Below the pieces are notes generated by a model. It saw nothing but the letters and a program-made list of their open reading frames with translations. It searched no databases and was not told the DNA's origin. Source: an uncultured Candidatus Saccharibacteria bacterium (GTDB taxonomy: Bacteria; Patescibacteriota; Saccharimonadia; Saccharimonadales; JBBQAJ01). From it: a stretch of DNA of 64,000 nucleotides. The position numbers and the translations under genes are program-made. Shown here piece by piece: positions 1 through 64,000 of the stretch; within the stretch, counting starts at the first letter, position 1; the number at the start of each line of letters is the position of its first letter. The DNA lies in NCBI GenBank assembly GCA_964593805.1, contig CAZQHP010000001.1, positions 91-64,090 of the forward strand. The letters run 5' to 3'.

Positions 1-1199
1 CCAAAAATCGGGCCAGTGATATCCACATAGAACCCATGGAAAAAGAACTAAAAATTCGCTGCCGGATAGATGGAGTACTGCGTGAAATCATGAAACTGCC
101 CAAAGGTACCGAAGCCGCCCTGGTGTCCCGCGTCAAAATTCTCAGCAATCTAAAAATAGATGAGCACCGCATACCGCAAGACGGCCAGTTTACCGTGCAT
201 GTTGCTGGTAAAGACATTGACCTTCGTATCGCCATTTCTCCGGTGGTGTGGGGCGAACAAATCGTGATTCGTTTGCTGGACAAAACGGGAACCAGTCTCA
301 AGCTGGAGGCTATGGGTTACACGGGGCGCGCTTTGCGGGCGATTCGCAAGGGCCTGGAGCAGCCAAACGGCATGATACTCACTTCTGGCCCAACCGGTTC
401 CGGTAAATCCACCTCTTTGTACGCGCTACTGCAAGAAATCGTCAGTGATGAAATAAACATCGTGACGCTGGAAGACCCGGTTGAATACAAAATGCCAGGC
501 ATAAACCAGATACAAGTAAATCCAGACGTAGGACTGACATTTGCTACCGGGCTGCGGTCTATTCTGCGCCAAGATCCAGACGTAGTAATGGTTGGGGAAA
601 TTCGCGACAAAGAAACCGCGCAACTGGCAGTCCAAGCGGCGCTGACCGGTCACTTGGTATTTTCCACGCTGCACACAAACTCGGCGGCCGGAATTTTGCC
701 GCGTTTGCTTGACATGGGCATAGAACCGTTTCTGATTGCCAGCACCGTACATACCGTGATAGGCCAGCGCTTGGTACGCCGTGTCCGGCAGGACGACGGC
801 AAAAAAAGCTACCAGACAGAAAAGACCGAAACCGAAGCCATACACAGTATTCTTGGCCAACTATTGCCGCAAAAAGCAGCAGACATGGCCGCTGTCGCGG
901 AAGATTTAGGCTACAAATCCTTGCCACTTGCCAATGAAAACGCTTATACTTTATTTGAGGGTGCTGATGGAGCGGAAACACCCGGCGGTTACAAGGGGCG
1001 GATGGGGCTGTATGAAGTTTTTGGCGTTACGGAAGCAATCCAGGAACTGATTTTGAACCATTCAACCAGCGGAGACATCCAAAGAGCCGCCCAGGCCGAG
1101 GGCATGATTACCATGCAGGAAGATGGTTATCTGAAGGCTTTGGCAGGTCTTACTACGCTCAAAGAAGTAAACAGGGTGGCCGCAGCCGACAGCGCATAA
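1..1199 (+). CDS. pilB: Type IV pilus / T2SS assembly ATPase (PilB/GspE family), ATPase core and C-terminus. The 5' end is not in the window and no N-terminal domain is attached on this strand.
   Basis: Translation from nt 3 reads ..KNRASDIHIEP... It continues with Walker A GPTGSGKSTS, Asp box LRQDPDVVMVGEIRD and GHLVFSTLHTN. Stop at 1197-1199. Confidence 0.85.
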   Translation, partial: KNRASDIHIEPMEKELKIRCRIDGVLREIMKLPKGTEAALVSRVKILSNLKIDEHRIPQDGQFTVHVAGKDIDLRIAISPVVWGEQIVIRLLDKTGTSLKLEAMGYTGRALRAIRKGLEQPNGMILTSGPTGSGKSTSLYALLQEIVSDEINIVTLEDPVEYKMPGINQIQVNPDVGLTFATGLRSILRQDPDVVMVGEIRDKETAQLAVQAALTGHLVFSTLHTNSAAGILPRLLDMGIEPFLIASTVHTVIGQRLVRRVRQDDGKKSYQTEKTETEAIHSILGQLLPQKAADMAAVAEDLGYKSLPLANENAYTLFEGADGAETPGGYKGRMGLYEVFGVTEAIQELILNHSTSGDIQRAAQAEGMITMQEDGYLKALAGLTTLKEVNRVAAADSA

Positions 1200-1224
1200 T
1201 AATAAAGGATAGGTGGGTATAAAA

Positions 1225-1857
1225 ATGACAGCCGCACAACCGCGAATCGAAATACTACTGGAAGAAGTTATTAAGAAAAAAGCTTCAGACTTGCACCTAC
1301 AAGTCGGCCTGCCCCCAATGCTTAGGGTTGACGGAGCTTTAGGGCCCGTCACGGGAGCAGAAGCGCTGACCGAAGAGACCATAGAAGCGCTGATTTTTGC
1401 CATTTTAGACGAAGATCAGAAACAAATTTTGCTCAAAGACAAAGAGTTTGACTTTAGTTTTGCGTTTGGAGATCTGGGGCGCTTCCGTGTGAACGCGTTT
1501 CATGAACGCGGAAACTTAGCTGCGGCTTTGCGTTTAATCCCCAACGAAATGCTTACCGTGGAGCAGCTAGGTTTGCCACCCATAGTCAATAAATTTGCCG
1601 AATATCCCAGGGGGCTCGTGCTGGTTACCGGCCCGACCGGCTCTGGCAAATCAACCACGCTGGCGGCCATGATACATAAAATCAACCATGAGCGGGCGTC
1701 GCACATCATAACCATAGAAGATCCCATAGAGTTTACCCATAAAAGCCAAAAATCGGTGATTGTACAGAGGGAAGTGCATTACGACACTTACTCTTTTTCC
1801 GCCGCTCTCAGAAGCAGCTTGCGTGAAGACCCGGACGTGGTGCTGATTGGTGAATCT
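1225..1857 (+). pseudogene. pilT: PilT-type twitching-motility ATPase, N-terminal ~211 codons only (truncated at a rearrangement junction)
   Basis: ATG at 1225 follows a purine-rich RBS. ASDLHLQVG, Walker A GPTGSGKSTT and Asp box REDPDVVLIGE are present. After ~1857 the frame reads through antisense pilB N-domain DNA with no PilT similarity (no MRD, Walker B or His box). Confidence 0.75.
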
Positions 1858-2417
1858 TGCACGATAGTTTTGATGTTTTTGTCTTTATTGGTCTGGATAT
1901 CACCGTCTTTATCTTTTGCTAATTCCTGGCCGGCATCTGAATTTTCAATCGCATCAGCAACGCCTTCGCCCAGGCTAAGCGAATACTGTTTTAGGACTTG
2001 TCGAATTCCTTCTTCGCTAGCGGCATAGACTTTTAGCGGGCGGCCAATTTTGTTGGACAAAAAGTCCACCGCTTGTACATTGTCCGCGTCTAGCATAGCT
2101 ACCACTAGGCGCCGCTGCATTTCTCCTAACGGCACAGCCATGTAGCGTTCGGCTATATCTTGCGGCAAAAGGGCTAAGATGGCGGGGTCAATGGTAGCTT
2201 CCGCTAGATTTACGTAAGGCAGTTTGGTGACGTGAGCGGTGGTTTTGGTAAGTTGTTCGCTAGAAATCAGTTTTTCGTGGACGAGCATTGTAAGCAACGG
2301 AGTTTTTGTTTCAGCGGCCTTGGTTTTATAAGTTTTAAGCTGGTCGTTTGAAATAACGCCGTCTTTTATCAGAGACTCTTCTACCTGTTGTTGGGTGGCC
2401 GCCGATAAAACGCTCAC
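1858..2417 (-). pseudogene. pilB: PilB/GspE N-terminal (T2SSE_N-type) domain fragment, detached from its ATPase core
   Basis: GGAGG-N6-GTG start at 2417. The protein shows a typical PilB N-domain pattern (..LPYVNLAEATIDPAILALLPQDIAERYMAVPL..LVVAMLDADN..) and ends ..KTIVQDSPI at ~1860. The remaining ORF-track residues are antisense to pilT. Confidence 0.7.
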
Positions 2418-2451
2418 GATTTGCCTCCAGCCAATTTAGCGGATAGTAGCC

Positions 2452-2484
<33 letters not shown>

Positions 2485-2509
2485 TATGAAAAACCATGTT
2501 TTTCATGTG

Positions 2510-2761
2510 CTACTGCTTATTAAATGGTTGCTGATTGTTATTGTCGCCAATTCTGATGATTTGAGTGGGGTCTATGGCTTGGACGTTAAAGTATTTGTCG
2601 TCTTTGGCGGGTATCTTAAAGTCGGCAGTAATAGGTTCTACCACTTCTACCTTTTCTTGTCTGTTTTTTGGAGAAGCAAACAAATAGTTAGAAAGCAGCA
2701 AAGAAAATACACCGCTAATGAAAACAACCACCATGATTAAAATTATGTCTTTCTGTTTCAT
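2510..2761 (-). CDS. Small single-pass membrane protein in the pil operon (function unknown)
   Basis: ATG overlaps the pilO-like stop (ATGA). N-terminal TM segment IILIMVVVFISGVFSLLL. No prepilin G/FTLIE motif. Confidence 0.55.
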   Translation of the reverse strand: MKQKDIILIMVVVFISGVFSLLLSNYLFASPKNRQEKVEVVEPITADFKIPAKDDKYFNVQAIDPTQIIRIGDNNNQQPFNKQ

Positions 2762-3429
2762 TGGACTTCCTTAAGAGTAATCTTGACTGTTTTTTGCGGC
2801 TGGTAGTAGCTTTTGGCAGTGACGCTAACGTTCAGCGTGGTATCGGCGCCGCTAAATTCAATTTTTACGATTTGGATGGGTCGAATAGACAGCTGGAAAA
2901 CATCCAGCAAGCCCTGGGCCGCATCAAAATTGCCAGAAATTGTAGTCTCAAACGGGATTTCAACTGGTTGAATAGCTACTTCAGAGGCTTTTGATTGGTT
3001 CAGTTCGTCATCAATGCCAGTTATGGATTGAATTTTATAGTTTCTGGCTGTTAGGATTTTTTCTACGCTGGTTGCCAGCGCCGGGAAATCGTATTTGCTT
3101 GGCAGCGCGTCTAGCACAATTTTGGCGTTGTCGCCGTCACGATCACCGCTGCCCGAAGGCAGGCCGCCGATAATATTATCTGGAGCTGATACAAAAGCCT
3201 TGTAGGAATTTACTAGCTGGTCAGCCGCAATATTATTGGCCTTAAGTTGGGCCAGGGCCTTCTTTTTTTCGGTTATCACACGCGACTGGTAGCTTCGCTG
3301 GCTCAAAAGCGCCCGGCTAGCAACCAACGAAAATACCGCCACAAACGCCGCGACTGCCAGAAATACTACCATGCTGGCGTTGGCTTTATCTATTTGTAGT
3401 CTTTTACTGGAAATAAGTTTGTTGACCAT
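2758..3429 (-). CDS. pilO: PilO-like type IV pilus assembly protein
   Basis: Position after pilM-pilN. N-terminal TM followed by a coiled-coil-like segment. The call rests on synteny and architecture only. Confidence 0.55.
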   Translation of the reverse strand: MVNKLISSKRLQIDKANASMVVFLAVAAFVAVFSLVASRALLSQRSYQSRVITEKKKALAQLKANNIAADQLVNSYKAFVSAPDNIIGGLPSGSGDRDGDNAKIVLDALPSKYDFPALATSVEKILTARNYKIQSITGIDDELNQSKASEVAIQPVEIPFETTISGNFDAAQGLLDVFQLSIRPIQIVKIEFSGADTTLNVSVTAKSYYQPQKTVKITLKEVQ

Positions 3430-3433
3430 AGTA

Positions 3434-4120
3434 CTATTGTGTTTCTTCGTTAGGGTTGCTTAACGGCTGAAAAAGCGCTTCTGGTTTTTCAGTTTCGGAC
3501 CGGGTGGTGATTTTGCCTGGGGGCACGGTAAGTGTCACAGGACTATCATTGGAAAAAATAATCGGGTCATATTTGAAAGAAAGTTCGTAGCTTGCGCCCT
3601 TTTCGTCTCTGCCAAAGCTTGATAAAACAACTTCAGAAAACGCATTGCCTTCTTTGGCAGCATCTGTTTTGTAGGTAGTGAACTTCAACGTGTCGGCGAA
3701 TTTATTTACTGTACTGATAGCATCTGCGGAACCTGTGATTTTTATGGTTTGGGTCGAAAAGTCTATTTCCATAGTCGCTATACTGACTTTGGCTGGCGTT
3801 ACTTGCTTGACGTAGTTTAGTAGACGAGGAGCAACCGGTTTTTGATCATGTAGCGCTGGCAAGCTGGCAAGCTGATTCTGGATGGTCAGAATTTTGTTGA
3901 GATCTGGTGTGTTTTCTAACTTGGCACTTTCTGACTTTATGTCTTTAGACAAATCCGTTGAATACTTTTTCTGCACCAGCTGCACTCCGACAAACAAAAT
4001 CACCATAATTGCTAGTGTAGAGCCGGCAATCAAAACTGCCACCAGAAGTGTCATGCGTTTGTTGCGCCTGGCACGAACGTATTCCAGTTTTATATTTGGT
4101 AGTAAATTAAACTGAATCAT
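3434..4120 (-). CDS. pilN: PilN-type fimbrial assembly protein
   Basis: N-terminus MIQFNLLPN (the conserved INLLP-type PilN motif) followed by a TM segment. ATGA overlap with the pilM stop. Confidence 0.7.
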   Translation of the reverse strand: MIQFNLLPNIKLEYVRARRNKRMTLLVAVLIAGSTLAIMVILFVGVQLVQKKYSTDLSKDIKSESAKLENTPDLNKILTIQNQLASLPALHDQKPVAPRLLNYVKQVTPAKVSIATMEIDFSTQTIKITGSADAISTVNKFADTLKFTTYKTDAAKEGNAFSEVVLSSFGRDEKGASYELSFKYDPIIFSNDSPVTLTVPPGKITTRSETEKPEALFQPLSNPNEETQ

Positions 4121-5160
4121 TCTTGTCTCTCCGCTAGCCCGGCCGCTACGCCAAAGTGGTTAGATAGCGCCAGTAGTTCGTTTTGGCGATCGGCAGAAAA
4201 AGACACATTTCGCCAAGCGTTGCCTATTTCAACGCTAGCGCCGAATTTGTTAGCTATGTACAACGGAAACTCGGGCAAAGCAGATGCGCCGCCCGTTACA
4301 ATAATTCGGTCCAGTTTGGCGTTGTCTCCATAGCGCTTCTGGAAAAACTTTATGGACTTGTCTATTTCTGACATTAGTAAGTCTACTGTGCCAATTATTG
4401 CTTGGTAGATCTGGCCCTCCAGCTTGTCTTTGGACACGCCAAATTTAAATACAAACTGTTCGGCTTGTTTCTGGTCAATGTTTAGGTTTTGCATGGCTGA
4501 TTTTATGATGGCATCGGTACCAGTTGGGATAGAACGCGTCAGGCGTGGCGCGCCGTTCATTGCTACTACCATGTCGGTAGACAAGCTGCCCACGTCCACT
4601 ACCATCTGGGCTGTTGTGGCATCCGGTGCCAGAATTGCCCGGACTAGCGCCAAGTTGTCCGGCTCAAAAGCAATTACATTCAAACCAATTGCTTCCAGCA
4701 TGTCCAGACGTGCTTCCGCGAATTCGTTGCTTACGCTGGTGAGCAGGACCTCTACTTTGTTTTTGTCTGCCGGCGAATCGCCTATCTGAGCCCAATCAAG
4801 CGTGGCGTCCCCGATTGGCGTAGGAATTAGCGATTCGGCTTGGTACTGTATGGTTTTGGCTAGTTCCCCTGGGTCTAATCTGTCAAAATCCGCTACGGTG
4901 GTAAATACGCGCTGCGAAGGTAGACCAACTACAACGTTTCTGGTGGTTATTCGGGCTTGGGAAAGCAATTCTTGGAGATTATCAACCAATTTTTGCTGGT
5001 CTGCCTGCGCGTCAGATTGGGCAATTTTGACATCGATTGGGACGTAACCGTAACGTACCAGGTTTTTTACCGGCCCGCTCCCCTGTAGCTGCACGATTCG
5101 GATAGCAGTAGTGCCAATGTCCAGCCCAAAAAAATCAGATACCCCACTCAGTAGACTCAT
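4117..5160 (-). CDS. pilM: PilM, actin-like ATPase of the type IV pilus assembly platform
   Basis: GLDIGTTAIRIVQL phosphate-1 motif and ..IIVTGGASALPEF.. The ORF-track GTG at 5172 abuts a TATAGT -10 box, so the ATG at 5160 is preferred. Confidence 0.85.
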   Translation of the reverse strand: MSLLSGVSDFFGLDIGTTAIRIVQLQGSGPVKNLVRYGYVPIDVKIAQSDAQADQQKLVDNLQELLSQARITTRNVVVGLPSQRVFTTVADFDRLDPGELAKTIQYQAESLIPTPIGDATLDWAQIGDSPADKNKVEVLLTSVSNEFAEARLDMLEAIGLNVIAFEPDNLALVRAILAPDATTAQMVVDVGSLSTDMVVAMNGAPRLTRSIPTGTDAIIKSAMQNLNIDQKQAEQFVFKFGVSKDKLEGQIYQAIIGTVDLLMSEIDKSIKFFQKRYGDNAKLDRIIVTGGASALPEFPLYIANKFGASVEIGNAWRNVSFSADRQNELLALSNHFGVAAGLAERQE

Positions 5161-5297
5161 AATTGCTTTCACTATACCATAAGCTTTTTACAGTTACCAT
5201 CGTAAAACTATGAGCAGAATTTTCAAATAGCAATTTTCAATTTTCCAGATCGTAGTAGTTAGTTTTCATTGTCTGGTATCTGATATTTGAAAATTGA

Positions 5298-7625
5298 TTA
5301 TAGGATGGGTGGCAAGCTGGTGATGGCATCGTAGCCGGCGTTGCCGCCAGGAGTACAGCTTTCTGATATGGCACACGGTGTTGCCAACCAGGTAGCTGGC
5401 GAGGCGTTGAATGTTTCGGCAGGAGTATTTGCACTCAAAGTGCCAATGCTACGGTAAAGTTTTAATTCCTTTGCAATAAACGCGCCTTTTACGGTAAGCG
5501 TGGATTTGCAAATAGTATTAAGTTCGTTTGTAGCATTTGGTGGCCGCCAAGTATTAGGAAGAAGATCGGGAAACGCGCAGGTGTAAATCTTCCCTCTGTT
5601 GCCCGCACTATCCGGTTGTGCCACGTACACGCCGTCCAATTGCGAAACTCCGGGTGCAATGTATATATTACCCTTTACCACTAGGTAGAAATTGGGCATA
5701 TCGTCAATGGTTGTAGCTCCACCAGCAAGCTTTATATTTCCCGCTATGTAAGCATCGCCGTTGACATAAATTATCGGACGTTTTCCTAATGCTATCGGCG
5801 GAGTTCCAAACGGTGTTGTTATAGTTAGCGCACCATTTGAAAACCATGCCGTTTTAGTATCGATTGTCCCAGATGCGATTGTTAATACTATGGGATCGGG
5901 AGTAACGTTCTTGAGTGTGTCGTAATAATCAGTAGGGCACGGTATTATGCCATCCGCCAAGGAACCCCCAAACAATGACCCAAAAAGAATCGTATTTGCA
6001 AAACTAAGACCAATTGGGGGAGAAGGATTTGTACGATTTTGGGCACTCGCTATGCCGTTTATTAAACCCCGTGAAAATGTAGCAAGATTGGTACCTGCAC
6101 CTATATTCGGATTTGTTACTTGATTCCAAGATGTCAATACTGGACTAGCTATCCCAGCTCCCCAGCCAGTACAGCCCGCAATCGGAATACCAGCGGCTAC
6201 ATCCCCGTTTCTGGCTATAAAGAAAGGTTTGCTGACGACATTAAAACTAACCGTGCCCGGACAAGAAATGGATCCAGCGTTGCCGCCGCTAACATTCCAG
6301 TCAATCGTATAGGTGCCGGCAGTATTGGCAACTATGGAACCCGACGTAACGTTTACGCTTGAACCTCCCGCAATATCCGGTATGGTAATGTTTGACTGCG
6401 GCGAACCAGAGGTAGGCAGAGGCGAAACCGTCAAACTAGCTTTACCGCCGGTGTATGTCACGGCAGTACTGGGTGAGTTGCTTATGTTCACTGTACTAGT
6501 GAAAGCCTGGCCAATTTCCGGCGACGATGGACTTATACTCACAAGATTACAACTTACGGTAGGCGCTGGGGGTGGGGGCGTACAGTTCTGATCAAAGTTA
6601 ATACTATCGTATGGCAGCTGGAACTGTATGCCATTCCGGCTTTTTACGCCTAAAAGCTCCCATTCGTACCGTTTGCCTGGTTGTACGGTAATTGTTTTGC
6701 TGTCCGCAACTCCATTACCTCCTGTCAGCGGCCAAAAATTTACAGGCGTTCTGACCCCGGTAGATGAAACTTCATATAGAATTGTGGCTATTGTGTTTGG
6801 ATTGCCACTTGTGTCGGTCTGGTTGCTTACGCCAGCATCGGCATCAAACCATGAAATATCAACTGGAGTAGGAACTTTTACGCTACACGAAGGAGCAAAC
6901 TGCAAACGCATATCTGCCCAACGGTCTGGGTCTAGCCACAACTGACCCAGCGCGAACTTATTGGTAGAACCGGCATAATAACTCAGTTTGTCTTGTGCTT
7001 GGGCAGTTATACTAAAACCATTGATACCATTCACAAACCCGTTATTTTGAGCTCGAATATAAGCAACGCGGTAGCCCTCATGCCCGGGAACAGCTGAAGG
7101 TGTTAAGCTACTCATGTTTAAGGTAATGGTGGGATCTCTGTAAACACTTGGGTTTGGATTATTGCAGTCTAATCCAGCGTTTCCAAAAAATGTCAGTGGC
7201 GCCGACATGGCTTCACTTGATGCTGCAGAACCTGCCGTTGCAGAAAAGAAAATAAATGCCGTATCTGGAAATTCCCTGGGCGCCCCGGCCAGGCTATCTA
7301 TATTCACACCCGGCGGAGAAAAGTTGTTTGGACACCAAGCCGCGTTGTTTATGCGAACTGTCACTTGTGATCGGCCATCGTCTTTTACAAAAAGCTTCAC
7401 GGTGGCTTCCGGCGCATCCAGCGCGTAATTGGCTCCAGCAGCCGCAACTGAAAGATACACATCGCCAACCTGAGTTGACGTCCCTATGTTTGTAAATTGC
7501 CCCGAGGGCACGTCTGGTAGTTTATTTGTAGCGGCTGATGCTTTGGACCCGGGGATAAACAAAAACGTAGTCACAAAAAAAGCCAAAAACAAAGTGTAGC
7601 GTTGGTATTTTTTAGGCAAAATCAT
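5298..7625 (-). CDS. Large secreted protein (775 aa), Gly/Asn/Thr/Ser-rich, pilus-operon associated; function unknown
   Basis: Signal-peptide-like N-terminus (..LFLAFFVTTFLFIPGSKASA). Start abuts the stop of the upstream TPR gene. It lies directly upstream of pilM. Confidence 0.7.
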   Translation of the reverse strand: MILPKKYQRYTLFLAFFVTTFLFIPGSKASAATNKLPDVPSGQFTNIGTSTQVGDVYLSVAAAGANYALDAPEATVKLFVKDDGRSQVTVRINNAAWCPNNFSPPGVNIDSLAGAPREFPDTAFIFFSATAGSAASSEAMSAPLTFFGNAGLDCNNPNPSVYRDPTITLNMSSLTPSAVPGHEGYRVAYIRAQNNGFVNGINGFSITAQAQDKLSYYAGSTNKFALGQLWLDPDRWADMRLQFAPSCSVKVPTPVDISWFDADAGVSNQTDTSGNPNTIATILYEVSSTGVRTPVNFWPLTGGNGVADSKTITVQPGKRYEWELLGVKSRNGIQFQLPYDSINFDQNCTPPPPAPTVSCNLVSISPSSPEIGQAFTSTVNISNSPSTAVTYTGGKASLTVSPLPTSGSPQSNITIPDIAGGSSVNVTSGSIVANTAGTYTIDWNVSGGNAGSISCPGTVSFNVVSKPFFIARNGDVAAGIPIAGCTGWGAGIASPVLTSWNQVTNPNIGAGTNLATFSRGLINGIASAQNRTNPSPPIGLSFANTILFGSLFGGSLADGIIPCPTDYYDTLKNVTPDPIVLTIASGTIDTKTAWFSNGALTITTPFGTPPIALGKRPIIYVNGDAYIAGNIKLAGGATTIDDMPNFYLVVKGNIYIAPGVSQLDGVYVAQPDSAGNRGKIYTCAFPDLLPNTWRPPNATNELNTICKSTLTVKGAFIAKELKLYRSIGTLSANTPAETFNASPATWLATPCAISESCTPGGNAGYDAITSLPPIL

Positions 7626-8234
7626 CTAGAATTGCCCCGTTTCTTCTACCGCCTTAGGGAATGTGGCATCGTATTTTTGCTGGTATTCATCAGCGGTTTT
7701 GGTATCACCAATTTCCTTAGCAATTGTTATGATAGTTGAGTATTGCAAAGGATTGTTGGCAGACTTTAGTGTATCCAAAAGCGCTTGTCCCGTTTTGTTC
7801 GTTTCGTCCTTATCGCCAGCTGCTTTATACGAGTTGTACAGTCCCCGCAGTATAGAACTTTTTAGTTTGTCTATATTATAGGTCTGTGCTTTTTTAAACG
7901 TGCTTATTGCTTCAGTATGCATATTCCTGTGCTGGTAGCTTAAGCCAAGGTCAAGATAAGTTGCTGCTGCAACATCTGACGGAGTGTTGGAATCAATCTT
8001 GACCGCTTCCAGCTGGGTCAATATTTCGTCTTTTGCCACCGGTTTTCTTGAATCTTTTTGCGCATTGTGATTAAAAACAGCACCCGTAGTAACAAGTACA
8101 AGTAAAACTACCGCTACCAAAAAAGCCTGGTTGCGGGTGAGTTTATTTAACCGGACGTGTTTGACTCTAGAAAATAGCGTGGGCTTCAAATCCCCTGTCA
8201 CAACATCGCTATTGATCGTTTTCTTGTGCTTCAT
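7626..8234 (-). CDS. Membrane-anchored TPR-like protein
   Basis: TM segment FLVAVVLLVLVTTGAVF followed by helical repeat-like sequence (..LGLSYQHRNMHTEAISTFKKAQ..). Confidence 0.55.
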   Translation of the reverse strand: MKHKKTINSDVVTGDLKPTLFSRVKHVRLNKLTRNQAFLVAVVLLVLVTTGAVFNHNAQKDSRKPVAKDEILTQLEAVKIDSNTPSDVAAATYLDLGLSYQHRNMHTEAISTFKKAQTYNIDKLKSSILRGLYNSYKAAGDKDETNKTGQALLDTLKSANNPLQYSTIITIAKEIGDTKTADEYQQKYDATFPKAVEETGQF

Positions 8235-8383
8235 AACGCTTTTGTTTAGTTTAGCACAACCCCTTGAAAACGGACAAAATAACGCGCACCTTATAAATAC
8301 ACATTAAAACAGCCCGCGCTTTGTCTAATGCGCAGAATTCACACCATAGCACCCATACCAAGAACTAATATTCTAAACGCAAA

Positions 8384-8662
8384 TTATCCGTTGTCTGGTT
8401 TTGCCGGTACTGGAGTAGTAGGATTGTCTGGAGTCAAAATTACTCCGTCTTGACCAATATTGGCTTCGCTTGGGGGTGCAATTGTGGTTGTGATTTCAAT
8501 TGTCGAAGTCGATGGTTGTACTGGTGTGGGCTCGCCCGAATCACGCATTAAATTAAAACCTGCCAAAGCCGCCACCCCCGCAACCGTAGCTATTGCTGCA
8601 CGACCACGGGTAACGCGCGGTATTATATTGGCTATTCCAGATTCGTTTGCTGTGTTAGACAT
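8384..8662 (-). CDS. Small membrane-anchored Pro/Thr-rich protein, unknown function
   Basis: ATG at 8662 (MSNTANESG..). The ORF-track GTG at 8698 lies inside the promoter -10 box, so it is rejected as the start. TM segment AAIATVAGVAALAGF. Confidence 0.5.
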   Translation of the reverse strand: MSNTANESGIANIIPRVTRGRAAIATVAGVAALAGFNLMRDSGEPTPVQPSTSTIEITTTIAPPSEANIGQDGVILTPDNPTTPVPAKPDNG

Positions 8663-8689
8663 TTTAGTATTTACCAATTTACAATACTC

Positions 8690-8717
8690 ATTATACACGA
8701 ATTGCTGTTTTTGTCAA
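8690..8717 (-). promoter_or_regulatory. Sigma70-type promoter, TTGACA-N16-TATAAT
   Basis: Reverse complement reads TTGACAaaaacagcaattcgtgTATAAT, about 27 nt upstream of the ATG at 8662. Confidence 0.6.
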
Positions 8718-8778
8718 ACTATTTACTTGGCATGCGTTTAGGCTTAACATAAGCATAAAATTATATAGGAGTACCATC

Positions 8779-9873
8779 ATGGCTCGTGTCGTAAAGAACG
8801 CTTCAAGAAAAAACAACAAGTCTAGAACTAGCTCAAGAAGACTTGGCTTTCGAAACAAGGTTTATCTAAGAAGTTCGCGGGCGTGGATATTTGCGCTGGC
8901 ATTTGCAGTAGTTGGCACTGTTTTGGTGTATAGAAGTTTTGCAGCAAGTAATTTGCCAAGCTATTCAGACGATATTGTCGCTGGTTATATTAATATGACT
9001 CCAACCAGCATAGTTAGGGACAGTGCGGGAAACCTAAGCTACGAAATGTATCCGGCCTCTACATACGTGCAGGTAGATGGTACTCTTGTTTGTGACCAAG
9101 GCGCATCGAATGGCTCTACGGTCACCACGGGCGCTTTGACAAAACGAGAAGTTGGCAAACTACATAAGGATCTGAATAGTTCCGGAGCCTTATCTTTGCC
9201 AGACGAAGTTTCTGCCGGTGATAAGTCAGCGGTCGTCGAATTTGAAGGCATCGTGATAGGCGGAGCCGAGTCTGCTAAGGGAACGGCCATTTATCCAGGA
9301 GCCAAGAAGCCTGCCGCATTTACCGAAGCCCAGGAGATGATCCAAGCCCTTTGCGCCAAAGCCAATAGCACAGTGGAACGCTCCACCATCAAGACCCCCA
9401 AAGAACCCAAACTGAAAAGTACTAAGAAAAGCGCCGTAACTTTTGTAGATAATCTGTTCACTGCCAAAGCGTCCGCTTGTTGCAACACCGGTACAAGGGA
9501 TACCGCTTTTGAAACTACCCATGCCAGTGCCATCAATACGTACCGGGCAAACAACAGTCGCACACAGCTGCCAAGAATTGCCTGCTTGGATAAAACAGCG
9601 CTGAACTGGACCCACAAAATGACCAACGCCGGGGCCATAAGCCACAATCCGAACTTGGGCAGCGACGTTACGAATAACTGCTACGTCTACTGGACAAAGC
9701 TTGGTGAAAACGTTGGCGTCGGCTATGACTCCTCTGGACTTATGGATGCGTTCATAAACAGCCCCTCCCACAATGCCAATTTGCTTGACAAGGACTGGAA
9801 ATATATGGGCATTGGCGGCGTCAAACATCCGGATGGACGTCTCTTCGTAACGCAGAACTACGCCAAGTGGTAA
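8779..9873 (+). CDS. Secreted/membrane-anchored protein with a C-terminal CAP/SCP (PR-1-like) domain
   Basis: RBS GGAG 7 nt before the ATG. N-terminal TM. C-terminus ..GENVGVGYDSSGLMDAFINSPSHNANLLDKDWKYMGIGG.. is typical of bacterial CAP/YkwD-like domains. Confidence 0.7.
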   Translation: MARVVKNASRKNNKSRTSSRRLGFRNKVYLRSSRAWIFALAFAVVGTVLVYRSFAASNLPSYSDDIVAGYINMTPTSIVRDSAGNLSYEMYPASTYVQVDGTLVCDQGASNGSTVTTGALTKREVGKLHKDLNSSGALSLPDEVSAGDKSAVVEFEGIVIGGAESAKGTAIYPGAKKPAAFTEAQEMIQALCAKANSTVERSTIKTPKEPKLKSTKKSAVTFVDNLFTAKASACCNTGTRDTAFETTHASAINTYRANNSRTQLPRIACLDKTALNWTHKMTNAGAISHNPNLGSDVTNNCYVYWTKLGENVGVGYDSSGLMDAFINSPSHNANLLDKDWKYMGIGGVKHPDGRLFVTQNYAKW

Positions 9874-9889
9874 TTACCGCTAAACGGTA

Positions 9890-11455
9890 ATGAATCGCAA
9901 GCTTGCAAAGTTTCGGTATCAAATCTCAGCACTAAGCGGCCTGGCAGCCGGGGGAGTTTTCTCGTTTGGCTTACCATCAGTATTGCTACCCCTGTTTATA
10001 CTTCCCTATTTTTTGATTTTTGTTGCATCTCCTAAGATCCTGAATTTAAAACAAAGCCTGAAATTTTCAGGTTTGTTTTTTTTCAGCTTTTTTCTTGTAG
10101 TTCTGGGCTGGTTTCTTGAGGTTGACGCGACCTTGCTGGCTGGACTCGATGAAAAATATGCCGGGCTATTTCTTGCCCTCTGTTTGGTTATTATGGCTGT
10201 GGTGCTGGCACTGGCGTGTCTTCCCATGGGGTACGTGCTGTACAAACTTCAAAGTCGGCTTAAAACACCTTCGCTGAAAACCGCAGCCATACTAGCCAGC
10301 GCCTGGGTCGTTCTAGAATGGTTCCGAAGCGTGGTGTTTGCGGCTTTTCTGTATGCGCCCGGTGCGAGTATTGGAGACTACTGGAACTTTGGAAGTTTGG
10401 GTCTGGGTTTAATATCCAGCCCGGCGGGATATTTGAGCAGAATCATAGGTATGTACGGCTTAAGCGCGCTTGCAGTTGTATGCTCGATATCTTTGGCTTG
10501 GGCTTTGGGGAAACGCTATAAGCCGCTTGTCTGGGTTCTGGTCTTCACGTTCATAGGCAGTCTGGCAAGCTATTCACTTATCACGCCAGAAAATACCAGC
10601 CAACCACTTAAAGCGAGCGTACTGCAACGAGAGGGCTTATACACTGATCTGGACGGGCCTTCAGCTGCTATAAAATACAAAGACGATTCCCCAAAAGCCC
10701 TAATAGTCCTCAGCGAATATTCAGCTGTCCATATAGCTGGCAATGAAGCCTTTTCCAAAAGATACGTGGAGAATCGACTGAGCGAAGATGGAGTAAGTAT
10801 AGACTTGTCCGCGGATTTCATATCTAAACCCCGTTATAGCCTGCTTGAAGCACGCAGTAGCAAAGGAGAAATCATTGACCTTCAAACGAAACAATTACTC
10901 ATACCGACCGGCGAATATTTACCAGGCATCCTCCAGCTGTTTTATAAACTAACTGCCCAGAACCGTATCAACGACTCGTTCGCGGATACCAGACAACTTC
11001 TGCGCGGGCAACCGCCACACCCCATTTACACCAAGCACGTCACTATAGCGCCTGTGGCTTGTTCGGGAATCTTGGGCAGAAATATATACCGGCAACTAGT
11101 AAATGATGGCGGCGAAGTGCTGACAAACAGCGCTTCTCTACTAATTTTTAGCGGCTCTGAATCATATTTTAGGCAATCTTTACAGATGGCTAGATTTCAC
11201 GCCATTGCCAATGACCGCACCTATATCCAGGCTTCGATGGGCGCGCCGGCTTTCGCAATCGATAATAAAGGAAATTACATAGTCGCACCGGAAGGCAAAA
11301 AGACAACCTTTATTGACTTCGAATTTCAACCCAACGACTACAAAACTGTTTATACGCGTTTTGGCGAGTGGCCGTTGCTTCTTAGCGGCACGGTCATGGC
11401 AGTCCTAGCTCTAGCCCGAGTCAATCAAAGTCTCAAAAATCGTCGAAAATCTTGA
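9890..11455 (+). CDS. lnt: Apolipoprotein N-acyltransferase-like protein (polytopic membrane domain plus CN-hydrolase domain)
   Basis: Multiple N-terminal TM segments. Candidate E-K-C triad contexts: ..VLSEYS.., ..TKQLLIPTGEYLPG.. (compare K..LVPFGE in Lnt), ..APVACSG.. Confidence 0.6.
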   Translation: MNRKLAKFRYQISALSGLAAGGVFSFGLPSVLLPLFILPYFLIFVASPKILNLKQSLKFSGLFFFSFFLVVLGWFLEVDATLLAGLDEKYAGLFLALCLVIMAVVLALACLPMGYVLYKLQSRLKTPSLKTAAILASAWVVLEWFRSVVFAAFLYAPGASIGDYWNFGSLGLGLISSPAGYLSRIIGMYGLSALAVVCSISLAWALGKRYKPLVWVLVFTFIGSLASYSLITPENTSQPLKASVLQREGLYTDLDGPSAAIKYKDDSPKALIVLSEYSAVHIAGNEAFSKRYVENRLSEDGVSIDLSADFISKPRYSLLEARSSKGEIIDLQTKQLLIPTGEYLPGILQLFYKLTAQNRINDSFADTRQLLRGQPPHPIYTKHVTIAPVACSGILGRNIYRQLVNDGGEVLTNSASLLIFSGSESYFRQSLQMARFHAIANDRTYIQASMGAPAFAIDNKGNYIVAPEGKKTTFIDFEFQPNDYKTVYTRFGEWPLLLSGTVMAVLALARVNQSLKNRRKS

Positions 11456-11476
11456 CCTCTGTTACAATACTCTAAT

Positions 11477-12568
11477 ATGAGTTTATCAATCGGGATTGTC
11501 GGGTTGCCAAATGTCGGTAAGTCTACGCTGTTTAATGCGCTGACAGACGGTGATATTCTGGCTGCCAATTATCCTTTTGCAACCATTGAACCAAATACTG
11601 GCATTGTGCCCATACCAGACGAACGGCTGCAAAAACTGGCAGATGTATACAAGACAAAAAACATCGTCCCCGCGACGGTTACATTTGTAGACATTGCCGG
11701 CCTGGTTGCCGGCGCCAGCCAAGGCGAAGGCCTGGGCAACCAATTTCTAGCAAATATTCGTAGTTGCAATGCCGTCTGCCATGTTGTCCGAGCTTTTACG
11801 GACGATAATGTCCTGCATGTTGACGCCAAACATAATCCTCAGAAAGATATCGAGGTTATTAATACCGAGCTGGCGCTCGCGGACCTCCAGACCGTAGAAA
11901 AACGCTTGCCCCAAAGCGAAAAAATGGCCAAAGCTGACCCCAAACTCAAGCCCCAGGTAGATGCACTTCTCTGGGCACGAGATATCCTAAACGACAGCGT
12001 GCCTTTATTTGCAGCTCCCTCACGACTTGCAGCTCACGACTTGCTTCTTCAGGAGCTTCAGCTCCTGACGGCAAAGCCGACTATATATTTATTTAACGTA
12101 GATGAAGAAACGCTGGCCGATGACGCCAAAAAATCTCAGCTGGCTCAGCTAGTCGCACCTGCGGAAGCAGTTTTTGTCTGTGCAAAGTTAGAAAGCGAAC
12201 TAAAAAGCCTGGACACTGCAGACCGCGTAGAATTGCTAGGCAGCTATGGGGTTCAAGAATCCGGGCTGGTCCAATTAACCCACGCCGCCTACGATACGCT
12301 CGGCCTGCAGAGTTTTCTGACTGCCGGCGAAAAAGAAGTCCGGGCCTGGACAATCCCAAAAAGTGCAACCGCTCCGCAAGCCGCCGGCGTAATTCATGGC
12401 GATTTTGAGCGCGGCTTTATAGCCGCCCAAATTGTAGATTATGATGACCTGATAACGGCTGGTTCAGAAGCGGCCGCTAGGAGCTCTGGCAAAGTACGCA
12501 CCGAAGGCAAAGATTACGCAATGCGCCCCAACGATGTAGTAGAATTCCGTTTCAACGTATCAAAATAG
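11477..12568 (+). CDS. ychF: Ribosome-binding ATPase YchF
   Basis: GIVGLPNVGKSTLFNALT P-loop, ..VDIAGLV.GAS.GEGLGN.FL.., and a C-terminal TGS-like ..DFERGFI.A.. Confidence 0.95.
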   Translation: MSLSIGIVGLPNVGKSTLFNALTDGDILAANYPFATIEPNTGIVPIPDERLQKLADVYKTKNIVPATVTFVDIAGLVAGASQGEGLGNQFLANIRSCNAVCHVVRAFTDDNVLHVDAKHNPQKDIEVINTELALADLQTVEKRLPQSEKMAKADPKLKPQVDALLWARDILNDSVPLFAAPSRLAAHDLLLQELQLLTAKPTIYLFNVDEETLADDAKKSQLAQLVAPAEAVFVCAKLESELKSLDTADRVELLGSYGVQESGLVQLTHAAYDTLGLQSFLTAGEKEVRAWTIPKSATAPQAAGVIHGDFERGFIAAQIVDYDDLITAGSEAAARSSGKVRTEGKDYAMRPNDVVEFRFNVSK

Positions 12569-12620
12569 CTGTTAGCTGTTAGCTGTTAGCTGTTAGCTGT
12601 TAGCTGTTAGCTGTTAGCTA
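12567..12620. repeat. Tandem heptanucleotide array (AGCTGTT) x7.7 filling the whole convergent intergenic spacer
   Basis: Direct reading. The array begins within the ychF TAG stop and ends 2 nt before the stop of the convergent gene at 12623. Confidence 0.97.
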
Positions 12621-12622
12621 CA

Positions 12623-13297
12623 TTATAGTTTTACAGTTACGGAATTTATATCCCAGTTCATGCTGATGTTGCGGATAATTTTTAGAGCGTCATTGTGTCC
12701 CGGTATGTTGTTTTCTTCGTAGTAATGGTCGCTTTCCATCAAATTTTCCGTTACGCTCAGGCAATAAATTTCGTCTCCAACTAAATGCATCCGGTCCACG
12801 GCATTTATGCTGGCTATCGGCGTGGCTATTATAAGTTTTTTAACCTTGGTCGGTTTTAGAAAGTCGGCGGCGACTTCCAGCGAAACACCACTCTGAAGCG
12901 CGTCAGAAACCAATATAACTACATGGTGCCTCAAAAATTTGGGATCTATTTCTCCCCCGTCGCTTAACAGTTTGTTGAGTTCATGAAATTTCTCAACCCG
13001 CTGGTCTTCAATCATGCCGTGATATTCGCTGACAAACTCGTCTATTTCCCCCTGGGAAAGTTTTTGGTTATAGGTAAGGGTGTTGGTGGTCATAGAAGCA
13101 AGCGGTTCGGTTTCGCCTGGCAGGATTATATTGTCGCTCAAAAGTACCATAAGGTTGGCGTGCAGCCGCATGGCAATCTGCGCGCCTACCAGCACCCCGC
13201 CGCTGTTAAGCGCCACCACTGCGCATTGTTCGCTTTTGTATCTTTTTAGCTTCAGCGCCAATTGGCGCCCGGCCTCGGCCCGATTTTTGAAATACAT
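12623..13297 (-). CDS. Phosphoribosyltransferase-family protein
   Basis: MYFKNRAEAGRQLALKL..AVVALNSGGVLVGAQIA.. matches the putative-PRTase pattern. The ATG at 13297 sits 6 nt after a TATAAT box. Confidence 0.65.
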   Translation of the reverse strand: MYFKNRAEAGRQLALKLKRYKSEQCAVVALNSGGVLVGAQIAMRLHANLMVLLSDNIILPGETEPLASMTTNTLTYNQKLSQGEIDEFVSEYHGMIEDQRVEKFHELNKLLSDGGEIDPKFLRHHVVILVSDALQSGVSLEVAADFLKPTKVKKLIIATPIASINAVDRMHLVGDEIYCLSVTENLMESDHYYEENNIPGHNDALKIIRNISMNWDINSVTVKL

Positions 13298-13380
13298 ATG
13301 CTTATTATAGCGTGCAAGCACGCCCAACACGAAGAATATTCAACATTCGGGCGTCAATAATCAAGAGTTGGATATTTTGC

Positions 13381-13926
13381 TTAGTAGAACCTGGAAACTC
13401 GGCGTCTAATGATGACCGGCATATTATTGTAAGGATTGATTACCTGCTGTCGCGGCGCCGCAAAAGCCGTCTCTACTAAATCGGGCTGAAGCAGACTTGT
13501 TGGAGACACGGCTGCCTGCTGGGCTGCATTTTGCTGCTGGCGAAAAATCATAACCTGTTCTTGTATGTAGCTGGTAAAACTGCGCAGTTTTGGGTGGTTG
13601 TAGCCGGTAAAAGAGATTGTTTTGTGTACCGTTCCCAGCCGTACCGTGGCGTCAATTAGACGATGGTTGTACTGGACATCAGATATCATGTCATAGCGTA
13701 TGTCTTCCAGCGTAAGATAAAATGGTTTTTTGTCAATCAATAGCACGCGCTTGTTTGTGGCGCAAAACAGCGCAAAACCGCCTTCATATCGTCCAATCAG
13801 GATGTGTTGCAACTGCTCGCCTTCAAATAATATTTTGGGAAGCTCACGAATTTCCGGCCGGCACCAAAATTGAAATCTAGCGCCCAGCCTTTTTAATTGC
13901 CTGCTGACTTCGTCTGCATGTACCAT
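13381..13926 (-). CDS. Bacterial PH-domain-like (YokE-type) protein
   Basis: ..LPKILFEGEQLQHILIGRYEGGFALFCATNKRVLLIDKKP.. pattern. GGGAG RBS 8 nt before the ATG at 13926. Confidence 0.45.
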   Translation of the reverse strand: MVHADEVSRQLKRLGARFQFWCRPEIRELPKILFEGEQLQHILIGRYEGGFALFCATNKRVLLIDKKPFYLTLEDIRYDMISDVQYNHRLIDATVRLGTVHKTISFTGYNHPKLRSFTSYIQEQVMIFRQQQNAAQQAAVSPTSLLQPDLVETAFAAPRQQVINPYNNMPVIIRRRVSRFY

Positions 13927-14077
13927 GACGCGCACTCCCTTTACGTACTCACAGACTAGTCTATTTTTAAGTATTTGTCGGTACGTTTCATCACCGCAAT
14001 AGTGAGACTTTTATCACATACCCGGCTGAATGGTAATATAGGCTGTTAATTTTTAAACTTTGTGTCATAATTAATCT

Positions 14078-14725
14078 ATGTTGGCCAATACCGCATACAC
14101 CGACGCGTGGGTCACCGCCTTCGGGAATGGGACCAAACTCAAATACAATAAAGGGGAATTCATTATTCGCCCGGGTGACGCCCCTTCGGGCGTTTTTTTT
14201 ATAGAATCGGGGCTAGTAAAAGCCTACGACATCACCAAATACGGCGAAGAAAACCTGCTGCTTATACGCAAGGAACACGAAATTTTCCCGCTTATCTGGG
14301 CAGTTACCGGTGCCGAACGCCATATTATTTACCAGACACTTAGCCCGACTACGGTGTGGCGCTTGAGTCGCGAAGACTATCTGGCGCATATAAACTCAAG
14401 CCCGGAGGCCACGTCTGCACTACTTATGATGGCGATTGAAATGTACCGCGTTCATTCGGAACGCATAATAAATCTGGAATACCGGACTGTCCGCGAACGC
14501 CTAATATCATTTATGCTGACTACTTCCCGCCGTTTTGGCAAAGAAACTGCAGATGGCTTATTGCTGGACGTACCACTCCGGCAGCAAGACATAGCCAGTT
14601 CCATAAATGCCTCGCGTGAAACTACCAGCCGCGAACTTTCAGCACTGGAAAAAAAGGGTCTGATTGCTACCAGCCCGCAGTACATAATCATCAAAGACAA
14701 AGCCAAATTACGTTCGTATCTTTAG
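14078..14725 (+). CDS. Crp/Fnr-family transcriptional regulator
   Basis: N-terminal cNMP-binding-like beta-roll (..GVFFIESGLVKAY..). C-terminal HTH ..RERLISFML..QQDIASSINASRETTSRELSALEKKGLI.. Confidence 0.85.
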   Translation: MLANTAYTDAWVTAFGNGTKLKYNKGEFIIRPGDAPSGVFFIESGLVKAYDITKYGEENLLLIRKEHEIFPLIWAVTGAERHIIYQTLSPTTVWRLSREDYLAHINSSPEATSALLMMAIEMYRVHSERIINLEYRTVRERLISFMLTTSRRFGKETADGLLLDVPLRQQDIASSINASRETTSRELSALEKKGLIATSPQYIIIKDKAKLRSYL

Positions 14726-14728
14726 GTT

Positions 14729-15481
14729 TCAGTTGAGCTTTGCCAACACGTAAAAACGTTCACGGTTGCCCTTTGCGCCGGCCACTTTTGAATCGGCTTT
14801 TTTGATGACTTTGAACAATTTTTGTGTCCAAATTTCGAAGTCTTTTAAGATGTTACGCCGCATAGAATCGTTCTTTATGACCCCTTTGTGCTTGAGTTCC
14901 GCGCCGCTTTCAAATTGTGGTTTTACCATCACGATTATTTGGGTTTCTTTACTGCAAAGCTGAGCAACATGTGGCAAGATTTCACGCAGGCTTATGAACG
15001 AAACATCAGCCACAACCATGTCGATTTTATGGTCAGTTGCAAAGGAACGGATGTCGGTTTTTTCATGTAACTCAACGTGCGGATCATTTCGCAATCTCAC
15101 ATGCATTTGATCGGTACCTACGTCGACTGCGATCACTTTTTTGGCACCACCCCGAAGCGCCAATTCCGTAAAACCACCCGTAGAAGATCCTACGTCCAAC
15201 ACAACTTTGTCCTGGAAGTCTAGATTCAAAGCCTCAACTACTGAATGTAGCTTTTCCCCCGCTCGCGACACAAAACTCACTCTGGATTTCACTTCAATCG
15301 GCGTTTCTTGGTCTATTATAAATCCTGCTTTCGTTGCCACGACGCCTCTGACGCTTACAAACCCGCGGCGAATAATGTCTTCTGCTTGGGAACGCGAGCT
15401 AACCAGCCCCCGCCGAAGTAATTCCTTGTCCAGCCGTTGCTTATTTGATGCGCTCACGATAATTGCCTGTCGCGGTGTCAA
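14729..15481 (-). CDS. tlyA: TlyA-family rRNA 2'-O-methyltransferase (hemolysin A-like)
   Basis: S4-like RLDKELLRRGLVSSRSQAEDIIRRG.. and SAM motif VLDVGSSTGGFTE. The start is uncertain (TTG 15481 or GVG-context GTG 15457), and both overlap the efp 3' end. Confidence 0.85.
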   Translation of the reverse strand: MTPRQAIIVSASNKQRLDKELLRRGLVSSRSQAEDIIRRGFVSVRGVVATKAGFIIDQETPIEVKSRVSFVSRAGEKLHSVVEALNLDFQDKVVLDVGSSTGGFTELALRGGAKKVIAVDVGTDQMHVRLRNDPHVELHEKTDIRSFATDHKIDMVVADVSFISLREILPHVAQLCSKETQIIVMVKPQFESGAELKHKGVIKNDSMRRNILKDFEIWTQKLFKVIKKADSKVAGAKGNRERFYVLAKLN

Positions 15482-16001
15482 CAGAGATAACGTCGCCGGT
15501 TTTTACAAATGCCGGTACTTTAATAATCAATCCCGTTTCAACGGTCGCATCTTTAGTAATTGACGAACTAGTGTCGCCTTTTACGGCGTCTTCGGCATAG
15601 GTGACCTTCAGCGGCACATTTTTAGGAAGTTCTATGTTGATTACCCGCCCGTCGAAAAGCTGGGCTTGAACTGTATCACCCTCTTTCATATAACCGGCCT
15701 TCTCCGTCAAATCCTCAGCCGGCAGCTCAAACTGTTCAAAGGTGTTTTGATCCATGAAGTGGAAGCCGCTATCGCTGTACAAAAACTGTACGTTTTTGTT
15801 GGTCACGTCGGCCGGTTCTATGGAATCATTACCCTTGAATGTCTTGTTCAGCACCTTGCCGTCCAGTAAACTTTTTATTTTGACGTTCACAATAGAGCCG
15901 CCGCGTCCCATGACCTTCTGCCCATACTCAACCACCCGGTACGGTACGTCATCCAGTTGAAAAATCTGTCCTTTTTTTAAATCAGTCGGTCCAAACGCCA
16001 T
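15441..16001 (-). CDS. efp: Elongation factor P
   Basis: ..DLKKGQIFQLDDVPYRVVEYGQKVMGRGGSIVNVKIKSLLDGK.. Full length, 186 aa. Confidence 0.95.
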   Translation of the reverse strand: MAFGPTDLKKGQIFQLDDVPYRVVEYGQKVMGRGGSIVNVKIKSLLDGKVLNKTFKGNDSIEPADVTNKNVQFLYSDSGFHFMDQNTFEQFELPAEDLTEKAGYMKEGDTVQAQLFDGRVINIELPKNVPLKVTYAEDAVKGDTSSSITKDATVETGLIIKVPAFVKTGDVISVDTATGNYRERIK

Positions 16002-16023
16002 ACAAAATTTCTCCGAAATTTTG

Positions 16024-16058
16024 AGCTATCAGCTGTCAGCTGTCAGCTCTTAGCTAGT
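16024..16058. repeat. Degenerate tandem heptamer array (AGCTNTC-like) x5
   Basis: agctatc agctgtc agctgtc agctctt agctagt, between the ssb stop and the efp start. Confidence 0.9.
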
Positions 16059-16534
16059 TAAAACGGAATGTCATCTAGGTTTATTGGTTCGTCGCCGATG
16101 TCTTCAATGACTATGTCGTCTTTTTTGGGTGCTTTGCTGGGTTTTGGCGTCTGGTCACTTTGATCACCACCATCGCTATTGCTGGAACCACTACTTTGGC
16201 CGCCTGCTCCGCCAAGGAATGTTACGTCTTGAGCCACCACCTCTACCTTGCTGCGCTTCTGGCCGTCTTTTTCCCAGCTACTTGACTGCAAGCGTCCATT
16301 TACCAAGCAAGGCCGGCCCTTGGTCAGATACTGCGCCACGCGCTCTCCTAGCGGCCCCCAGGCCACAATATCCACGTAATCGGTAGCCTCTTTCCACTCG
16401 CCGTCGCCGCCTTTGAAACTGCGGTTGAGCGCCAAACTGAACGAACAAACGTTCTGTCCATTCGGCGTTTGCCGAAGTTCCGGGTCCCGAGTCAGGTTGC
16501 CCATTAATATTACTTGGTTAAAACTTCGAGCCAT
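16058..16534 (-). CDS. ssb: Single-stranded DNA-binding protein
   Basis: NQVILMGNLTRDPELR OB-fold start, Gly/Ser-rich linker, acidic tip ..DDIPF. GGAG RBS. Confidence 0.95.
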   Translation of the reverse strand: MARSFNQVILMGNLTRDPELRQTPNGQNVCSFSLALNRSFKGGDGEWKEATDYVDIVAWGPLGERVAQYLTKGRPCLVNGRLQSSSWEKDGQKRSKVEVVAQDVTFLGGAGGQSSGSSNSDGGDQSDQTPKPSKAPKKDDIVIEDIGDEPINLDDIPF

Positions 16535-16614
16535 TTTAATCTCCTTAGAAGAACTATGTCTTCGATTAATGTTAGTAATGCTACTTTACGCCCCGTAAAT
16601 TCGTGCGTCAAGTC

Positions 16615-16818
16615 TTAGTTTGAAGCCACAAAAGGCAAAAGGGCTATATGCCTGGCTCTTTTGATAGCAATCGCTAAACGGCGTTGTTCGTGCTCTTTCA
16701 AACCAGTTTTTTTACGTGATTCAATCTGTCCAAAGCCATTTACATAACGCTGGAGGGTTTTGAAATCTTTGTAGTCAAAATAAGCTACGTCAGTTCGGTG
16801 TTTAAAAATCTTGGCCAT
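16615..16818 (-). CDS. rpsR: 30S ribosomal protein S18
   Basis: ..FDYKDFKTLQRYV...GQI..RKKTGL...QRRLAIAIKRARHIALLPF. GGAAGG RBS. Confidence 0.95.
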   Translation of the reverse strand: MAKIFKHRTDVAYFDYKDFKTLQRYVNGFGQIESRKKTGLKEHEQRRLAIAIKRARHIALLPFVASN

Positions 16819-16836
16819 AAATTTAATCTTCCTTCC

Positions 16837-17055
16837 TTAATTACCTACTGTACATTTACCATTACTCACTATACGAAATATTTCTGATATCATTCTGTTA
16901 CCCAAAGCATATTTAACGCCTGCCAAAACGTCTGTTTCAGTTACACGCACTTCGTACACTGTTCCATCTGAATATATTTCAGGCTGATCGTCTGGTGGCA
17001 GTTTATTTAAAGGGCAAACTTCACATCGTTTTCCAGGTTCACAAACCCTTATCAC
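16837..17055 (-). CDS. Hypothetical 72-aa Cys-containing protein between rpsF and rpsR (coding status uncertain)
   Basis: The ORF starts at a GTG 2 nt after the rpsF stop. CEPGKRCEVC motif. The DNA is visibly more AT-rich than its flanks. I recognise no homolog. Confidence 0.35.
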   Translation of the reverse strand: MIRVCEPGKRCEVCPLNKLPPDDQPEIYSDGTVYEVRVTETDVLAGVKYALGNRMISEIFRIVSNGKCTVGN

Positions 17056-17057
17056 GT

Positions 17058-17447
17058 TTATTCCTCTTCCTTTTCTTCGTCGTCATCATCATTGGCACGA
17101 TCGCCGCGTTCAGCGTTTTTCTTGGCTTTTTCGGCTTTGGTGGCTTCAGCTTTGGCAATAGCCTTTAAGTCTGGGCGGGAAATCAGGTAGCGAATCACTT
17201 CGTCAGTTATATTCAGCGTGCTCTCCAGCTTCTTAACGCCTTCACCAGGCACTTCTACGGTGTAGAACACGTAAATTGCGTGTTCCTGCTTTTTTATGTC
17301 GTAGGCCAGCTTGCGCTTGCCCCAGTTATCCGCGGCCACCACTTTACCGCCGTTACTGGTGATGATTTTGGCCACCTTTTCTTCGGCTTTGGACAAATCC
17401 ACTTCCAAATCCGGGTGATACAATACCGCAATCTCGTATTGATTCAA
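17058..17447 (-). CDS. rpsF: 30S ribosomal protein S6 with acidic C-terminal tail
   Basis: AAGGAG-N6-TTG at 17447 gives LNQYEIAVLYHPD.., the typical S6 N-terminus. The longer ORF-track start at 17525 lacks an RBS. Confidence 0.9.
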   Translation of the reverse strand: MNQYEIAVLYHPDLEVDLSKAEEKVAKIITSNGGKVVAADNWGKRKLAYDIKKQEHAIYVFYTVEVPGEGVKKLESTLNITDEVIRYLISRPDLKAIAKAEATKAEKAKKNAERGDRANDDDDEEKEEE

Positions 17448-17554
17448 GAGAATCTCCTTTGGCTTAAAGCCTACACGCACGTTCTGGCTGTAAGCTGAGT
17501 TAATAGCCAGGTAAGTATATCGCACTCACCCCTGTTCGTCAACCCGGTGTCAGA

Positions 17555-19774
17555 CTACTCTTCTTCTGATTCGGTGTCCGGGAAGTTTTCGTCGTATACC
17601 GCGTCATCAACTACTTCTGAGTTAGCCAAAGGACTGCCAAACACGTCATCCAGGCTGCTTACCAGCACTTCACGCGGGCGGTTACCGTCGGCGTGGCCTA
17701 TTATTCCCTGTTCTTCCATGGTTTCAATCAACCTAGCGGCTCGACCATAGCCAATCCGTAGACGGCGCTGAAGTAGCGATGTGCTGGCTTTGTGCCCGTC
17801 TATCACGGCCCGCACGGCGTCTTTATACATCTCGTCATCCACGTCCTGGCCGCCGTAGTCCGCCACAATCCCGCCTTTGCCGTTCAGTTGCACGGGTTGG
17901 CTTACAACTTCGTCATCATACTGCGGCGGCCGCTGCATGCGTATAAAGTCATTTACTTTTAGCGCTTCGCCGTCTTCTATCAGTGCTGCTTGGACGCGGC
18001 GCGGTTTGGGATTATCCGCCGTGGTAAGCAACATATCGCCGCTGTTGAGCAGTTTCTCGGCGCCAATCTGGTCTATGATAGTACGGCTATCTACCTGGCT
18101 GGTGGTTGTAAAAGCAATCCGCGCCGGCACGTTGGCCTTAATCAAACCCGTTATTACGTCCACGCTCGGTCGCTGAGTCGCCAAAACGAGATGTATACCA
18201 ACGGCCCGAGCTTTTTGGGCAATACGCACAATCAGCGCCTCCACGTCGCGGGCGGCCGCCATCATCAGGTCGGACAATTCGTCAATTACCACCACAATGT
18301 AGGGCATGCCTTCTTCTTTCTTGAGGCTATTGTATTCGGCTATGTTCCGCCTATGGACTTCGCTTAGCGCCCGGTAGCGGCGCTCCATTTCGGCCACCGT
18401 CCATTTAAGCGCGCTGATGCACTTTTCGGGCTCCGTAATTACTGGCGTTAACAGATGCGGAATGTCATCGTACGGCTTCAGTTCAACTTGTTTGGGGTCA
18501 ACCAGAATAAGTTTGAGATCTGCCGGACTGTTGCGAAATAACAAACTGGTCAGAATACCGTTGATCATAACCGATTTACCGGAACCGGTTTGCCCGGCTA
18601 CCAGCAGGTGCGGCATTCTATCTAAGTCGCCCAATATCGGCGCGCCGGAAATGTCTTTGCCAATCACGAACGTCAGCGAACTTTTGGCGTCTTGCCATTC
18701 GCGAGTCTGCAAAATAGAACTTATTCTTACCGTCGCGGCTTTGATATTTGGAACTTCCACGCCAACGGCGCGCTTGCCAGGAATAGGCGCTTCTATGCGT
18801 ATGGATTGAGCCGCCAAATCAAGCGCCAAGTTATCTGCCAGAGCGGTAATTTTGGTTAGCTTGGCTCCAGCCGGCGGCCTGAGCATAAACTGCGTGACGC
18901 GGGGTCCTATGTTGGCGCCTTCCATTTCTACGTCCATATTAAAGTTAGCCAGTGTTTCTTTGATAATTTCGGCATTGCCCTCTATGTCGCCGGCGTCAGC
19001 TTTGTCTTGCTTTTGGTTCAGAAGGTCGATGCTGGGGAATTTCCAATCAGGGTCGCTGGCGGTAATCAGCGCGCTATGGCTTTCTTCCGGCGTAAGTTTC
19101 TGGGCGGTGTTTTTGAAGCTGCTGAGCCGGGGTGCGGATCCGCGGCCACTGTGGTGTTCCACCGGAACGCCTTCGTTGAGCTGAAAGCCGCTGGCCTTGG
19201 ACTTCAGATCCGCCAAATCAGTATCTTCTGATTTCTCTGGGAATAGGAACCTGAAAAGTGACACAATAACCTTCGGAGAGATGCTAAACGTCAGAAAAAA
19301 CAGCAGCAGCGCGAACACAAAAAACATAATTGCCGCCGGCGTTTGATCCAGAGCGTTCAGCGCCAGATCGCCGAAGAGTTTGCCAACTTCTCCCCCGTGG
19401 CCGCCAGCAAAGGTGCCGTCCATCAACTTTTCAGAAAACGCCACGTGTAGCCAGCTGGCACTCATGGTTATAAAAGCCAACATGCTGACCAGTTTTGCCA
19501 ATGGAATCTGCCGATCTTCGCTGTTAAATTTCAGTATTCCAAAAAATACCAGGCCAATCGGCACCAAAAAGCCGCCCCAGCCCAGCGCCCAATACGCGCC
19601 GCCAAACAATTTCTGCGGCAGCGGTCCGCCAGACCCAAAACCGCCAAGTATCATGAACGCCGCCAGCAAAAACATCAAAATAGCGCCAGCCAGCGGCCAA
19701 AACGTCGAATTGTCCCTGTAGGCTGGTTCCGATGCCTTTTTTCTACTTCTAGTATGTTTTTTCTTTTTAGCCAT
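17555..19774 (-). CDS. ftsK: DNA translocase FtsK/SpoIIIE
   Basis: N-terminal TM segments, Walker A ..VAGQTGSGKSV.., ..VVVIDELSDLMM.., and a C-terminal gamma-domain-like ..STSLLQRRLRIGYGRAARLIE.. Confidence 0.95.
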   Translation of the reverse strand: MAKKKKHTRSRKKASEPAYRDNSTFWPLAGAILMFLLAAFMILGGFGSGGPLPQKLFGGAYWALGWGGFLVPIGLVFFGILKFNSEDRQIPLAKLVSMLAFITMSASWLHVAFSEKLMDGTFAGGHGGEVGKLFGDLALNALDQTPAAIMFFVFALLLFFLTFSISPKVIVSLFRFLFPEKSEDTDLADLKSKASGFQLNEGVPVEHHSGRGSAPRLSSFKNTAQKLTPEESHSALITASDPDWKFPSIDLLNQKQDKADAGDIEGNAEIIKETLANFNMDVEMEGANIGPRVTQFMLRPPAGAKLTKITALADNLALDLAAQSIRIEAPIPGKRAVGVEVPNIKAATVRISSILQTREWQDAKSSLTFVIGKDISGAPILGDLDRMPHLLVAGQTGSGKSVMINGILTSLLFRNSPADLKLILVDPKQVELKPYDDIPHLLTPVITEPEKCISALKWTVAEMERRYRALSEVHRRNIAEYNSLKKEEGMPYIVVVIDELSDLMMAAARDVEALIVRIAQKARAVGIHLVLATQRPSVDVITGLIKANVPARIAFTTTSQVDSRTIIDQIGAEKLLNSGDMLLTTADNPKPRRVQAALIEDGEALKVNDFIRMQRPPQYDDEVVSQPVQLNGKGGIVADYGGQDVDDEMYKDAVRAVIDGHKASTSLLQRRLRIGYGRAARLIETMEEQGIIGHADGNRPREVLVSSLDDVFGSPLANSEVVDDAVYDENFPDTESEEE

Positions 19775-19793
19775 AGCTGAACTTATTATATCG

Positions 19794-20108
19794 TTACTCG
19801 CCCGCTTGCGGAAGCGGTTTGCCGGCTTTGCGTTCTTTTATGATCCTCTCAATGTCTTCCAAAGCTTCAAGGGGCGTTGAACTATCACGCAATAATTTCA
19901 GAAGTTTTTCGTCTGAAGCTCTACTTAATCCATCTAACCCGTAAGGATCTTCGTCTGAACCCGCAGGCCTTTTGGCCTGTTCAAGAATTTCATATAAGCG
20001 CTCTAGCTCTGTTGACGGGTCAAGCACTTCGCGTTCTAACGCGACGCGTTCCGCGACGGGGTCACGTGACTGGTCTGATGGCTGTCCGTTTTGATTCTGT
20101 TCTGCCAT
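19794..20108 (-). CDS. Hypothetical acidic 104-aa protein
   Basis: ORF with its own consensus promoter and a leaderless-type ATG. I recognise no domain. Confidence 0.5.
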   Translation of the reverse strand: MAEQNQNGQPSDQSRDPVAERVALEREVLDPSTELERLYEILEQAKRPAGSDEDPYGLDGLSRASDEKLLKLLRDSSTPLEALEDIERIIKERKAGKPLPQAGE

Positions 20109-20114
20109 GCCAAT

Positions 20115-20143
20115 AGCATAGCAATATTTACAACATTTGTCAA
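20115..20143 (-). promoter_or_regulatory. Sigma70-type promoter, TTGACA-N17-TATGCT, 6 nt before the ATG
   Basis: Reverse complement reads TTGACAaatgttgtaaatattgcTATGCTattggcATG. Confidence 0.6.
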
Positions 20144-20150
20144 TAGGTCT

Positions 20151-20420
20151 TTAGCGGTAGCTGTCTGGGTTTGCTACCACGCGGTCCAAATCTTTTGCCA
20201 TATGTTCAGTGGCAATAGCATGGTTGGCTTTATCAGCTGGAGTTACGGGAAGTGTTGCTGTGTCAGATGCAGCCATGGCAGCGGGAGTCCCAGCCTGCTC
20301 TGCACGAATAACTAATGGACCGGCGCTCCGGGCCGCTTCTTGCATTTTTGCGGCAACCTCAGCATCAGTTAGGGGTTGTGGAGCTTCGGGTCGTCTATGT
20401 AATAGTGATCTTATGTCCAT
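20151..20420 (-). CDS. Hypothetical Ala/Pro-rich 89-aa protein
   Basis: ORF with an AAGGAAAG RBS and its own consensus promoter. I recognise no domain. Confidence 0.5.
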   Translation of the reverse strand: MDIRSLLHRRPEAPQPLTDAEVAAKMQEAARSAGPLVIRAEQAGTPAAMAASDTATLPVTPADKANHAIATEHMAKDLDRVVANPDSYR

Positions 20421-20464
20421 ATTTTCTTTCCTTTTTATCTTAACTTAGTACGTTAACAATGCAT

Positions 20465-20493
20465 ATTGTAGCAAATAGTTGCGCGTTTGTCAA
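20465..20493 (-). promoter_or_regulatory. Sigma70-type promoter, TTGACA-N17-TACAAT
   Basis: Reverse complement reads TTGACAaacgcgcaactatttgcTACAAT, directly after the rnj stop. Confidence 0.65.
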
Positions 20494-20496
20494 TAA

Positions 20497-22620
20497 CTAG
20501 TCTGTGCGGGCATCTTGGCCTAGCAGTCGGGAGCGCATTTCTTCAAACCGCTTTTGCTGCTGCATGGCAATTTGCTCGGGAGTCTGAGGTACCTGAGGCA
20601 GTTGGGCTTGATCTGGTTGGCCAGGCCTGCTTGTCGCGGCGGACTTTGGTCCGCTGTTCTGCCCTGCCGGCTTGCTAACGCCAATAATGTTCACTACTGG
20701 GATTACAATCGGGCTGCCACCGGTATGTTCAAACAGAAAATGCGTGACGTGGTCTTTGAGTTCGGCTTTGAACCGGTCTATATCTATCCGCTTGAAGCGC
20801 TGTTGCACCGCTCGCTTCAACTCAATCCGGAAGGTGTTCATGAGCTCTTCGTTGTCACGCATGTATATGAAGCCGCGGCTGATGATATCCGGGCTGGTCA
20901 TGAGCTGGCCGGTTTTTTTGTCCAGAGTCAGCACCACAGCTACCAAGCCTTCTTCTGCCAGCATTAGGCGATCTTTTATGACCACGCCGCTGACAAGCGC
21001 GCCGGTTTGGTCAACCAGGATAGTTCCGGTCGGTACTTCGCCAATTATTTCCATTTTGTCAGGAGTCAGGGCAATCACCTGGCCATTTTCGGCATTTAGG
21101 GTGTCTTTACGAGGAATTCCTTCTTCTACGGCAATCTCTATGTGCTGGCGCTTGGCGGTAAAGTCGCCGTAAATGGGGATGAAGAACTTTGGTTTGGTCA
21201 TGCGAATCATGTCTTTGTATTCGTCTATGCTGGCGTGTCCGGAAACATGCAGCGGCCCCACACCGTCAATTTCGCGTGTTTCGTGGCGGAAAACATGGAC
21301 GCCTTTTTTGAACAGGTCGTCCACCATAGACCGGATTTTTCCATCGTTGCCGGAGTACGGAATTGGCGTGCTGGAAAGTATGACCGTATCCTGTTCTTTA
21401 AGTTTTATGTGGCGGTGGTCGCCAGCGGACATTTTCATGAGGGCGGAGTTTGGTTCGCCCTGCGAGCCAGTACAGACAACTACTAAATCATCGTCTTTCA
21501 TGCCGGCGGTGGCGGCGATGGGCACAAAAGTGCCTTTAGGTACTTTCACAAAGCCATGGCGGACTGCCATTTCAAGAGTACTGACCATGCTTCGGCCGTC
21601 CATGGCCACTTTTTTGTTGTTGTGCACTGCGGCGTTGATAATCATCTGTACGCGGTTCATATTGGTAGAAAACAATCCCACGAATATACGGCCCGGCGCG
21701 TTGTCCATGATGTCAATAAAGCTCTGTTCTATAGTGCTTTCTGATGGCGTGCGACCAGGTCGTTCGGTAGTGGTACTTTCTGACAATAGTGCCAAAACGC
21801 CTTCTTTGCCAAGCTGTTCCAGCCGCTCTGTGTCGGTGCGTTCATGGTCCAGCGGGTTAGGGTCTAGCCGGAAGTCACCGGTATTTATGATGCGGCCAAC
21901 TGGCGTATCCAGCACAATAACCGTGCTACCTGGGATAGAGTGCGTTACGCGGACTAGTTCTACAAAAAACGGGCCGACTTTGAGCCGTTCATGGGTATTT
22001 TCGTTCATCATAACCGTTCGCAGTTCAAAACCTTCAGGCATCGGCATGCCAAAATTGGCAAAAATTTCTTCTACACGGCCGATTGAGAATTTGGAACCGT
22101 AGATTGGTGCCGGAAACCTAGGCACAATGTGCGGCAAGCCGCCAATATGGTCCAAGTGGCCGTGGGTTATCAGGTAGCCGCGCAGTTTATGCTTGATACT
22201 TTCTAGGTAGGTAGTGTCGCAAATACCGTAGTTTATGCCTGGCAAATCAATGCCCAGGTCGTTGCCGCAGTCCATGATAACGGCGTCGTTTAGGTACTCC
22301 ACCAGAATCATGTTCTTGGAACCGCCGCCGTCCATTCCGCCCAGGCCGATAACTTTGAGGCGCGGAGAGTCGTCTATGAAATTAGCGCGTGGTTTTTCAT
22401 CTTGCGATGGCATATCCACGTACTGGTTTAGAGTGCGAGTGGCGTCATCTTGAGCCCGCCGCTGGGCACGGATGGCCGCCCCGCGCGAGGCGCCACGGCC
22501 GTTGCCGTTTGCTTGCCCGGAGCGCGTCGAAGGGCCGTTAGTGCCAGCGTTATTATTGCTATTACCTCCGCCCTGTTTAGGTCGTGGTTTGTTGTTTTGG
22601 TTAGGTTGTTTTGGATTCAT
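20497..22620 (-). CDS. rnj: Ribonuclease J (metallo-beta-lactamase / beta-CASP) with disordered N- and C-terminal extensions
   Basis: ..GYLITHGHLDHIGGLP.. motif and beta-CASP region. About 75 aa of N/G/R/Q-rich N-terminal extension and a Q/P-rich C-terminus. Confidence 0.9.
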   Translation of the reverse strand: MNPKQPNQNNKPRPKQGGGNSNNNAGTNGPSTRSGQANGNGRGASRGAAIRAQRRAQDDATRTLNQYVDMPSQDEKPRANFIDDSPRLKVIGLGGMDGGGSKNMILVEYLNDAVIMDCGNDLGIDLPGINYGICDTTYLESIKHKLRGYLITHGHLDHIGGLPHIVPRFPAPIYGSKFSIGRVEEIFANFGMPMPEGFELRTVMMNENTHERLKVGPFFVELVRVTHSIPGSTVIVLDTPVGRIINTGDFRLDPNPLDHERTDTERLEQLGKEGVLALLSESTTTERPGRTPSESTIEQSFIDIMDNAPGRIFVGLFSTNMNRVQMIINAAVHNNKKVAMDGRSMVSTLEMAVRHGFVKVPKGTFVPIAATAGMKDDDLVVVCTGSQGEPNSALMKMSAGDHRHIKLKEQDTVILSSTPIPYSGNDGKIRSMVDDLFKKGVHVFRHETREIDGVGPLHVSGHASIDEYKDMIRMTKPKFFIPIYGDFTAKRQHIEIAVEEGIPRKDTLNAENGQVIALTPDKMEIIGEVPTGTILVDQTGALVSGVVIKDRLMLAEEGLVAVVLTLDKKTGQLMTSPDIISRGFIYMRDNEELMNTFRIELKRAVQQRFKRIDIDRFKAELKDHVTHFLFEHTGGSPIVIPVVNIIGVSKPAGQNSGPKSAATSRPGQPDQAQLPQVPQTPEQIAMQQQKRFEEMRSRLLGQDARTD

Positions 22621-22646
22621 ATTTTCCTTTCTGATTATTCAGAAGT

Positions 22647-23216
22647 TTATTTAATTTTCTTAAGTATTAGTGGTATTTTGGCGAAATCATCTATGAGTGT
22701 TTGCCTAAGCCCTCCGTTGTAAAGCGCGGCTGCCGGATGAAACAAGGGCATATAAACGTAGCCCTGGTAGCGTTTTGGCTGCCCGTGCACCTCGCTGATT
22801 ATAAGGCCGGGGAGCAAGCTATCCATACTATGCCGTCCTAGCGTCACAATAAGTTTCGGATTTATAATATTGAGTTGTTTTTTAAGATATGGCAGGAAAG
22901 CCAGCTTCTCTTCTGGCAACGGATCGCGGTTGTTTGGCGGTCGGTATTTCACGATGTTGGTTATGTATACATCTAGCCGTTTGAGCCCAATCATCTCCAG
23001 CATTTCATTCAGAAACTTCCCCGCCGCTCCCACAAATGGCTCTCCCTGCAAATCTTCATTCTTTCCTGGTGCTTCGCCTATGAACACAATGTCCGATTCC
23101 GCATTTCCAACTCCGAAAACAAGCTGAGTAGCCTGCTTTGCCAAATCTGCACAAACTTTGTCTTCAGCGATTTGTTGAGCTAATTTATCTAGTTGTGTCT
23201 GCTTGGTTTTTGCCAT
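22647..23216 (-). CDS. Uracil-DNA glycosylase, family 4
   Basis: ..VFIGEAPGKNEDLQGEPFVGAAGKFLNEML.. and ..HPAAALY.. The ATG at 23216 lies 1 nt after the upstream stop. Confidence 0.85.
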   Translation of the reverse strand: MAKTKQTQLDKLAQQIAEDKVCADLAKQATQLVFGVGNAESDIVFIGEAPGKNEDLQGEPFVGAAGKFLNEMLEMIGLKRLDVYITNIVKYRPPNNRDPLPEEKLAFLPYLKKQLNIINPKLIVTLGRHSMDSLLPGLIISEVHGQPKRYQGYVYMPLFHPAAALYNGGLRQTLIDDFAKIPLILKKIK

Positions 23217-23217
23217 A

Positions 23218-23415
23218 TTAGTTCTTAGATTTGCTACCACGGGTAATCAAGCGAATACTCAGAACCAGCAGTAGTAATGTGCCCAGATACTGCCATACGC
23301 TCCCGGTGTCAAAAGCACGGGTTATCAGCAAATATGCCAGCACCAGTCCAACAATCCCCATTCCTATGCGTGCCGGGCGAGTTTTGAATTGATCTGGCGT
23401 ATGCAAACGTGACAT
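23218..23415 (-). CDS. Small two-TM membrane protein
   Basis: The ATG at 23415 lies 1 nt after the pnp stop. Hydrophobic segments [14 protein letters not shown] and [11 protein letters not shown]. Confidence 0.45.
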
Positions 23416-23416
23416 G

Positions 23417-25552
23417 CTATTTCTTTGCAAGCTCCCTGGCGGCTTGTTTCATGCTTAGGTTTAGGCGGCCTTTTTCATCTATGGCTACTAATTTTACCGT
23501 TACAAGGTCGCCTTCTTTTACGGCGTCACGCGGATTATTAATTCGCTCCTCGCTCATTTCAGACACGTGGACCAGGCCGTCTTTGCCGGGCAGGATTTGT
23601 ACAAAAGCGCCAAAATCCAGCACGCTGACCACTGGTACGTTTTCATAGATGGTCCCCACTTCTGGTTCCACCGTAATGTCTTGGACCATTTTGATGGCGG
23701 CGTCAATTGACTGCTTGTCCGGGCTGGAAATCATGACTGTACCGTCGTCTTTAATGTCAATTTCAGCGCCGGTTTCGGCAATTATACGGTTGATAGTGTC
23801 GCCGCCTTTGCCAATCACTTCGCGGATTTTGTCCGGGTTGATTTTGATAGCTTCTACGCGCGGTGCGTATTGGCTCATTTCTTTCCGAGGCTCGGCAATG
23901 GTGGTCAGCATATGTTCCAAGATGTGCAGCCGGCCTTCGCGGCCTTGGTCTAGCGCCTTTTGGAGCACTTCTACGGGCAAACCATGGACTTTCATATCCA
24001 TTTGCAGAGCGGTTATACCCTCTGTAGTCCCAGTTACTTTGAAGTCCATGTCACCAGCAAAGTCTTCCGCATCAGCGATATCACTAAGTACATAAGGCGT
24101 GTTGCCATCCATCATCAGTCCCATGGCAATACCGCTAACCGCTCGCTTGAGCGGCACGCCGGCATCCATCAGCGCCAAACAGCTGGAACAGGTCGCCGCC
24201 ATACTGGTACTGCCATTCTGGCTCATTATTTCGGTTACGGAACGTATCATGTACGGAAACTCTGCTTCCGTAGGTAATACCGCTGCCAGAGCGCGCTCGG
24301 CCAGATAGCCGTGCCCGATTTCACGCCGGCCGGGAGAACCCAAACGCTTGACTTCGCCCACCGTGTAGCCCGGCGCGTTGTAGTGGTGCAGGTAGCGCCG
24401 TTCGCCTTCGCGTTCCATGGTATCAACCAGCTGTACATAACTAAGCGGAGCCAAAGTCACAATGTTCAAACCTTGGGTCATGCCGCGGGTAAACAGTGCT
24501 GATCCGTGCGTTCGCGGCAGCACGCCAACTTCACTGGACAACTGCCGAATTTCCGTAAGTTTACGGCCGTCCGGACGAGTTTGGTCTTTGACAATTCCTT
24601 TGCGCACGTCTTTGTGCAGTGCCATTACGAAAGCCTCGTCATAGTCGGCGCGTAAATCACCGTGGTATGCTTCCCCCAGCTTTTCCTCCATGGTAAGGTG
24701 AAAAGCTTCTTTGAGGCTCTGGATCAGTTCATTGCGCTCCGGGTACGGAGCGCGTAAGCCTTCGCCCAATTTGCCATCCACCCATTTTTCTACGTCAGCC
24801 TGGATGGTTTCATTTGGCAAAACTAATTCGTACTCGCGCTTGGTTACGCCTACTTTTTTGACCAATTCTTCCTGCAGCTTGATTGCCGGCTGCATGGCTT
24901 CAAACGCGTAAGCCATGGCTTCAACTATCTGCTTTTCGCTAACTTCGCTGGCTCCAGCTTCCACCATCATAATCCCGTCTTTGGTACCAGCAACCACTAG
25001 GTCCAGGTCTCCTTTTTCCAGCTCTTCAGGAGTGGCAAAGCCTTTGTATTTGCCGTCTACTAGTCCTACGCGCAGTCCGGCTACCGGCCCTTCAAAAGGT
25101 CCGCCGCTCAGCATAAAAGCCGTGCTCATGGCAATCATGGCCACCATGTCCGGGCGAAAAGTTGGATCCATGCTCAGCACAGTTGCCACGCCTTGGACTT
25201 CTTGACGGTAGCCTTTGGGCCATAGCGGGCGGATGGGGCGGTCAATCAGACGGCCGATTAGAATAGCGTCATCAGATGGGCGGCCTTCCCTCTTAATAAA
25301 GCGCGAACCGCTGACTTTGCCGGCCGCATACATTTTTTCTTCATAATCAATACTAAGCGGAAAGTAGTCCATGCCTTGGATAGATCTGTCGCTCAATTGC
25401 GCACTGCCGAGTATTACCGTGTCGCCGTAGGTTGCCAGCACACTGCCAGTGGTACGAAACCCCACGCGGTTTACTTCCAAACTAAGCGTGCGTCCACACA
25501 ACTGTGTTTCTACTTTTACGATGTCTTTGCCAAATGGATTTATTGTTGCCAT
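23417..25552 (-). CDS. pnp: Polyribonucleotide nucleotidyltransferase (PNPase)
   Basis: Two RNase PH domains, KH (..[11 protein letters not shown]..) and a C-terminal S1 (..[18 protein letters not shown]..). Confidence 0.95.
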
Positions 25553-25678
25553 TTATAGCCTTTCATATGGAGTTCGTCCGCAAGGTGCAAATATACTTTC
25601 GCTCTTGTGCTGTGCGTGCGTATATCTGGTCTTTGCGTACGAAAACCTCGTCTGATTAATTAATGTGCACAAGCTTGT

Positions 25679-25698
25679 GGCCTTGATTGTTCAAGGCC
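25679..25698 (-). terminator. Stem-loop downstream of rpsO (possible attenuator/terminator or pnp-leader processing hairpin)
   Basis: GGCCTTGA-acaa-TCAAGGCC perfect 8-bp stem. There is no clear U-tract, so confidence is low. Confidence 0.35.
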
Positions 25699-25714
25699 AG
25701 TGGTCTATGCAAAA

Positions 25715-25981
25715 TTACTTGCGGAGGCCGAGTTTTTTTACAAGGTCTAAATAGGCTTTGCCATCTTGCTCTGCCAAATACTTAAGTAGTTTTTTTCGCT
25801 TGCCAACCGCCTGTAATAGGCCGCGGCGAGCCATGAAATCATGCTTATGCGTCTTCAAATGTGCCGTAAGTTCCGTAATTCGTTCCGTCAATATGGCCAC
25901 CTGCACCTGGGGTGAACCGGTGTCAGTTTTGCTGGTTTGGTTTTCGCTAACAATCTTACTTTTCTTCTCTACCGAAATCAT
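25715..25981 (-). CDS. rpsO: 30S ribosomal protein S15
   Basis: ..DTGSPQVQVAILTERI..LT.HLK.HKHD..RRGLL..VGKRKKLL.YL.. Confidence 0.95.
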   Translation of the reverse strand: MISVEKKSKIVSENQTSKTDTGSPQVQVAILTERITELTAHLKTHKHDFMARRGLLQAVGKRKKLLKYLAEQDGKAYLDLVKKLGLRK

Positions 25982-26094
25982 CTATTTCCAATCTGCTACC
26001 TGTTAAATAATGAAGAGAATAATTGCGTTACTCAGATAATAACACACCCGCCCCTGTTAGGCAACGCCTATTTCAAAAAATATATAACCAGCTA

Positions 26095-26427
26095 CTATCC
26101 CTTTGGCTGGGTCAGGTCTTTGAAAGCACCCATATCAATATTGCTAGCCGTTCCTTGATCGTTCCCTACACCGATTTGAACCAGTGGTTTGCCGCCGTTT
26201 TTATCATAACCCGTAACACCAACATCTTGTGTAGTCCCATCAGAGAATGTCAGAGTTGCTCCTTCACCTGGGGCTGGAAACTTTGCGGCGCTGGTTGCAA
26301 GTTCGCCAACTTTTGCAAGTTCCTCCTGACGAACTGTAGCAGGTATTACTTTACGATCCTCTTCTTTAGCCGAAAGAACATCTAGTGCAGAAGCAGATAA
26401 AACGTCTGGTGTTTTTGGTGCTGGCAT
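26095..26427 (-). CDS. Hypothetical 110-aa protein
   Basis: ORF with its own consensus promoter. I recognise no domain. Confidence 0.5.
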   Translation of the reverse strand: MPAPKTPDVLSASALDVLSAKEEDRKVIPATVRQEELAKVGELATSAAKFPAPGEGATLTFSDGTTQDVGVTGYDKNGGKPLVQIGVGNDQGTASNIDMGAFKDLTQPKG

Positions 26428-26473
26428 TTTTTAAATTCCTGATTACTTTTTTCTTTTTAACTGAACAGACACT

Positions 26474-26502
26474 ATTGTAGCAAATTATTGCTATTTTGTC
26501 AA
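26474..26502 (-). promoter_or_regulatory. Sigma70-type promoter, TTGACA-N17-TACAAT
   Basis: Reverse complement reads TTGACAaaatagcaataatttgcTACAAT. It overlaps the stop of the upstream 111-aa gene. Confidence 0.65.
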
Positions 26503-26834
26503 GAATTTATAAAATCCGTCCTGTCAGACAACTCTCTAGCCCGCATATTGTACTCCTGTGAGTAAGGTGCTGCTGACGGAGTTCGCATTCGGCGCGTAAA
26601 GTACCTGTTGCTGCCGGAACCTTGGCGCACGGCGATTCCTCTATCAGCAAGCACTGCCAAATTCAGTGCATTTTCTCTTTCATTGGCTCCTGCAAAGACT
26701 CCCACCGCCACTTCACCAACCCCCGCCTTAATAGGAAAAGGGATTATTTCTGCATCACGACCTTCTTGGCCGCCTGGTGTAACAGGCTCAATTTTCGTGG
26801 GTTGTTTGTGTTCGTAAGCTTCTAGTGCTGACAT
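26499..26834 (-). CDS. Hypothetical 111-aa protein
   Basis: ORF with an upstream TTGACA-N17-TAAAGT element. I recognise no domain. Confidence 0.5.
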   Translation of the reverse strand: MSALEAYEHKQPTKIEPVTPGGQEGRDAEIIPFPIKAGVGEVAVGVFAGANERENALNLAVLADRGIAVRQGSGSNRYFTRRMRTPSAAPYSQEYNMRARELSDRTDFINS

Positions 26835-26865
26835 GATTTTTCTTTTCGGATAGCTTGCTTGTTAT

Positions 26866-26894
26866 ACTTTAGCAATTTCTTACTTGTTTGTCAA
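26866..26894 (-). promoter_or_regulatory. Putative promoter, TTGACA-N17-TAAAGT
   Basis: Reverse complement reads TTGACAaacaagtaagaaattgcTAAAGT. It overlaps the truB 3' end. Confidence 0.45.
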
Positions 26895-27614
26895 TGTTTT
26901 GGAGAAATCTATCTCTGTTGGTGACTGTGCATATGATACGTCAAATTCGCCTACTTGGGTGCGGCGGAGGGCGGTCATGTAGGCGCTAGTTCCTAGTTCT
27001 TTGCCTATATCTTCTACCAAACTGCGGATATACGTGCCGGAAGAAACTTTGGCGGTGAATTTCACCTCTGGATATGCATAATCCACATCAGAAATGCTGT
27101 AAATCGTCACCCTTCGAGGCTCAAGCACCACTTCTTTGCCCTCTCTGGCTAATTTGTAAGCCCGTTGGCCATTTACTTTGACGGCGCTGAACTTGTGCGG
27201 CGTTTGCATGATTTCGCCCTGGAACGACCCCAAGACTGCCATAAAAGCTTTTTCTGATGGTTTTTCACCAGATACAATGGTCTTTTCACCCTCTTCATCG
27301 CCAGTTGTGCTGGTTTGGCCCAGTTTCATAGTCACTTCGTATACTTTGTCTAGTTTGCTAAACTCATGCGCCCGTTTGCAGTAACTGCCAAGGAGAATTA
27401 CCAAAAGTCCGGTTGCGAGCGGATCCAGAGTGCCGGCGTGGCCAACCTTCACCTTCCGTGAAGGAGTACTGAGTCGAGAGTCCTGAGTCGAGAGTTTTTC
27501 GCTCCGTACTCCGTACTCTGTACTCTGTGACTGGCGCAAAAGTCCCCTGACTTTTGCGACTACGTCAAACGACGTCCAGCCAGACGGCTTATCAATCAGT
27601 AAAATTCCATCCAC
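26880..27614 (-). CDS. truB: tRNA pseudouridine-55 synthase TruB, with a repeat-encoded insertion
   Basis: GTG start. GILLIDKPSGWTSFDVV.. and catalytic ..GHAGTLDPLATGLLVILLG. An extra ~21-24 aa lies between these motifs. Confidence 0.92.
   Translation of the reverse strand: MDGILLIDKPSGWTSFDVVAKVRGLLRQSQSTEYGVRSEKLSTQDSRLSTPSRKVKVGHAGTLDPLATGLLVILLGSYCKRAHEFSKLDKVYEVTMKLGQTSTTGDEEGEKTIVSGEKPSEKAFMAVLGSFQGEIMQTPHKFSAVKVNGQRAYKLAREGKEVVLEPRRVTIYSISDVDYAYPEVKFTAKVSSGTYIRSLVEDIGKELGTSAYMTALRRTQVGEFDVSYAQSPTEIDFSKTLTNK
27469..27531. repeat. 7-nt-periodic tract inside truB (9 units, 63 nt)
   Basis: ctgagtc gagagtc ctgagtc gagagtt tttcgct ccgtact ccgtact ctgtact ctgtgac. It encodes ..SQSTEYGVRSEKLSTQDSRLS.. 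Confidence 0.9.
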
Positions 27615-27628
27615 GAACGCAGTATAAC

Positions 27629-29341
27629 CTACGCGGGTGTGTTGCCGGGGGTGTTGGCATCATCTGCGAGAGGCATAATGGGCGGTATCAAAGGTGGAGG
27701 CACTGGCGGCGGCGCAGTTGGATTAGCTAGCGAAGCGGCGGTGCTGTCCGCGGGCAGACCGGAACCTGGCATTACTAGTCCCGCCGGCAAATTGGGATCC
27801 GCCGCTGGAGTCAAGGTTGGGGTAGCTGGAGCCGATGCATCACTTTTGTTTAGATCCACCGGAAAAGCGTTTAGGGATTGAACCGGTTCGAGCATCTGTG
27901 GCGGCGTGCCGCTGACTGCTTGCATGACAGCGCTTCGGGCATCAGAAACTCCGCTGCCGGTTTGGTTTGTGGAAGCGAGCGGTCCGGGCGTCTGAGCCAA
28001 ATGCGGGCTGCCGACCACTTTTTCCAAGTCAGAGAGAGTGCTTAGCGATTGGTTCGGTTCTGGCGCCGGGCTAGAAGCAGGACCACTAATATCTTCGGCT
28101 GTTGGCTGAAAAATACTTGTTGCCGGCGCATTTTGGCTGGTTGCCGGTGTTTCATGAGAAAGCAAAGGGCCTTGTGCGGCATTTGCGCCCAGTGGATCGA
28201 TGCTTGGATCTAGGCCTTCTGGGGTGCTGTTGGCTGTTAGCGTACCTCCAAGCGTGGGCGGCTGTGTGATTAGGCGAGAACCGGCCGAATATTCGTTAGC
28301 CTCTTCTGTTGGAAGCGGTTCAATCACTTTTTGCTTCATGGCCTCAATGTCTTTGGCTCGTTTTAGTATGCCCTCTTTGTCTATGTCTATTTGCTCTAAC
28401 GGGTTTTCTTCTGGTTCTTCGCTGTCTGGCAAAGCATTTAGATCAATTAGGGGCTTTTTGTTGCCATGATCAATCTCTAGCGAGCCGTCATCAACTTCTT
28501 CGACTTTTGTTTCAACCATTTCAGCCGGTGCCGCCGCCTGTTTGCTCTCTGTGACTTCTGGCAGTTCTGCATCGTCTTCTGCGGGAGCCTCCGTTACGGT
28601 CTGGGGCTGTAGTTGGCTGGCCACCAGTTGCTGGTTGGCGCCGGCTGCCATCAGCTTGGCGCTTAGCTGCATGGTTGCCGAAGAGGTTTTTTCATTACTA
28701 AAACGATTGGTTTCCGCCACAATACCGGTTAGAAAGGCAGTGGCCATCTGACCGTCTAGTACATCTGCTTTCAAGCTGAGACCCATGTCTAGCAGCATTT
28801 CGCATAGGCTGCTGGCATCTGGCTGCACCCAGTTTATACTGCCCAAGTTGGCCCCGTCTTGAGTGTTTACGCTTACCACCGTGGCATCGTGCAAAATACG
28901 GCCGTGAGAAGTGATGGCTTGGTCCAAATCTTTCTGCTCGTTTACCCCCAGAGCCATGACCACGTCTACGTTAAAATCACCTTGGCTGAATTCTAGGTCT
29001 TTGTCGCTTATAGAGGTCCGGTACGGCGTTATGAAAATTTTGACCATCTGGTCTTCTACTTTATAGCGCAGTTTGTCGGCTTTGGATTTGTCCAGAGCAA
29101 TTATAAAATCTCGCAGACTGTCGGTGTTTTTTTCAAGCGTCTTTTCCGGCTGCAAAAACTCAATGGTATTAGGAACCACGCCGCTAAAAACAGCTGTGGC
29201 GTGTTTGCCTAGTTTGTTGAGTAGCAAAGTCAGACCTATAACGGCCGCCAACTGATCTACCGAAGGATTAGCACGCACGGTCACTAAGACGTTATTTGCC
29301 TGCTTCAATCTGTCGGTAATCTGCTTTTTGGGGGAGTCCAT
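27629..29341 (-). CDS. DHH/DHHA1-family (NrnA-like) protein with degenerate catalytic motifs and a ~300-aa Pro/Ala/Ser-rich C-terminal extension
   Basis: ..ATAFLTGIVAETNRFS.. resembles the NrnA linker/DHHA1 region. It sits upstream of truB, as in many rbfA-nrnA-truB clusters. No canonical DHH residues were seen. Confidence 0.5.
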   Translation of the reverse strand: MDSPKKQITDRLKQANNVLVTVRANPSVDQLAAVIGLTLLLNKLGKHATAVFSGVVPNTIEFLQPEKTLEKNTDSLRDFIIALDKSKADKLRYKVEDQMVKIFITPYRTSISDKDLEFSQGDFNVDVVMALGVNEQKDLDQAITSHGRILHDATVVSVNTQDGANLGSINWVQPDASSLCEMLLDMGLSLKADVLDGQMATAFLTGIVAETNRFSNEKTSSATMQLSAKLMAAGANQQLVASQLQPQTVTEAPAEDDAELPEVTESKQAAAPAEMVETKVEEVDDGSLEIDHGNKKPLIDLNALPDSEEPEENPLEQIDIDKEGILKRAKDIEAMKQKVIEPLPTEEANEYSAGSRLITQPPTLGGTLTANSTPEGLDPSIDPLGANAAQGPLLSHETPATSQNAPATSIFQPTAEDISGPASSPAPEPNQSLSTLSDLEKVVGSPHLAQTPGPLASTNQTGSGVSDARSAVMQAVSGTPPQMLEPVQSLNAFPVDLNKSDASAPATPTLTPAADPNLPAGLVMPGSGLPADSTAASLANPTAPPPVPPPLIPPIMPLADDANTPGNTPA

Positions 29342-29405
29342 TTTTGTTTTTTGATCCTCTGGTGGTCATCTTAGCATAAAACGTAAGCATTGTCCACGCG
29401 TATTC

Positions 29406-29434
29406 TTTACAAAAACCGCCTCTGTCGGTATAGT
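29406..29434 (+). promoter_or_regulatory. Sigma70-type promoter, TTTACA-N17-TATAGT, for rpsT
   Basis: TTTACAaaaaccgcctctgtcggTATAGT, about 43 nt before the rpsT ATG. Confidence 0.6.
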
Positions 29435-29477
29435 GTAGACCTGACTAATCATCAACTGTAAGCAAGATAGGAAACTA

Positions 29478-29834
29478 ATGCCCATTATCAAATCAGCTAA
29501 AAAGCGTGTTCGAGTTGCCCGCAAGGCTACCGTGCGCAATGCCAAAACCAAGCGTAATCTGCGCCTGGCTCTGAAATCTTTTCAGTCTTCAGCAAGCGGC
29601 AGTACGCACAGCAAGGCCCAAAGCGCCCTAGACAAAGCTGGCAAAAAAGGCTTGCTCCACAAGAACAAAATTGCCCGCAAAAAGCGCCAGCTGGCCGCGG
29701 CCGCCAAAAAAGCCGGCGTAAAGACCGCTGGAATCGCCAAAGCCAAAAAAGTCGTTACAAAGAAACCAGCCGTAAAGAAAGCAGCTCCAAAGAAGGTAGT
29801 CGCCAAAAAGAAACCAGCAACAAAGAAAAAATAA
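29478..29834 (+). CDS. rpsT: 30S ribosomal protein S20 with a Lys/Ala/Pro-rich C-terminal extension
   Basis: MPIIKSAKKRVRVARKATVRNAKTKRNLR.. is the canonical S20 start. The last ~45 aa are AKKA/PKK repeats. Confidence 0.92.
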   Translation: MPIIKSAKKRVRVARKATVRNAKTKRNLRLALKSFQSSASGSTHSKAQSALDKAGKKGLLHKNKIARKKRQLAAAAKKAGVKTAGIAKAKKVVTKKPAVKKAAPKKVVAKKKPATKKK

Positions 29835-29860
29835 GCTTTTTATAAGACCAGTGTCGCAAC

Positions 29861-30325
29861 GCACGCTTCGCTCGCTTAAACCATACTTTTTGGTCAGCAA
29901 AAAGTAAGCAAAAACTGACGCCATGGGCTGCGAAACGTGACTGAATCATCTACCATGCATATGAGGCGCCAGCAGAATAGCGACTTCGTAGTTCTTTGGG
30001 ATTACTCACGTATGCTGCTGGCTCTACTCCTCATATACCTGAGATGATGCAATCAGTTTCTTGAATGGCGGGAACAAGCAGAGCCCCGCAAGCGAGCCAA
30101 ATCTATAATCCGCCGGAGGCGGATACCTTGGAGGCTTCTCAGACTCTGGAGGTTCCTGAAAAGCGTAGTGTCAAAGCTACCATTTGAGAGAGGAGTCCAC
30201 CGCGGCGGACGACGAGCATGGTAGCGCTTGACGACGAAGCTTATCAAGAACTGGAAGGGCTGTCATTTCTTTGGTTACTTTCTTGTTGACACAAGAAAGT
30301 AACTCAGCAACTGAGCCGAACGCGC
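29861..30325. ncRNA. Copy A of a two-copy ~465-nt non-coding, helix-rich element (candidate structured RNA or non-autonomous mobile element; class unknown, strand undetermined)
   Basis: Aligns with 45531-46005 in conserved blocks separated by non-homologous but self-complementary segments. No conserved ORF. It lies between the convergent rpsT and holA stops. Confidence 0.55.
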
Positions 30326-30338
30326 GCGTGAATGTGCT

Positions 30339-31238
30339 TTAAATGTTTAATAAAAATGCTTGCACTCCGTCGTCGGCGTCTATGGCGGTCGTTTTTAATT
30401 GCACGTCCAATTGCGCCAGTTCATGAACCAGTTGTTTAAGTTTTTCGGGTGGTAAATTACGAGTAATTTTGCGGCTTTTGCTGACTACAAACGGATTGAT
30501 TTTGGCATCGGCGGCAATGTTTGCGTCACTACGATCCCCAGCCGCTTTGACCACAGCCAGCACATGCAGCTGCCAGGCGAGCATGGCAATGATTTGTTGC
30601 GGTTCAACCCGGCTGGCACGCTGCTGCGCGTAGAGTTTTAGCATATGTTTTTGGTCGCCAGCAAAAGCGGAGTCTAGCAGCTGGAATATCGTGCTCCGCG
30701 GATTTGGTTCTGTTAGCAAATCAATTTCCGCACGCGTGACTTTGGAATTGTACGTTGCCAGTTTTGCCAGCTCGTTGACGAGCAATTGCTGATTGGCACC
30801 TACCCGTTCTACTAAGTATTGTGCGTCAGATTGGCTTATGTCTGCCTGCTCGGTAATCCATTTCGCCAGTCCGTATTCATCCAGCTCATTAAATTCTTTG
30901 TATTCGGTGTTTTTCTTCAGATATTTGTAGTAACTAGAGCGTTTGTCTAGTTTGGGTTCGTGAATAATCACGTCTGTTGTTTCTGGCAAATTACTCAAAA
31001 GTTGTTCAACTTTTTCTACAAACTCTTTGTTGGCACTTGGAGCCCGTAAAACCACCAACTTTTTGCTGGCCAAAAAAGGCAAACTTTCCAGCGCTTCCCG
31101 AATCCGGTCATATTCCGCTTCTTCCCCATCTATCCTATCCAACCCCATGTCTGTGTATTCTTTGATAAACGTCGAAGCCAGCCGTTGAAGCTCGGCCTGC
31201 ACCAAATACGAATTACTCCCCGAAAGCGTAGTTATCAT
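30339..31238 (-). CDS. holA: DNA polymerase III delta subunit
   Basis: MITTLSGSNSYLVQAEL.. and ..KLVVLRAPS.. show the HolA pattern. The ATG at 31238 lies 14 nt after the mutM stop. The longer ORF-track start overlaps mutM. Confidence 0.8.
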   Translation of the reverse strand: MITTLSGSNSYLVQAELQRLASTFIKEYTDMGLDRIDGEEAEYDRIREALESLPFLASKKLVVLRAPSANKEFVEKVEQLLSNLPETTDVIIHEPKLDKRSSYYKYLKKNTEYKEFNELDEYGLAKWITEQADISQSDAQYLVERVGANQQLLVNELAKLATYNSKVTRAEIDLLTEPNPRSTIFQLLDSAFAGDQKHMLKLYAQQRASRVEPQQIIAMLAWQLHVLAVVKAAGDRSDANIAADAKINPFVVSKSRKITRNLPPEKLKQLVHELAQLDVQLKTTAIDADDGVQAFLLNI

Positions 31239-31252
31239 CGTGGTGGAGATTA

Positions 31253-32161
31253 TCACGCCTTTTGGCATTTGGGGCAAGTGTGGGTGCCGCGGCCGGCTAC
31301 TCGAGTCTTTGTAATTATTGTACCGCAGCGTGGACACTCTTGACCCTCACGGCGGAATACACGCGCAAAACTGAGGTAGCTGCCCTTTTTGCCTTCCGCA
31401 TTCACATAATTTCTATCTGTTGAACCGCCTTTTGCTATAGCTAGATTTAGGACAAATTGAAGTTTGGTAAATAATTTGTATATTTTGACTTTGGAAAGAT
31501 TTTTTACCAATGTAGCCGGGTGGATTTTGGCGTCCCATAGGCTTTCGTCGGCGTATATATTGCCTACGCCCGCTATCACGGTTTGGTCCAAAAGTGCGGC
31601 TTTAATATTTGTATTCGGCCGGCGTAAAAGCCGCTCCTGAAAGGCTTTTTTGGTAAAATCAGCAGCCAATGGCTCGGGTCCAACGCGTCTAAAAAAGTCT
31701 ATGTTTGGCACCTCGATGGTGGGCAAAAGTTTCATCCAGCCAAATTTGCGCTGGTCGTTGAAGAAAAGTTCGGAGCCGTCTGTGAAGGTAATAATTACCC
31801 TAGTTGATTTGTCGGGTAAGCCTCCGACCAAAGATTCACTCGGGTGTCCAGCCCCAAACCTTTCTTCAGCTGTCAGCTGTCCGCTACTAGCTGTTAGCTT
31901 GTGCGCTTCGCGCACATAAACCATTTGTCCGGTCATTTTGAGATGACTCACGAGTGTGTGTCCGGAAGACAAATCAATGAGCAATATTTTTGCACGCCGC
32001 CGGACACCAATGATTTTGGAACCCACCAAAAACGCCTTTACGTCCGCCTCAGCGTTTGGAAATGATTTGGCCCAGTCGTGCGTAATGCCAGCAATGGCCT
32101 TACCAATAACAAATTTATTTAGTCCTGTTCGGACCGTTTCAACCTCAGGTAGTTCTGGCAT
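31253..32161 (-). CDS. mutM: Formamidopyrimidine-DNA glycosylase (Fpg/MutM), with a repeat-encoded insertion
   Basis: MPELPEVETVR N-terminus, H2TH region, and C-terminal zinc finger CPRCG...CPKCQ. Confidence 0.93.
   Translation of the reverse strand: MPELPEVETVRTGLNKFVIGKAIAGITHDWAKSFPNAEADVKAFLVGSKIIGVRRRAKILLIDLSSGHTLVSHLKMTGQMVYVREAHKLTASSGQLTAEERFGAGHPSESLVGGLPDKSTRVIITFTDGSELFFNDQRKFGWMKLLPTIEVPNIDFFRRVGPEPLAADFTKKAFQERLLRRPNTNIKAALLDQTVIAGVGNIYADESLWDAKIHPATLVKNLSKVKIYKLFTKLQFVLNLAIAKGGSTDRNYVNAEGKKGSYLSFARVFRREGQECPRCGTIITKTRVAGRGTHTCPKCQKA
31867..31901. repeat. Tandem heptamers inside mutM
   Basis: cagctgt cagctgt ccgctac tagctgt tagcttg. It encodes ..HKLTASSGQLTAE.. Confidence 0.9.
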
Positions 32162-32186
32162 GGTCTATTCATTGTACAATAAGGGT

Positions 32187-32429
32187 ATGAGCGAGTCTCT
32201 GGGTGATCTATTGGCCAAGAAAAATCTGCGGGAACCGGCAGAAATATTGGTTATCCGAACTTTTTTGCATGAAAACTACCAAGCCGACTGCCAAATTACC
32301 ACCAGCCCGCGACAAATTGTGATTGCGGTCAAAGGAGCTTCCCTGGCTGGCGCAGTGCGGGTTCGTTTGCACGAACTGCAAGCACTCTGCCAAACAGACA
32401 AACGTTTAGTCTTAAGAATAATCAACTAG
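32187..32429 (+). CDS. DUF721/DciA-like small protein
   Basis: MSESLGDLL....IAVKGASLAGAVRVRLHELQ..LVLRI shows a DUF721-like pattern. TACAAT lies 6 nt before the ATG. The N-terminal part of ORF-track 31956.. is antisense to mutM. Confidence 0.45.
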   Translation: MSESLGDLLAKKNLREPAEILVIRTFLHENYQADCQITTSPRQIVIAVKGASLAGAVRVRLHELQALCQTDKRLVLRIIN

Positions 32430-32649
32430 CCATCCGAGAATAGACGGCCATTTCACCAACGTGGCGTATTGGAGATGCAGCGTGTTGAGATGCATCAGCT
32501 TCAACCCTTTGTACAAGTTCTCTGGCCTGTTGGGTAGTGTCAGAAGCGGGATCAACTTCATGAATAACATAGGCTTTTGGAATATCCGGTAATGGTACGC
32601 GCAGAGCCACATGGCCCCCAAAATCTATAGTTGGTATTCGTTCCGCCAT
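32422..32649 (-). CDS. Hypothetical 75-aa protein
   Basis: ORF only. I recognise no domain. Confidence 0.35.
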   Translation of the reverse strand: MAERIPTIDFGGHVALRVPLPDIPKAYVIHEVDPASDTTQQARELVQRVEADASQHAASPIRHVGEMAVYSRMAS

Positions 32650-32755
32650 GTTTGTTTCCTTTTGTTTATGTTTATAAACTAACTATCATTATAAATCTTC
32701 GTGTCAACTTTTGCGGGCTTTTGTGATAAAAAGCACAAGCATTATATTTTTAACG

Positions 32756-33331
32756 TCACACGTGAGATAAAATCACGTCCAGTTCTGCTTTGAACTGTGA
32801 AAAGTCTCTGTACCAGACCGCCTGCATGCCAATTGCCCGCGCCGCTTCGCAGTAGCCTTCGCTGTCGTCAGTAAACACGCATTCGCTCGCTTCCGCGCCA
32901 AGTTTTTGCGCGGCAAGCTGGTAAATTTCGGCGTTCGGTTTCATCATGCCAACCTCTGCAGAGACAATAAGGGCATCAAACAAAGCAAGTTGGGTTGGGT
33001 TGAATTTGCGCTGCAACGTGCCGACGTTTGCATTGCTCAATATGGCAATTTTGTAGTTTTGTTTGAGTTCCCTGATATACGTTAGTAAATCTTCATTTGG
33101 CTGTTCGCCTTTGCGTACAGTGTCATACCACACGTTATAGGGCATCCCTATTCTGTCCGCTACCTTTTGGTGCATATCGCGGCTGGATATAAAGCCCTGG
33201 TTTGCCGTAGACAGAACGTCATCTAGAAAAACACTGTCTTTGGCCAAATCTCCGCCGGCCTGCCTATATATTTCTTTGAACCCACTGCCTACGAGCACCC
33301 CGAAACAGTCAAAAATAATGCCTTTTATCAC
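32756..33331 (-). CDS. HAD-superfamily hydrolase
   Basis: GTG start. Motif I IIFDCFGVL and ..ILSNAN.. / ..FTDDSE.. motifs. Confidence 0.85.
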   Translation of the reverse strand: MIKGIIFDCFGVLVGSGFKEIYRQAGGDLAKDSVFLDDVLSTANQGFISSRDMHQKVADRIGMPYNVWYDTVRKGEQPNEDLLTYIRELKQNYKIAILSNANVGTLQRKFNPTQLALFDALIVSAEVGMMKPNAEIYQLAAQKLGAEASECVFTDDSEGYCEAARAIGMQAVWYRDFSQFKAELDVILSHV

Positions 33332-33374
33332 CTTAATATCTTAACAGATTAAAGATGTTGGAGCTTATGGGCTT

Positions 33375-33944
33375 TTAGAGAACGACGCCGCTTATAAACT
33401 TGTTGTAGTCCGTAATCTGGGCTTTGAAAAGCTGGCCAATTAGCTGGGTAGTGTTGCCGCCGCCAAAAGGACCGTCGGAAGTTGCACAGCTATCTGACCA
33501 AGTGCGCATGATTTCCTGCCCGGCGTCTGTCAGGCGGTAAATAAAACGGCTGCCGAGCGGGCAAACGCCGCGTTCATCTGGTTGTTTGACCGCGCGCTCT
33601 TTGCCAAAATTGGCGGTGTCTAGCCCCCGGACAAAGGCGGCAAAAGCATCGGGGCTATTGGTAAACTCCGTGCTGCGCTCTGCTCGTTCGGGATAACCAG
33701 CCAGTACTTCAACGGTGCGTTTGCTACGCGTTACGGTTACACGAATAGCCCGGCGCTGATCTTCGCCCACCAGGCGCCCCTGCTGGGTCCAGCTCACGCT
33801 GGCTGAATCTTTGGCATCATAGTCTGTCAATTTAGTTATGCGCGCGGTGGAGCGGGCAGGGCCGGAATTGCCACGCCCAATCAGGGCCGCCGCGCCAACG
33901 ATGACCAGAAAAGCTATAACTAAAATTGTAAGTCCGTATCTCAT
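33375..33944 (-). CDS. Membrane-anchored/secreted hypothetical protein
   Basis: N-terminal TM LTILVIAFLVIVGAAALIG. I recognise no domain. Confidence 0.5.
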   Translation of the reverse strand: MRYGLTILVIAFLVIVGAAALIGRGNSGPARSTARITKLTDYDAKDSASVSWTQQGRLVGEDQRRAIRVTVTRSKRTVEVLAGYPERAERSTEFTNSPDAFAAFVRGLDTANFGKERAVKQPDERGVCPLGSRFIYRLTDAGQEIMRTWSDSCATSDGPFGGGNTTQLIGQLFKAQITDYNKFISGVVL

Positions 33945-33987
33945 AACACCTCAATAACAGGCTAACAATAACACAAAACTATGATAA

Positions 33988-34401
33988 TTACAATGCTTCG
34001 AGAGCTTTCAGAATGGTTGCTTGACTGGGATCGCTTATCAGCTCTTTTACCCTGCCGGCATCTGCCCACTCCCATTCCAAGTGTTCTTCGCTCAGCTTTG
34101 GATCGCCGACAAACTCGGCCTGCACACGGTAGTAAACCAACATCAGGCTTTTTCGTCCCCACACATCATGATGCAGGCGGTGGACGCCCAAGAGTTCACC
34201 GACTTTGATGTCTTGGATGTTGAGCAATTCTTCGCTTAGTTCACGTGTAAGCGCCTGCTCTATAGTTTCGTTTCCCTCTACGCGCCCTCCAGCCACTTCC
34301 CAGCGCGCACCCCTGGCTTCGTGTTCGGGGTTTGTGCGCAACAGAAGCACTTTTTCATCCCGCACAATCACCCCTTTTATCCCCACATAAAACGTCTTCA
34401 T
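33988..34401 (-). CDS. NUDIX hydrolase
   Basis: Nudix box GGRVEGNETIEQALTRELSEELL. The ATG at 34401 overlaps the upstream stop (ATGA). Confidence 0.88.
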   Translation of the reverse strand: MKTFYVGIKGVIVRDEKVLLLRTNPEHEARGARWEVAGGRVEGNETIEQALTRELSEELLNIQDIKVGELLGVHRLHHDVWGRKSLMLVYYRVQAEFVGDPKLSEEHLEWEWADAGRVKELISDPSQATILKALEAL

Positions 34402-35042
34402 GTTTTGCGTGCCCCGCAATCTATAAAATTTGAAACATAGCCGTCGTAAATACCTGTAGCCTCTTCGAGTTTAAGTATTGAAAAATCTTCTAGGAGACTT
34501 TTGGCATAATCAACACTAAAGAAGTGCCTGACATGACCTTTCCGCACAAACATATCCGCCTCAATCTCATCACCTTCCCCGTACAGAAGATCGGTTGTTG
34601 ACTTGCACCTAAACGTAAGTAAGCCGTTAGGTTTCAAAATACGGTGTATTTCTTGAAATGTCGCTTTGGTTTGTTTGTGTTTGAAGTAGTGCAATGAAAG
34701 ACACGCATATACGCAGTCGAAGGTCTCGTCTGGATATGGATATTTACTAGTAATATCGAGTATTTCAAACTCTAGATTATTGTATTTATTTGTCGCCTTA
34801 TTTTGAGCAATTGTCTGATCCGCAAAATCAGTTGCCAGCGTTTTTATGCCATTCTGGGCAAATAATCCCGCGTCCAGCCCAACCCCACAGCCCAGCTCCA
34901 AAAGCTTGTCGCCTGCTTTAATAAATTTCAATACTTCTAAGGCAAAATCACTTGGTTCTTGCAGGCGCACTGCCATGGAATCAAGTCCATCATTCCAAAG
35001 TTTTCTTTGATCTGGAATCATAAGTTTTCCTGTACCTAGCAT
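34398..35042 (-). CDS. Class I SAM-dependent methyltransferase
   Basis: Motif I LLELGCGVGLDA and ..LKPNGLL.. The DNA looks AT-richer than its neighbours. Confidence 0.85.
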   Translation of the reverse strand: MLGTGKLMIPDQRKLWNDGLDSMAVRLQEPSDFALEVLKFIKAGDKLLELGCGVGLDAGLFAQNGIKTLATDFADQTIAQNKATNKYNNLEFEILDITSKYPYPDETFDCVYACLSLHYFKHKQTKATFQEIHRILKPNGLLTFRCKSTTDLLYGEGDEIEADMFVRKGHVRHFFSVDYAKSLLEDFSILKLEEATGIYDGYVSNFIDCGARKT

Positions 35043-35054
35043 AGCAAGAAAGGA

Positions 35055-37241
35055 TTATTTCAGCTTGGCGAGTTTTTGCAGAACTTTATGGACTTCGTCT
35101 ACGGAATTTACTCGATAGCGGGCTAGGGTTTTGCCCCTACCCACTTTTACGGTGTAGGCAAAATCTGGTAACGCGGCAAAAGTGTCTTCATCTGTATAGT
35201 CGTCTCCAAACGCCAGTACAAAATCGTGCTTTTTGTTTAGCCAATCTTGGGCTGCCACGCCTTTGTTGGCTTCTGGAGATTTAATTTCCAGAACTCCGTT
35301 GCCTCTGTACATGGCCAGCCCCATGGGTTTGAGCAGCGGCTGGAGCGTTCGGCGGAGAATAGTGATATTTTTTTGCGCGTAAAACTCTGGTGATGTGCGA
35401 TGATGCCACACCAGCGAACATTCTTTTTCCTCAACGAACGCTCCAGGTGTTTTGTGGGCGTATTTTTGCAAGACAGGCTGTATGAGCTTTTTCCAATTGG
35501 ACGGCACGTCAACAACTTTGCGCCACTTAGCACTGGTACTCGGGCGCATTAGAGCTCCGTGTTCGGCTGCCAAAGTTACTGGGATGTTGCCTAGCCAGTC
35601 GTCAAGATTTTGCCGGCTGCGGCCGCTGATAACCAGCACTCCGCCAGCTACTTTGCCTGCCAGCTCGCGCAGCAATTTCAGGGTGCCAGTAGACGGCTTT
35701 GCTTCGCTTGGCTTGTCCGCTAACCCTGTCAATACGCCGTCATAGTCAAGCAACAGCGTTGGGTGTTTGGCTCTAGCGAAGTCGCTTAGCATTTGGTCCA
35801 GCGTGGCGCCGGCCAGATGTTTGGTACGTTCTTGAAAATTTACGTTCGAAGATTGCAAAGAACTCATAAAGGCGCGTTTCCAATGATGAATCGTATTGGT
35901 CGCCAGCTGATGCCTCATGCCTTTCAATCGCTGCTGTAACTCTTTGGGGCGCATAGTCAGTGCTAGCGACAAGCCTTCTACCAGTGAGTTTGGGAGTTTT
36001 GGATTTACCAGTAGCGCGTCAGTAAGTTCCTGAGCCGCGCCGGCGGTTTCACTCAGTACAAGCACGCCAAGTTTGTCCGGCCGGCTAGCCACGTATTCTT
36101 TGGCAACCAAGTTCATGCCGTCTTTGATAGGTGCAATGAAAGCTACGTCTGCCACCCGGTACAGGGCGGCAAGTTCTTCAAATGGTACAGTCTGGTACAT
36201 GTAGTGAACTGGCTGCCAACGGCGCTTGCCATAGGTGTTGTTAATGTCTGCCACCAGTTTTTCCATGTGTTTTTTTAATTGCTTATAAACTTCAATTTCT
36301 GCTCGGGATGGCATGGCCAGCATGACCATTATCACCTTTTTATGCAGCCGTTTGTTGGCCCGCAAAAGTTCTTCGTACGCCTGCAAGCGCTCAACTAAAC
36401 CCTTGGTGGGGTCGAGCCTGTCGACTGTCAGAATTATTTTGCGCCGGCGGCCGTATTTTTTCCGATTGGCACGAATATGCTGCTGCACTACGGCAGACGT
36501 GCCGGCTCGTGAAAATTTGGTGTAATCAATGCCCAGGGGGAAATCTATAACTCGTACGTCTCTTTGGTCAAATAGTATTCCCTCGGCTGATGGTTTGCCC
36601 ACATGCAGTTTCTGGCAGCATTCCAGAAAATCTTGCACATAAGCGTCGGTGTGAAAACCAACTAAGTCAGAACCTAGCATGCCTTTCAGCAAGCTTTTTC
36701 CATGGGGTAGTTCTTTGAATACGTTGGCAGGCGGAAAAGGAGTGTGCAGGAAAAACCCTACCAGTTCATACGGCCGCTCGGCGCGCAGGATTTCTGGAAC
36801 CAGCAACAGTTGGTAGTCATGAACCCAGATGGTGCTTTCCGGTTCGCTCAGCCCCATGACTGTTTCTGCAAACAGCTGGTTGACTTGTTTGTAAACCGTC
36901 CAGTGGTGGTGCTGGTCGGTCAGCCCTACGGGCAAATTGTGAAAAAACGGCCACAAAATACCGTTGCTGTAGCCGTTGTAGTAACCATCAATCTGTTTCT
37001 GAGTCAAAAACACGGGGTAGCAGTTGTGCGTTTCCAGTTCTTTGCTGATGGCTTCCATGTCTTCATCCGTCAAATCATCGGACACAATCCCCGGCCAGCC
37101 AACCCATTTGTTCTTTTTATCTTCAGCGTAAGACGCCAGACCAGTAGCCAGCCCGCCCACGCTCGGGTAAAACTGAAGCCTGCCCCCAGCCTTTTTCACG
37201 CTGATAGGCAGCCTGTTAGAAACAATCGTCACCTGCGCCAT
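35055..37241 (-). CDS. otsA: Bifunctional trehalose-6-phosphate synthase / phosphatase (GT20 OtsA domain fused to HAD OtsB domain)
   Basis: N-terminus ..IVSNRLP.. with ..GFFLHTPFP.. (GT20). C-terminus ..LLLDYDGVL.. with ..[12 protein letters not shown].. (TPP). Confidence 0.88.
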
Positions 37242-37265
37242 GGATTATCTATTATGCGCCAGTTA

Positions 37266-37823
37266 TCAAATATATGCAGCAATCAGTAGCGAAAGGTCAA
37301 AAAGTAGAAAGTATGTCATCTGCACATAGAGATGTCGCTCTTTTGCTTTTGTAAAGGTCGCGAACACGGTAATTATTGTCATCTGGCAGGCCAATGCGAG
37401 CGCTACGAAAGCTCTTGCAATCACCGATAAGCCTGGAGATAGGAACAAAATGGTTAAAATTGGTACAAATAATAAGGATGCCCCATATGCGCAAAACGAA
37501 TGCACCGCTCCTTTCCATCCAGCTTTATCAGGAATAATCGCAGCCAATAAAAATCCAACGAAAGACAGACTTATGAGAACCTCATAAAGTATTGGCAGAT
37601 CAAATGTTGGTGCAATCCACTTAACTGCAAAAAGGTAAAATAGCGCAAAAACTACCGTCTCAACTAGCAGCATCATAATATAGGCTCCCTTATGAGCTGC
37701 TGCATGTCTGCTAATTGACATTGATTTATCGCCTCTCCAGTTGTAGAGAAGATAGGCAATAGATACCCATGCAAGTGCAAACGCAATAGGTCCGATAGTT
37801 TTATAAATTTCGGGCGGGTTCAC
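37266..37823 (-). CDS. Polytopic membrane protein, unknown function
   Basis: At least 5 hydrophobic segments. The GTG start overlaps the polA stop by 1 nt. The DNA looks AT-richer. Confidence 0.55.
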   Translation of the reverse strand: MNPPEIYKTIGPIAFALAWVSIAYLLYNWRGDKSMSISRHAAAHKGAYIMMLLVETVVFALFYLFAVKWIAPTFDLPILYEVLISLSFVGFLLAAIIPDKAGWKGAVHSFCAYGASLLFVPILTILFLSPGLSVIARAFVALALACQMTIITVFATFTKAKERHLYVQMTYFLLFDLSLLIAAYI

Positions 37824-40534
37824 TACAATTCGCCCCAGTTTTTGCCGGTGGTGGCGTCTACGGTTAGCTTTACAGGGAGTTTGTGGACGTTTTCCATGGT
37901 GTCTTTGAGTAGTTTGGCGGTCGCTTCGGCTTCTTTTTCATCACATTCTACAATTAGGGAGTCATGAATTTGCAGCAGAATGCGAGCTTCTCCCGCAGGA
38001 GCAGGAAGTAAGGAGTAGGAAGAAGGGTGGGCTGTATTTTTGCCTTGCTCCTTGCTCCTTGCTCCTTGCTCCGCAAAAGCATCTAGCTTTTGCTGGACGT
38101 GAACCATGGCTAGTTTCATGATGTCGGCCGCTGTTCCCTGGAACGGCACGTTTACGGCGGCCCGTATAGCGGATTCTCGTACGACGAAGTTGCTGGAGTG
38201 CACGTCTGGCGTGGGGCGGCGTCGGCCAAACAGCGTTTCCACGTAGCCGTCTTTGCGCGCCTGCTCTTTGACGGATTCTATGTAGCCCAACAGTTTAGGA
38301 CGGACTTCAAAGTATTTGTCTATAAAGTGCTTGGCTTGTTCGTATGTCATGCCGGTAGCGGCTACCAAACCGTGCGTGCTTAGGCCGTACATGACACCAA
38401 AATTCACTACTTTGGCATCGCGGCGCATATTTTTGGTCACGTCTTGCTCTTCTCTGTCATAAATCAGCGCCGCGGTGGCAGTATGGACGTCTACGTCGCG
38501 GTTAAACATGTCTATCAGGTTGTCGTCTCCGCACAAATAAGCCGCCAGGCGCAGTTCAAACTGGCTGTAGTCGGCGCTAACCAGCATTTTGCCCGGTCCG
38601 GCTACAAAAGCCGTACGGATTTGCCGGCCCAGATCTGTTTTGACAGGAATGTTTTGGAGGTTCGGGTCATTGGAACTCAGCCGGCCAGTTTGGGCTACTG
38701 TGAGCGCAAAGGTGGTATGGACGCGGGAGTTTTCGTCTACCATAGTCGGCAAAGTATCTACGTAGGTGTTTTTGAGCTTGGTGACTTCGCGGTACTGAGT
38801 TATGAAATCAATAATTGGGTGCGCTTCCCGCAGTTTGACCAGTTCGCTGGCGGCGGTTGAATAACCGGTTTTGCCTTTTTTGATATTGGCAGTAGGCAAA
38901 TTTAGTTTGTTGAACAATATATCTGCCAGCTGGGCTGGAGAGGCTATGTTAAACTCTTGGTCGGCGTAGCCGTAAATTTGTTGTTCAAGGTCGGAAACGG
39001 CGTCATTTAACTGTTCTGCCATGAGCCCTAGGTAGTTGGTATCCAGCTGTATGCCTTCGTATTCCATGCGCGCCAGCACGGGGATAACTGGAAATTCAAT
39101 GTCTTTGGCCAGCTTGGCAACTTTTGGCATACCAGCCAGATCTTTCGCTTGCTCCTTATGTAACATGGCGATTAAACCGATAATTTCTGATCCTCTTGCC
39201 GCGTATTCTTCGGTACTTAAATCTTCTATTGAACCCTCGAAACCAATGTCTTCAGCAGCGAGAGTTTGCAAAGAAACTTCTCTACGCAAGCTATTTATAA
39301 GGAAAGCGCCAACCATCACATCGTGCTCCACGTGCGGCAGCTTTATGCCCAGTCCAATCAGTACTTTCAAGGTGTTCTTTATGTCGTAGCCAATAACAGA
39401 GTTAAGGGTTGAGAGCAGAGGGTTGAGAGCTTTAGCCGATACCTTTGAAAGATCAATAGCGTATGTTTTCTTTCCATCCTTGCTTACAAGTAATATCAGA
39501 GGATTTTGACCGTGTTTACCAGCGGAGCGGCTGTCTATAAAAATGTTTTTTGCGTCTTTAAGATCAAGTTTTGCCAAATCAGCATCGCTGCTAATCAAAC
39601 TGCTGGCGCTGCCATTGTGCTCAAATACATTTCGTTCTTTATGTTGCTCTTGCAGCTGCATTATATCCGGCAGTTGGCGGACTAGGCTGCGGAATTCCAG
39701 TTTTTGCAAAATGTCACGGATGCGTTCGGGGTGGGCTTTGGTGCCGTCTACTTCTTTCAGGTTCAGTTTTATGGGCGCATCTGTCCATATGCTGGCCAGT
39801 TTTTTACTCAGGTACGCCATGTCTTTGCCAGCTTCTAATTTTTTGCGAGTAGTTTCTTTTATCAGCACCAGATTTTCATACACTTTGTCTAGTGTGCCGT
39901 ACGCTTTAAGCAATTCAATCGCACCCTTTTCGCCTATTCCAGGCACCCCAGGGATGTTGTCTGAACTATCGCCTTTTAGCGCTTTTAGATCCAGAAACTG
40001 TGAAGCGTTTATGCCGTATTTGGCCTCAAAACTTTCCGGATGAAACAGTTCTATGTTGCTGAGTCCTTTTTTAAGTGCATATACGCTCACGTGCCAGTCA
40101 ACCATCTGCAACATATCTAAATCAGACGTTACGAGCATGGTCTCAATGTCTTTTGAGGTTGCTTGTATAGCAAGAGTCCCCATAATGTCATCGGCCTCAT
40201 AATCATCCAGCTCATATAAAGGCCAGCCAAAAGCATCTAACAGGTCATGAAGTATAGGAATTTGTTCATAAAAATCTGGCGGCGGCGGTTTGCGCCCGGC
40301 TTTGTACTCAGGGTACAGTTCCAAGCGTTTGCGAATGTTGGTTTTGGGCTTGTCCCACGCCACGCAGACATAATCCGGCTTGAGACGTTTTATAACTTCT
40401 AGCGCCATAGTGGCAAAACCAAACACGCCGCCAGTGGGTGTACCGTCTTTGGTACTCAGATTTGGCATGGCATAGTAACCACGGTAAAAGACTGACTTGC
40501 CATCAATAATCGCTAGTTTTTTGCGCTCCGCCAT
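37823..40534 (-). CDS. polA: DNA polymerase I
   Basis: 5' nuclease domain (..DNIPGVPGIGEKGA..), a 3'-5' exo-like region, and polymerase motifs ..DYSQFELR.., ..RRDAKVVNFG..YG.., ..QIHDSLIVE.. Confidence 0.95.
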   Translation of the reverse strand: MAERKKLAIIDGKSVFYRGYYAMPNLSTKDGTPTGGVFGFATMALEVIKRLKPDYVCVAWDKPKTNIRKRLELYPEYKAGRKPPPPDFYEQIPILHDLLDAFGWPLYELDDYEADDIMGTLAIQATSKDIETMLVTSDLDMLQMVDWHVSVYALKKGLSNIELFHPESFEAKYGINASQFLDLKALKGDSSDNIPGVPGIGEKGAIELLKAYGTLDKVYENLVLIKETTRKKLEAGKDMAYLSKKLASIWTDAPIKLNLKEVDGTKAHPERIRDILQKLEFRSLVRQLPDIMQLQEQHKERNVFEHNGSASSLISSDADLAKLDLKDAKNIFIDSRSAGKHGQNPLILLVSKDGKKTYAIDLSKVSAKALNPLLSTLNSVIGYDIKNTLKVLIGLGIKLPHVEHDVMVGAFLINSLRREVSLQTLAAEDIGFEGSIEDLSTEEYAARGSEIIGLIAMLHKEQAKDLAGMPKVAKLAKDIEFPVIPVLARMEYEGIQLDTNYLGLMAEQLNDAVSDLEQQIYGYADQEFNIASPAQLADILFNKLNLPTANIKKGKTGYSTAASELVKLREAHPIIDFITQYREVTKLKNTYVDTLPTMVDENSRVHTTFALTVAQTGRLSSNDPNLQNIPVKTDLGRQIRTAFVAGPGKMLVSADYSQFELRLAAYLCGDDNLIDMFNRDVDVHTATAALIYDREEQDVTKNMRRDAKVVNFGVMYGLSTHGLVAATGMTYEQAKHFIDKYFEVRPKLLGYIESVKEQARKDGYVETLFGRRRPTPDVHSSNFVVRESAIRAAVNVPFQGTAADIMKLAMVHVQQKLDAFAEQGARSKEQGKNTAHPSSYSLLPAPAGEARILLQIHDSLIVECDEKEAEATAKLLKDTMENVHKLPVKLTVDATTGKNWGEL
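37994..38070. repeat. 7-nt-periodic tract inside polA ending in (CCTTGCT) x4
   Basis: ..gcaggaa gtaagga gtaggaa gaagggt .. ccttgct ccttgct ccttgct ccttgct. It encodes ..EQGARSKEQGKNTAHPSSYSLLPAPAGEA.. just upstream of polymerase motif C. Confidence 0.85.
39405..39432. repeat. 14-nt (2x7) direct repeat inside polA
   Basis: agggttgagagca gagggttgagagct. It encodes ..KALNPLLSTLNS.. Confidence 0.8.
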
Positions 40535-40603
40535 CGTAGTTATAGTATACGCTGACAGATGCCAAAACGAATAAGTCGCTAGCGCTTTCTAAAATGCTAC
40601 ACT

Positions 40604-41266
40604 ATGACTATGAAACATCGTCCGATTAGCGAAGCTGAGATATTTCAAGCGCTGTTTGCGCTGCTTGGCGCAGTCAGCTTGCAGATTTTGACCACTCGCT
40701 TTGGCGCAAATGTTGTTCCGGGAGCACATTATTTCATCGTGTTCGCAGAATTGGTGCTAGCCGCACTGCTGGCGTTTAGTATCAACCTCCGTCGAGCTCG
40801 TATCTGGGGGCTACATCATGTTTTTGCCGTGGGGCTGCTGGGTTTGATTTCAATCGCCAATGTCAGTGGTTTGGTATTTGTGCTCAATTCCCTAATCGTG
40901 GGGCATGGCACGCTGGTCGGCGAGCAACTGCTAGCCTCTGCTATCACCATATTTTTGACCAACATCATCGTTTTCGCGCTCTGGTACTGGGAAATTGACA
41001 GTCCAGGGCTTACGAATGCCCGTTGGTCAAAGAACGAAAAAGATTTCCAGTTTACACAGCAGGATTTGTCACGTGAGTTTCCAAATTGGCAGCCACAGTT
41101 TGGCGACTATCTGTACCTGTCGGTGACGAACGCCGTAAATTTTGCCCCAGCCGATTCACGACCCATAACCCTTCAAGCCAAGATGCTCATGTCACTCCAG
41201 GCTTTAATTTCCGTTTTTACGCTGGCACTGCTGATCGCCCGTTCAGTCAGCATCCTCGGTTCCTAA
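40604..41266 (+). CDS. Polytopic membrane protein (DUF1345-like)
   Basis: Several TM segments. C-terminal ..DYLYLSVTNAVNFAPADSRP.. resembles the DUF1345 signature. The start may be the ATG at 40610. Confidence 0.45.
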   Translation: MTMKHRPISEAEIFQALFALLGAVSLQILTTRFGANVVPGAHYFIVFAELVLAALLAFSINLRRARIWGLHHVFAVGLLGLISIANVSGLVFVLNSLIVGHGTLVGEQLLASAITIFLTNIIVFALWYWEIDSPGLTNARWSKNEKDFQFTQQDLSREFPNWQPQFGDYLYLSVTNAVNFAPADSRPITLQAKMLMSLQALISVFTLALLIARSVSILGS

Positions 41267-41814
41267 GTTAGTGCTGTTTCGAGCTTCCGTATAAATTCAG
41301 CTTTACTACCGTCGTTTATTATTACAATGTCTGCAATTGATTCAATGGCACTTATATCAAAGGCTGGGTCGGCACCGCCGTTCTCTACTTCTTCCCGCTT
41401 TTTGAAATCTTCAAAACTCAAGTCACCTTCCTCGGCCCTGGCTCTGCCCCGCAGTCGCTTAAAGCGCATCTGCTCCGGCGCATCAGAGAAGATAATCGTA
41501 CCACCTTTGTCTTTCACGGCCTGTGCTTCGGCAATAGCCCGGAAACCGCTAATTACCAAACCGCTGTATTGGTCTTTTACCTTTTCAAACCGCTCCATAG
41601 CCATGTGGCTCAAGGCATCGTGGCCGCGGTTGGCACGGATTTCATTGGCTGTCTTGTACAGAACCGGCCGTTCTATAGAACCATATTTTTTCATGGCCTC
41701 TTCGCGCACAATGTCGCTGGTTGAGATATGACAAAAGCCCTTTTCATCAACTAAGTACTGCGCCACAGTGTCTTTACCGCTGGCGTGTGTTCCTGCCAAC
41801 CCTACAATTTTCAT
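41263..41814 (-). CDS. P-loop nucleotide/nucleoside kinase-like protein (dephospho-CoA kinase / dNMP kinase-like)
   Basis: MKIVGLAGTHASGKDTVAQYL P-loop. Small size (183 aa). Confidence 0.6.
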   Translation of the reverse strand: MKIVGLAGTHASGKDTVAQYLVDEKGFCHISTSDIVREEAMKKYGSIERPVLYKTANEIRANRGHDALSHMAMERFEKVKDQYSGLVISGFRAIAEAQAVKDKGGTIIFSDAPEQMRFKRLRGRARAEEGDLSFEDFKKREEVENGGADPAFDISAIESIADIVIINDGSKAEFIRKLETALT

Positions 41815-41841
41815 AGGCTCATTGTATCCTAGCTTCTGGAT

Positions 41842-42963
41842 TTACTTAATGTAATCGTGGAGTTTGCGGGCGTCTTTGTGTTTGCGCAGTTTGGCGAGAG
41901 CTTTAGCTTCTATCTGACGAATGCGCTCGCGGGTAACGCTAAATTCTTGGCCTACTTCTTCCAGAGTGTGGCTTTTGCCATCTTCTAGCCCGAAACGCAG
42001 TTTCAAAATCTTTTGTTCACGCTCGGTCAGCGCCCCCAGCATGTCTTTGACGTGCTCTTTAAGCAACTGGTTGGTAGCTGATTCTTCGGGCGAGATGGTG
42101 TCTTCGTCTTCAATGAAATCTGCCAGTACGCTGTCTTCTTCGTCATCCCGGACTGAGGCATCGAGAGATGAGATATCTTGTTTGATTTTCATAATGTGCT
42201 CGACTTTTTCAACGTCAATCTCCATTTCTTTGGCGATTTCTTCGTTGGTAGGTTCGCGGTTGAGTTCCTGGGTCAGACGGCGCTGGGTACGCAGCAGTTT
42301 GTTTATAGTTTCTACCATGTGGACTGGGATGCGGATGGTGCGCGCCTGGTCGGCAATCGCGCGGGTTATGGCCTGGCGAATCCACCAAGTTGCGTAGGTG
42401 CTGAATTTGAAACCTTTGTCTGGGTCGAATTTCTCAACTGCGCGGAGCAAACCGGTGTTGCCTTCTTGGATGAGGTCCAAAAGGTCTAGGCCGCGGCCTA
42501 CGTAACGCTTGGCAATGCTCACCACCAGGCGCATGTTGGCTTCGGCCATCTTATCTTTGGCGCCTTTGTCGCCAGCCACCACTTGGTTGGCCAGCGCCAG
42601 TTCTTCTGGCGCGGTTAGAAGCGGGATTTTGCCGATTTCACGCAAATACAGCCGCACTGAGTCGTCTGCGATGTCGTCCATATAGACCTTTTCGTCTATC
42701 ACAATTTCTTCGTCGTCATCCGCTGTCCAGGCGTCGCCGGTGGCAGTGGCTGGCTCTACGCCAGTAATGATAATGCTGGCGTCGGCCAGTTCGGTGTATA
42801 GCTGGTCCAAAATATCCACGTGTTCCGGGGTATCGGGGATTGCTTTAAATATTTCTTGCTGGGAAATTTTGCCGTCTTTTTTGGCTTTTTCTACCAAATC
42901 GGCTTTGGCAGTGGCCAAAATGGGGTCAATACTATCATCCGCTACGGGTGCTTCATCTGCCAT
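41842..42963 (-). CDS. rpoD: Primary RNA polymerase sigma factor (sigma-70 / RpoD family)
   Basis: Region 2 ..[36 protein letters not shown].., region 3, and region 4 ..[24 protein letters not shown].. Confidence 0.95.
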
Positions 42964-44718
42964 CTAATAGGTCTCCTGACTGGTGTTTAGTAAACTATCG
43001 AGTGCTTTGGCGCGAGCAAGTAATTTCTGTGACGTTGATTCGTCGGCGTCTTGCAGGGCTTCGGCTATTTGTACTTTTTTGGTTTTAACAAACATATCGA
43101 TAAGGCGGATCCGGAGCCGGTTGGCCGTATAACGTGCCTCGTGCTCATCGAGATCAATAAATAACGCCTCGTATTGTAGTGCTACTATTTTAACATAGTC
43201 TGCGATGTCCTGCAACAGAGGTGCGTTGGAAAGGTTTCCGTCAAACTCCGGATGAGCTTGCAGGTACTCAAGCAGTTTGCGGGCAGTCTCTTGCGGTAGC
43301 ATTTCCGGGTCCAGCAGCTCCAACTGGTCGCGCAGATCGGGACGCATAAGCGCTAAAGACAACAAATGATCTTGGGTTTTGGCCCACTCCAATTGCATTT
43401 GGTCAGTTTGAACACTTCTTGTACCCGATTTCTTTTTCAGGCGCTTAGGGTTTTCGTCTATCGCAAACTTGGTGTCCAGCGCTTCAACTCTGATCCCTGT
43501 AATTTTAGCAATTTCCTGCAAGTAGTGGTCTTGTTCTACGGCATCGTTCAGGCCCCTGATAGTTGGTAGCAATACGTCGCTGAAACGCCGTTTGCCCTGC
43601 CCAGTATCCAGGTCCAGCTGTTTCTGATAGCGTTCAATCAGCCAATCTAGTGCGTACTGGTGTTTGGTGATAGCTTGTTCCCAGAGTTTTGGGTCGTTTT
43701 TGATTAGGTCGTCCGGGTCTTTGCCTTCTGGGATGCTAATAATGCTAAGCGAAACATTTACGCGGCTAGCGATTGGTATGGCCCGTTCGGTGGCTGCCAG
43801 TCCGGCTTTGTCGGCATCAAACGCCAGCCGGATATCGCCGGCAAAACGGCCGATTGTCTTTAGATGCGGTTCAGTCAGCGCGGTGCCGGCCGTTGCTGCC
43901 ACATTTGTTACGCCCGCCTGATGGCTGGCAATTACGTCTAAATTGCCCTCTACCAGCACCGCAAAACCTTGGCGTCGTATAGCATCTTTTGCCAAATGCA
44001 GGCCGTAGACGTGCCGGGATTTGTCGTACAGCAGTGTAGCCGGCGTATTGATGTATTTGGGAGCGTTTGGATCTGAGTCTAACTGCCGAGCCGTAAAGCC
44101 TATCACCGCCCCTCTAGTATCTTGCAGCGGAATCATCAGCCTGCCACGAAACATGTCACCCAGACCTTTATAGCGCCGCGCCGACAGCCCTGCTTTTTGA
44201 ATTTCTTCATCTGTAAAACCGTGCTTTTTAAGAAAATCTACCAGTGCCGTACCGTTATTTGGAGCGTACCCCAGTCGAAACAGCAGTGCAGTGTCTTTTG
44301 AAAACTTCCGATCTTTCAACACATAATCCAACGCTTGTTTGTGCTTGCTAAACTGTACTTGATAAAACTTGGCGGCAAGTTCCAATGCCTCATACAGACA
44401 TTCTTTTAGTTTTGTATTGCTGCCGCTTCTGCTGCCGAATTGATCCAAGTCGACGCCGGCTTTTCGAGCCAAAAGTTCCAAAGCACCCCTGAAATCAAGC
44501 CCTTCCATCTCCATAACAAAGCTAAACACATTGCCGCCTTTCCCGCTGCTAAAATCGTGCCAGATTTGTTTTTCCGGGCTAACCATAAAACTGGGTGTTT
44601 TTTCGTCACCAAACGGGCTAAGCCCCTTGAAATTCCGCCCAGCGCGCTTAAGCTGGACATATTCGCCAATAACATCCTCTATACTGAGTCTAGATTTAAC
44701 TTCCTCCACAGCATCCAT
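42964..44718 (-). CDS. dnaG: DNA primase
   Basis: Zinc-binding-region context ..GLSPFGDEKTPSFMVSPEKQIWHDFSSGKGGNVFSF.. and TOPRIM ..VLVEGNLDVI... Its stop abuts the rpoD start. Confidence 0.93.
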   Translation of the reverse strand: MDAVEEVKSRLSIEDVIGEYVQLKRAGRNFKGLSPFGDEKTPSFMVSPEKQIWHDFSSGKGGNVFSFVMEMEGLDFRGALELLARKAGVDLDQFGSRSGSNTKLKECLYEALELAAKFYQVQFSKHKQALDYVLKDRKFSKDTALLFRLGYAPNNGTALVDFLKKHGFTDEEIQKAGLSARRYKGLGDMFRGRLMIPLQDTRGAVIGFTARQLDSDPNAPKYINTPATLLYDKSRHVYGLHLAKDAIRRQGFAVLVEGNLDVIASHQAGVTNVAATAGTALTEPHLKTIGRFAGDIRLAFDADKAGLAATERAIPIASRVNVSLSIISIPEGKDPDDLIKNDPKLWEQAITKHQYALDWLIERYQKQLDLDTGQGKRRFSDVLLPTIRGLNDAVEQDHYLQEIAKITGIRVEALDTKFAIDENPKRLKKKSGTRSVQTDQMQLEWAKTQDHLLSLALMRPDLRDQLELLDPEMLPQETARKLLEYLQAHPEFDGNLSNAPLLQDIADYVKIVALQYEALFIDLDEHEARYTANRLRIRLIDMFVKTKKVQIAEALQDADESTSQKLLARAKALDSLLNTSQETY

Positions 44719-44724
44719 ATAACT

Positions 44725-44803
44725 AGCGTACAGCTTTTAGCTGACAGCGTACAGCATAAGAAGTTAGAACTAACCGCTACAAGCTAACTGCTGACAGCTG
44801 GTA
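44725..44803. repeat. Degenerate 7-nt-periodic tract (AGCGTAC/AGCTGAC/CCGCTAC-type units) filling the dnaG-divergent intergenic region
   Basis: agcgtac agctttt agctgac agcgtac agcataa gaagtta gaactaa ccgctac aagctaa ctgctga cagctgg. It ends at a TACAAT box. Confidence 0.8.
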
Positions 44804-44814
44804 CAATAATGCTT

Positions 44815-45519
44815 ATGCCAAGCGACAAACTTTCTGGACTTCTACTGCACAAAGATCCGTCTGATAGTGCTGACAATGCCAATGAGCTTCCGGCAGCGCC
44901 TCCCGCGCCACCGCCGCTTCAGCGCGTAACGGCTCAGCACAACCCTTACGATTTTATTACCAACCCCGGGGCTCCCGCGAAGAAAAAGCTGCTGCCTGGC
45001 GGTAATTCAAAGACCGGCCGGTTACTTTTGGCGGCCGCGGCTGGCGTGGTACTGATTGTGCTGGCTTTGGTCGTTATGGCGGTCCTAAACAGCGGAAGTT
45101 CCGCACTCAAAACAGATTACGCGAACCTTGCTCAGCAGCAAGCAGAATTAATACGTGTTAGCGGTGTTGGCGCCACCAAAGCCCGCCAGGCGGAAGCTAA
45201 AAACCTGGCAATCACCACGCAGTACACGCTTACTTCACAGCAGCCTGGTATTTTATCGCTTGCCAAAAAAGCCGGCGCCTCTACAGATGCTAAAACGCTG
45301 ACGCTCGGCAAAGATGCTCAGACAGATGCCGCGCTCACCAGCGCCGACCAAGCCAATCAATTCGACGAAGTTTTTACCAAAACTCTGCGGGAAGGCCTGC
45401 AAAAATACCAGCAAGCGCTTAAGAAAATTTACGACGCCACAAGTAGTAGCTCTACCAGAGACACCCTATCCAAAGATTACAATGCCATAGATGCCCTTCT
45501 GGGCAATAAAGTGGAATAG
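44815..45519 (+). CDS. Membrane-anchored hypothetical protein
   Basis: TM segment LLLAAAAGVVLIVLALVVMAV. The ATG at 44815 lies 7 nt after TACAAT (44802-44807). The ORF-track ATG at 44809 is too close to the -10 box. Confidence 0.55.
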   Translation: MPSDKLSGLLLHKDPSDSADNANELPAAPPAPPPLQRVTAQHNPYDFITNPGAPAKKKLLPGGNSKTGRLLLAAAAGVVLIVLALVVMAVLNSGSSALKTDYANLAQQQAELIRVSGVGATKARQAEAKNLAITTQYTLTSQQPGILSLAKKAGASTDAKTLTLGKDAQTDAALTSADQANQFDEVFTKTLREGLQKYQQALKKIYDATSSSSTRDTLSKDYNAIDALLGNKVE

Positions 45520-45530
45520 AACCTCTTAGC

Positions 45531-46005
45531 GCACACCTCGCTTGCTTAAACCATACTTTTTGGTCAGCAAAAAGTATGCAAAAACTGACGCCATGGGCCG
45601 CGAAACATGATTGTCCCCATAACCAGCCAACTGCTGCGCCGAAACGACTAAAGGCCCAAACTTTTATTTGGGATCAGTTTGGACGAGTTCCGGCTTGATT
45701 CAGCAGTTGTCTGAATGAGTGCATCAGTTTCTTGAATGGCGGGAACAAGCAGAGTCCCGCACCGCGGGACAAATTAAATAATCCGCCTATGGCGGATGCC
45801 ATGGTCTTGTTCAGGCTCTGGAAGTTCCTGATGACGGAGTTGTTAAAACTACCATTAGAGTGAGGAGTCCGCCGCGGCGGATGACGAGTATGGTGGTTTT
45901 GACAATGGAGACATCAAGAACTGGAAGTGGCTGTCGCTCTTTTTGCATACTTTTTCTTCGACAAGAAAAAGTATGGCGGGAAGTCCGCTGTGGCGGACGC
46001 CGAAA
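45531..46005. ncRNA. Copy B of the two-copy ~465-nt non-coding helix-rich element
   Basis: Homologous blocks shared with 29861-30325. It lies between the convergent stops of the 44815 gene and the yjbR-like gene. It has terminal hairpins with identical stems, CATACTTTTT/AAAAAGTATG. Confidence 0.55.
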
Positions 46006-46011
46006 CTGTCT

Positions 46012-46359
46012 TTATTCTACTGTCGGTGCCGATTGACTACCTTCTCCGCTCACTAAATTATACGAATGCAGTATTAGACCTCGTACTTCTTCCCACGGGA
46101 GTTGTCCAGTGAGTATGACGGTATTCCAATGCTTTTTGTTCAGATGATAGCCCTCCAGCACCGTTTCAAATTTGTCGCGCAAAATAACCGCCAGCTGAGG
46201 GTCGCATTTTAAACTTATGCGCAGCGGATTAGTACCCTCGCTGATTAGCGCGAACATTTTGTCTTTTACCTTATACACAGCCACGCCCTCGCCAAACGGA
46301 TAATCCAGCCGCGCTTTCGGCATGCTCAACACATATTCTTCAACTGTCTTATGATCCAT
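46012..46359 (-). CDS. MmcQ/YjbR-family protein
   Basis: ..ARLDYPFGEGVAVYKVKDKMFALI....RISLKCDP......LNKKHWNTV.. shows the YjbR pattern. Confidence 0.75.
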   Translation of the reverse strand: MDHKTVEEYVLSMPKARLDYPFGEGVAVYKVKDKMFALISEGTNPLRISLKCDPQLAVILRDKFETVLEGYHLNKKHWNTVILTGQLPWEEVRGLILHSYNLVSGEGSQSAPTVE

Positions 46360-46906
46360 TTTGTTTGAAAAAATCTAAATAGCTCTGCAGTTCCGCGATT
46401 GAGGCTTGGATGTCGTCGAAGGCTCGGTGGACTTCTTTTTTCTCGTAATTCACGCCGTATTTGGCCTGCATGACAACTTTCCACGCCGTAACGTCCAGCA
46501 TGCGGTAGTGTAGCTTGAGATCAAGCGCGGGCATCCACTGTTTTATAAATACGCGGTCGTTGTGTATGGAGTTGCCTGCCAGCACGGCTGGTTCGTCGCC
46601 AAAATGTTTTTCTACCAGCGCAATCATTTCTTGCTCAGCGGTTGCCAGCGGTTTGCCCTGCGGAAGCTTCTGAATAAATTCGTCGCGGTTGGCCGGGTAA
46701 TCGCGCCACCATATGTTGGCTTGCATCCGTGATATTACGGTGTTGTGATCCTGCTGGATACGCGTTTCATAACTGGCCAGCGTTTTAAAGTTGAAATCAG
46801 TCACTTCGCCGGCAATTTCCAAAATAACGTCTTTGGCCGGATCTAGCCCGGTCATTTCTAAATCAACCCAGAGCAGTTTAGTTGGTATGGCAGTTTTATC
46901 TATCAT
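46349..46906 (-). CDS. orn: Oligoribonuclease
   Basis: ..LLWVDLEMTGLDP..D.ILEIA.. and ..GNSIHNDRVFI.. ..HYRMLDV.. DEDDh exonuclease motifs. Confidence 0.9.
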   Translation of the reverse strand: MIDKTAIPTKLLWVDLEMTGLDPAKDVILEIAGEVTDFNFKTLASYETRIQQDHNTVISRMQANIWWRDYPANRDEFIQKLPQGKPLATAEQEMIALVEKHFGDEPAVLAGNSIHNDRVFIKQWMPALDLKLHYRMLDVTAWKVVMQAKYGVNYEKKEVHRAFDDIQASIAELQSYLDFFKQNGS

Positions 46907-46974
46907 GAGTGCGATTATACCTTACTCTTTCATGCATTTCGCAGTCAGCCTGATTACGGAGGTATAATGAAAGC

Positions 46975-47748
46975 GTGAAAATGGTTCGAATTAAAAAATC
47001 AATCTGGCGAATCAGTATCATCCTGGCTTTCAGCATATTTCTACTGCTGTTTGCCAAAGATGCCAGCGCCCCGAGCAACCAAGAACAGCCTAACTCGGCT
47101 GCCACAGATTCTAGCCAGCAGAGTTCCTTTGACAAGAAAGCGCACGCCCTGGATGAACCGGACAGCATCTGGTGGATTGTCAGCAAAGTTCGGCCTCTGA
47201 ACCCTATATCATACGCGCCCTCGGACCTGGTAGTACCCAACATCCCCCTGAGAGCCAGCCGCGGCGACGGCGAAATGCGTTTGCGCCAGGAAACCGCGGT
47301 GGCACTGGAAGAAATGGTGGCTGCAGCCAAAGTGTCCGGCATCAAACTACTGCTCGCCAGCGGCTACCGCTCTTACCAATTACAAGTCTCTGTCTACAAC
47401 GGCTACGTGCAACAGGAAGGCCAAGCATGGGCGGATAAATATAGTGCCCGCCCTGGCACAAGCGAGCATCAGACAGGTCTGGCGGTAGATTTAGGAGCCG
47501 CCAGCCGACAATGCGAACTTGAAATTTGCTTTGCTGACCTGCCCGAAGGAAAATGGCTGGCTGTCAATGCCTATTTGTACGGTTTTGTAATCCGCTACCC
47601 CGAGGGCAAATACGAAGTTACAGGGTACGAGTTCGAACCCTGGCATTTCCGCTACGTGGGCAAAGAGTTGTCAGCCGAACTGCACAAACAAAACATCCAA
47701 ACCCTAGAAGAATTCTTTGGCGTCGTCCCCAACAAACAACCTTATTAG
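46975..47748 (+). CDS. M15-family D-alanyl-D-alanine carboxypeptidase (VanY-like)
   Basis: ..LLASGYRSYQLQ.., ..SEHQTGLAVD.., ..EPWHFRYVG.. zinc-ligand contexts. N-terminal TM. The start is GTG 46975 or ATG 46981. Confidence 0.88.
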   Translation: MKMVRIKKSIWRISIILAFSIFLLLFAKDASAPSNQEQPNSAATDSSQQSSFDKKAHALDEPDSIWWIVSKVRPLNPISYAPSDLVVPNIPLRASRGDGEMRLRQETAVALEEMVAAAKVSGIKLLLASGYRSYQLQVSVYNGYVQQEGQAWADKYSARPGTSEHQTGLAVDLGAASRQCELEICFADLPEGKWLAVNAYLYGFVIRYPEGKYEVTGYEFEPWHFRYVGKELSAELHKQNIQTLEEFFGVVPNKQPY

Positions 47749-47774
47749 CGGTTAGCTGACTGCTACCAGCTAGA
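47747..47774. repeat. Degenerate tandem heptamers x4 spanning a convergent gene junction
   Basis: agcggtt agctgac tgctacc agctaga. It overlaps both stop codons (47748 and 47770). Confidence 0.8.
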
Positions 47775-49146
47775 ATTCCGTGCTTTTTATTACTTGGATA
47801 GGCGTAAATGTGTTCACGATGCCAGTGACTCGAGTGGTTTGGGCTTCTACGGTTGTGCCGTTCAGAGACTTTGCTAGCGGTTCAGCCGCCAAGTCTAGCG
47901 GGAACAGCTTGAAATCGTGGCGAGCATTGACATTTCCGGCGGCCTTTTGAGCGGCTGTCCATTCGTAGTGCATATAAACCGGTATAAGTTTTGGGGTTTT
48001 AATCTTCAGCGTAGCGGCATCTATGTCCATTACGGCCATGCCGCCAATCAGATTATTGATAGGTAGTTGAGAGTTTAGGAAATTGCCCAAACTAAACCAT
48101 ACCAACGTTTGATGCCCATCAGTGCCAGTCAGGAGTTTTGCCGGTTGTAGAACACGCGGACCGCTGCCAACCACCGCGTCAACATTTTGGGTGGCCAAAA
48201 ATTGAGCAATCCTGTCTTGGTCGGCATTAATATCCAAACCATCTTCCACGCCCCAATGCATGCTGACAATAACCATTTTTGCATTTTTGCGCGCTTCGGC
48301 AATCTGTTTGCTAGCCAATTCATCGCTGTATAGATTTACACCAAATGGCGTCACCTGCTTGTTCAGAGTGTTCGTGGTATATGCCAAATACGCGAACTTC
48401 AGACCCTTGACGCTAAAATAGGTTATCTTTGATTGCTCCTCAGCCGAACGGTTGGCGCCAGCGATTGCCAACATATTCTGCGCGGCGTCCCACGTAGTCC
48501 TGGTGGCATCTATGGCCGGCTGGCCTTTGTCGTTCATGTGGTCGCTCGCCAGGTTGATTAGGTTGCAGCCCGCGCCCGCAAAGCCGCTAGACCACGCTAG
48601 CGGTGCGTTGAAGCTAGGGTAGCCGCTGATGTCTCCTCCTCCGCCAGAGGTTGTCTGGTTGCATAGGCGAATGTCTGATTTATCAAAAAACGGTTTGAAA
48701 GCGCTCATCATGGGCGCATAGTCGTAACTGCCGTCCGGCTGTTTGGCGGCGTTGTTTATAGATTCAAAAGCCCAGCTGTCGCCCACTGCCACAAAGCGAA
48801 TGGTGCCGGTGAGTTTTGGCTCTTCGGTTTTTGTAACTTGCGGAGTCTCAGTCTGTTGTGCCGGTCTGTTGGCGTATTTACGTAGGTACAGAGCATAGCC
48901 AGCACCGCCTGCAATCAACAGAATTACAAAAAGAAAAATCAGTAATTTAACTTTTTTGGAGCGCTTGCGACGATGTTTTTTGGCTTTGGGCGGTTTTGCC
49001 GGCTTAGGTTTAGGCGGTTCGGGTTTAGGAGTTGTGGACGCCTCTACATGGCTTTGTGGAACCGAAGGACGGGGCTGATACATGGGCGCGTTGTCACGAG
49101 CCCCACGCGATATTCCTCGGAAGCGATCACGAATATCATCATCCAT
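47770..49146 (-). CDS. CapA/PgsA-family metallophosphatase-like protein, membrane anchored
   Basis: N-terminal K/P-rich region plus a TM segment. ..FVAVGDSW.. and ..VVSMHWGVE.. are typical of the CapA family. Confidence 0.7.
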   Translation of the reverse strand: MDDDIRDRFRGISRGARDNAPMYQPRPSVPQSHVEASTTPKPEPPKPKPAKPPKAKKHRRKRSKKVKLLIFLFVILLIAGGAGYALYLRKYANRPAQQTETPQVTKTEEPKLTGTIRFVAVGDSWAFESINNAAKQPDGSYDYAPMMSAFKPFFDKSDIRLCNQTTSGGGGDISGYPSFNAPLAWSSGFAGAGCNLINLASDHMNDKGQPAIDATRTTWDAAQNMLAIAGANRSAEEQSKITYFSVKGLKFAYLAYTTNTLNKQVTPFGVNLYSDELASKQIAEARKNAKMVIVSMHWGVEDGLDINADQDRIAQFLATQNVDAVVGSGPRVLQPAKLLTGTDGHQTLVWFSLGNFLNSQLPINNLIGGMAVMDIDAATLKIKTPKLIPVYMHYEWTAAQKAAGNVNARHDFKLFPLDLAAEPLAKSLNGTTVEAQTTRVTGIVNTFTPIQVIKSTEF

Positions 49147-49182
49147 CTACTACCATTGTACCAGCATTATTGTCTAGCAATT

Positions 49183-49593
49183 CTAGCTGGACTTTTTTTC
49201 GGGCTCGAATTTGAGACAGACGGAGTTTATACAGTAATGTTTGCCTGTTGGCGTATCGTCCACTCCGTCAAAAACATGTCCAAGGTGGCTTCCGCAATTA
49301 GAACAAACTGCTTCTAACCGGTACATTCCCATGGATTTATCATCTACCAATTCCACCGCACCACCTTTGGCAACGTCAGCAAAACTAGGCCAACCAATTA
49401 ACCCTGGAGTTTTTGAGTCGTGCTTGTCGTTACTTGAAAAAAGCATTGCTCCGCAAGCAGCGCAATTATATACACCGGGTTTAGTATTTTTTGCAAAATC
49501 GCCACTAAATGGAGCTTCTGTCCCCTTTTGCCGCAAAATTCTATATTGCTCGGGTGTGAGTTTTTTCTTCCACTCGTCCTCAGAAAGCTGCAT
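49183..49593 (-). CDS. msrB: Peptide-methionine (R)-S-oxide reductase
   Basis: ..[20 protein letters not shown].. and ..[14 protein letters not shown].. Two CxxC pairs are present. Confidence 0.92.
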
Positions 49594-49594
49594 G

Positions 49595-50014
49595 CTAATC
49601 AGCTTTCTTTTTGTCTAGTTTTTCCAAATGTAGCCCTTTGAACACAAAGTACACGACTGCGGCCACAGTGACAAAACTTATGAACTGGCTTACAAACGCT
49701 CCCCACAAAAAATCTTGCGTTTTTCCGTTCAGACTCAGCGCAAAAGACTTTTCAGCCAAGGTGCCTTCGCCTGGCAAAACCAAGCCGACAATAGGGTTGA
49801 TAAAACTTATCACCATCTGGTCGACCAACGTTTTGACCTGCGTGCCAAGTACTAAACCAATCGCCAACCCCACCACGCCCTGTTCGCGGACAAATACCAT
49901 AAAACCGGCTAACTGGCTCTTTACTTTCCTGCCAGGAATTTTTTCCAGCTGTTCGCGCGCCGCTTCCACCCGCTTGAGAACTTCGGCCTTAGTAGGCTGC
50001 TTATTATTTAACAT
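49595..50014 (-). CDS. mscL: Large-conductance mechanosensitive channel
   Basis: ..[20 protein letters not shown].....V..MV..FINP.. Confidence 0.9.
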
Positions 50015-50043
50015 GCTTTGTCTCCTTTAAAGTCTAGTATACG

Positions 50044-50670
50044 TCATACTACAGGTATCAGTTTTAGGATATCTTTGGGATGACTGGCGACTGCTGTGGG
50101 GTTGGCCGCCCGCAGTGTGTCCGGATGCTGCAAGCCCCAAGTGACGGCAATACTTTGTATGCCTGCTTTTTTGGCAGCTTCTACGTCCCGCAGTTCGTCG
50201 CCCACCAGCCAAACGTCTCGCTTTGCCAGCCTGCGGCCGCGCATAAAACGTTTTAGGGCTGGGGCTTTACCAAAGAGGCCGCTGGAGGGCAAAACTGTGA
50301 GTTTATCTGCTAGTTCCTGCCGTTTTAACACGGCACTAATGAGTTTTCTACTATTTGTACTCAACACAAACAATTCATGCCCAGCCCCATGCAGTGTCCC
50401 GACAAGTTCGCGAATGCCTGGAAAGAGTTCTATTTCGCCAGTCCTGAGCGCCAGCATGCGCTTGGCCTGCAACAGGGCAAAAGGCACGTCCCGAAGCGGT
50501 ATGCCCAAGCGTTTGAGGCCGTCTTTTATATTGCCTTTGCTGAGCTCTTGATACGTAGCCTCATCTACCGCCGGCCAGCCTTTCCGCGCGGCAATTTCGT
50601 TGCCTACTTCCATTATCAGGCGTTTCATGTCCGCCAGCGTGCCGTCAAAATCAAATACTATATAAGCCAT
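50044..50670 (-). CDS. HAD-superfamily hydrolase (phosphoglycolate phosphatase-like)
   Basis: Motif I IVFDFDGTLAD and ..VLSTNS.. / ..LVGDELRDVEAA.. Confidence 0.85.
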   Translation of the reverse strand: MAYIVFDFDGTLADMKRLIMEVGNEIAARKGWPAVDEATYQELSKGNIKDGLKRLGIPLRDVPFALLQAKRMLALRTGEIELFPGIRELVGTLHGAGHELFVLSTNSRKLISAVLKRQELADKLTVLPSSGLFGKAPALKRFMRGRRLAKRDVWLVGDELRDVEAAKKAGIQSIAVTWGLQHPDTLRAANPTAVASHPKDILKLIPVV

Positions 50671-50672
50671 AC

Positions 50673-52325
50673 CTACATCCTGTCTGGCGCGGGAATGTTG
50701 AGAAGTTCCAGACCGCTTTTTAGCGTGTCGGCATAAGCTTGAACTAAATTCAAACGGACAGCTTGGCGCGGGTCGTCCAGCACGCGGTTGTTTTCATAAA
50801 AACGGTTAAAAACCTGCGCTAGTTCGTATAAATACGTGCAGACATGATGCGGCATGAGTTCCTGTACTGCCCTGTCCACCACCTCTGTATATTCACCAAT
50901 CTTCCTTAGCAGGCTTCTTTCATCCTTTTGGAGTTTTTCTGAAGACTTTGGACTTTGGACTTTGGACTTAGCGAGAATACTTCTCGCCCTGGCGTGCGCG
51001 TACTGCAGGTACGGCCCGCTGTTGCCCTCCAGTGCCACTGATTCTGCCGGATCGTAAATGACGTCTCCGCCCATGCGATTTTTTAATAGTGCGTATTTGA
51101 CTGCCGCCAGCGCCGTAGTTTCGTCGTCTTTGCCAGTAGTTTTTTGGTTGGCCGCGCGAGCCGCGTCAATCACATCAATGGCGCGCAGTATGTTGCCCTT
51201 GCGGCTGCTCATTTTCACACCGCCAGCCAGTTTCACCATGCCGTGAGTTAGGTGCGTAGTGGCTGTTGACAATTCAGGTGCGAATTGCTCAATCGCTTTT
51301 AACACCACAGCCATGTACTGGGCTTGTTCGTTGCCGGTTATGACGACTGATTTGTCAAAGTTGTAGTCGCGCTTTTTGGCCACAATCAGCCCCACATCTT
51401 TGGCTTCGTAGGTTGGCAAACCTTCGGAGTTTACAAAAACGCGAGTGTGCAAATCATGGTCTTCGCCTTTGAACACAATTGCGCCCTCCGACTCCACGAA
51501 AACATCTGGAATGTGCTCTTTAACAGTTTGGACCCCCAGCTCTGCGACTTCGCTTTCCGGGTAGTATTTTTCAAAACTACTGCCTATGCGCTTATAGAAT
51601 TCGTCGAAATAGTCATAGCTCCACTGCCGGCATGTCCAATATATTTGCGCAAACGCAGATTCTTTGTCGCCGTCTGCGTGCAGCTGGTATACGCGTTTAT
51701 TCAGTGTGGTAATTTCGGCCTTTGCGGCTTCGTTTTCATCGTAAGCAGTCGTACCTTCTATGTAAGCCTTGGTCAGCCATTCGGCATGGTTTTCAATCGC
51801 CTTGAGCCCGTCTGGATTTTCACCGCCGAGCTCTCGCAAAATGGCCCACATGGTTTTGCCAACGTGCAGACCAACATCGCCGCCAAAGTTCACGCGGTGG
51901 ACTTTGGCTCCGGCCGCTTCCAACAAAGATGCTATCCCGTCCCCCACCACGGAGGTATACAAATGGCCAGCATGCAGGACTTTGAATGGGTTCGGGTCGG
52001 AATATTCCGCTACGACTTCTTTGCCTGCCAAGACGCGCATTGGCTTCTGAGCCGCAAGCTTAGTCAGAGCTGCGTCTGTCAACGTTAAATTTATAAACCC
52101 CGGGCCAGCGATATCTGCGGACACAATGCTGGGATGTTTCAGAGCCGATTTAAGGGTTTCGGCAACTTCGCGCGGGTTTTTATCCAGCCGTTTGCCCAAC
52201 TGAAGGGCAACGCTGGTAGCGTAATCGCCGAATTGCTCGTCGGGGCGCGTCAAATCCACCTCAACGTCAACGTTGAACAATTCTTTGCACGCCCCCGCGA
52301 TTGCCTGCTCCAGTTCTTGCCTCAT
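50673..52325 (-). CDS. argS: Arginine--tRNA ligase, with a repeat-encoded insertion
   Basis: ..YSDPNPFKVLHAGHL.. (HIGH-type), ..MSSRKGN.. (KMSK-type), and a C-terminal DALR anticodon-binding region. Confidence 0.95.
   Translation of the reverse strand: MRQELEQAIAGACKELFNVDVEVDLTRPDEQFGDYATSVALQLGKRLDKNPREVAETLKSALKHPSIVSADIAGPGFINLTLTDAALTKLAAQKPMRVLAGKEVVAEYSDPNPFKVLHAGHLYTSVVGDGIASLLEAAGAKVHRVNFGGDVGLHVGKTMWAILRELGGENPDGLKAIENHAEWLTKAYIEGTTAYDENEAAKAEITTLNKRVYQLHADGDKESAFAQIYWTCRQWSYDYFDEFYKRIGSSFEKYYPESEVAELGVQTVKEHIPDVFVESEGAIVFKGEDHDLHTRVFVNSEGLPTYEAKDVGLIVAKKRDYNFDKSVVITGNEQAQYMAVVLKAIEQFAPELSTATTHLTHGMVKLAGGVKMSSRKGNILRAIDVIDAARAANQKTTGKDDETTALAAVKYALLKNRMGGDVIYDPAESVALEGNSGPYLQYAHARARSILAKSKVQSPKSSEKLQKDERSLLRKIGEYTEVVDRAVQELMPHHVCTYLYELAQVFNRFYENNRVLDDPRQAVRLNLVQAYADTLKSGLELLNIPAPDRM
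50944..50971. repeat. Tandem heptamers (GACTTTG) x3 plus one degenerate unit inside argS
   Basis: gactttg gactttg gactttg gacttag. It encodes ..KSKVQSPKS.. Confidence 0.95.
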
Positions 52326-52344
52326 GGCTTTACTATAGCAAAGA

Positions 52345-53019
52345 TTAGCGCTCGGGTTTTAGCGTTAGTGCCTGGACTAAATTCCAAACCACGGCATAGA
52401 TGCTGCCAATCAGCGCAAAAAAAGTCAGTGTAGTTACAAACGCCTGCGGGTGCGCCAGCGGATGGATTATCCGTTCTGACACGTCAAACAGCAGTCCGGC
52501 CGGGCTTACCAGCAAATCCCAGGTGTTCCAGCGCAAACTTCGTCCCAGATAAATTGCAAAGCTATTTGCTAGCAAAACGCCCGTAATAAGCAATGTCGCA
52601 AAATTTGCAGTACGGCGTTTAAGCAGCTGGCGGTGAACCATGATCAGGCTAATTATTCCGGCCAACAAGCCGTTCCAGATGCATGACAGAAATAGCACAA
52701 TGTCAAACAGCAGGCCAATGTCTCCGGTATTACGCAAATGAATCAGATCGCTCATGAGGTAAAAACTATTGGGCAAAAATCCCAACCACAGCAGCGTTAG
52801 CAATATAGGTATGGGCTCTTTCCAGCTTTGACTTTTCAATTTGTTCGCCAAAAGCCACGCAAAAAGCACTGGCGTCCAGCCCAATAGTAGATTCCAGAAC
52901 AAAAACCAGTATTGCGTGTTGTCCGTCCCCGCTACGCGCAACCCAAACAGCACTACGCTCACCAGGTTGGATAGCAAAATCGCCCGCACAACTCCCCGGC
53001 TCGCAGCCTTTGCAGTCAT
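52345..53019 (-). CDS. Polytopic membrane protein (DUF1361-like)
   Basis: At least 6 TM segments. ..FWNLLLGWTPVLFAW.. resembles the DUF1361 signature. Confidence 0.5.
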   Translation of the reverse strand: MTAKAASRGVVRAILLSNLVSVVLFGLRVAGTDNTQYWFLFWNLLLGWTPVLFAWLLANKLKSQSWKEPIPILLTLLWLGFLPNSFYLMSDLIHLRNTGDIGLLFDIVLFLSCIWNGLLAGIISLIMVHRQLLKRRTANFATLLITGVLLANSFAIYLGRSLRWNTWDLLVSPAGLLFDVSERIIHPLAHPQAFVTTLTFFALIGSIYAVVWNLVQALTLKPER

Positions 53020-53102
53020 AATCCATACAGTATAGCAATTAACAGATAACGAAACGAATACATATTGACATATTTAAATGTTTAGATATATACTCTTAAA
53101 TT

Positions 53103-53372
53103 ATGGCTGATGAAATAACTGTCAATCTGCTCAAGGCACTGGCAGACAAAACCCGCCTGGACATAGTGCGCAAACTGGCTAAGGAGGAATCCTGTAGTAG
53201 TTGTAGCAACGTCAGCCGCGTGTCTTCTCTGTCCCAGCCGGCCATGAGCCATCATTTTCACAAACTAGTAGAGGCTGGCGTGATTTTGGAGGAAAAAGAC
53301 GGCAAACAAAAGCTATACACGCTTAATAAAGAACTAATGGAAGCCAAAGGCATCAGCCCAGATTTGCTATAG
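53103..53372 (+). CDS. ArsR/SmtB-family transcriptional regulator
   Basis: ..LKALADKTRLDIVRKL.....SQPAMSHHFHKLVEAGVI.. TTGACA-N18-TATACT lies upstream, 8 nt before the ATG. Confidence 0.88.
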   Translation: MADEITVNLLKALADKTRLDIVRKLAKEESCSSCSNVSRVSSLSQPAMSHHFHKLVEAGVILEEKDGKQKLYTLNKELMEAKGISPDLL

Positions 53373-53416
53373 GGTCGCACCCTATAGCAGGAATAACAGA
53401 TTTAAAAGGAGGATTT

Positions 53417-53971
53417 ATGAAACTTATGATAATAAATGGCAGCGTGCGCGAAGGCCGCCGGGCGGATACGGTACAAAAATGGGCTGTGCCGCTGCTACGG
53501 GCTGACCCGGATATTGAGCTTGATATTGCCGACTTGAAAGAAGTTGATTTGCCGTTTTTTAACGAAGCGGTGACGCCTGATGCCGCCAACGGCCAGTTTC
53601 AAAACCCCAAAGGCACGGCATGGGCAAAGCGCGTGGCAGATGCCGACGCGTTTATTTTTCTAACGGCAGAGTACAACCACGGCCCTACCGCGGTACTAAA
53701 AAACGCAATTGATTGGGTATATCACGGCTGGCTGAACAAACCGGTTGGGTTTATCAGTTACGGCGGCTTGGTTGGCGGTTCGCGGGCTGTCGAGCAGCTC
53801 AAGCAGATTGTGCTTCACGTCAAACTTTTCCCCGTTTCAACCGTCATAACCATACCGGCTATTGGCAGCGCTTTTGATGAATCTGGGCAGCCGAAGCATA
53901 AAGGTATGGATGCAAGCCTGGAGAAGCTCGTCGGTGAACTCAAAGATTTACAGAGATGCTTAGCCAGCTAA
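53417..53971 (+). CDS. NAD(P)H-dependent FMN reductase family protein
   Basis: GGAGG RBS. ..IINGSVREGR.. and ..FLTAEYNHG.. motifs. Confidence 0.85.
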   Translation: MKLMIINGSVREGRRADTVQKWAVPLLRADPDIELDIADLKEVDLPFFNEAVTPDAANGQFQNPKGTAWAKRVADADAFIFLTAEYNHGPTAVLKNAIDWVYHGWLNKPVGFISYGGLVGGSRAVEQLKQIVLHVKLFPVSTVITIPAIGSAFDESGQPKHKGMDASLEKLVGELKDLQRCLAS

Positions 53972-53996
53972 CAGATATAGCGTATAATACTGGCTA

Positions 53997-54632
53997 ATGA
54001 ATGCCGCGTTGGACTTGGTAACAAATGCCGTACGTTCGCTGATGTTTAGGTTGGCAAAAATACTGAACACGGTTAGTGGCGGCAAATTGTCGCCAAATTT
54101 TATAACTTGGCTCGGTTTCCTTATGCACGTGCCGATCGCGTGGCTAATCGCTTTTGAAAAAAACGAACTAGCCGCCGTACTGCTAGTTGTGTTTGGGTTG
54201 TTTGATGCACTCGATGGCGCGTTGGCAAAAGTTCAGAATAAAGCGAGCGATGCCGGTATGGTGCTAGACGCCACGACCGACCGGATGAAAGAAGTGCTGC
54301 TTTACACTGGTGCCGCTTTTGCAATTACTGCTGGCGATCAGCCACGAATGGCGGCTTGGGCTGTTGCTGCCTGCGGGGCTAGTCTATGCGTTAGCTACGT
54401 CAAAGCGAAGGGCGAAACCGCACTAAAAGCTAGCAAGCTGACTCCAAACGAGATTAATCGGCTGTTCTCCGACGGCTTCTTTAGATTCCAGGTTCGTATG
54501 TTGTTTCTAATAGTTGGTCTGCTGAGCGACCAACTGGTCCTGGCGCTCGTAGTGATAGCTATCGGTTCTGCCCTAACTGCATTTAGCCGCTTATTCACCA
54601 TTCAAAAGAAACTACGAAATGTACAAAATTGA
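53997..54632 (+). CDS. CDP-alcohol phosphatidyltransferase family protein
   Basis: ..DALDGALAK.......G..LDATTDR.. (DG(x)2AR...D(x)3D-like signature) plus multiple TM segments. Confidence 0.8.
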   Translation: MNAALDLVTNAVRSLMFRLAKILNTVSGGKLSPNFITWLGFLMHVPIAWLIAFEKNELAAVLLVVFGLFDALDGALAKVQNKASDAGMVLDATTDRMKEVLLYTGAAFAITAGDQPRMAAWAVAACGASLCVSYVKAKGETALKASKLTPNEINRLFSDGFFRFQVRMLFLIVGLLSDQLVLALVVIAIGSALTAFSRLFTIQKKLRNVQN

Positions 54633-55269
54633 CCTGCATACGCACTCCACTGCCTCGCATGACGGCGGGATTACAGCCGACCAGTACGCCAAGGCGCTTA
54701 GCACCAACGTGCTGGACGTGATTGCCGTTACTGATCATAACCAGCTGGATTTTGCGGTCGGGCTGCGGCGGCAGCTGGGCGACCGGATAATTGTGGGCGA
54801 AGAAATTATGACCACCGGCGGCGAGATTATCGGTTTATATCTAACCGAGCGCATCCGCCCTGGTCTTTCACCGCTGGAAACCATTGGGCTAATCAAAGAA
54901 CAGGGCGGGCTAGTGTATGTGCCGCATCCGTTTGAAAGCGTTCGCAAAGGCCTGCATCCGGGGACTATGGAAGAACTAGTGGACTACTTGGACATAATTG
55001 AAGTTTGCAACGGCCGGGCTTTTTTGCAAAACCGCAGCGCCCAGACGGTGATTTGGGCAAAACTGAACCATATAATCGGCGCCGCCAGCAGCGATGCCCA
55101 CGGCATGCGCGGCCTAGGCAAAACCTACACCCGGGTGAAAAAACTGCCAGCCGCTGGTGATTTGATAGAAACTATTGCTGCCGGCACGCCAGTAACCGAC
55201 AGGCCTGGCGTGCGCTCTCTGCTCTACCCCAAATATCATCGACTTAGAAAAAAACTAAAGCGTTCATGA
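54619..55269 (+). CDS. PHP-domain phosphoesterase
   Basis: ..IDLHTHSTASHDG.. and ..VPHPF.. / ..SDAHG.. metal-ligand contexts. The start overlaps the upstream gene. Confidence 0.8.
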   Translation: MYKIDLHTHSTASHDGGITADQYAKALSTNVLDVIAVTDHNQLDFAVGLRRQLGDRIIVGEEIMTTGGEIIGLYLTERIRPGLSPLETIGLIKEQGGLVYVPHPFESVRKGLHPGTMEELVDYLDIIEVCNGRAFLQNRSAQTVIWAKLNHIIGAASSDAHGMRGLGKTYTRVKKLPAAGDLIETIAAGTPVTDRPGVRSLLYPKYHRLRKKLKRS

Positions 55270-55787
55270 ACGACTATATAGCGGCTCTACTGTTTTTTCT
55301 TCCGGCTGGAGTGGGTAATATGAGCCCGGTGATTGCCAACAGACTGCCGCTTATCAAAAACTGGAACGCGCCAATGGATTTTGGCAAAAGCTGGCGCGGC
55401 CAGCGGATTTTGGGCGGCAATAAACGGCTCCGGGGCATTGTATTCGGCACAATCATGGGCGGTTTGACGGCTGTTGTTGTCAGTAAATTCAACGCCAATA
55501 CGGTGGTCACCATCGCGCCGTTTTGGGCCGGTTGCCTGCTGGGCTTTGGCGCTTTGGCCGGAGACGCCGTGGAAAGCTTTTTCAAGCGCCAGCACGGATT
55601 GGATCCTGGTGCCAGTTGGTTTCCGTTTGATCAAATTGATTACATAGCCGGCGGCTTGCTGGTAATTTATCCATTTGTCCAGTTGCCTCAATGGTCCATG
55701 GTAACGATTGTGGTGGTATATTTTGGCCTGCATCTCACCACCGCCTACAGCGCGTTTCTGCTAGGCCTCAAAGACAAACCTATTTAG
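55266..55787 (+). CDS. CDP-archaeol synthase-like (CarS / DUF46) membrane protein
   Basis: ..GNMSPVIANRLP....PMDFGKSWRGQRILGGNKRLRG.. and ..GDAVESFFKRQ.....G....FDQIDY.. match the CarS family pattern. ATGA overlap with the PHP gene. Confidence 0.7.
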   Translation: MNDYIAALLFFLPAGVGNMSPVIANRLPLIKNWNAPMDFGKSWRGQRILGGNKRLRGIVFGTIMGGLTAVVVSKFNANTVVTIAPFWAGCLLGFGALAGDAVESFFKRQHGLDPGASWFPFDQIDYIAGGLLVIYPFVQLPQWSMVTIVVVYFGLHLTTAYSAFLLGLKDKPI

Positions 55788-55795
55788 GTATGGGT

Positions 55796-56827
55796 TTATT
55801 CGTCTAGGGCTTTTTTGAACTTTTCTACCAAATCTACAGGGGTGGGGTTGAGACCATTTAAAAGCGCCAGGTATAAGCTGACAAAATCGCCGAACATACT
55901 GGCCCAAAAAATTTGTTTGGCCAAGCTCTCCCCTTGCGGCTCAATAACATGCGGCGCCGGACGTTTGCCGGAAAGCATGCGCTCGCTGACTGCAAAGCGT
56001 TTTTGGACGCGTTTGTGCTCCAGATTGCTGCGGATTTCAATCACCACAAATGGCTTGTCTACGGGGTGGCTTGACCAGCCTATGAATTCGTTATGGTTGA
56101 ATTCGGGATATTGGTTCCACCAGGCAAGGTTTTTGGCATTTTCGTTCATGCAGATTTTCATCTTGTTGGCCACGGGCGCGAGCAGAGGCCCGCTGTAAAT
56201 AATCGGTGTTTTGCCCACGATTTCCAGTGCTAGCTTTTTGGCGGGATTGTCTTTGGTTGGTGTAGTTGGCCCCCATGAACCAGTTTGCTGGCTTAACCAT
56301 TCAGAGACCTGTTTGCGTTCTTCCAGACTGGCTGGATCAACAAAGCCAAGCGGCGCGAATAGTTCAAGTAACGCGGCGATGAAATAAAATGACGACATTC
56401 TGGGCTGTGTGCCCTGCGGGATTGAAAACAACGGCAGATTTTTTTCTTTGGCTTCCGCTGCCAGCTGTCCGCCAGCGGCCATTACCACAATTTGCGCCTG
56501 GTGCTTTTCTGCTTCGTGCAGGGCAGAAAGCGTTTCTTCGGTGTTGCCGGAATAACTGGAAGCTATAAACAGCGTGTGTTCGTTTACGTATTTTGGCAGG
56601 CTGTAGTTGCTCACTACTTCAAAAGGCAACCCTACGCCCGGCCAAGATTTCAAATACAGCGCCGGCCAACCAGACCCGCCCATGCCGCCAAGCATAACGT
56701 TGCGTATCTCTGCCTTGGGCTTAAAAGTAACGCCAAACTGATGCGTTAATTGCTGCCATTGCTTCTCCACCACCCCCAGTGCGTCTTCGGCGTCGCGTTC
56801 GTGAATATACTTTAAGTCGTCCAGCAA
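55796..56827 (-). CDS. Bifunctional phosphoglucose/phosphomannose isomerase (SIS domains)
   Basis: GGAGG-N7-TTG start. ..MLGGMGGSG.., ..FIASSYSGNTEETL.. and ..NPAKKLA.. are typical of the PGI/PMI family. Confidence 0.8.
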   Translation of the reverse strand: MLDDLKYIHERDAEDALGVVEKQWQQLTHQFGVTFKPKAEIRNVMLGGMGGSGWPALYLKSWPGVGLPFEVVSNYSLPKYVNEHTLFIASSYSGNTEETLSALHEAEKHQAQIVVMAAGGQLAAEAKEKNLPLFSIPQGTQPRMSSFYFIAALLELFAPLGFVDPASLEERKQVSEWLSQQTGSWGPTTPTKDNPAKKLALEIVGKTPIIYSGPLLAPVANKMKICMNENAKNLAWWNQYPEFNHNEFIGWSSHPVDKPFVVIEIRSNLEHKRVQKRFAVSERMLSGKRPAPHVIEPQGESLAKQIFWASMFGDFVSLYLALLNGLNPTPVDLVEKFKKALDE

Positions 56828-56908
56828 AACTTTGCCTCCTAAAACGTTTATGTTTTATACTCCATGTGTATATACTATATATGAAATACGAATCTAGGGG
56901 GTGGTTTT

Positions 56909-57469
56909 ATGTTCGGTCACGACGATAATCAGAAGCAGCCAAAAGATACGACTGGTATCATGCCGGCTGTAGTGCCGGATCCAATCGTTACTGCTGGCTT
57001 GAACGGCAGCTCCCCTGCGCCTAGTACGGTGTTTGGCGCTCCCACAGGCGCTCCTGTTGTCCCAGATACCCCCGCCTTTGTTGCTTCAACACCAGATGCC
57101 GCGGATAGTTCGGACTCCACGCCCGCAAATGAAGACCTGTCTGCTTCTGTGTCGCTTCATGAGGGTGACGATTCTTCTAAAACAGATGATGCCACGCCGG
57201 CTACGGACACATCGCCAGCAGATGACGACCTGATGAACCTCAAGCAGCAAGCTTTGCAGCAGCTCAGCCCGCTGGTGGGCCAGCTGGATCAGACGCCAGA
57301 AGAAAAATTCCGCACCACTATGATGATGATCCAGGCTAGCGATGATAAGTCGCTCGTAAAAACGGCTTTTGAATCGGCTCAAAAGATTACAGACGACAAA
57401 GCTCGCGCTCAGGCATTGCTAGACGTTATAAACGAAATCAACTACTTCACTCAGCACAAATCCGAGTAA
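56909..57469 (+). CDS. Hypothetical acidic, Pro/Asp/Ala-rich protein
   Basis: ORF with a G-rich RBS. Low-complexity N-terminal half and a helical C-terminal ~70 aa. Confidence 0.5.
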   Translation: MFGHDDNQKQPKDTTGIMPAVVPDPIVTAGLNGSSPAPSTVFGAPTGAPVVPDTPAFVASTPDAADSSDSTPANEDLSASVSLHEGDDSSKTDDATPATDTSPADDDLMNLKQQALQQLSPLVGQLDQTPEEKFRTTMMMIQASDDKSLVKTAFESAQKITDDKARAQALLDVINEINYFTQHKSE

Positions 57470-57475
57470 AGTATC

Positions 57476-57928
57476 TTAGGCCGTCAAAAAACGGCGATGG
57501 GCTATGTAGGCTAGAACCGAAACGGCTACAAAAATTGCTAGCGTGTCTTCTGGACCGGTACTCGGTAAGTTGGAATTTCTAGCAGAAGTTGGCGTGGTAG
57601 CAGGTGCTGGCGCTGGACTGCCCGTGCTTGGTGACGGCGTTTGCGCTGGAGGTGTGGCTGGTGCAGGCTCGGCGGCTTTGGTACCCTGGTCTTTTGCTGT
57701 GTCCGTTTGCACCGCTACTGGTGCCGGCTTGTCATTATTTTTCAGCTTGCGGAAAGCCCAGCGTCCGCCAAAAAATAGCCCCAGGACAACCAAAACTGTA
57801 ACTAGCAGTGTTGCAAGCGCTAACAGCCAAGCCACGCCGGTGCGTTCACGGCCTTCGGCTTTGTAATAATCTTGAACCTCGGTTGGCATGCCTGCCTGGT
57901 CTATCCTGTTCCTGCGAAATAATGCCAT
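57476..57928 (-). CDS. Small LPXTG-type sortase substrate with an N-terminal membrane anchor and a Pro-rich stalk
   Basis: C-terminal LPSTG, hydrophobic segment LAIFVAVSVLAYIA, and basic tail HRRF. N-terminal TM VAWLLALATLLVTVLVVLGLFF. Confidence 0.7.
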   Translation of the reverse strand: MALFRRNRIDQAGMPTEVQDYYKAEGRERTGVAWLLALATLLVTVLVVLGLFFGGRWAFRKLKNNDKPAPVAVQTDTAKDQGTKAAEPAPATPPAQTPSPSTGSPAPAPATTPTSARNSNLPSTGPEDTLAIFVAVSVLAYIAHRRFLTA

Positions 57929-58108
57929 GAGTGCAAACTCCCTAACTTATGTAATTACCATAGTACAAAATGGCTTTTTAAGCAAGTTGAACTGCTGGCA
58001 TAGAAAAGCTTGTGCTTATTTATCCCTGAGGGAAAAGAGCAGCCGAAGCGTCGGATTCATTCCGCTCCTCGCGCGACGAGAAAAACCGTAGGTTTGTCTC
58101 TGTTACTC

Positions 58109-59779
58109 TTACATCATGCCCATGCCGCCCATGCCTGGGTCGGCAGCTGCGGCTGGTTTTGGTTCTGGGACTTCGACTACGAGCGCACCCATGGTCATGC
58201 TGGTACCGGCAATACTAATTGCATTTCTAATAACTTCTCTGGTTACGCGGGCAGGGTCAATGACGCCCTCACCGATTAGATCTTTTATTGGAGCATCGGG
58301 ATAGTTTACATCGAAGCCCTGTCCGTCTTTTGTTGACCCAAGAATCTCTTCCATCTTTGAGTCAATTGCTTTAACACCCGCATTTCCCATGAGTTGAACG
58401 AACGGCTGCTTGAGCGCTTCTTTGACAAGAGCCCAGCCCGCATGATGCGTACTAACACCCTCTTTTTCTTTAATTCTTTTTGACAGGTCTAAGAATGTTA
58501 CTGCACCACCGGCAACAATACCTTCCGCAAGTGCTGCTTTCACGGCGTGAACTGCATCATCTACGCGGAATTTCTTTTCTTCTATTTCTGTTTCGGTTGC
58601 ACCACCGACTTTTATGACTGCTACCTTGCCTTCCAGTGCGGCTCGGCGCTTTTCTAGGTTTTCTTTGTCGTATTCGCTTGTGGCAGCTTTGGTCTGGGTA
58701 TTAATTTGAGCAATTCTGGCCTTCACCTCACTGACTGAACCACCACCTTCTATGATGGTTGTTTCATCTTTGGTCACAATAATCTTGCGAGCCGTACCTA
58801 CTACATCCAGCTCGACGTTTTCAAAGCTCATGCCACGGTCGTCGGTAATCACTTCCGCACCAGTCAAGATAGCGATGTCATTCAACACGTCTTTGCGGCG
58901 GTCGCCAAAGGCCGGCGCTTTGATGGCAATAGTGTTGAACACGCCCTTTAATCTGTTCAGTATCAGCGTACCCAGCGCTTCGCCGTCTACGTCTTCGGCT
59001 ATTAATACTAGATCTTTTTTGCCAGCCTGGGCTAGTTTTTCCAGAAGCGGCAAGAATTCCTGTATGGAGCTGATTTTTTTGTCGGTAATCACAATGGCTG
59101 GTTTGTCATAAACTGCTTCCATGCGGGAAGTGTCCGTAACCATGTACGGGCTCACAAAACCTCTGTCAAACGTAAAGCCTTCTACTACTTCGCTTTCCAG
59201 TGCCAAGCCTTGGCCTTCTTCTACGGTCACCACGCCATCTTTGCCGACTTTTTCTATCACGTCGGCGATTAGCTTACCAATACCGCTATCACCAGCAGAT
59301 ATGGTGGCGACTTGTGCGATCTTTTCTTTGTTCTTGCCGATATCCTTTTTCATACCATCGAGTTCTTTAATTAGATACTCACCCGCCTCTGCAACAGCCC
59401 TGCTTAGTTCCATTGGATCATGCTTAGCGGTGATGAGTCGATTTGCCTCTTCCAGCAGATGATATGTAAGTACCGTAACAGATGTTGTGCCGTCACCAGC
59501 TACATCGTTCATCTTAGTAGCAGCTTGTTTGATTAGCTCAGCGCCAACCTTATAGCCAAGAGTATCTATTTTCTCTTTTTCATCATATTTTTCCTCCACC
59601 TCCACACTTTTGGCTACTGTCACGCCGTCGTGCGTAACTGTTGGGTGGCCGTAGCTTTTGCTGATAATCACGTTGCGGCCTTTTGGGCCCATGGTGGTTT
59701 TTACGGCGTCATACAAAACCTGCGCCCCGGCCAGCACTCGGCGGCGGGCGTCGTCATCATAAAATACTTTTTTAGCCAT
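58109..59779 (-). CDS. groL: Chaperonin GroEL
   Basis: ..AVKVTMGPKGRNV.. type N-terminus, ..ATVSEIGK.. type motifs, and a C-terminal GMGGMGMM tail. Confidence 0.97.
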   Translation of the reverse strand: MAKKVFYDDDARRRVLAGAQVLYDAVKTTMGPKGRNVIISKSYGHPTVTHDGVTVAKSVEVEEKYDEKEKIDTLGYKVGAELIKQAATKMNDVAGDGTTSVTVLTYHLLEEANRLITAKHDPMELSRAVAEAGEYLIKELDGMKKDIGKNKEKIAQVATISAGDSGIGKLIADVIEKVGKDGVVTVEEGQGLALESEVVEGFTFDRGFVSPYMVTDTSRMEAVYDKPAIVITDKKISSIQEFLPLLEKLAQAGKKDLVLIAEDVDGEALGTLILNRLKGVFNTIAIKAPAFGDRRKDVLNDIAILTGAEVITDDRGMSFENVELDVVGTARKIIVTKDETTIIEGGGSVSEVKARIAQINTQTKAATSEYDKENLEKRRAALEGKVAVIKVGGATETEIEEKKFRVDDAVHAVKAALAEGIVAGGAVTFLDLSKRIKEKEGVSTHHAGWALVKEALKQPFVQLMGNAGVKAIDSKMEEILGSTKDGQGFDVNYPDAPIKDLIGEGVIDPARVTREVIRNAISIAGTSMTMGALVVEVPEPKPAAAADPGMGGMGMM

Positions 59780-59790
59780 GTATGCTCCCC

Positions 59791-60057
59791 TTATTTAACC
59801 GTCGCTAGGACGTCTTCTTCTTTTACCAAAATATAGTCGTCTTTGCCAAGTTTCACATCGGTAGTGCTGTAGCCTTTATAGATAATTCGGTCGCCCACTT
59901 TAACACCTTTAACTTCTTTGCCAACGGCCAAAACTTTGGCCACTTTTGGCTTTTCCTGCGCCCCGCCCGGCAAATACAGCCCGCTGGCAGTTTTGGTTTC
60001 GGCCTCTTCTTGCTGCGCGACCACGTAGTCGGCCAGCGGTTGAATAGGTACACTCAT
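59791..60057 (-). CDS. groS: Co-chaperonin GroES
   Basis: GGAGG RBS and then the ATG at 60057: MSVPIQPLADYVV..ETKTASGLYLP.....KPKVAKVLAVG.. Confidence 0.93.
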   Translation of the reverse strand: MSVPIQPLADYVVAQQEEAETKTASGLYLPGGAQEKPKVAKVLAVGKEVKGVKVGDRIIYKGYSTTDVKLGKDDYILVKEEDVLATVK

Positions 60058-60189
60058 AGTAAGAACTCCTCCCGTTAGATTTATCATTTACCAATTTACA
60101 TTTCCCAGTTATTTGCCATTTGTCATTTCTGAAAAATGCTACCTTGCAAATAATTTGGTAAATGGACAATGGAAACTTAGTAAATGTTT

Positions 60190-60216
60190 CTAGCACTCAC
60201 TATACTAGACTGCCAA
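60190..60216. promoter_or_regulatory. CIRCE-like inverted repeat (putative HrcA operator)
   Basis: cTAGCACTC-N9-GAcTGCcAA compared with consensus TTAGCACTC-N9-GAGTGCTAA (15/18 matches). It overlaps the -10 box of the groES promoter. Confidence 0.6.
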
Positions 60217-60228
60217 TTCCCCTGTCAA
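60199..60228 (-). promoter_or_regulatory. Sigma70-type promoter, TTGACA-N18-TATAGT, for groES-groEL
   Basis: Reverse complement reads TTGACAggggaattggcagtctagTATAGT, about 140 nt upstream of the groES ATG. Confidence 0.6.
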
Positions 60229-60262
60229 GCGATGGCAACTTCTGTCTGGCCAATAGCTTGCG

Positions 60263-60478
60263 TTACCGAGTAATTCTATCGGGGCCGCCAAGCCGAGACT
60301 TAAAAATCAGGGCCAACATTTGTGCGGTTTTAACATCAGCTTCCACTGAGCCTAAATCTGTAAATGCCCGGATATCAGAGACAACGATTGCCTCTACACG
60401 CTCTTCGTATAGGGGAGCTGGTGATGCAGAGCTTGCATGTAATGGCTCGCCTGAAAAAAAATCAATCACTTCCCCCAT
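60263..60478 (-). CDS. Hypothetical 71-aa protein, probably co-transcribed with the upstream 254-aa gene
   Basis: ATG 6 nt after the upstream stop. I recognise no domain. Confidence 0.45.
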   Translation of the reverse strand: MGEVIDFFSGEPLHASSASPAPLYEERVEAIVVSDIRAFTDLGSVEADVKTAQMLALIFKSRLGGPDRITR

Positions 60479-60484
60479 ATTTGT

Positions 60485-61249
60485 TTACTTCTTGCCCGGT
60501 CTATTCGTCGGCCAGTGTTTTCTACTTCTAAGATAAGGACGATAATCCGGCGATTGGCCTTCTTCATAGCTCCGGTGGGCTTGTTTGAGGATTTCCACCT
60601 TTTGGGCATGACTTAGGTCAAAGTCAGCTATGGTTTGACCAATTTCACGTACTAAAGTTGGCAAAGAAACATGCCCTAGTTTTGTTTTTACACTCCCAAC
60701 AGCTACTTCGCTTCCAAGCACAACGTGGCCAAGATGGTAGGCCTTGGCGAGCTTTTCGGCAAAATCATTACCAATAATTTCCAAATCGCTGTCATCGCCC
60801 CCCACAAACAGGTATCTTTCGCTGTAATTATCTAAAATATATGAAGGCAAACCGAAAGTTTGACCCTTAACACGACTTTTACCCTTTCCAGCAGTAAGGT
60901 GGTCAACAAGGTTATGCGCCCGCGTTCTCACGGACAGATGGGGATTAAAATAAGAAGTTCCGATATTTTCTCGCATAAGCGCGCTCGCACCTGGAACCAC
61001 TTCTACTGCACCGAACGGGGTAGGGCGAGTCGCGTCTATGCCATAAGTAACTCCCGGTAGCATACGCGCACCTCTCAACTCCTCAGGGATAAAGCCCGCG
61101 TCAACCATCAGCGGAGTAAAAAGCTGGTCGTGCGAAGCGGCCTGCACGTTGTTCTCAACTTCACCAGCATGCGTGCCAAAACTCACAACTTCCCTTGTGG
61201 GATGGTCGGATCCAGATGACGTATTGGGTTCTGTCATATTAGCTAGCAT
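60485..61249 (-). CDS. Hypothetical 254-aa protein
   Basis: ORF with its own TTGCGA-N16-TATAAT promoter. I recognise no domain. Confidence 0.55.
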   Translation of the reverse strand: MLANMTEPNTSSGSDHPTREVVSFGTHAGEVENNVQAASHDQLFTPLMVDAGFIPEELRGARMLPGVTYGIDATRPTPFGAVEVVPGASALMRENIGTSYFNPHLSVRTRAHNLVDHLTAGKGKSRVKGQTFGLPSYILDNYSERYLFVGGDDSDLEIIGNDFAEKLAKAYHLGHVVLGSEVAVGSVKTKLGHVSLPTLVREIGQTIADFDLSHAQKVEILKQAHRSYEEGQSPDYRPYLRSRKHWPTNRPGKK

Positions 61250-61292
61250 AGCATATTTTTGTTATTAAAGCAAGTATACAGTCCTCATTTTT

Positions 61293-61320
61293 ATTATACT
61301 CTCGGCTCTAATTGTCGCAA
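61293..61320 (-). promoter_or_regulatory. Sigma70-type promoter, TTGCGA-N16-TATAAT
   Basis: Reverse complement reads TTGCGAcaattagagccgagagTATAAT, about 44 nt before the ATG at 61249. Confidence 0.6.
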
Positions 61321-61342
61321 GCATAATTTTAGTAATTAAACT

Positions 61343-62629
61343 TTATCTAGCTTTGACTAGGAGTTTGCGGGCGATTTGGCGTTCGTCCCATGGGACTAGT
61401 TTTCCGCCCAGGTTGCGGCTGTCTTGGTGGCCTAAGCCTGCGAGTATTACCAGGTCGCCTTTTTTGGCTTCTTGGAAAGCCGTTTTGATGGCTTGCCTGC
61501 GGTCGGCTATCACCTGGGTTTTTTTCTGGCCTTTGGCGATTTCTATGCCGGCGTAAACGGCCCTACGGATGGCTTCCGGGTCTTCTTTGTAGGTTTCGTC
61601 ATCTGTTAGGTAAATTTTGTCAGCGTGTTTGGCGGCAATTTCACCCATAATTGGCCGTTTGCCGCGGTCGCGGTCGCCAGTGGCGCCAAAAACCAAGCTG
61701 ACTTTGCCAGCAGCCGCCTGCCGGGCAGCTTCCAGCACTTTGGCCAGGGCGTCAGGCGTGACGGCGTAATCAACCCACACCGTAAACGGCTGGCCGGCGT
61801 CTATGCTTTCCATCCTGCCGGGCACGAGCTTCAGCCCTGCCAAGCCTTTGGCAATAGCCGGCGGCTTAAGCCCCAGCAGTAGCCCCACGGCGGCGGCGGC
61901 GCTGGCGTTATAGACGTTAAACAACCCGGTTAGCTGGATCCGGAGATCAAGCGGTTTTTCGCCGTTCATCAGCTGCCAGCTCATGCCTTTTTTGTCTGGT
62001 TTGACCAAAGTAATTCGTTCTGTGCTGTCCGGTCCCTGGCCATAGCTGACAACTTGCCCTGATGACTGCAGCATAAAGTAGTCATATTTGGCATCGTCGG
62101 CGTTGAGCACGCAAAAAGACGGTTTCATGTAGTCGTTGAACAGCCGGGCTTTGGCCGCCGCGTAGCTGTCCATAGTCCGATGATAATCCAGATGATCCTG
62201 GGTCAGATTAGTCAGCACGGCGAATTCTATGGGAATACCCAGCATTTTGTGCTGGTGCAGAGCCTGGCTGGGAGCCTCCAGCACCACAAAATCCACTTTT
62301 GAGCGTTTGGCATCGCGCAAAAAACGCAGCAATTGTTCGGTTGGCGGCAAGGTAAGGTGTGTTTTGTTGGGCTTGGCTTTGCCATTTACTTCAATAATGG
62401 CCGTTGTGTACATGGCGGTTTTGTGGCCGGCACTTTTGAGCATTTCATTTATAAAACAGCAGGTGGTGGTCTTGCCATTGGTTCCCGTAACCGCAATTAC
62501 CCGCAGGCCTTTGGCTGGAAAGCCAAACCGGGCCTGCAAACTGTAAATCCGGCCTTTGCGATAGCCTTCTTCGGCTAATCGTATGCCTTTGACTGGGAGA
62601 ACTTTGCGAACAAGTTTCTTTGGATCCAT
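61343..62629 (-). CDS. murE: Mur ligase family protein, MurE-like (short N-terminus)
   Basis: ..VIAVTGTNGKTTT.. P-loop, ..LEAPSQAL.., and a C-terminal ..GATGDRD..KRP.MG.. No DNPR motif was seen (..TDDETYKEDP..). The start is uncertain (ATG 62629 preferred; the ORF-track start would overlap tsaD). Confidence 0.75.
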   Translation of the reverse strand: MDPKKLVRKVLPVKGIRLAEEGYRKGRIYSLQARFGFPAKGLRVIAVTGTNGKTTTCCFINEMLKSAGHKTAMYTTAIIEVNGKAKPNKTHLTLPPTEQLLRFLRDAKRSKVDFVVLEAPSQALHQHKMLGIPIEFAVLTNLTQDHLDYHRTMDSYAAAKARLFNDYMKPSFCVLNADDAKYDYFMLQSSGQVVSYGQGPDSTERITLVKPDKKGMSWQLMNGEKPLDLRIQLTGLFNVYNASAAAAVGLLLGLKPPAIAKGLAGLKLVPGRMESIDAGQPFTVWVDYAVTPDALAKVLEAARQAAAGKVSLVFGATGDRDRGKRPIMGEIAAKHADKIYLTDDETYKEDPEAIRRAVYAGIEIAKGQKKTQVIADRRQAIKTAFQEAKKGDLVILAGLGHQDSRNLGGKLVPWDERQIARKLLVKAR

Positions 62630-62651
62630 CCCTCCTAGTATACTTGCTCTC

Positions 62652-63731
62652 ATGATAATTCTTGGCATAGAAACCAGCTGTGATGAAACGGCTTGCGGGA
62701 TTGTGCAGAACGGCAAAAAACTTTTGGCAAATGCAGTGCTTTCCAGCATGGATTTGCATGCCGTATACGGCGGCGTAGTCCCGGAAATCGCCGCCAGAAG
62801 CCACATTGAAGCGATTATCCCTGTTATTCAGCAAGCTTTAGGGCAAGCAAACTGTACTTGGGACGACATTGACGGAATTGCGGTAACCTACGGTGCTGGG
62901 CTGGGCGGTTGCCTGCTGGTGGGCGTCATGACCGCCCGCACGCTGGCAATTGCCAAAAACAAGCCCATGTACGCCGTCAACCACGTTGAAGCGCACGCTT
63001 ATGCCAACTTCCTAACGGAAGTAGCTAACAGCTTACAGCTGACAGCTGACAGCTATAAATTACCGCATTCCGCACCTTCCTTTCCCATGTTAGGGCTAAT
63101 AGTCAGTGGCGGGCATTCGCAGCTGGTCCTCTGGCGCAATCACTTTGATTACACCTTGCTAGGGCAAACGCAAGACGACGCTATAGGTGAAGCGTTCGAC
63201 AAAGTCGCCAAAATACTTGGTCTCCCCTACCCTGGCGGCCCCAGTCTGGAGACATTTGCCAAAAACGGCGACCCAAATGCCTTTAGTTTCCCCAAAGCCA
63301 AGATGAGCAACAGATACGACTACTCATTTAGCGGCATCAAAACAGCCGTTTTGCGCGCTGCCCAGAAATTAATAGGTGAAAACCACGACTTCCCTTCCCA
63401 TAAGCTTTCAGAACGGCTCTCAGAGGCTCAGAAAGCAGACATTGCGGCCAGCTTCCAGCGTGTGGCCGTGGAAACAGTAGTAGACAAGACGTTACAGGCC
63501 TATGAGGAGTTCAATCCACGAAGCGTTGTCATCGGCGGCGGCGTAGCCGCCAGCCCGGAACTTCGCCGCCAATTAGCCGAACGCCTTCCCATCCCTATCG
63601 AATATACAGACATGAAACTATGCACCGACAACGGCGCCATGATAGCCACCCTCGGCTGCTTCAAAGCTATGAATAATCAAGAAAAAGCCGACCCCTACTC
63701 TCTAGAAATCGCCCCAAATTTATCAATGTAA
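62652..63731 (+). CDS. tsaD: tRNA N6-adenosine threonylcarbamoyltransferase TsaD, with a repeat-encoded insertion
   Basis: MIILGIETSCDETA.. and ..NHVEAH...VSGGHS.. The ATG at 62652 lies 7 nt after TATACT. Confidence 0.93.
   Translation: MIILGIETSCDETACGIVQNGKKLLANAVLSSMDLHAVYGGVVPEIAARSHIEAIIPVIQQALGQANCTWDDIDGIAVTYGAGLGGCLLVGVMTARTLAIAKNKPMYAVNHVEAHAYANFLTEVANSLQLTADSYKLPHSAPSFPMLGLIVSGGHSQLVLWRNHFDYTLLGQTQDDAIGEAFDKVAKILGLPYPGGPSLETFAKNGDPNAFSFPKAKMSNRYDYSFSGIKTAVLRAAQKLIGENHDFPSHKLSERLSEAQKADIAASFQRVAVETVVDKTLQAYEEFNPRSVVIGGGVAASPELRRQLAERLPIPIEYTDMKLCTDNGAMIATLGCFKAMNNQEKADPYSLEIAPNLSM
63021..63055. repeat. Tandem heptamers (ACAGCTG-type) x5 inside tsaD
   Basis: gtagcta acagctt acagctg acagctg acagcta. 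It encodes ..VANSLQLTADSY.. between the HxxxH region and the VSGGHS motif. Confidence 0.92.
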
Positions 63732-63845
63732 ACCAGAACAGCAGTTGAACTATTTGTCAATGTTACTTCTCTGTTTGTGTTTTTGGTTTCATGTGAAAGC
63801 GACCTCTGTTTGGCGTTATGTAACAGAGGTGGTATGATGTTGCTC

Positions 63846-64000
63846 ATGCAGCTGCCTAAAGTTTACGAACCAAAAGAATATGAAAGCGACATCTACGCCC
63901 TCTGGGAGAAAAGCGGCGCGTTTGCGCCGTCGGGCAAGGGAAAGCCATTTAGCATCATTATGCCGCCGCCAAACGCCAATGGTTCGCTCCACTGGGGACA
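63846..64000 (+). CDS. valS: Valine--tRNA ligase, N-terminal fragment (runs off the window)
   Basis: MQLPKVYEPKEYESDIYALWEKSGAF....KPFSIIMPPPNANGSLHWG (HIGH region context). TATGAT lies 7 nt before the ATG. Confidence 0.8.
   Translation, partial: MQLPKVYEPKEYESDIYALWEKSGAFAPSGKGKPFSIIMPPPNANGSLHWG

Follow-up and report, generated by a model that had tools for sequence, protein, structure and literature searches.

An inverted 1.88-kb segment splits the pilB and pilT genes near a probable contig end in a Saccharibacteria assembly and is most likely a wrong join rather than a pilus switch

The window analyzed here (64,000 nucleotides of DNA from an uncultured Candidatus Saccharibacteria bacterium) opens with parts of the genes for the two type IV pilus ATPases PilB and PilT, which are arranged in opposite orientations. 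The 3' part of pilB occupies positions 1-1199 on the plus strand (frame 3, stop codon at 1197-1199) and is thus inverted as compared to the remaining pil operon. Positions 3-1199 represent codons 204-601 of a 601-aa PilB and encode a T2SSE ATPase domain (Pfam PF00437, E 5e-119, profile positions 21-370 of 370) which also matches positions 195-562 of the TIGR02538 profile, in agreement with an earlier note on this sequence that had placed the continuation of PilB here. The 5' part of pilT follows on the same strand (1225-1854), with codons 1-210, i.e., from Walker A through the Walker B strand (...DPDVVLIGE). The pilT reading frame remains open to position 2028, with the match to PilT confined to residues 8-210 and followed by 57 unrelated residues (1855-2028); these represent a meaningless read-through tail that is antisense of the 5' part of pilB. 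No family match was found past residue 210, and no protein carrying this tail was among the matches listed in a search of 5.8 billion sequences. With TIGR01420, the reading frame scored 279 bits (profile positions 2-203 of 343) against a cut-off of 319, without the His box and C-terminal domain of a full-length PilT or PilU. The earlier observation that similarity to PilT persists through Walker A and VVLIGE and is then lost is thus accurate; the accompanying statement that MRD, Walker B and the His box are absent applies to MRD and the His box, but not to Walker B, as DVVLIGE210, the Walker B strand with the catalytic Glu, is retained.

The 5' part of pilB is located on the minus strand (2417-1846) and comprises codons 1-191, including the MshEN N-domain (PF05157, E 1e-15), with a GTG start at 2417 and a GGAGG at 2424-2428. 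The corresponding reading frame (2417-1788, minus strand) shows the GGAGG-N6-GTG start that had been described previously as well as similarity to PilB up to residue ~192, and closes with 18 aa and a stop codon (1788-1845) that are antisense of pilT, for a total of 209 aa. Hence, the MshEN and T2SSE domains, which are expected in one PilB polypeptide, are found on opposite strands in the window. Next to this gene part, an undisturbed stretch of the operon on the minus strand (2510-5172) contains an 83-aa ORF (2510-2761), a pilO-like gene (2758-3429), a pilN-like gene (3434-4120) and pilM (4117-5160). All assemblies share this stretch with 100% identity and in collinear order, and PF11104 (PilM_2) appears in its gene maps, consistent with the minus-strand assignment of pilM, pilN and pilO in the earlier note.

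The two orientations are joined at a 9-nt common sequence, ATTGGTGAA (1846-1854), over which the BLAST segments overlap by exactly 9 nt (11/12 positions if one mismatch is allowed). Within pilT, ATTGGTGAA represents codons I208-G209-E210, and its reverse complement, TTCACCAAT, lies within codons D188-I191 of pilB; the native copies are found at positions 12561-12569 and 10672-10680 of the intact locus L001. The three gene parts in the window, i.e., the pilB 3' part, the pilT 5' part and the pilB 5' part, show 100% identity to L001 positions 10716-11914, 11940-12569 and 10109-10680, respectively. As an arbitrary join would be expected to share 9 nt only about once in 10^5 cases, the junction is not a random break. 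An origin through a transposon or insertion sequence was rejected, as no extra sequence or target duplication is present and the sequence is fully explained by the two pieces.

The strain is also represented in two independent assemblies. Logan contig SRR8863434_111652 (from run SRR8863434 of BioProject PRJNA512237, Ohio groundwater; assembled with k=31) and ENA contig ERZ27284378 k139_508325 (776,748 bp; a MEGAHIT-style assembly) both show 100% identity to the window, with 0 substitutions over about 62 kb. In both, the operon pilMNO-pilB (601 aa)-pilT (356 aa)-pilC is intact and collinear, and both cross the two breakpoints without a contig break, so that the join seen in the window is absent from these independent assemblies. 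The native gene order is pilM-N-O, the 83-aa ORF, pilB, pilT, pilC, pilin and pilD, all on a single strand. The native PilT of the strain matches TIGR01420 with 485 bits (positions 2-341) and has PilT structures as its best PDB matches. The native PilB is one 601-aa protein with both domains and has TIGR02538 as its best family match (532 bits, with an equivalog cut-off of 676 that it does not reach). As these assemblies are identical in sequence and yet intact, the window holds a 1.88-kb segment (1,880 bp) that is inverted relative to the native operon with zero divergence, as the earlier note had proposed for a segment carrying the pilB 3' and pilT 5' parts. The scenario of two pilB paralogues, which was raised as a possible refutation, can be dismissed, as the two parts are the halves of a single native 601-aa gene minus 35 nt. 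In Logan, the strain was recovered from run SRR8863434 only, so the reads behind the window were probably ones from which two other assemblers recovered the native order as dominant.

The intact genes place pilB codons 192-203 (35 nt) and a copy of the repeat directly upstream of window position 1. The second breakpoint is therefore predicted 35-44 nt upstream, compatible with the 50 nt estimated before; for a randomly placed window, the chance of a start only 35 nt from this predicted breakpoint is ~7e-4. The predicted reciprocal junction, GGTTTCCAGGTCGCGCAT-TTCACCAAT-TAGTAAAGCGCTTTCGGC (also given with TAGTAAAGCGCTTTCGGCAATTTTGGACTACGCTGCCAAAAATCGG as the 3' flank), would join the minus-strand 3' part of pilT to pilB codons 192-203. 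The provenance of the encoded proteins, the sizes of the contigs and about 3.1 kb of missing sequence indicate where the source contig may end. The exact sequence of the 209-aa PilB N-terminal product (P0168; MSVLSAATQQ...RAAEKE) occurs only in an NCBI record from a 773,622-bp contig, from which the window appears to derive, while intact PilB and PilT of the strain were found in Logan and ENA only. The listed neighbors on both sides, with the exception of pilD, occur in NCBI as well, and the gene-call forms of pilO and of a 92-aa ORF that are labelled NCBI are also those in ENA (204 and 92 aa, respectively). For the 773,622-bp contig, we found no record of a pilB 3' product (398 or 387 aa), of 100%-identical PilB or PilT C-terminal fragments or of an extended PilB C-terminal form, which fits a gene that is cut by the contig edge. 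The 275-aa PilD of the ENA assembly has no copy in NCBI, and no complete pilD was found on the 773,622-bp contig; a 259-aa PilD with an NCBI source belongs to another contig (41,741 bp), and this second NCBI assembly likewise has no intact pilT. Relative to the ENA genome, the 773,622-bp contig is short by ~3.0-3.15 kb, and a gap of ~3.1 kb, if it began at the pilT breakpoint, would finish inside pilD. Overall, these data suggest a contig with its start at or close to window position 1 and its other end in pilD; it appears to be without the pilT 3' part, pilC, pilin and part of pilD. If the contig does start at window position 1, one abnormal junction would be on record and its reciprocal would be absent.

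These observations also bear on the idea that the inversion is a fixed lesion, i.e., that all cells of the source population carry the inverted segment and have lost type IV pilus function. The source record does show the inverted junction only, and the NCBI records of the strain are without intact PilB and PilT. A clean inversion would, however, be assembled across both junctions, whereas this contig seems to break off 35 nt from the second one, with the region from the pilT 3' part through pilD apparently missing. Together with the zero substitutions relative to the intact assemblies and the dominance of the native order in the sole Logan run with the strain, this makes a fixed lesion, one of the options in the earlier note, very unlikely.

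We consider it probable that a minority or chimeric junction was attached at the contig end. An assembly path from pilO into pilB would have departed from the true sequence at TTCACCAAT (pilB codons 188-191), resumed on the opposite strand at the complementary ATTGGTGAA in pilT (codons 208-210) and run backwards through the pilT 5' and pilB 3' parts; it would have stopped 35 nt short of re-entering sequence already used, and this stop would be where the contig begins, at window position 1. The assembler may have attached such a minority path at the contig end on the basis of few junction-bearing reads, which could be template-switch chimeras or derive from a rare variant molecule. A purely in-silico join was rejected, as no assembler uses a k anywhere near an overlap of 9 nt (11/12 with one mismatch), and a k-mer assembler could not create a join from so little; some reads must thus carry the junction. 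One detail does not fit this artefact: traversal of a de Bruijn graph predicts that the contig would continue through the 35 nt and ~k-1 nt more, whereas the inferred contig start lies 35 nt short. Nevertheless, with two independent assemblies intact and no reciprocal junction on record, the mis-join option of the earlier note, extended to a minority junction, is the one we favor, and the split of pilB and pilT is not the normal state of the organism and most likely not a genomic feature.

The junction reads are compatible with in-vitro chimeras and with a genuine rare allele alike, and nothing distinguishes between the two. We therefore also weighed a very recent inversion allele present in part of the natural population, in which the 9-bp inverted repeats would have served as sites of illegitimate recombination or of template switching during replication, so that 1,880 bp were flipped and the ATPases for both extension and retraction of the pilus were inactivated in one sub-lineage. 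Pressure from pilus-specific phages may have favored this, and the assembler would then have mixed the minority form into the contig end. A junction located exactly on a 9-nt inverted microhomology is a signature of short-homology rearrangement, junction reads must exist, and a graph that holds both orientations would produce the contig breaks at either end of the segment. Moreover, natural loss of pilT function is known in Saccharibacteria (see below), and the absence of intact pilT from the second NCBI assembly means that the locus could be truly heterogeneous in the reads. On the other hand, the Logan and MEGAHIT-style assemblies cross the breakpoints unbranched, and such an allele would hence be a small minority in the run; the reciprocal junction is not on record, and an inversion leaves the loss of ~3.1 kb beside the segment from the source contig unexplained. 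The type IV pilus is thought to be essential for the contact of the episymbiont with its host, and the loss of both motors should be costly. RecA-independent inversions between short inverted repeats were reportedly described in E. coli by Schofield et al. in 1992; like the arrangement found here, they have very short inverted repeats as bounds and involve no mobile element or recombinase, but they arose under selection in the laboratory and both of their junctions were demonstrated, whereas one junction is recorded here and the native form dominates. Overall, we regard a genuine minority allele as the main rival, possible but less likely.

A programmed phase-variable inverton, in which a site-specific recombinase acting on two repeats would switch the pilus motors ON and OFF, was another option of the earlier note. 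Both orientations of the segment do exist among assemblies of one strain, and a XerD-like tyrosine recombinase is encoded ~6 kb beyond pilT. This recombinase, however, clusters with proteins named XerD, i.e., housekeeping enzymes, and no other recombinase or invertase was found in Pfam gene maps that cover most of the window (~17.6-59.1 kb and 1.8-22.6 kb) and ~9 kb past pilT; no dedicated invertase thus adjoins the element. Specific inverted repeats at both ends (typically over 10-30 bp, or a core site) were not found either. The inverted 9-nt match at the breakpoints, for which the earlier note had suggested a search, is present, but it is no longer than chance predicts: inverted 9-mer matches between pilB and pilT numbered 7, including a longer 10-mer, with 7.3 expected, and a search for extended or enriched repeats at the breakpoints found none. 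The sequences flanking the repeat match at 23/80 positions, as is expected at random. The repeat sits within codons of conserved protein motifs and is not kept in an oral relative (L014), where the corresponding sequences, TTCACCGAT and ATTGGTGAG, are complementary at only 7/9 positions. Every PilB and PilT homologue listed for N-terminal and whole-gene queries has its full length (~600 and ~355 aa, respectively), and the split pilT genes that were examined have other causes (see below); neither the repeat nor invertibility thus appears conserved in the relatives examined. The known pilus invertons (fimS/FimBE of E. coli, Piv of Moraxella, the R64 shufflon and intragenic ones) likewise present a pilus-locus segment in two orientations, but their repeats are longer and conserved, they are served by dedicated recombinases, and their inversion switches a promoter or exchanges coding variants, whereas the "OFF" state here destroys two ATPase genes and swaps no variants. 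A programmed switch is therefore extremely improbable, and we find it hardly credible that the 1.88-kb flip is real and recurrent and gives reversible ON/OFF pilus heterogeneity without a dedicated invertase.

With regard to the favored junction at the contig end, multiple displacement amplification (MDA) chimeras, reportedly described by Lasken and Stockwell in 2007, are an example of inverted chimeras formed by in-vitro template switching, which can take place while DNA is amplified or a library is prepared. The junction resembles these in being inverted, with partner sites at most a few kb apart and a microhomology in the range of a few to ~10 nt, but the source study used plain Illumina shotgun libraries without MDA (PMC6730927). 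As the 1.88-kb span exceeds an Illumina insert, a chimera could only have formed between molecules or before fragmentation. Local errors, errors in repeat number and termination at ambiguous points are on record for short-read metagenome assemblers, in particular IDBA-UD, the assembler of the original study (PMC7111523; PMC6730927). In line with such errors (Chen et al. 2020, Genome Res, PMC7111523), the join is located 1.85 kb from the inferred contig end, is not reproduced by other assemblers on the strain, and is accompanied by a discrepancy in repeat copy number (heptamer array, 12566-12619) and ~3 kb of missing sequence. The documented errors are, however, mostly unsupported consensus, wrong repeat numbers and spurious Ns, whereas an inverted join as clean as this one, at a microhomology of 9 nt, would not arise without reads behind it.

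Taken at face value, the record describes a near-complete Saccharibacteria genome annotated without both type IV pilus motors; as the same strain has pilB and pilT intact, this would mislead inference on its episymbiont lifestyle. Such errors can be recognized without reads, from identical sibling assemblies, the provenance of exact proteins and a break at the contig edge. If the inversion were true, with both junctions at appreciable depth, it would represent a naturally occurring allele with both pilus motors knocked out. A recurrent flip, if true, would disable extension and retraction of the pilus at once in some of the cells and create reversible ON/OFF heterogeneity of an organelle that a groundwater Saccharibacterium needs for host contact.

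Many 146-aa PilT fragments starting with MRD are present in public data. A recurrent inversion was rejected as their cause, as seven contigs inspected show other causes. Frameshifts in pilT were found in two contigs of 1-2x coverage (L012 and L016); in two others, pilT is split by a local duplication (L013) or cut by the contig edge (L018). One of the seven (L017) shows an inverted chimera at a contig end inside pilT, with a 6-nt overlap and at a different position; it is comparable to the join in the window and speaks for the favored reading. The remaining two, L014 and L015, are independent oral assemblies that both carry an in-frame TAG at pilT codon 195; pilT loss-of-function alleles thus do occur naturally in Saccharibacteria.

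The open reading frames that the earlier note had described at the start of the window (pilB 3' part, pilT 5' part, PilB N-terminal domain and minus-strand pil genes) were all reproduced by the ORF listing and family scans. On the plus strand, the ATPase region of a protein of the PilB/GspE type (3-1199; PF00437, E 5e-119, profile 21-370; TIGR02538 positions 195-562) is followed by a truncated PilT ORF (1225-2028; TIGR01420 positions 2-203 of 343) in which the PilT match is confined to residues 8-210, with 279 bits on TIGR01420 against a cut-off of 319. This ORF ends in a 57-residue tail beyond the PilT-like region; no protein bearing the tail was found among the matches listed from a search of 5.8 billion sequences. 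On the minus strand, a PilB N-terminal ORF with an MshEN domain (2417-1788; GGAGG-N6-GTG start) shows PilB similarity to approx. residue 192, and pilM, pilN-like and pilO-like genes and an 83-aa ORF stand next to it (ORF listing and gene map). The truncated PilT lacks the MRD motif, His box and C-terminal domain. The earlier report of lost PilT motifs was correct for MRD and the His box but not for Walker B, as DVVLIGE210, the Walker B strand with the catalytic Glu, is retained.

Exact look-up of the pilO-like protein and of a 775-aa neighbour protein retrieved, respectively, Logan contig SRR8863434_111652 (L001; 24.5 kb) and ENA contig ERZ27284378 k139_508325 (776,748 bp), both from the same strain. 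Both carry, on a single strand, pilM-N-O, the 83-aa ORF, pilB (601 aa), pilT (356 aa), pilC, pilin, pilD and minor pilins. By BLAST, window 1846-12525 matches L001 10680-1 in reverse orientation and window 1-1854 matches L001 10716-12569 in the same orientation, both with 100% identity, and the remaining window is identical to the ENA contig to at least 59146; beyond this, the window and the ENA contig differ only in the copy number of a heptamer array near 12566-12619, by 21 nt. Because the native contigs are collinear and the two perfect matches are oppositely oriented, the segment from pilB codon 191 to pilT codon 208 is, as the earlier note had proposed, inverted in the window relative to the native genome; there are zero substitutions. 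The 775-aa ORF (5298-7625, minus strand) lies directly upstream of pilM and has a hydrophobic N-terminus; it has no Pfam or NCBIfam match, its 90% cluster consists of this strain alone, and it may encode a lineage-specific surface or pilus-associated protein.

The two alignments share 9 nt, ATTGGTGAA (window 1846-1854), with one copy in pilT (I208-G209-E210) and its complement in pilB (D188-I191). The shortness of this repeat speaks against a programmed phase switch of the pilus motors, one of the meanings suggested earlier, which we regard as extremely improbable. The 40 nt flanking each side of the repeat match at 23 of 80 positions, as in random sequence; seven inverted 9-mer matches were observed between pilB and pilT (7.3 expected), one of which reaches 10 nt; and an oral Saccharibacteria relative shares the protein motifs but not the DNA repeat. 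No invertase was found in the Pfam-annotated gene maps (window approx. 17.6-59.1 kb and 1.8-22.6 kb; approx. 9 kb past pilT), where the lone recombinase is a XerD-like gene approx. 6 kb beyond pilT. No testable feature of a programmed switch was found.

The window starts 35 nt inside the inverted segment, so the second breakpoint had been correctly predicted to lie just upstream; for a window internal to its contig, a start so close to the predicted breakpoint (35 nt) would have a probability of approx. 7e-4. The provenance of the proteins was also informative. The truncated 209-aa PilB N-terminal product has an NCBI record, a 773,622-bp contig, as its sole source, while the strain's intact PilB and PilT come from Logan and ENA only. 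All neighbours listed on either side carry the NCBI label too in the forms looked up, with the exception of pilD: its 275-aa ENA form lacks an NCBI counterpart, and an NCBI-sourced 259-aa form lies on another contig of 41,741 bp, from a second NCBI assembly likewise without an intact pilT. For two ORFs called at different lengths in ENA and Logan (pilO, 204 vs. 223 aa; another ORF, 92 vs. 97 aa), the NCBI label follows the ENA form. In the protein collection, the 773,622-bp contig is represented by no pilB 3' product and no 100%-identical PilB or PilT C-terminal fragment, as expected if the contig edge cuts the pilB 3' part and the pilT 3' part is absent. Compared with the ENA genome, this contig is short by approx. 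3.0-3.15 kb, a gap that, if it begins at the pilT breakpoint, ends within pilD. Taken together, provenance, gap and the improbable coincidence point to a contig that starts at window position 1 or close to it, has its opposite end in pilD, and is missing the pilT 3' part, pilC and pilin; the record would therefore contain one abnormal junction rather than two.

SRR8863434 belongs to BioProject PRJNA512237 (Illumina HiSeq shotgun metagenomes, Ohio groundwater), data first assembled with IDBA-UD, binned into MAGs and deposited at NCBI; the study does not mention whole-genome amplification. Within Logan, the strain was recovered from this run only. Its genome of approx. 0.78 Mb and its PilB and PilT relatives, labelled Candidatus Saccharimonadales or Saccharibacteria, mark it as a groundwater Saccharibacterium. 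As two other assemblers pass through both breakpoints unbroken, the native order was dominant in the reads most probably behind the source contig. Junction-bearing reads must nevertheless exist, since every assembler works with a k far larger than a 9-nt overlap; template-switch chimeras or a rare variant molecule could be their source. With moderate confidence, we favor a minority inverted junction attached at the contig end, after which the assembly path would have run backward via the pilT 5' and pilB 3' parts and halted shortly before re-entering already used sequence. Such assemblers are documented to make local errors, to misjudge repeat numbers and to terminate contigs where the path is ambiguous (PMC7111523). 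A simple de Bruijn traversal would have carried the contig past the repeat (k-1 nt beyond), yet its indicated start falls 35 nt short. A genuine low-frequency inversion allele, formed by microhomology-mediated recombination, would give the same junction and could account for contig breaks at both segment ends, and apparently natural pilT nonsense alleles occur in oral Saccharibacteria; we consider it possible but rather unlikely. A fixed lesion fits poorly with both the zero divergence and the break at the second breakpoint and is very doubtful. Among the three meanings offered previously, a mis-join or minority junction is thus preferred over lesion or switch: compared with the native operon there is a true inversion, but it most likely exists at the level of the assembly or of a minority rather than as the genome's actual state.

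Seven unrelated public contigs were inspected for split pilT. One, L017 (ERZ989837, k127_208795, human oral metagenome; 1-410), has an analogous contig-end inverted join within pilT: its first 354 nt are an inverted pilT copy (L014 5599-5952) that meets forward sequence (from L014 5891) across a 6-nt overlap. Its two arms show a few base differences, as though from two strains, and the contig represents an inverted chimera at a contig end, affecting the same gene family as the pilT described here. In L014 (ERZ27248079 k119_20351) and L015 (ERZ28585126 scaffold_538), two independent assemblies, an in-frame TAG at pilT codon 195 (5371-6441; TTG in L012, L013 and L016) yields 194-aa and 146-aa ORFs and looks like a natural nonsense allele of a human-oral strain. 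L013 (GCA_900091285.1, FLSK01000973.1, oral; 980-2328) carries pilT residues approx. 201-275 twice in tandem (980-1804 and 1861-2328), which reflects a local event, either duplication or misassembly. Recurrent inversion at the same site was ruled out as the source of the many public 146-aa PilT C-terminal fragments, which in these seven contigs stem from the in-frame TAG, low-coverage frameshifts, local duplication, contig edges and the one inverted chimera, located elsewhere in the gene.

Heptamer arrays with GCTG-containing units were found at 2452-2484, 12566-12619, 16024-16056, 27464-27525, 31866-31885 and 63023-63054, the GCTG core being common to several units (CCGCTGA, TAGCTGT, AGCTGTC, TCAGCTG, AGCTGAC); arrays of other units lie at 38043-72 (CCTTGCT) and 50944-69 (GACTTTG), and L001 has a tandem heptanucleotide array at 13013-13046. 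All three gene-checked arrays are intergenic (2452-2484, which adjoins pilB upstream, 12566-12619 and 16024-16056). The array at 12566-12619 has 7.7 copies in the window and three fewer in the ENA assembly, either because the copy number truly varies or because an assembly has the wrong number of repeats; the Logan contig stops just short of it. Across the whole 64-kb window, neither tRNA genes nor Rfam families at the gathering threshold were found. A noncoding element of approx. 440 nt occurs as direct intergenic copies at 29860-30301 and 45530-45973, 15.7 kb apart, with 75% identity by BLAST and 84% in a MAFFT alignment in which conserved and variable blocks alternate; it lacks a convincing ORF and matches nothing in Rfam, even at E<=1. 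RNAalifold predicted 119 pairs from the two copies, 17 of them with both partners changed, most of one long hairpin among them. The element is a candidate for an undescribed structured RNA, two sequences being too few for certainty.

Follow-up and report, generated by a model that had tools for sequence, protein, structure and literature searches.

The ychF gene of this DNA, encoding a ribosome-binding ATPase, runs towards a convergent gene of the phosphoribosyltransferase (PRTase) family, and the space between the two stop codons is occupied by a tandem heptanucleotide array. We call the whole 64-kb stretch that was analysed the window. The ychF product matches YchF-GTPase_C (PF06071, E 3.9e-35) and terminates at the same residue as its homologues, and the product of the convergent gene matches Pribosyltran (PF00156, E 2.7e-08). 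The best homologues of YchF, and of the TsaD protein encoded elsewhere in the window, are from Saccharibacteria/Saccharimonadales. The features at the junction are as follows.

11477 to 12568, plus strand: ychF (ORF, Pfam PF06071/PF01926); the array opens with its TAG stop
12019 to 12044, no strand: period-14 repeat (CTCACGACTTGCAG, 1.9 copies) inside ychF, from sequence comparison with a relative
12566 to 12619, no strand: perfect heptanucleotide array (TAGCTGT)x7.7, equal to (AGCTGTT)n; 7.7 copies here, 4.7 in ERZ27284378:k139_508325 (TRF, sequence, 21-nt gap)
12623 to 13297, minus strand: convergent PRTase-family gene, 224 aa as called, longest ORF to 13330 (ORF, Pfam)

TRF describes the array as having period 7, 100% matches, no indels and a score of 108. 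An earlier note, made from the letters alone, had placed it at 12567–12620; the array is there, shifted by one base, and the A at 12620 interrupts the unit. The opening triplet is the ychF stop TAG (12566–12568) and the PRTase stop TAA (12623–12625) follows 3 nt past the array end, so that the description of the 54-nt stop-to-stop spacer (12569–12622) as nothing but repeats is nearly right: 51 nt are repeat and the final three, ACA, are not. Translation gives two to three TAG codons in each plus frame and two to three TAA codons in each minus frame, bearing out the report of stops in all six frames. With head-to-tail 7-nt units extending beyond chance length, the array is a long tandem heptanucleotide SSR.

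Comparison with close relatives suggests how the array arose. In the nearest relative, whose YchF is 86% identical, the ychF–PRTase spacer is 3 nt, TAG-CCG-TTA, that is AAATAGCCGTTAGCG, which matches TAGCTGTTAGC at 10 of 11 positions; this junction, TAGCcGTTAGC, is an 11-nt proto-repeat. A relative at 78% identity with the same gene pair has a 13-nt spacer and no repeat. Judging from the nearest relative, the ancestral ychF and PRTase stops would have been almost abutting, as TAG-CYG-TTA-GC, which by chance forms an 11-nt, 1.6-copy proto-repeat (TAGCYGT TAGC) and would then have grown to 5–8 units in a lineage with a general excess of period-7 tandem duplications. In our view the array is probably a heptanucleotide microsatellite, young and hypermutable, that replication slippage has produced. 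On this account the spacer is all repeat because almost no spacer existed before, and stops fall in all frames because the unit holds both stop triplets (TAG, and TTA, which is TAA on the other strand); six-frame stops are an automatic consequence of a unit seeded by two abutting stop codons. The self-complementary AGCT core would allow the array to fold back, which probably promotes slippage, and, as both reading frames have ended by the edge of the array, slippage alters neither protein. At the site of the period-14 repeat within ychF the closest relative carries (CTCACGA)x3.7, with length unchanged.

Copy number at the junction still changes. An independent assembly of the same strain (777 kb; ENA contig ERZ27284378:k139_508325) has 4.7 copies (33 nt) at this site, compared with 7.7 copies (54 nt) in the window. 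Across 64 kb the two differ in three places only: the 21-nt array indel, an inversion and one junction base. Stretches of 7.1 kb and 22 kb are identical save one 21-nt (3-unit) gap in the array, and all other stretches match at 100% but for the one base and the inversion, which spans 1.85 kb at the left edge of the window, has an 11-nt microhomology joint and splits two pilus ATPase genes. The suggestion that the element is slippage-prone is thus upheld, a 3-unit indel in it being one of three differences between the assemblies, and copy number is not invariant between them. The length polymorphism typical of a heptanucleotide SSR is seen both here and in the missing array of the 86% and 78% relatives. 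Eight shorter arrays (2.9–4.7 copies) are the same in both assemblies, as expected if instability grows with array length. That an indel in an intergenic array is exactly three units (21 nt) long may be coincidence.

On a rival reading, the difference in copy number, or even the length of the array, was produced by assembly, and the locus is a fixed, inert one-off duplication. The difference rests on two assemblies, the only two in which this exact ychF is found; the inversion in the window's assembly is itself odd and, with its microhomology, looks like a possible misjoin, and a Logan (k=31) contig ends 41 nt short of the array. None of the at least 120 JGI metagenome loci with (AGCTGTT)3.6 has a ychF flank that would provide a further allele. 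Against an artefact, a perfect array sits at the same site in both assemblies, and at 33 and 54 nt both alleles fit within a k=139 word of the ENA assembly and within a typical read, which means that each should have been read directly. Moreover, other arrays of the AGCT family exist and are identical between the assemblies, and similar turnover is found at a Gemmatimonadales rpoC locus, where an (AGCTGTT)n array has ~9 vs ~14 units at 98% RpoC identity and is missing at 95–96%; arrays of this unit turn over quickly in that group. We regard an artefact as highly improbable.

Heptamer arrays are a recurrent feature of this genome. Among exact arrays of at least 2.5 copies in the window, six have period 7, whereas periods 4–6 and 8–13 have none or one each; three further period-7 arrays lie within 4.7 kb outside the window. 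The excess is judged from ~75 kb of the 777-kb genome. The other arrays in the window, perfect and imperfect, are as follows.

2452 to 2484, no strand: intergenic array of (CCGCTGA)x4.7, lying upstream of the 5′ part of pilB
16024 to 16058, no strand: AGCT-N3 heptad array AGCTATC AGCTGTC AGCTGTC AGCTCTT AGCTAGT, making up most of the ssb–efp spacer
27464 to 27528, no strand: two adjoining heptamer arrays, GAGTACT/GAGTCGA and CTCCGTA, inside truB
31868 to 31902, no strand: imperfect AGCTGTC/AGCTGTT heptad array in an fpg-like CDS (minus strand), at about aa 93–99
38043 to 38072, no strand: (CCTTGCT)x4.3 inside polA (minus strand), aa 821–831
50944 to 50969, no strand: (GACTTTG)x3.7 inside argS (minus strand), aa 453–461
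63023 to 63057, no strand: AGCT-N3 heptad array AGCTAAC AGCTTAC AGCTGAC AGCTGAC AGCTATA inside tsaD (plus strand)

Four of nine arrays are intergenic, although the intergenic fraction of this tightly packed window is small. Those within coding sequences contain no in-frame stops, and the truB and tsaD arrays coincide with insertions relative to solved structures: one of 26 residues in TruB and, in TsaD, part of a loop 16 residues longer than in the Thermotoga structure. The array at 16024 starts at the ssb stop codon (ssb and efp are both on the minus strand). Absence of the motif from the rest of the genome, which the earlier note had said would point to a one-off slippage event, is not what we see: AGCT-core heptamer arrays recur at 16024, 31868 and 63023. 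The pattern AGCT-N3-AGCT-N3-AGCT is matched 12 times in the window, where shuffling predicts 0.01, so the array is not due to chance.

Two generalizations from these arrays fail. Heptamer richness is not a general Saccharibacteria trait, as 18 GTDB loci (300 kb of other Saccharibacteria) yield six period-7 arrays, with five concentrated in a single locus; actinobacterial loci totalling 1.16 Mb yield one, and the threefold AGCT-N3 pattern has no match in 334 kb of other Saccharibacteria loci. Nor are all arrays in coding sequences recent: the tsaD insertion is common to homologues down to ~77% identity, and in the closest relative the DNA is 95% identical across the array vs 80% over the whole gene.

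The self-complementary core also raises the question of whether the array acts as a functional hairpin, that is, as a bidirectional terminator, a transcriptional insulator or an mRNA-stabilizing 3′ structure comparable to REP elements, in which AGCU cores would pair between units and a long imperfect stem would halt or protect the converging transcripts. RNA of the array alone folds at −26.6 kcal/mol on the plus (ychF) strand and −14.5 kcal/mol on the minus strand, and at −30.7 kcal/mol (z −2.5) on the plus strand with flanks, each unit contributing four Watson–Crick pairs plus G-U/U-U. On the minus strand the final AGCU runs straight into AUUUUG; on the plus strand UUUU lies 13 nt downstream. 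Further support comes from 443 degenerate units beside perfect (AGCTGTT)n arrays, in which the AGC(T) core is preferentially retained and the fifth position varies (chi-square p 5e-35), from many metagenome loci where the array faces its inverted copy across a loop or GC hairpin, and from two relatives: one (L089) has a different heptad-built palindrome in both the ychF 3′ and the ssb–efp slots, and the other (L090) has an ordinary hairpin in ssb–efp. The core-conserving degenerate units, the fairly stable ychF-strand hairpin and the L089 palindromes in the same slots are counted against the slippage account.

Several results nevertheless make a functional hairpin unlikely. The two nearest relatives retaining the gene pair lack the array, their spacers being 3 and 13 nt, which tells against the insulator role proposed earlier. 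Close or overlapping convergent genes are common: the gene convergent with ychF overlaps it or lies at most 7 nt away in 6 of 17 other Saccharibacteria, and the other convergent stop-to-stop spacers in this genome's gene tables are −11, −8, −4, 3, 6, 8, 21, 492 and 504 nt, mostly no more than 21 nt, so terminator-sized spacers are not the rule. Copy number, and hence stem length and energy, is not constant (−12 vs −27 kcal/mol). Terminator and promoter scans have no match at the array (12566–12622), agreeing with the earlier remark that a GC-rich hairpin with a U-tract is absent; intrinsic terminators have a GC-rich stem of at least 5 bp, a short loop and a U-run, a combination that the array lacks, a U-run adjoining it on the minus strand only. 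The whole window holds no tRNA gene and no Rfam match at gathering score. In Gemmatimonadales the (AGCTGTT)n array has the rpoC stop on one side and, on the other, a separate canonical terminator that is conserved also where the array is missing, which, with the short convergent spacers here, weighs against the insulator and protein-binding ideas of the earlier note alike. Finally, (AGCTGTT)n shows no orientation or position bias elsewhere: in the ~120 arrays with flanking genes all four orientations are represented (−/− 30, −/+ 21, +/− 21, +/+ 18), so there is no positional preference, and transcription-strand bias in co-directional contexts is not significant (30 vs 18). By folding back, a slippage-born array may as a side effect impede the passage of transcription or of RNA decay through the junction, and neither a need nor selection for such a role is supported.

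Beyond this genome, a JGI scan finds (AGCTGTT) at 3.6 or more copies on at least 120 metagenome contigs with GC from 0.29 to 0.68, one of them from Gemmatimonadales. In viral contigs the unit is found 21 times compared with 0, 1, 1, 2, 4 and 5 times for six same-composition control heptamers, making it 4–20 times commoner, in a comparison with few control scans and with several viral matches from related contigs. The controls include palindrome-core and stop-containing heptamers, and they dispose of two simple explanations. Six-frame stops are not the selected feature, because AGTCGTT, which also places TAG/TAA in all frames, has 2 matches vs 21, and the T common to both stop triplets is poorly conserved, with a mismatch rate (38%) among the highest of the seven positions. 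Nor does any heptamer with a palindromic core expand, as ACGTGTT (1), TGCAGTT (5), AGCTGTC (4) and AGCTCTT (1) all fall short of 21. Pure slippage from random seeds does not account for this viral-contig excess or for the AGCTGTY unit common to 4 of ~12 arrays in this genome, and it leaves the cross-phylum preference for AGCTGTT without explanation.

One way to account for that preference is that AGCTGTT-type heptads form a sequence-specific family with a dedicated factor that recognizes or makes them, for example a protein binding DNA or RNA, an enzyme specific for AGCT or a copying mechanism, and that the ychF array is a member of this dispersed system. Four loci in the 64 kb have units of this family, and no 4-mer other than AGCT has two or more loci with at least four occurrences spaced by 7 nt; the spread across contigs, the viral-contig excess over all six controls and the position-specific mismatches of degenerate units point the same way. 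Against this stand the lack of a candidate protein, the absence of visibly conserved flanking sequence among the metagenome loci, the local seed for the ychF array in a relative, the unrelated heptamer units that co-occur in the same genomes, the small number of control scans with related viral matches, and member arrays in coding regions (tsaD, fpg), where binding is an unlikely reason for their presence. We think such a family quite improbable. It is likewise doubtful that AGCTGTT/AACAGCT heptads constitute a distinct cross-phylum class of intergenic element that recurs by a specific mechanism or function. Members of this class may have AGC(T) as their core, vary freely at the fifth position and often come in inverted pairs. 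The class may range over Saccharibacteria, Gemmatimonadota, other contigs of GC 0.29–0.68 and phage-like contigs, and may recur through unit-specific slippage or copying or because it serves, in RNA or DNA, as a hairpin or a protein-binding site. If it exists, random microsatellite birth would be insufficient, and the ychF array would be the first recognized instance of the class in a CPR genome.

Several known repeat systems can be compared with the array. The cyanobacterial repeats STRR1–3 have the units CCCCAGT, TTGGTCA and CAACAGT; here, by contrast, the unit is AGCTGTT/AACAGCT, the host is a saccharibacterium and not a filamentous cyanobacterium, the genome is smaller than 1 Mb, and arrays also lie inside housekeeping genes. 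Shared with the STRR of Calothrix/Nostoc, as far as these are described where cited in PMC4692102, are dispersed intergenic tandem heptamers with several unit families per genome. The cyanobacterial parallel drawn in the earlier note takes in too few groups. An excess of heptamers has been reported for many bacterial genomes, including those of Burkholderia, Xanthomonas, cyanobacteria and actinobacteria, and polymerase slippage is the proposed origin of prokaryotic heptanucleotide long SSRs (Mrazek, Guo and Shah 2007, as relayed in PMC4679880 and PMC4692102). In the traits those accounts relay, the present arrays resemble such long SSRs: 7-nt tandem units beyond chance, period 7 dominant, mostly intergenic positions and lengths that differ between close relatives. 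Our literature searches found no report of heptamer repeats in Saccharibacteria or CPR bacteria, no paper naming AGCTGTT and no relevant paper on the unit itself.

TAACTGA direct repeats, found in Beggiatoaceae, cyanobacteria and Bacteroidetes mostly just upstream of start codons, are proposed sites of a translational regulator (MacGregor 2015, PMC4679880). Like them, AGCTGTT is one heptamer in short tandem arrays across unrelated phyla with stops in its unit, and its abundance in viral contigs is similar (54 stretches of TAACTGA, 21 of AGCTGTT); unlike them, the ychF array lies between two stops, and AGCTGTT has a self-complementary core and no positional bias. The G-rich GGGNATC / GGGGAYT heptamers of Xanthomonas and Nostoc form G-quadruplexes (Rehm et al. 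2015, PMC4692102) and share a conserved core with one degenerate position, intergenic location, occasional inverted pairs between convergent genes and lengths varying among close species, but AGCTGTT cannot form a G-quadruplex, its potential being a mismatched hairpin. Slipped-strand hypermutability and copy number differing within a strain recall the phase-variation (contingency-locus) microsatellites of host-adapted pathogens. Those repeats lie in a reading frame or between promoter elements, where a unit change switches a gene, whereas here the genes end at or outside the array, neither protein is altered and no promoter-like site is present in it. Intrinsic terminators and REP-type palindromes share the gene 3′ position and hairpin potential, and the AGCT-core arrays at four window loci are self-complementary; the junction array differs in having no GC-rich stem, no adjacent U-run on the ychF strand, unconserved length and no counterpart in the closest relatives, and the genes called across the window include no RAYT/Y1_Tnp gene.

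The element appears to be one of the replication-slippage products familiar from other bacteria rather than a dedicated insulator. For annotation, the spacer is best recorded as a hypervariable microsatellite and, without transcript data, not as a terminator or regulatory site, and the array is usable as a strain marker in this Saccharibacteria population. The period-7 excess earlier described for large-genome bacteria and cyanobacteria is present in a CPR-type genome of less than 1 Mb. With heptamer arrays inside PolA, ArgRS and Fpg, and others that coincide with loop insertions in the essential enzymes TruB and TsaD, this genome offers a compact system for asking why seven is the favoured slippage unit, and the over-representation of AGCTGTT across phyla poses a small, testable question.

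The spacer between the convergent genes ychF and a Pribosyltran-family gene (PRTase) of this Saccharibacteria (Saccharimonadales) member is occupied by a single perfect tandem heptamer array:

11477-12568, + strand, ychF open reading frame (PF06071, E 3.9e-35, and PF01926); its TAG stop is the array's first triplet
12566-12619, (TAGCTGT)x7.7 perfect tandem array, 54 nt (TRF score 108, 100% matches)
12623-12625, - strand, TAA stop of the Pribosyltran-family gene

The 54 nt between the stops (12569-12622) comprise 51 nt of repeat and a final ACA outside it, so the earlier note correctly described a repeat-filled spacer, although its coordinates were off by one base and these last three bases are not repeat. 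Its account of stops in six frames holds, with 2-3 TAG in each + frame and 2-3 TAA in each - frame, and a scan of the array for a canonical GC-rich hairpin followed by a T-run found none, as it had also reported. The pattern AGCT-N3-AGCT-N3-AGCT occurs 12 times in the window against 0.01 expected, which excludes chance. The features that define a heptanucleotide long simple sequence repeat are present in the array.

The exact YchF protein is also encoded in an independent assembly (ENA contig ERZ27284378:k139_508325, 776,748 bp), whose sequence we recovered around five window genes and set against the window over its full length. Two stretches (7.1 kb and 22 kb long) align with 0 mismatches and one 21-nt gap, which corresponds to three array units (4.7 copies in the ENA contig versus 7.7 in the window). 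All remaining stretches are 100% identical except for a 1.85-kb inversion at the left window edge and one base inside the inversion junction, and two Logan contigs (SRR8863434) match the ENA contig wherever they overlap it. The eight other heptamer arrays, all shorter (2.9-4.7 copies), are the same in both assemblies. The longest array therefore accounts for one of the three differences that this strain shows over 64 kb, and for the sole repeat-length change among them. This three-unit difference bears out the earlier note's inference that the array may be slippage-prone: it behaves as a slippage-prone microsatellite in two assemblies compared at assembly level. Separately, window 1-1854 (junction about 1843-1854; locus L005 15772-17669) runs in the opposite direction from the corresponding segment of the ENA contig and of a Logan contig, both from the same strain. 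An imperfect inverted repeat of 11 nt, (G/A)ATTGGTGAATC, forms the junction and contains the sole single-base difference in 64 kb (1845 G/A). The inversion splits a pilB-like and a neighbouring pilT-like T2SSE ATPase gene; it represents either a genuine variant or a misjoin introduced by the assembly from which the window comes.

Related genomes suggest how the array arose. In the closest relative found (L088, YchF 86% identical) the same convergent pair is separated by 3 nt (...AAA TAG CCG TTA GCG...), and TAGCCGTTAGC, formed by the ychF stop, three bases and the PRTase stop read backwards, matches TAGCTGTTAGC, 1.6 array units, at 10 of 11 positions. In a 78% relative the spacer is 13 nt long and contains no repeat, the PRTase gene is missing from an 80% relative, and in 6 of 17 other Saccharibacteria loci (GTDB) a gene convergent with ychF overlaps it or lies at most 7 nt away. 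Other convergent stop-to-stop spacers in the window, from gene tables, measure -11, -8, -4, 3, 6, 8, 21, 492 and 504 nt. Together these spacers indicate that a terminator-sized spacer after ychF is neither ancestral nor typical, and we infer that the array created the ychF-PRTase spacer. Stops in all six frames would then be inherited from a seed containing both stop codons. Two intervals of about 500 nt that separate convergent genes (about 29835-30338, rpsT/holA; about 45520-46011, an unnamed pair) contain no called gene, tRNA or Rfam match, which is unusual for a tightly packed genome.

The earlier note had also proposed that the array acts as a translational or transcriptional insulator or as a protein-binding array. 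Neither proposal found support, and the comparative data, including absence of the array in relatives, argue against a required function. Among the matches listed, about 120 (AGCTGTT)n arrays have flanking genes oriented -/- 30, -/+ 21, +/- 21 and +/+ 18 on crude ORF maps, which is what general intergenic DNA would give. At the 3′ end of Gemmatimonadales rpoC, an (AGCTAAC)n array, the same unit read on the other strand, follows the stop codon and is in turn followed by a canonical terminator of its own standing (GGCGCCCGGGAGCGATCCCGGGCGCC and T-run). It has about 9 versus about 14 units at 98% RpoC identity (L159 2374-2431; L299 about 6043-6150), and contigs at 96% and 95% RpoC identity (loci L301 and L300) lack it and retain the conserved terminator; this array is not the terminator, and its turnover is quick. 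L300 carries a weak NNAGGCT heptad pattern where the array would be.

Array RNA is predicted to fold by AGCU-AGCU pairing with G-U, U-U and U-G between cores, reaching -30.7 kcal/mol with flanks on the + strand (z -2.5) and -19.1 on the - strand (z -1.4). Such a fold may, as a by-product of structure, affect converging transcription or RNA decay, and any such effect would be stronger or weaker depending on the number of copies: predicted energies for the 7.7-copy array alone are -26.6 (+ strand) and -14.5 (- strand), versus -12.2 and -6.2 for the 4.7-copy allele. The 80% relative (L089, GCA_034680565.1) carries a different palindrome of approximately 110 nt, also built from heptads, (NTCAATG)x3-4, an AT-rich loop and (CATTGAN)x3-4, in three intergenic regions within 14 kb (4408-4531, 7902-8025, 8503-8711). 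These are the ychF 3′, efp-ssb and ssb-S18 spacers, and in the window AGCT arrays occupy the first two of them, which hints at function; the coincidence is weak because these compact genomes have few spacers. In a further relative (L090) the ssb-efp spacer holds an ordinary hairpin. L089 also has a Y1_Tnp (IS200/IS605-type) gene adjoining ychF and flanked by a different hairpin, TTCCAAGGACCGTCCTTGGAA.

The AGCTGTT unit recurs far beyond this locus. Within the window, AGCT is the sole 4-mer with 7-nt-spaced recurrence at more than one locus (12567, x8; 16024, x5; 63023, x5; interrupted at 31868), and imperfect arrays retain AGCT while the next three bases vary. At least 120 JGI metagenome contigs contain (AGCTGTT)3.6; the matches listed range over GC 0.29-0.68, the longest array having 17 copies, and one such contig is Gemmatimonadales by RpoC. 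In viral contigs the (AGCTGTT)3.6 25-mer occurs in 21 stretches, versus same-composition or related controls AGTCGTT (2), ATGCGTT (0), ACGTGTT (1), TGCAGTT (5), AGCTGTC (4) and AGCTCTT (1), and 54 stretches for the published TAACTGA heptamer. Controls that contain stop codons or have a palindromic core are rare, so neither property by itself accounts for the preference. Across 443 degenerate units in phase with and adjoining perfect arrays, mismatch rates by position are A.19, G.10, C.17, T.25, G.49, T.30 and T.38 (chi-square p 5e-35), so variants keep AGC(T) and position 5 is most variable; TAACTGA arrays decay about evenly over positions. Many (AGCTGTT)n loci carry an inverted partner copy, and five phage-like contigs (L216, L222, L223, L230, L231) show the order array, GC hairpin, inverted array.

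Heptameric simple sequence repeats are over-represented in many bacterial genomes, with a proposed link to slippage by a polymerase holding a 7-nt stretch (Mrazek et al. 2007, as relayed in PMC4679880 and PMC4692102). Described families include STRR heptamers of Calothrix/Nostoc (as cited in PMC4692102), TAACTGA heptamers of Beggiatoaceae, cyanobacteria and Bacteroidetes (PMC4679880) and GGGNATC heptamers of Xanthomonas/Nostoc (PMC4692102). The GGGNATC family offers a parallel in its conserved core with one free position, its inverted pairs between convergent genes and its length variation between close species. The array lacks the canonical hairpin and T-run of an intrinsic terminator and the defining features of a contingency locus or the TAACTGA 5′-UTR class, and differs from STRR in unit and in host. 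Literature searches gave no paper that connects heptanucleotide repeats and Saccharibacteria, and none that names a repeat unit AGCTGTT or any rotation of it.

Period 7 dominates exact arrays of at least 2.5 copies in the window (n=6, versus 0-1 for each of periods 4-6 and 8-13), with a further three on the same contig in 4.7 kb outside it. Other Saccharibacteria loci hold 6 in 300 kb, five of them from one locus, and actinobacterial loci 1 in 1.16 Mb; the excess is lineage-specific. Four arrays are intergenic (2452; 5218, weak; 12566; 16024), and five essential housekeeping genes carry arrays in their coding sequence:

27464-27528, truB, in frame, arrays coinciding with a 26-residue insertion relative to solved structure 1sgv
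31868-31902, fpg, in frame, essential housekeeping gene
38043-38072, polA, in frame, essential housekeeping gene
50944-50969, argS, in frame, essential housekeeping gene
63023-63057, tsaD, in frame, within a 16-residue insertion relative to solved structure 6nak

The tsaD array is old: its insertion is common to homologues down to about 77% identity, and DNA of the closest relative is 95% identical over the array versus 80% over the gene. Inside ychF, a period-14 repeat (CTCACGACTTGCAG x1.9, 12019-12044) is matched in L088 by (CTCACGA)x3.7 of equal length (3770-3795), so units appear to be homogenised or replaced without indels. At a contig end of another Saccharibacteria MAG, five heptamer arrays (AGGTTAA, AAGGTTG, CCTGTTC x6.9, CCTGTTT) cluster within L063 15664-15985, which suggests that arrays of this kind are points where assemblies break.

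The array is a real, perfect and copy-number-unstable heptanucleotide microsatellite. It probably arose from the stop codons of two convergent genes where these abut, in a Saccharibacteria lineage in which period-7 repeats are in general excess. The remaining interest lies in the cross-phylum preference for the AGCTGTT unit and in the heptamer arrays inside a reduced genome's housekeeping genes, two of which coincide with loop insertions.

Follow-up and report, generated by a model that had tools for sequence, protein, structure and literature searches.

A translated palindromic cassette of heptanucleotide repeats in the truB gene of an uncultured Saccharibacteria bacterium

Upstream of its catalytic motif, the TruB of the uncultured Saccharibacteria bacterium studied here carries an in-frame insertion that is encoded by tandem 7-nt units. 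These are arranged in two inverted arrays, which together constitute an imperfect palindrome and are flanked by two further hairpins. Related TruBs either possess insertions at the same site or lack them altogether, and heptamer arrays are in excess across the genome. The insertion is best described as a translated palindromic heptamer cassette, which probably arose by replication slippage combined with fold-back or template-switch synthesis, survived in a permissive loop and was distributed between lineages by recombination. The window denotes the complete stretch of 64,000 nucleotides (64 kb) that was analysed.

The truB gene occupies the open reading frame at 26880–27614 on the minus strand and encodes 244 amino acids from a GTG start. 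Its assignment is based on the Pfam family TruB_N (PF01509, E=4e-48), on matches to TruBs in the PDB (E=1e-37) and on the presence of the catalytic Asp within the motif GH(T/A)GTLDP, as seen in comparison with 1sgv, 1r3f and 1k8w. The product has no full PUA domain, and the Pfam match to TruB_C_2 covers only positions 1–31 of 66. Solved TruBs align to residues 3–25 and from residue 56 onward, while the translated frame reads ..FDVVAKVRGLLRQSQSTEYGVRSEKLSTQDSRLSTPSRKVKVGHAGTLDP.. between motif I and the catalytic motif, giving 30 residues at the insert site compared with 4 in the solved TruBs. Comparison with orthologues delimits the insert cassette to codons 24–53 (GLLRQSQSTEYGVRSEKLSTQDSRLSTPSR; 27456–27545, minus strand), which stand where insert-free orthologues have the ten residues G-I-V-K-H-E-T-G-L-K. 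Directly 3' of the cassette lies the catalytic motif GHAGTLDP with Asp64 (27420–27443, minus strand), which was located by alignment to solved TruBs and whose columns are invariant across 46 aligned orthologues. In the public record, the gene call of truB begins within the cassette, which represents an annotation hazard.

Structurally, the insert is located in the surface loop α1-β2, between helix α1 and GHAGTLDP, and ends 7 residues ahead of Asp64. The AlphaFold2 model of the window TruB has a pLDDT of 91.7 and a core that is normal for TruB. In this model helix α1 is lengthened to residue 39 and followed by a coil comprising residues 40–56; block-mean pLDDT over the insert ranges from 55 to 82, with the lowest values in the coil. 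The earlier note had claimed an insertion in frame relative to other TruBs, which both the solved TruBs and the orthologues bear out, and the orthologue alignment and AlphaFold mapping it had proposed place the insert in a surface loop that 50 of 115 orthologues leave unextended.

At the DNA level the 87-nt insert is dominated by a period of 7 nt, with match values of 0.54 at lag 7, 0.48 at lag 14 and 0.15–0.31 at other lags; none of 2000 shuffles reached the observed lag-7 value. TRF detects two arrays rather than one, situated at 27464–27495 (period 14 with 2.3 copies and 94% matches, or period 7 with 3.6 copies and 77% matches) and at 27502–27525 (period 7 with 3.4 copies and 94% matches), the true start of the periodic tract being 27464. 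The units of both belong to a single family, GAGTNNN, and run in opposite directions; together the arrays give rise to a 24-nt inverted repeat (I1) with 75% complementarity around a 7-nt loop at 27495–27501. With 3.4–3.6 copies each, they hold at least three head-to-tail 7-nt copies, as befits a heptanucleotide repeat; their separate TRF scores are modest (36–57). Being short and imperfect (77–94% matches), the arrays do not have the properties of a phase-variable tract. The nine 7-mers listed in the earlier note for 27469–27531 are read exactly so on the plus strand, and TRF arrays and lag-7 value agree with its view that the segment is made of heptamers. Its single tandem array of nine units, however, has to be replaced by two inverted arrays that form one hairpin between two others. 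Likewise, the reading of 63 nt as 3 × 21 does not stand: the closest insert-free orthologue, P0003, is 20 residues shorter, corresponding to a net insertion of 60 nt, and the arithmetic hinges on where the boundaries are drawn.

The coding strand of this region folds into three successive hairpins, H1, H2 and H3. H1 (27535–27558, minus strand), recognized as inverted repeat I4 and in MFE folds, has the sequence GCAAAAGTC-AGGG-GACTTTTGC and thus a perfect 10-nt inverted repeat as stem and a 4-nt loop; its 5' arm consists of the conserved V-A-K-V codons, its 3' arm of the beginning of the insert. The two heptamer arrays form the imperfect palindrome H2, all parts of which are given for the minus strand. 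Its 5' arm (27502–27531; TRF and pattern search) is the coding-strand array (GAGTACR) × ~4, the apical loop (27495–27501; MFE structures) reads CGAAAAA on the coding strand, and the 3' arm (27464–27494; TRF and inverted repeat I1) is the inverted array with the plus-strand units GAGTACT GAGTCGA GAGTCCT GAGTCGA. In H3 (27446–27464, minus strand; MFE folds), CCTTCAC-GGAAG-GTGAAGG, the 5' arm codes for P-S-R, with which the insert ends, and the 3' arm is provided by the conserved K-V-K-V codons. Mimicry of a T-arm, by which TruB would bind its own mRNA, was rejected as a role for these hairpins: the loops of H2 (CGAAAAA) and H3 (NNNAAGG) lack UUCRA and vary among relatives.

The set of homologues of the window TruB, which are named Saccharibacteria or Saccharimonadales, comprises 120 proteins. 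In 115 of them both flanking motifs lie in one open frame; the 5 left out lack one or both search motifs due to N-terminally truncated gene calls or motif substitutions. Among these 115 close Saccharibacteria TruBs, 65 possess an insert of 2–55 extra residues at the site and 50 have none. The short form of the latter, G-x-V-K-x-E-T-G-L-K-K-P-K-V-G-H, also occurs in other phyla and is the ancestral state. Insert-bearing and insert-free orthologues interleave in the tree. About 17 insert lengths can be distinguished, all of them open and in frame, on which grounds an intron or translational bypass was rejected. The feature was seen in at least 12 independent assemblies (ENA, JGI, NCBI and Logan). 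A scan of genome collections with the TruB alignment yielded, among the matches listed, mostly insert-free or distant TruBs, and insert-bearing genes were scarce there because split tblastn matches rank low. In metagenomes the pattern KVKVGH(T/A)GTLDP is widespread in other phyla, and only L129 and L144 were relevant matches.

DNA was compared for 13 insert-bearing genes, including that of the window, and for one insert-free gene, L213. A lag of 7 or 14 dominates in 11 of the 13 (the window and 10 of 12 others), and in those genes the lag-7 value was reached by none of 2000 shuffles, with the exception of L082 (20 of 2000). L208 is built of an 8-nt unit in 12 copies, and L209, the longest insert, has no periodicity left. 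Non-repetitive DNA in relatives would have contradicted the earlier note; the relatives are 7-periodic as well. Their unit sequences vary by lineage (GAGTACR, TAGTCAG, CAAGTNN, GTTGAAA, GGAAATA and AGTSAAA), and the hairpin architecture is found again in each insert-bearing gene, every time with a sequence of its own. The arms of H1 differ in sequence yet stay complementary in L129, L144, L207, L204 and L210, and H3 folds in the window and in every insert-bearing relative, including the shortest, L212. Compared with dinucleotide shuffles, the fold has a z-score of −2 to −5.6 in 11 of the 13 insert-bearing genes and of +1.4 in the insert-free control L213.

Several stages of increasing complexity can be observed among the relatives. 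L212 contains H3 and one copy of AGGACTC. With four copies, L211 is 21 nt (7 amino acids) longer and still has no partner arm, and the inverted arm is added in forms with an insert of 30–34 residues. Similarly, P0061 and P0022 are 7 amino acids apart within one insert type. Differences by whole units therefore exist between relatives, and the 21-nt length steps that the earlier note suggested looking for are realized in both pairs; over the 65 insert-bearing orthologues, however, insert lengths display no overall quantisation in steps of 7 amino acids. An origin of the 3'-arm unit from the ancestral codons ACG GGA CTC of insert-free genes remains speculative, the GGACTC match being off-frame in L212. 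A second heptamer-encoded stretch, with peptides such as SIQLTAYS and TVYSLQMTDYT, is present inside truB of relatives, where it leaves protein length unaltered and differs among otherwise close orthologues.

How the insert evolves was examined in a trio of the same insert type and equal insert length, formed by the window, L081 and L082. Amino acid identity is lower in the insert (0.52–0.61) than in the core (0.75–0.77), whereas nucleotide identity is higher (0.80–0.84 compared with 0.67–0.73 in the core). Variable sites are spread evenly over the codon positions (9/6/8). Moreover, unrelated insert peptides are found in enzymes whose cores are 90–97% identical, for instance P0009/P0015 compared with P0037 (91–97%). 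Judged from these sequences, the insert peptide appears unconstrained. At the same time, third positions of identical residues are conserved to 78–82% in codons 16–60 but to 38–51% in the flanks (Fisher p = 0.007, 0.0015 and 5e-5), and one insert type is 88–92% identical across proteins with cores only 73–77% identical. A neutral passenger should diverge faster unless it was recently exchanged, so that selection at the nucleotide level may have contributed. In the earlier note the insertion was attributed to heptamer expansion. Frame-preserving growth in relatives is in accord with this, but trio cores of 74–77% identity with inserts of 80–84% nucleotide identity do not fit a recent expansion private to this genome.

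The histories of insert and core are discordant. Insert similarity is essentially uncorrelated with core similarity (Spearman 0.07), and the window gene itself is a mosaic: outside codons 16–60 it is nearest to the insert-free L213, inside them to L081 and L082. The mosaic boundaries lie roughly where H1 and H3 have their outer arms. Since deletion of an insert could not restore the ancestral ETGLKKP, insert-bearing and insert-free forms are to be seen as alternative alleles that were exchanged. Conserved nucleotides in combination with discordant types point to exchange by recombination or to a constraint acting on the nucleotides of the cassette.

The truB site is not isolated. TRF finds period-7 arrays at seven loci of the 64-kb window, in 8 rows compared with 0 in 30 composition-preserving shuffles, and exact tandem arrays of at least three units exist in the window for k=7 only, so that within the window period 7 is in excess over other periods. 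Such exact heptamer arrays number 4 in the 64 kb of the window. Control loci from outside the CPR contain 3 in 1.18 Mb, and 129 kb from less closely related Saccharibacteria contain none. Relatives have heptamer arrays outside truB, too. The earlier note was correct about the insertion in truB, but the phenomenon extends to polA, tsaD, argS and three intergenic sites. Four of the seven arrays are thus translated in frame in conserved enzymes, and a predominantly intergenic location does not apply.

In polA, a perfect array (CCTTGCT) × 4.3 together with a degenerate inverted array (37997–38072, minus strand; TRF and fold) lies in frame and repeats the inverted-array hairpin design of truB, so that in-frame palindromic insertions in a conserved gene are present at both loci. 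Relative to Klentaq, the polA insertion adds about 28 residues between positions 482 and 485; at this site the spacing is 15–18 residues in most PolA homologues and 25–35 in some, and the homologue peptides ANSSQLTAS and QLSVVSHQS match the unit families of tsaD and truB. The tsaD array, AGCTGAC × 4.6 (63023–63054, plus strand; TRF), is in frame and coincides precisely with an insertion of about 14–16 residues relative to PDB 13fn. In argS, a perfect, in-frame GACTTTG × 3.7 array (50944–50969, minus strand; TRF) is situated in a variable linker with zero net gain in length compared with E. coli ArgRS (4oby). A one-unit slip in the perfect arrays of polA and argS would cause a frameshift, which makes them a mutational hazard. 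Between convergent ORFs, a perfect TAGCTGT × 7.7 array is found at 12566–12619 (no strand assigned; TRF). It belongs, with at most one mismatch, to a unit family xCAGCTGx that is shared by the arrays at 2452–2484, 16024–16056 and 63023–63054 and thereby recurs at four unrelated loci. No common sequence flanks the arrays of different loci, and a 17-mer of the truB unit array, searched with up to 3 mismatches, occurs in the window at truB alone. Dispersed copies of one consensus, as in Rickettsia-type palindromic elements, are thus not seen in the 64-kb window, where units and flanks differ.

From these observations a probable course of events can be proposed. Replication slippage in a 7-nt register, which seems to be favoured by bacteria in general, would seed the arrays and change their size. 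Next, the partly self-complementary units might prompt fold-back or template-switch synthesis, from which the inverted partner array and the inverted copies on either side would result. Within essential genes, arrays would persist only if they remain in frame, are stop-free in every phase and reside in a permissive surface loop; such a filter would lead to 21-nt steps and to a degenerate super-period of 14 or 21 nt. The encoded peptide would be a passenger that forms a helix extension and a disordered loop. Finally, the H1-H2-H3 cassette of about 135 nt may now segregate in a number of alternative alleles, the insert-free ancestral form among them, and these would be swapped between lineages via homologous recombination. 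While the arrays, the palindrome, their distribution among orthologues and the excess of heptamers across the genome are directly read from the sequences, we infer slippage, template switching and recombination from them.

Instead of being by-products of slippage, the three hairpins could be a nucleic-acid element selected in truB mRNA or in single-stranded DNA, either as an entry site for RNase III or the degradosome or by pausing translation and so tuning truB and the downstream rpsO-pnp, with the peptide as the price. In stability, the folds far exceed those of shuffles and of synonymous recodings, every insert type rebuilds H1, H2 and H3 from other sequences, H1 and H3 enlist conserved core codons in which synonymous sites are unusually conserved, and the insert is more conserved than the core in its nucleotides but not in its peptide. 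All of this would be expected of a selected structure. Against it, the sense strand is the more stable one in 7 of 13 genes (Wilcoxon p=0.54), showing no strand-specific stability, and G-U pairs are not enriched on the transcribed strand. Equal folding of sense and antisense indicates Watson-Crick complementarity at the level of DNA. Among insert types of equal length the pairing register differs, and RNAalifold, applied without gaps, returns a covariation term of +3.24 with 7 double changes, which speaks against a single conserved RNA family. Within the close trio covariation is not significant: 95% of positions are paired, a level that 59 of 500 shuffles also attain, and paired and unpaired sites do not differ significantly in variability (odds ratio 0.5, p=0.28). 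An Rfam scan up to E 10 gave chance-level matches elsewhere only and assigns the tract to no RNA family, and neither terminator nor promoter was found in it. Since polA shows the same architecture and the insert is dispensable to half of the orthologues, which are scattered through the tree among those that carry it, a selected element appears unlikely.

Discordance between insert types and core phylogeny, mosaic boundaries near the outer arms of the two flanking hairpins, near-identical cassettes in cores of only 73–77% identity, and the interleaving of alleles with and without insert would also suit a selfish palindromic element that moves horizontally and targets the truB site, comparable to Rickettsia palindromic elements or a homing-type cassette, rather than a product of local slippage. 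Against this, the truB unit array has no second copy in the 64-kb window, units are particular to each locus and the arrays have no flanks in common, and apart from the hairpins there are neither terminal repeats nor target duplications. The graded series from one unit over four direct units to the hairpin (L212, L211 and the remaining genes) argues for local growth, and the second heptamer site in truB shows that variation is not confined to the cassette. Homologous recombination of the ordinary kind, acting between conserved flanks, would be enough to explain the mosaicism; a dedicated mobility mechanism is not needed, and an invading element is considered improbable. Very improbable is a functional role of the peptide as an extension of TruB, be it a longer α1 or a loop contacting tRNA or a partner, which might offset the missing PUA domain. 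The modelled continuation of α1 to residue 39, the position 7 residues ahead of the catalytic Asp, the loss of most of the C-terminal domain in these TruBs and retention of the insert in many lineages would fit such a role, but amino acid identity falls below nucleotide identity, substitutions are even over codon positions, near-identical enzymes carry unrelated peptides at the site, 50 of 115 orthologues share the same short architecture and have no insert, and model confidence is low at residues 40–56. Modest TRF scores (36–57) and a fold z-score of −1.4 for the tract by itself, finally, could hint at a product of chance or of faulty assembly, a reading effectively refuted by the lag-7 signal (0 of 2000 shuffles), by the recurrence in at least 12 independent assemblies and by the absence of period-7 arrays from shuffles of the window.

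For the proposed heptamer cassette generated by slippage and spread by recombination, some observations remain awkward. Higher third-position conservation in codons 16–60 and an insert type that seems to outlast core divergence count against it, as do insert lengths that are unquantised overall, and it offers no reason for the preference for 7 nt or the recurrence of xCAGCTGx. There is also a bolder version, which we regard as unlikely: H1-H2-H3 could be a discrete, self-maintaining cassette, conserved in its nucleotides rather than in its peptide, existing in several long-lived types, exchanged among Saccharibacteria lineages at a fixed site in truB and having analogues in polA and tsaD. If so, it would constitute either a new selfish palindromic heptamer element in frame or a selected DNA or RNA structure in essential genes of CPR bacteria.

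The arrays illustrate a route to new protein segments, in which non-triplet repeats, thought to be barred from genes, are translated in TruB, PolA, TsaD and ArgRS. Slippage-prone DNA can add new and tolerated segments to conserved proteins, and the birth of such segments can be traced via intermediate stages in related genomes. With truB, a tractable locus is available in naturally competent, genome-reduced CPR bacteria for asking why bacteria prefer 7-nt repeats and if it is exchange or selection that acts on hairpin cassettes.

Heptanucleotide repeats are well represented among bacterial genomes. PMC4679880 and PMC4692102, citing Mrazek 2007, give heptanucleotides as the most abundant class of long SSR in bacteria, and slippage over the footprint of the polymerase has been put forward as a hypothesis for them. 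Examples are TAACTGA in Beggiatoaceae (PMC4679880) as well as GGGAATC in Xanthomonas and GGGGAYT in Nostoc (PMC4692102). The heptamer families of cyanobacteria (STRR), Beggiatoaceae and Xanthomonas are almost always intergenic (PMC4679880, PMC4692102). Exclusion from genes is expected for repeat units that are not a multiple of three. The arrays of the window share with them tandem 7-nt units, over-representation of period 7 throughout the genome, a favoured unit family at unrelated loci, occasional pairs of inverted arrays that give stem-loops, and variation in length and sequence among close relatives. In contrast to the intergenic families, four of the seven window arrays are translated in frame in conserved essential enzymes, and the truB site retains its 7-nt period across the clade while the unit sequence changes. 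A literature search returned no report of heptamer or 7-bp repeats in CPR bacteria or Saccharibacteria.

Hairpin-promoted repeat expansion, e.g. of CAG/CTG, and template switching at quasi-palindromes are known processes. Their products are resembled by the truB tract in that its units are self-complementary, its hairpins imperfect and both ends of the insert inverted copies of adjacent sequence; unlike in CAG/CTG expansion, the unit here has 7 nt and the frame is kept only by changes of three units. Rickettsia palindromic elements (RPE) are dispersed copies of a common consensus of about 100–150 bp. They are said, after Ogata et al. 2000, to be selfish palindromic repeats that lie in frame in protein-coding genes. 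Like RPE, the truB cassette is hairpin DNA in frame in a housekeeping gene, is translated and is tolerated by the fold at the protein surface. It differs from them in that each locus of the window has its own 7-nt unit, no common consensus or flanks were found there, and a local growth series exists. Both heptanucleotide repeats and in-frame palindromic insertions are hence known kinds in bacteria; what is unusual here is a fixed 7-nt period with changing units, the translation of inverted arrays in essential enzymes, and a cassette-like history.

The open reading frame of the truB gene of the window (26880-27614, minus strand) remains open over its full length from a GTG at 27614. The public protein derived from this gene (P0001, 219 aa) is 100% identical to the TruB of the window and starts at an internal TTG, codon 26 of truB, located within H1, the first hairpin of the heptamer-repeat cassette. 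Owing to this internal start, the conserved motif I (ILLIDKPSGWTSFDVV) is absent from P0001. Directly before the TTG (both at 27537-27545), the loop of H1 presents the hexamer AGGGGA, which looks like a Shine-Dalgarno site and probably misled the gene caller.

Heptamer arrays are also found in three further coding regions of the window. In polA, a perfect (CCTTGCT) array of 4.3 copies and its degenerate inverted partner array (37997-38072, minus strand) are translated as ..AEQGARSKEQGKNTAHPSSYSLLPAPAGE.. and form an insertion of about 28 residues immediately N-terminal of polymerase motif C, where a slip of one 7-nt unit would shift the reading frame. The tsaD array (63023-63054, plus strand; AGCTGAC, 4.6 copies) codes for VANSLQLTADSY, an insertion of about 15 residues relative to solved TsaD that is situated between the metal-binding HxxxH and the VSGGH motifs. 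The perfect GACTTTG array of argS (50944-50969, minus strand; 3.7 copies) encodes SKVQSPKS within a linker downstream of the GPYLQYAHAR motif and leaves the net length unchanged compared with E. coli ArgRS.

Within one mismatch, the tsaD array belongs to a single unit family (xCAGCTGx) together with three intergenic arrays, namely CCGCTGA at 2452-2484 (4.7 copies, perfect), TAGCTGT at 12566-12619 (7.7 copies, perfect) and AGCTGTC at 16024-16056 (3.6 copies). No flanks are shared among these four arrays of the window; the one at 12566-12619 occupies the whole gap separating two convergent ORFs. In addition, the tandem-repeat finder TRF reported two copies of a 29-nt unit with 80% matches at 55355-55413.

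In relatives, truB contains a second heptamer-encoded stretch, with the units ACAGCAT (L208:3602-3626), ACAGATT (L211:655-685) and AGTTACA (L129:2242-2271). In loci L208 and L211 this stretch corresponds to the β-hairpin preceding YPEVKF, and in L129 to the loop following TTGD. TruB length is unchanged at this position in L208 and L211, and their sequences read as if existing codons had been overwritten by a 7-nt homogenising process.

Upstream of truB lies an ORF of 570 aa (27629-29341, minus strand) without a Pfam match at the default threshold, the homologues of which in relatives give a faint or weak DHH match. Its C-terminal half is long, of low complexity and rich in Pro, Ala, Ser and Thr, and a 12-nt repeat is located at 27634-27656 within the ORF. 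Between truB and rpsO, two small ORFs of 110 and 111 aa (26095-26427 and 26499-26834, both minus strand) yielded no match in Pfam. The corresponding interval in relatives contains between 0 and 2 small genes that lack annotation, so the truB-rpsO spacer is variable.

More distant Saccharibacteria and other CPR TruBs (L017, L111, L131, L010 and L020) display a different insert of 10-14 residues, exemplified by LSEEAGYVEVVGKDGVTRQKRKKVKVGH, at the same α1-β2 site, the surface loop harboring the cassette. This insert appears to be conserved at the protein level, and the α1-β2 loop of TruB seems to be a general insertion hotspot. At the opposite end of the protein, the C-terminal PUA-type domain is largely missing from the TruB of the window and from all its close homologues, which are about 214-280 aa long; the match of the window protein to TruB_C_2 covers only positions 1-31 of 66. 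Solved bacterial TruBs are 309-327 aa in length.
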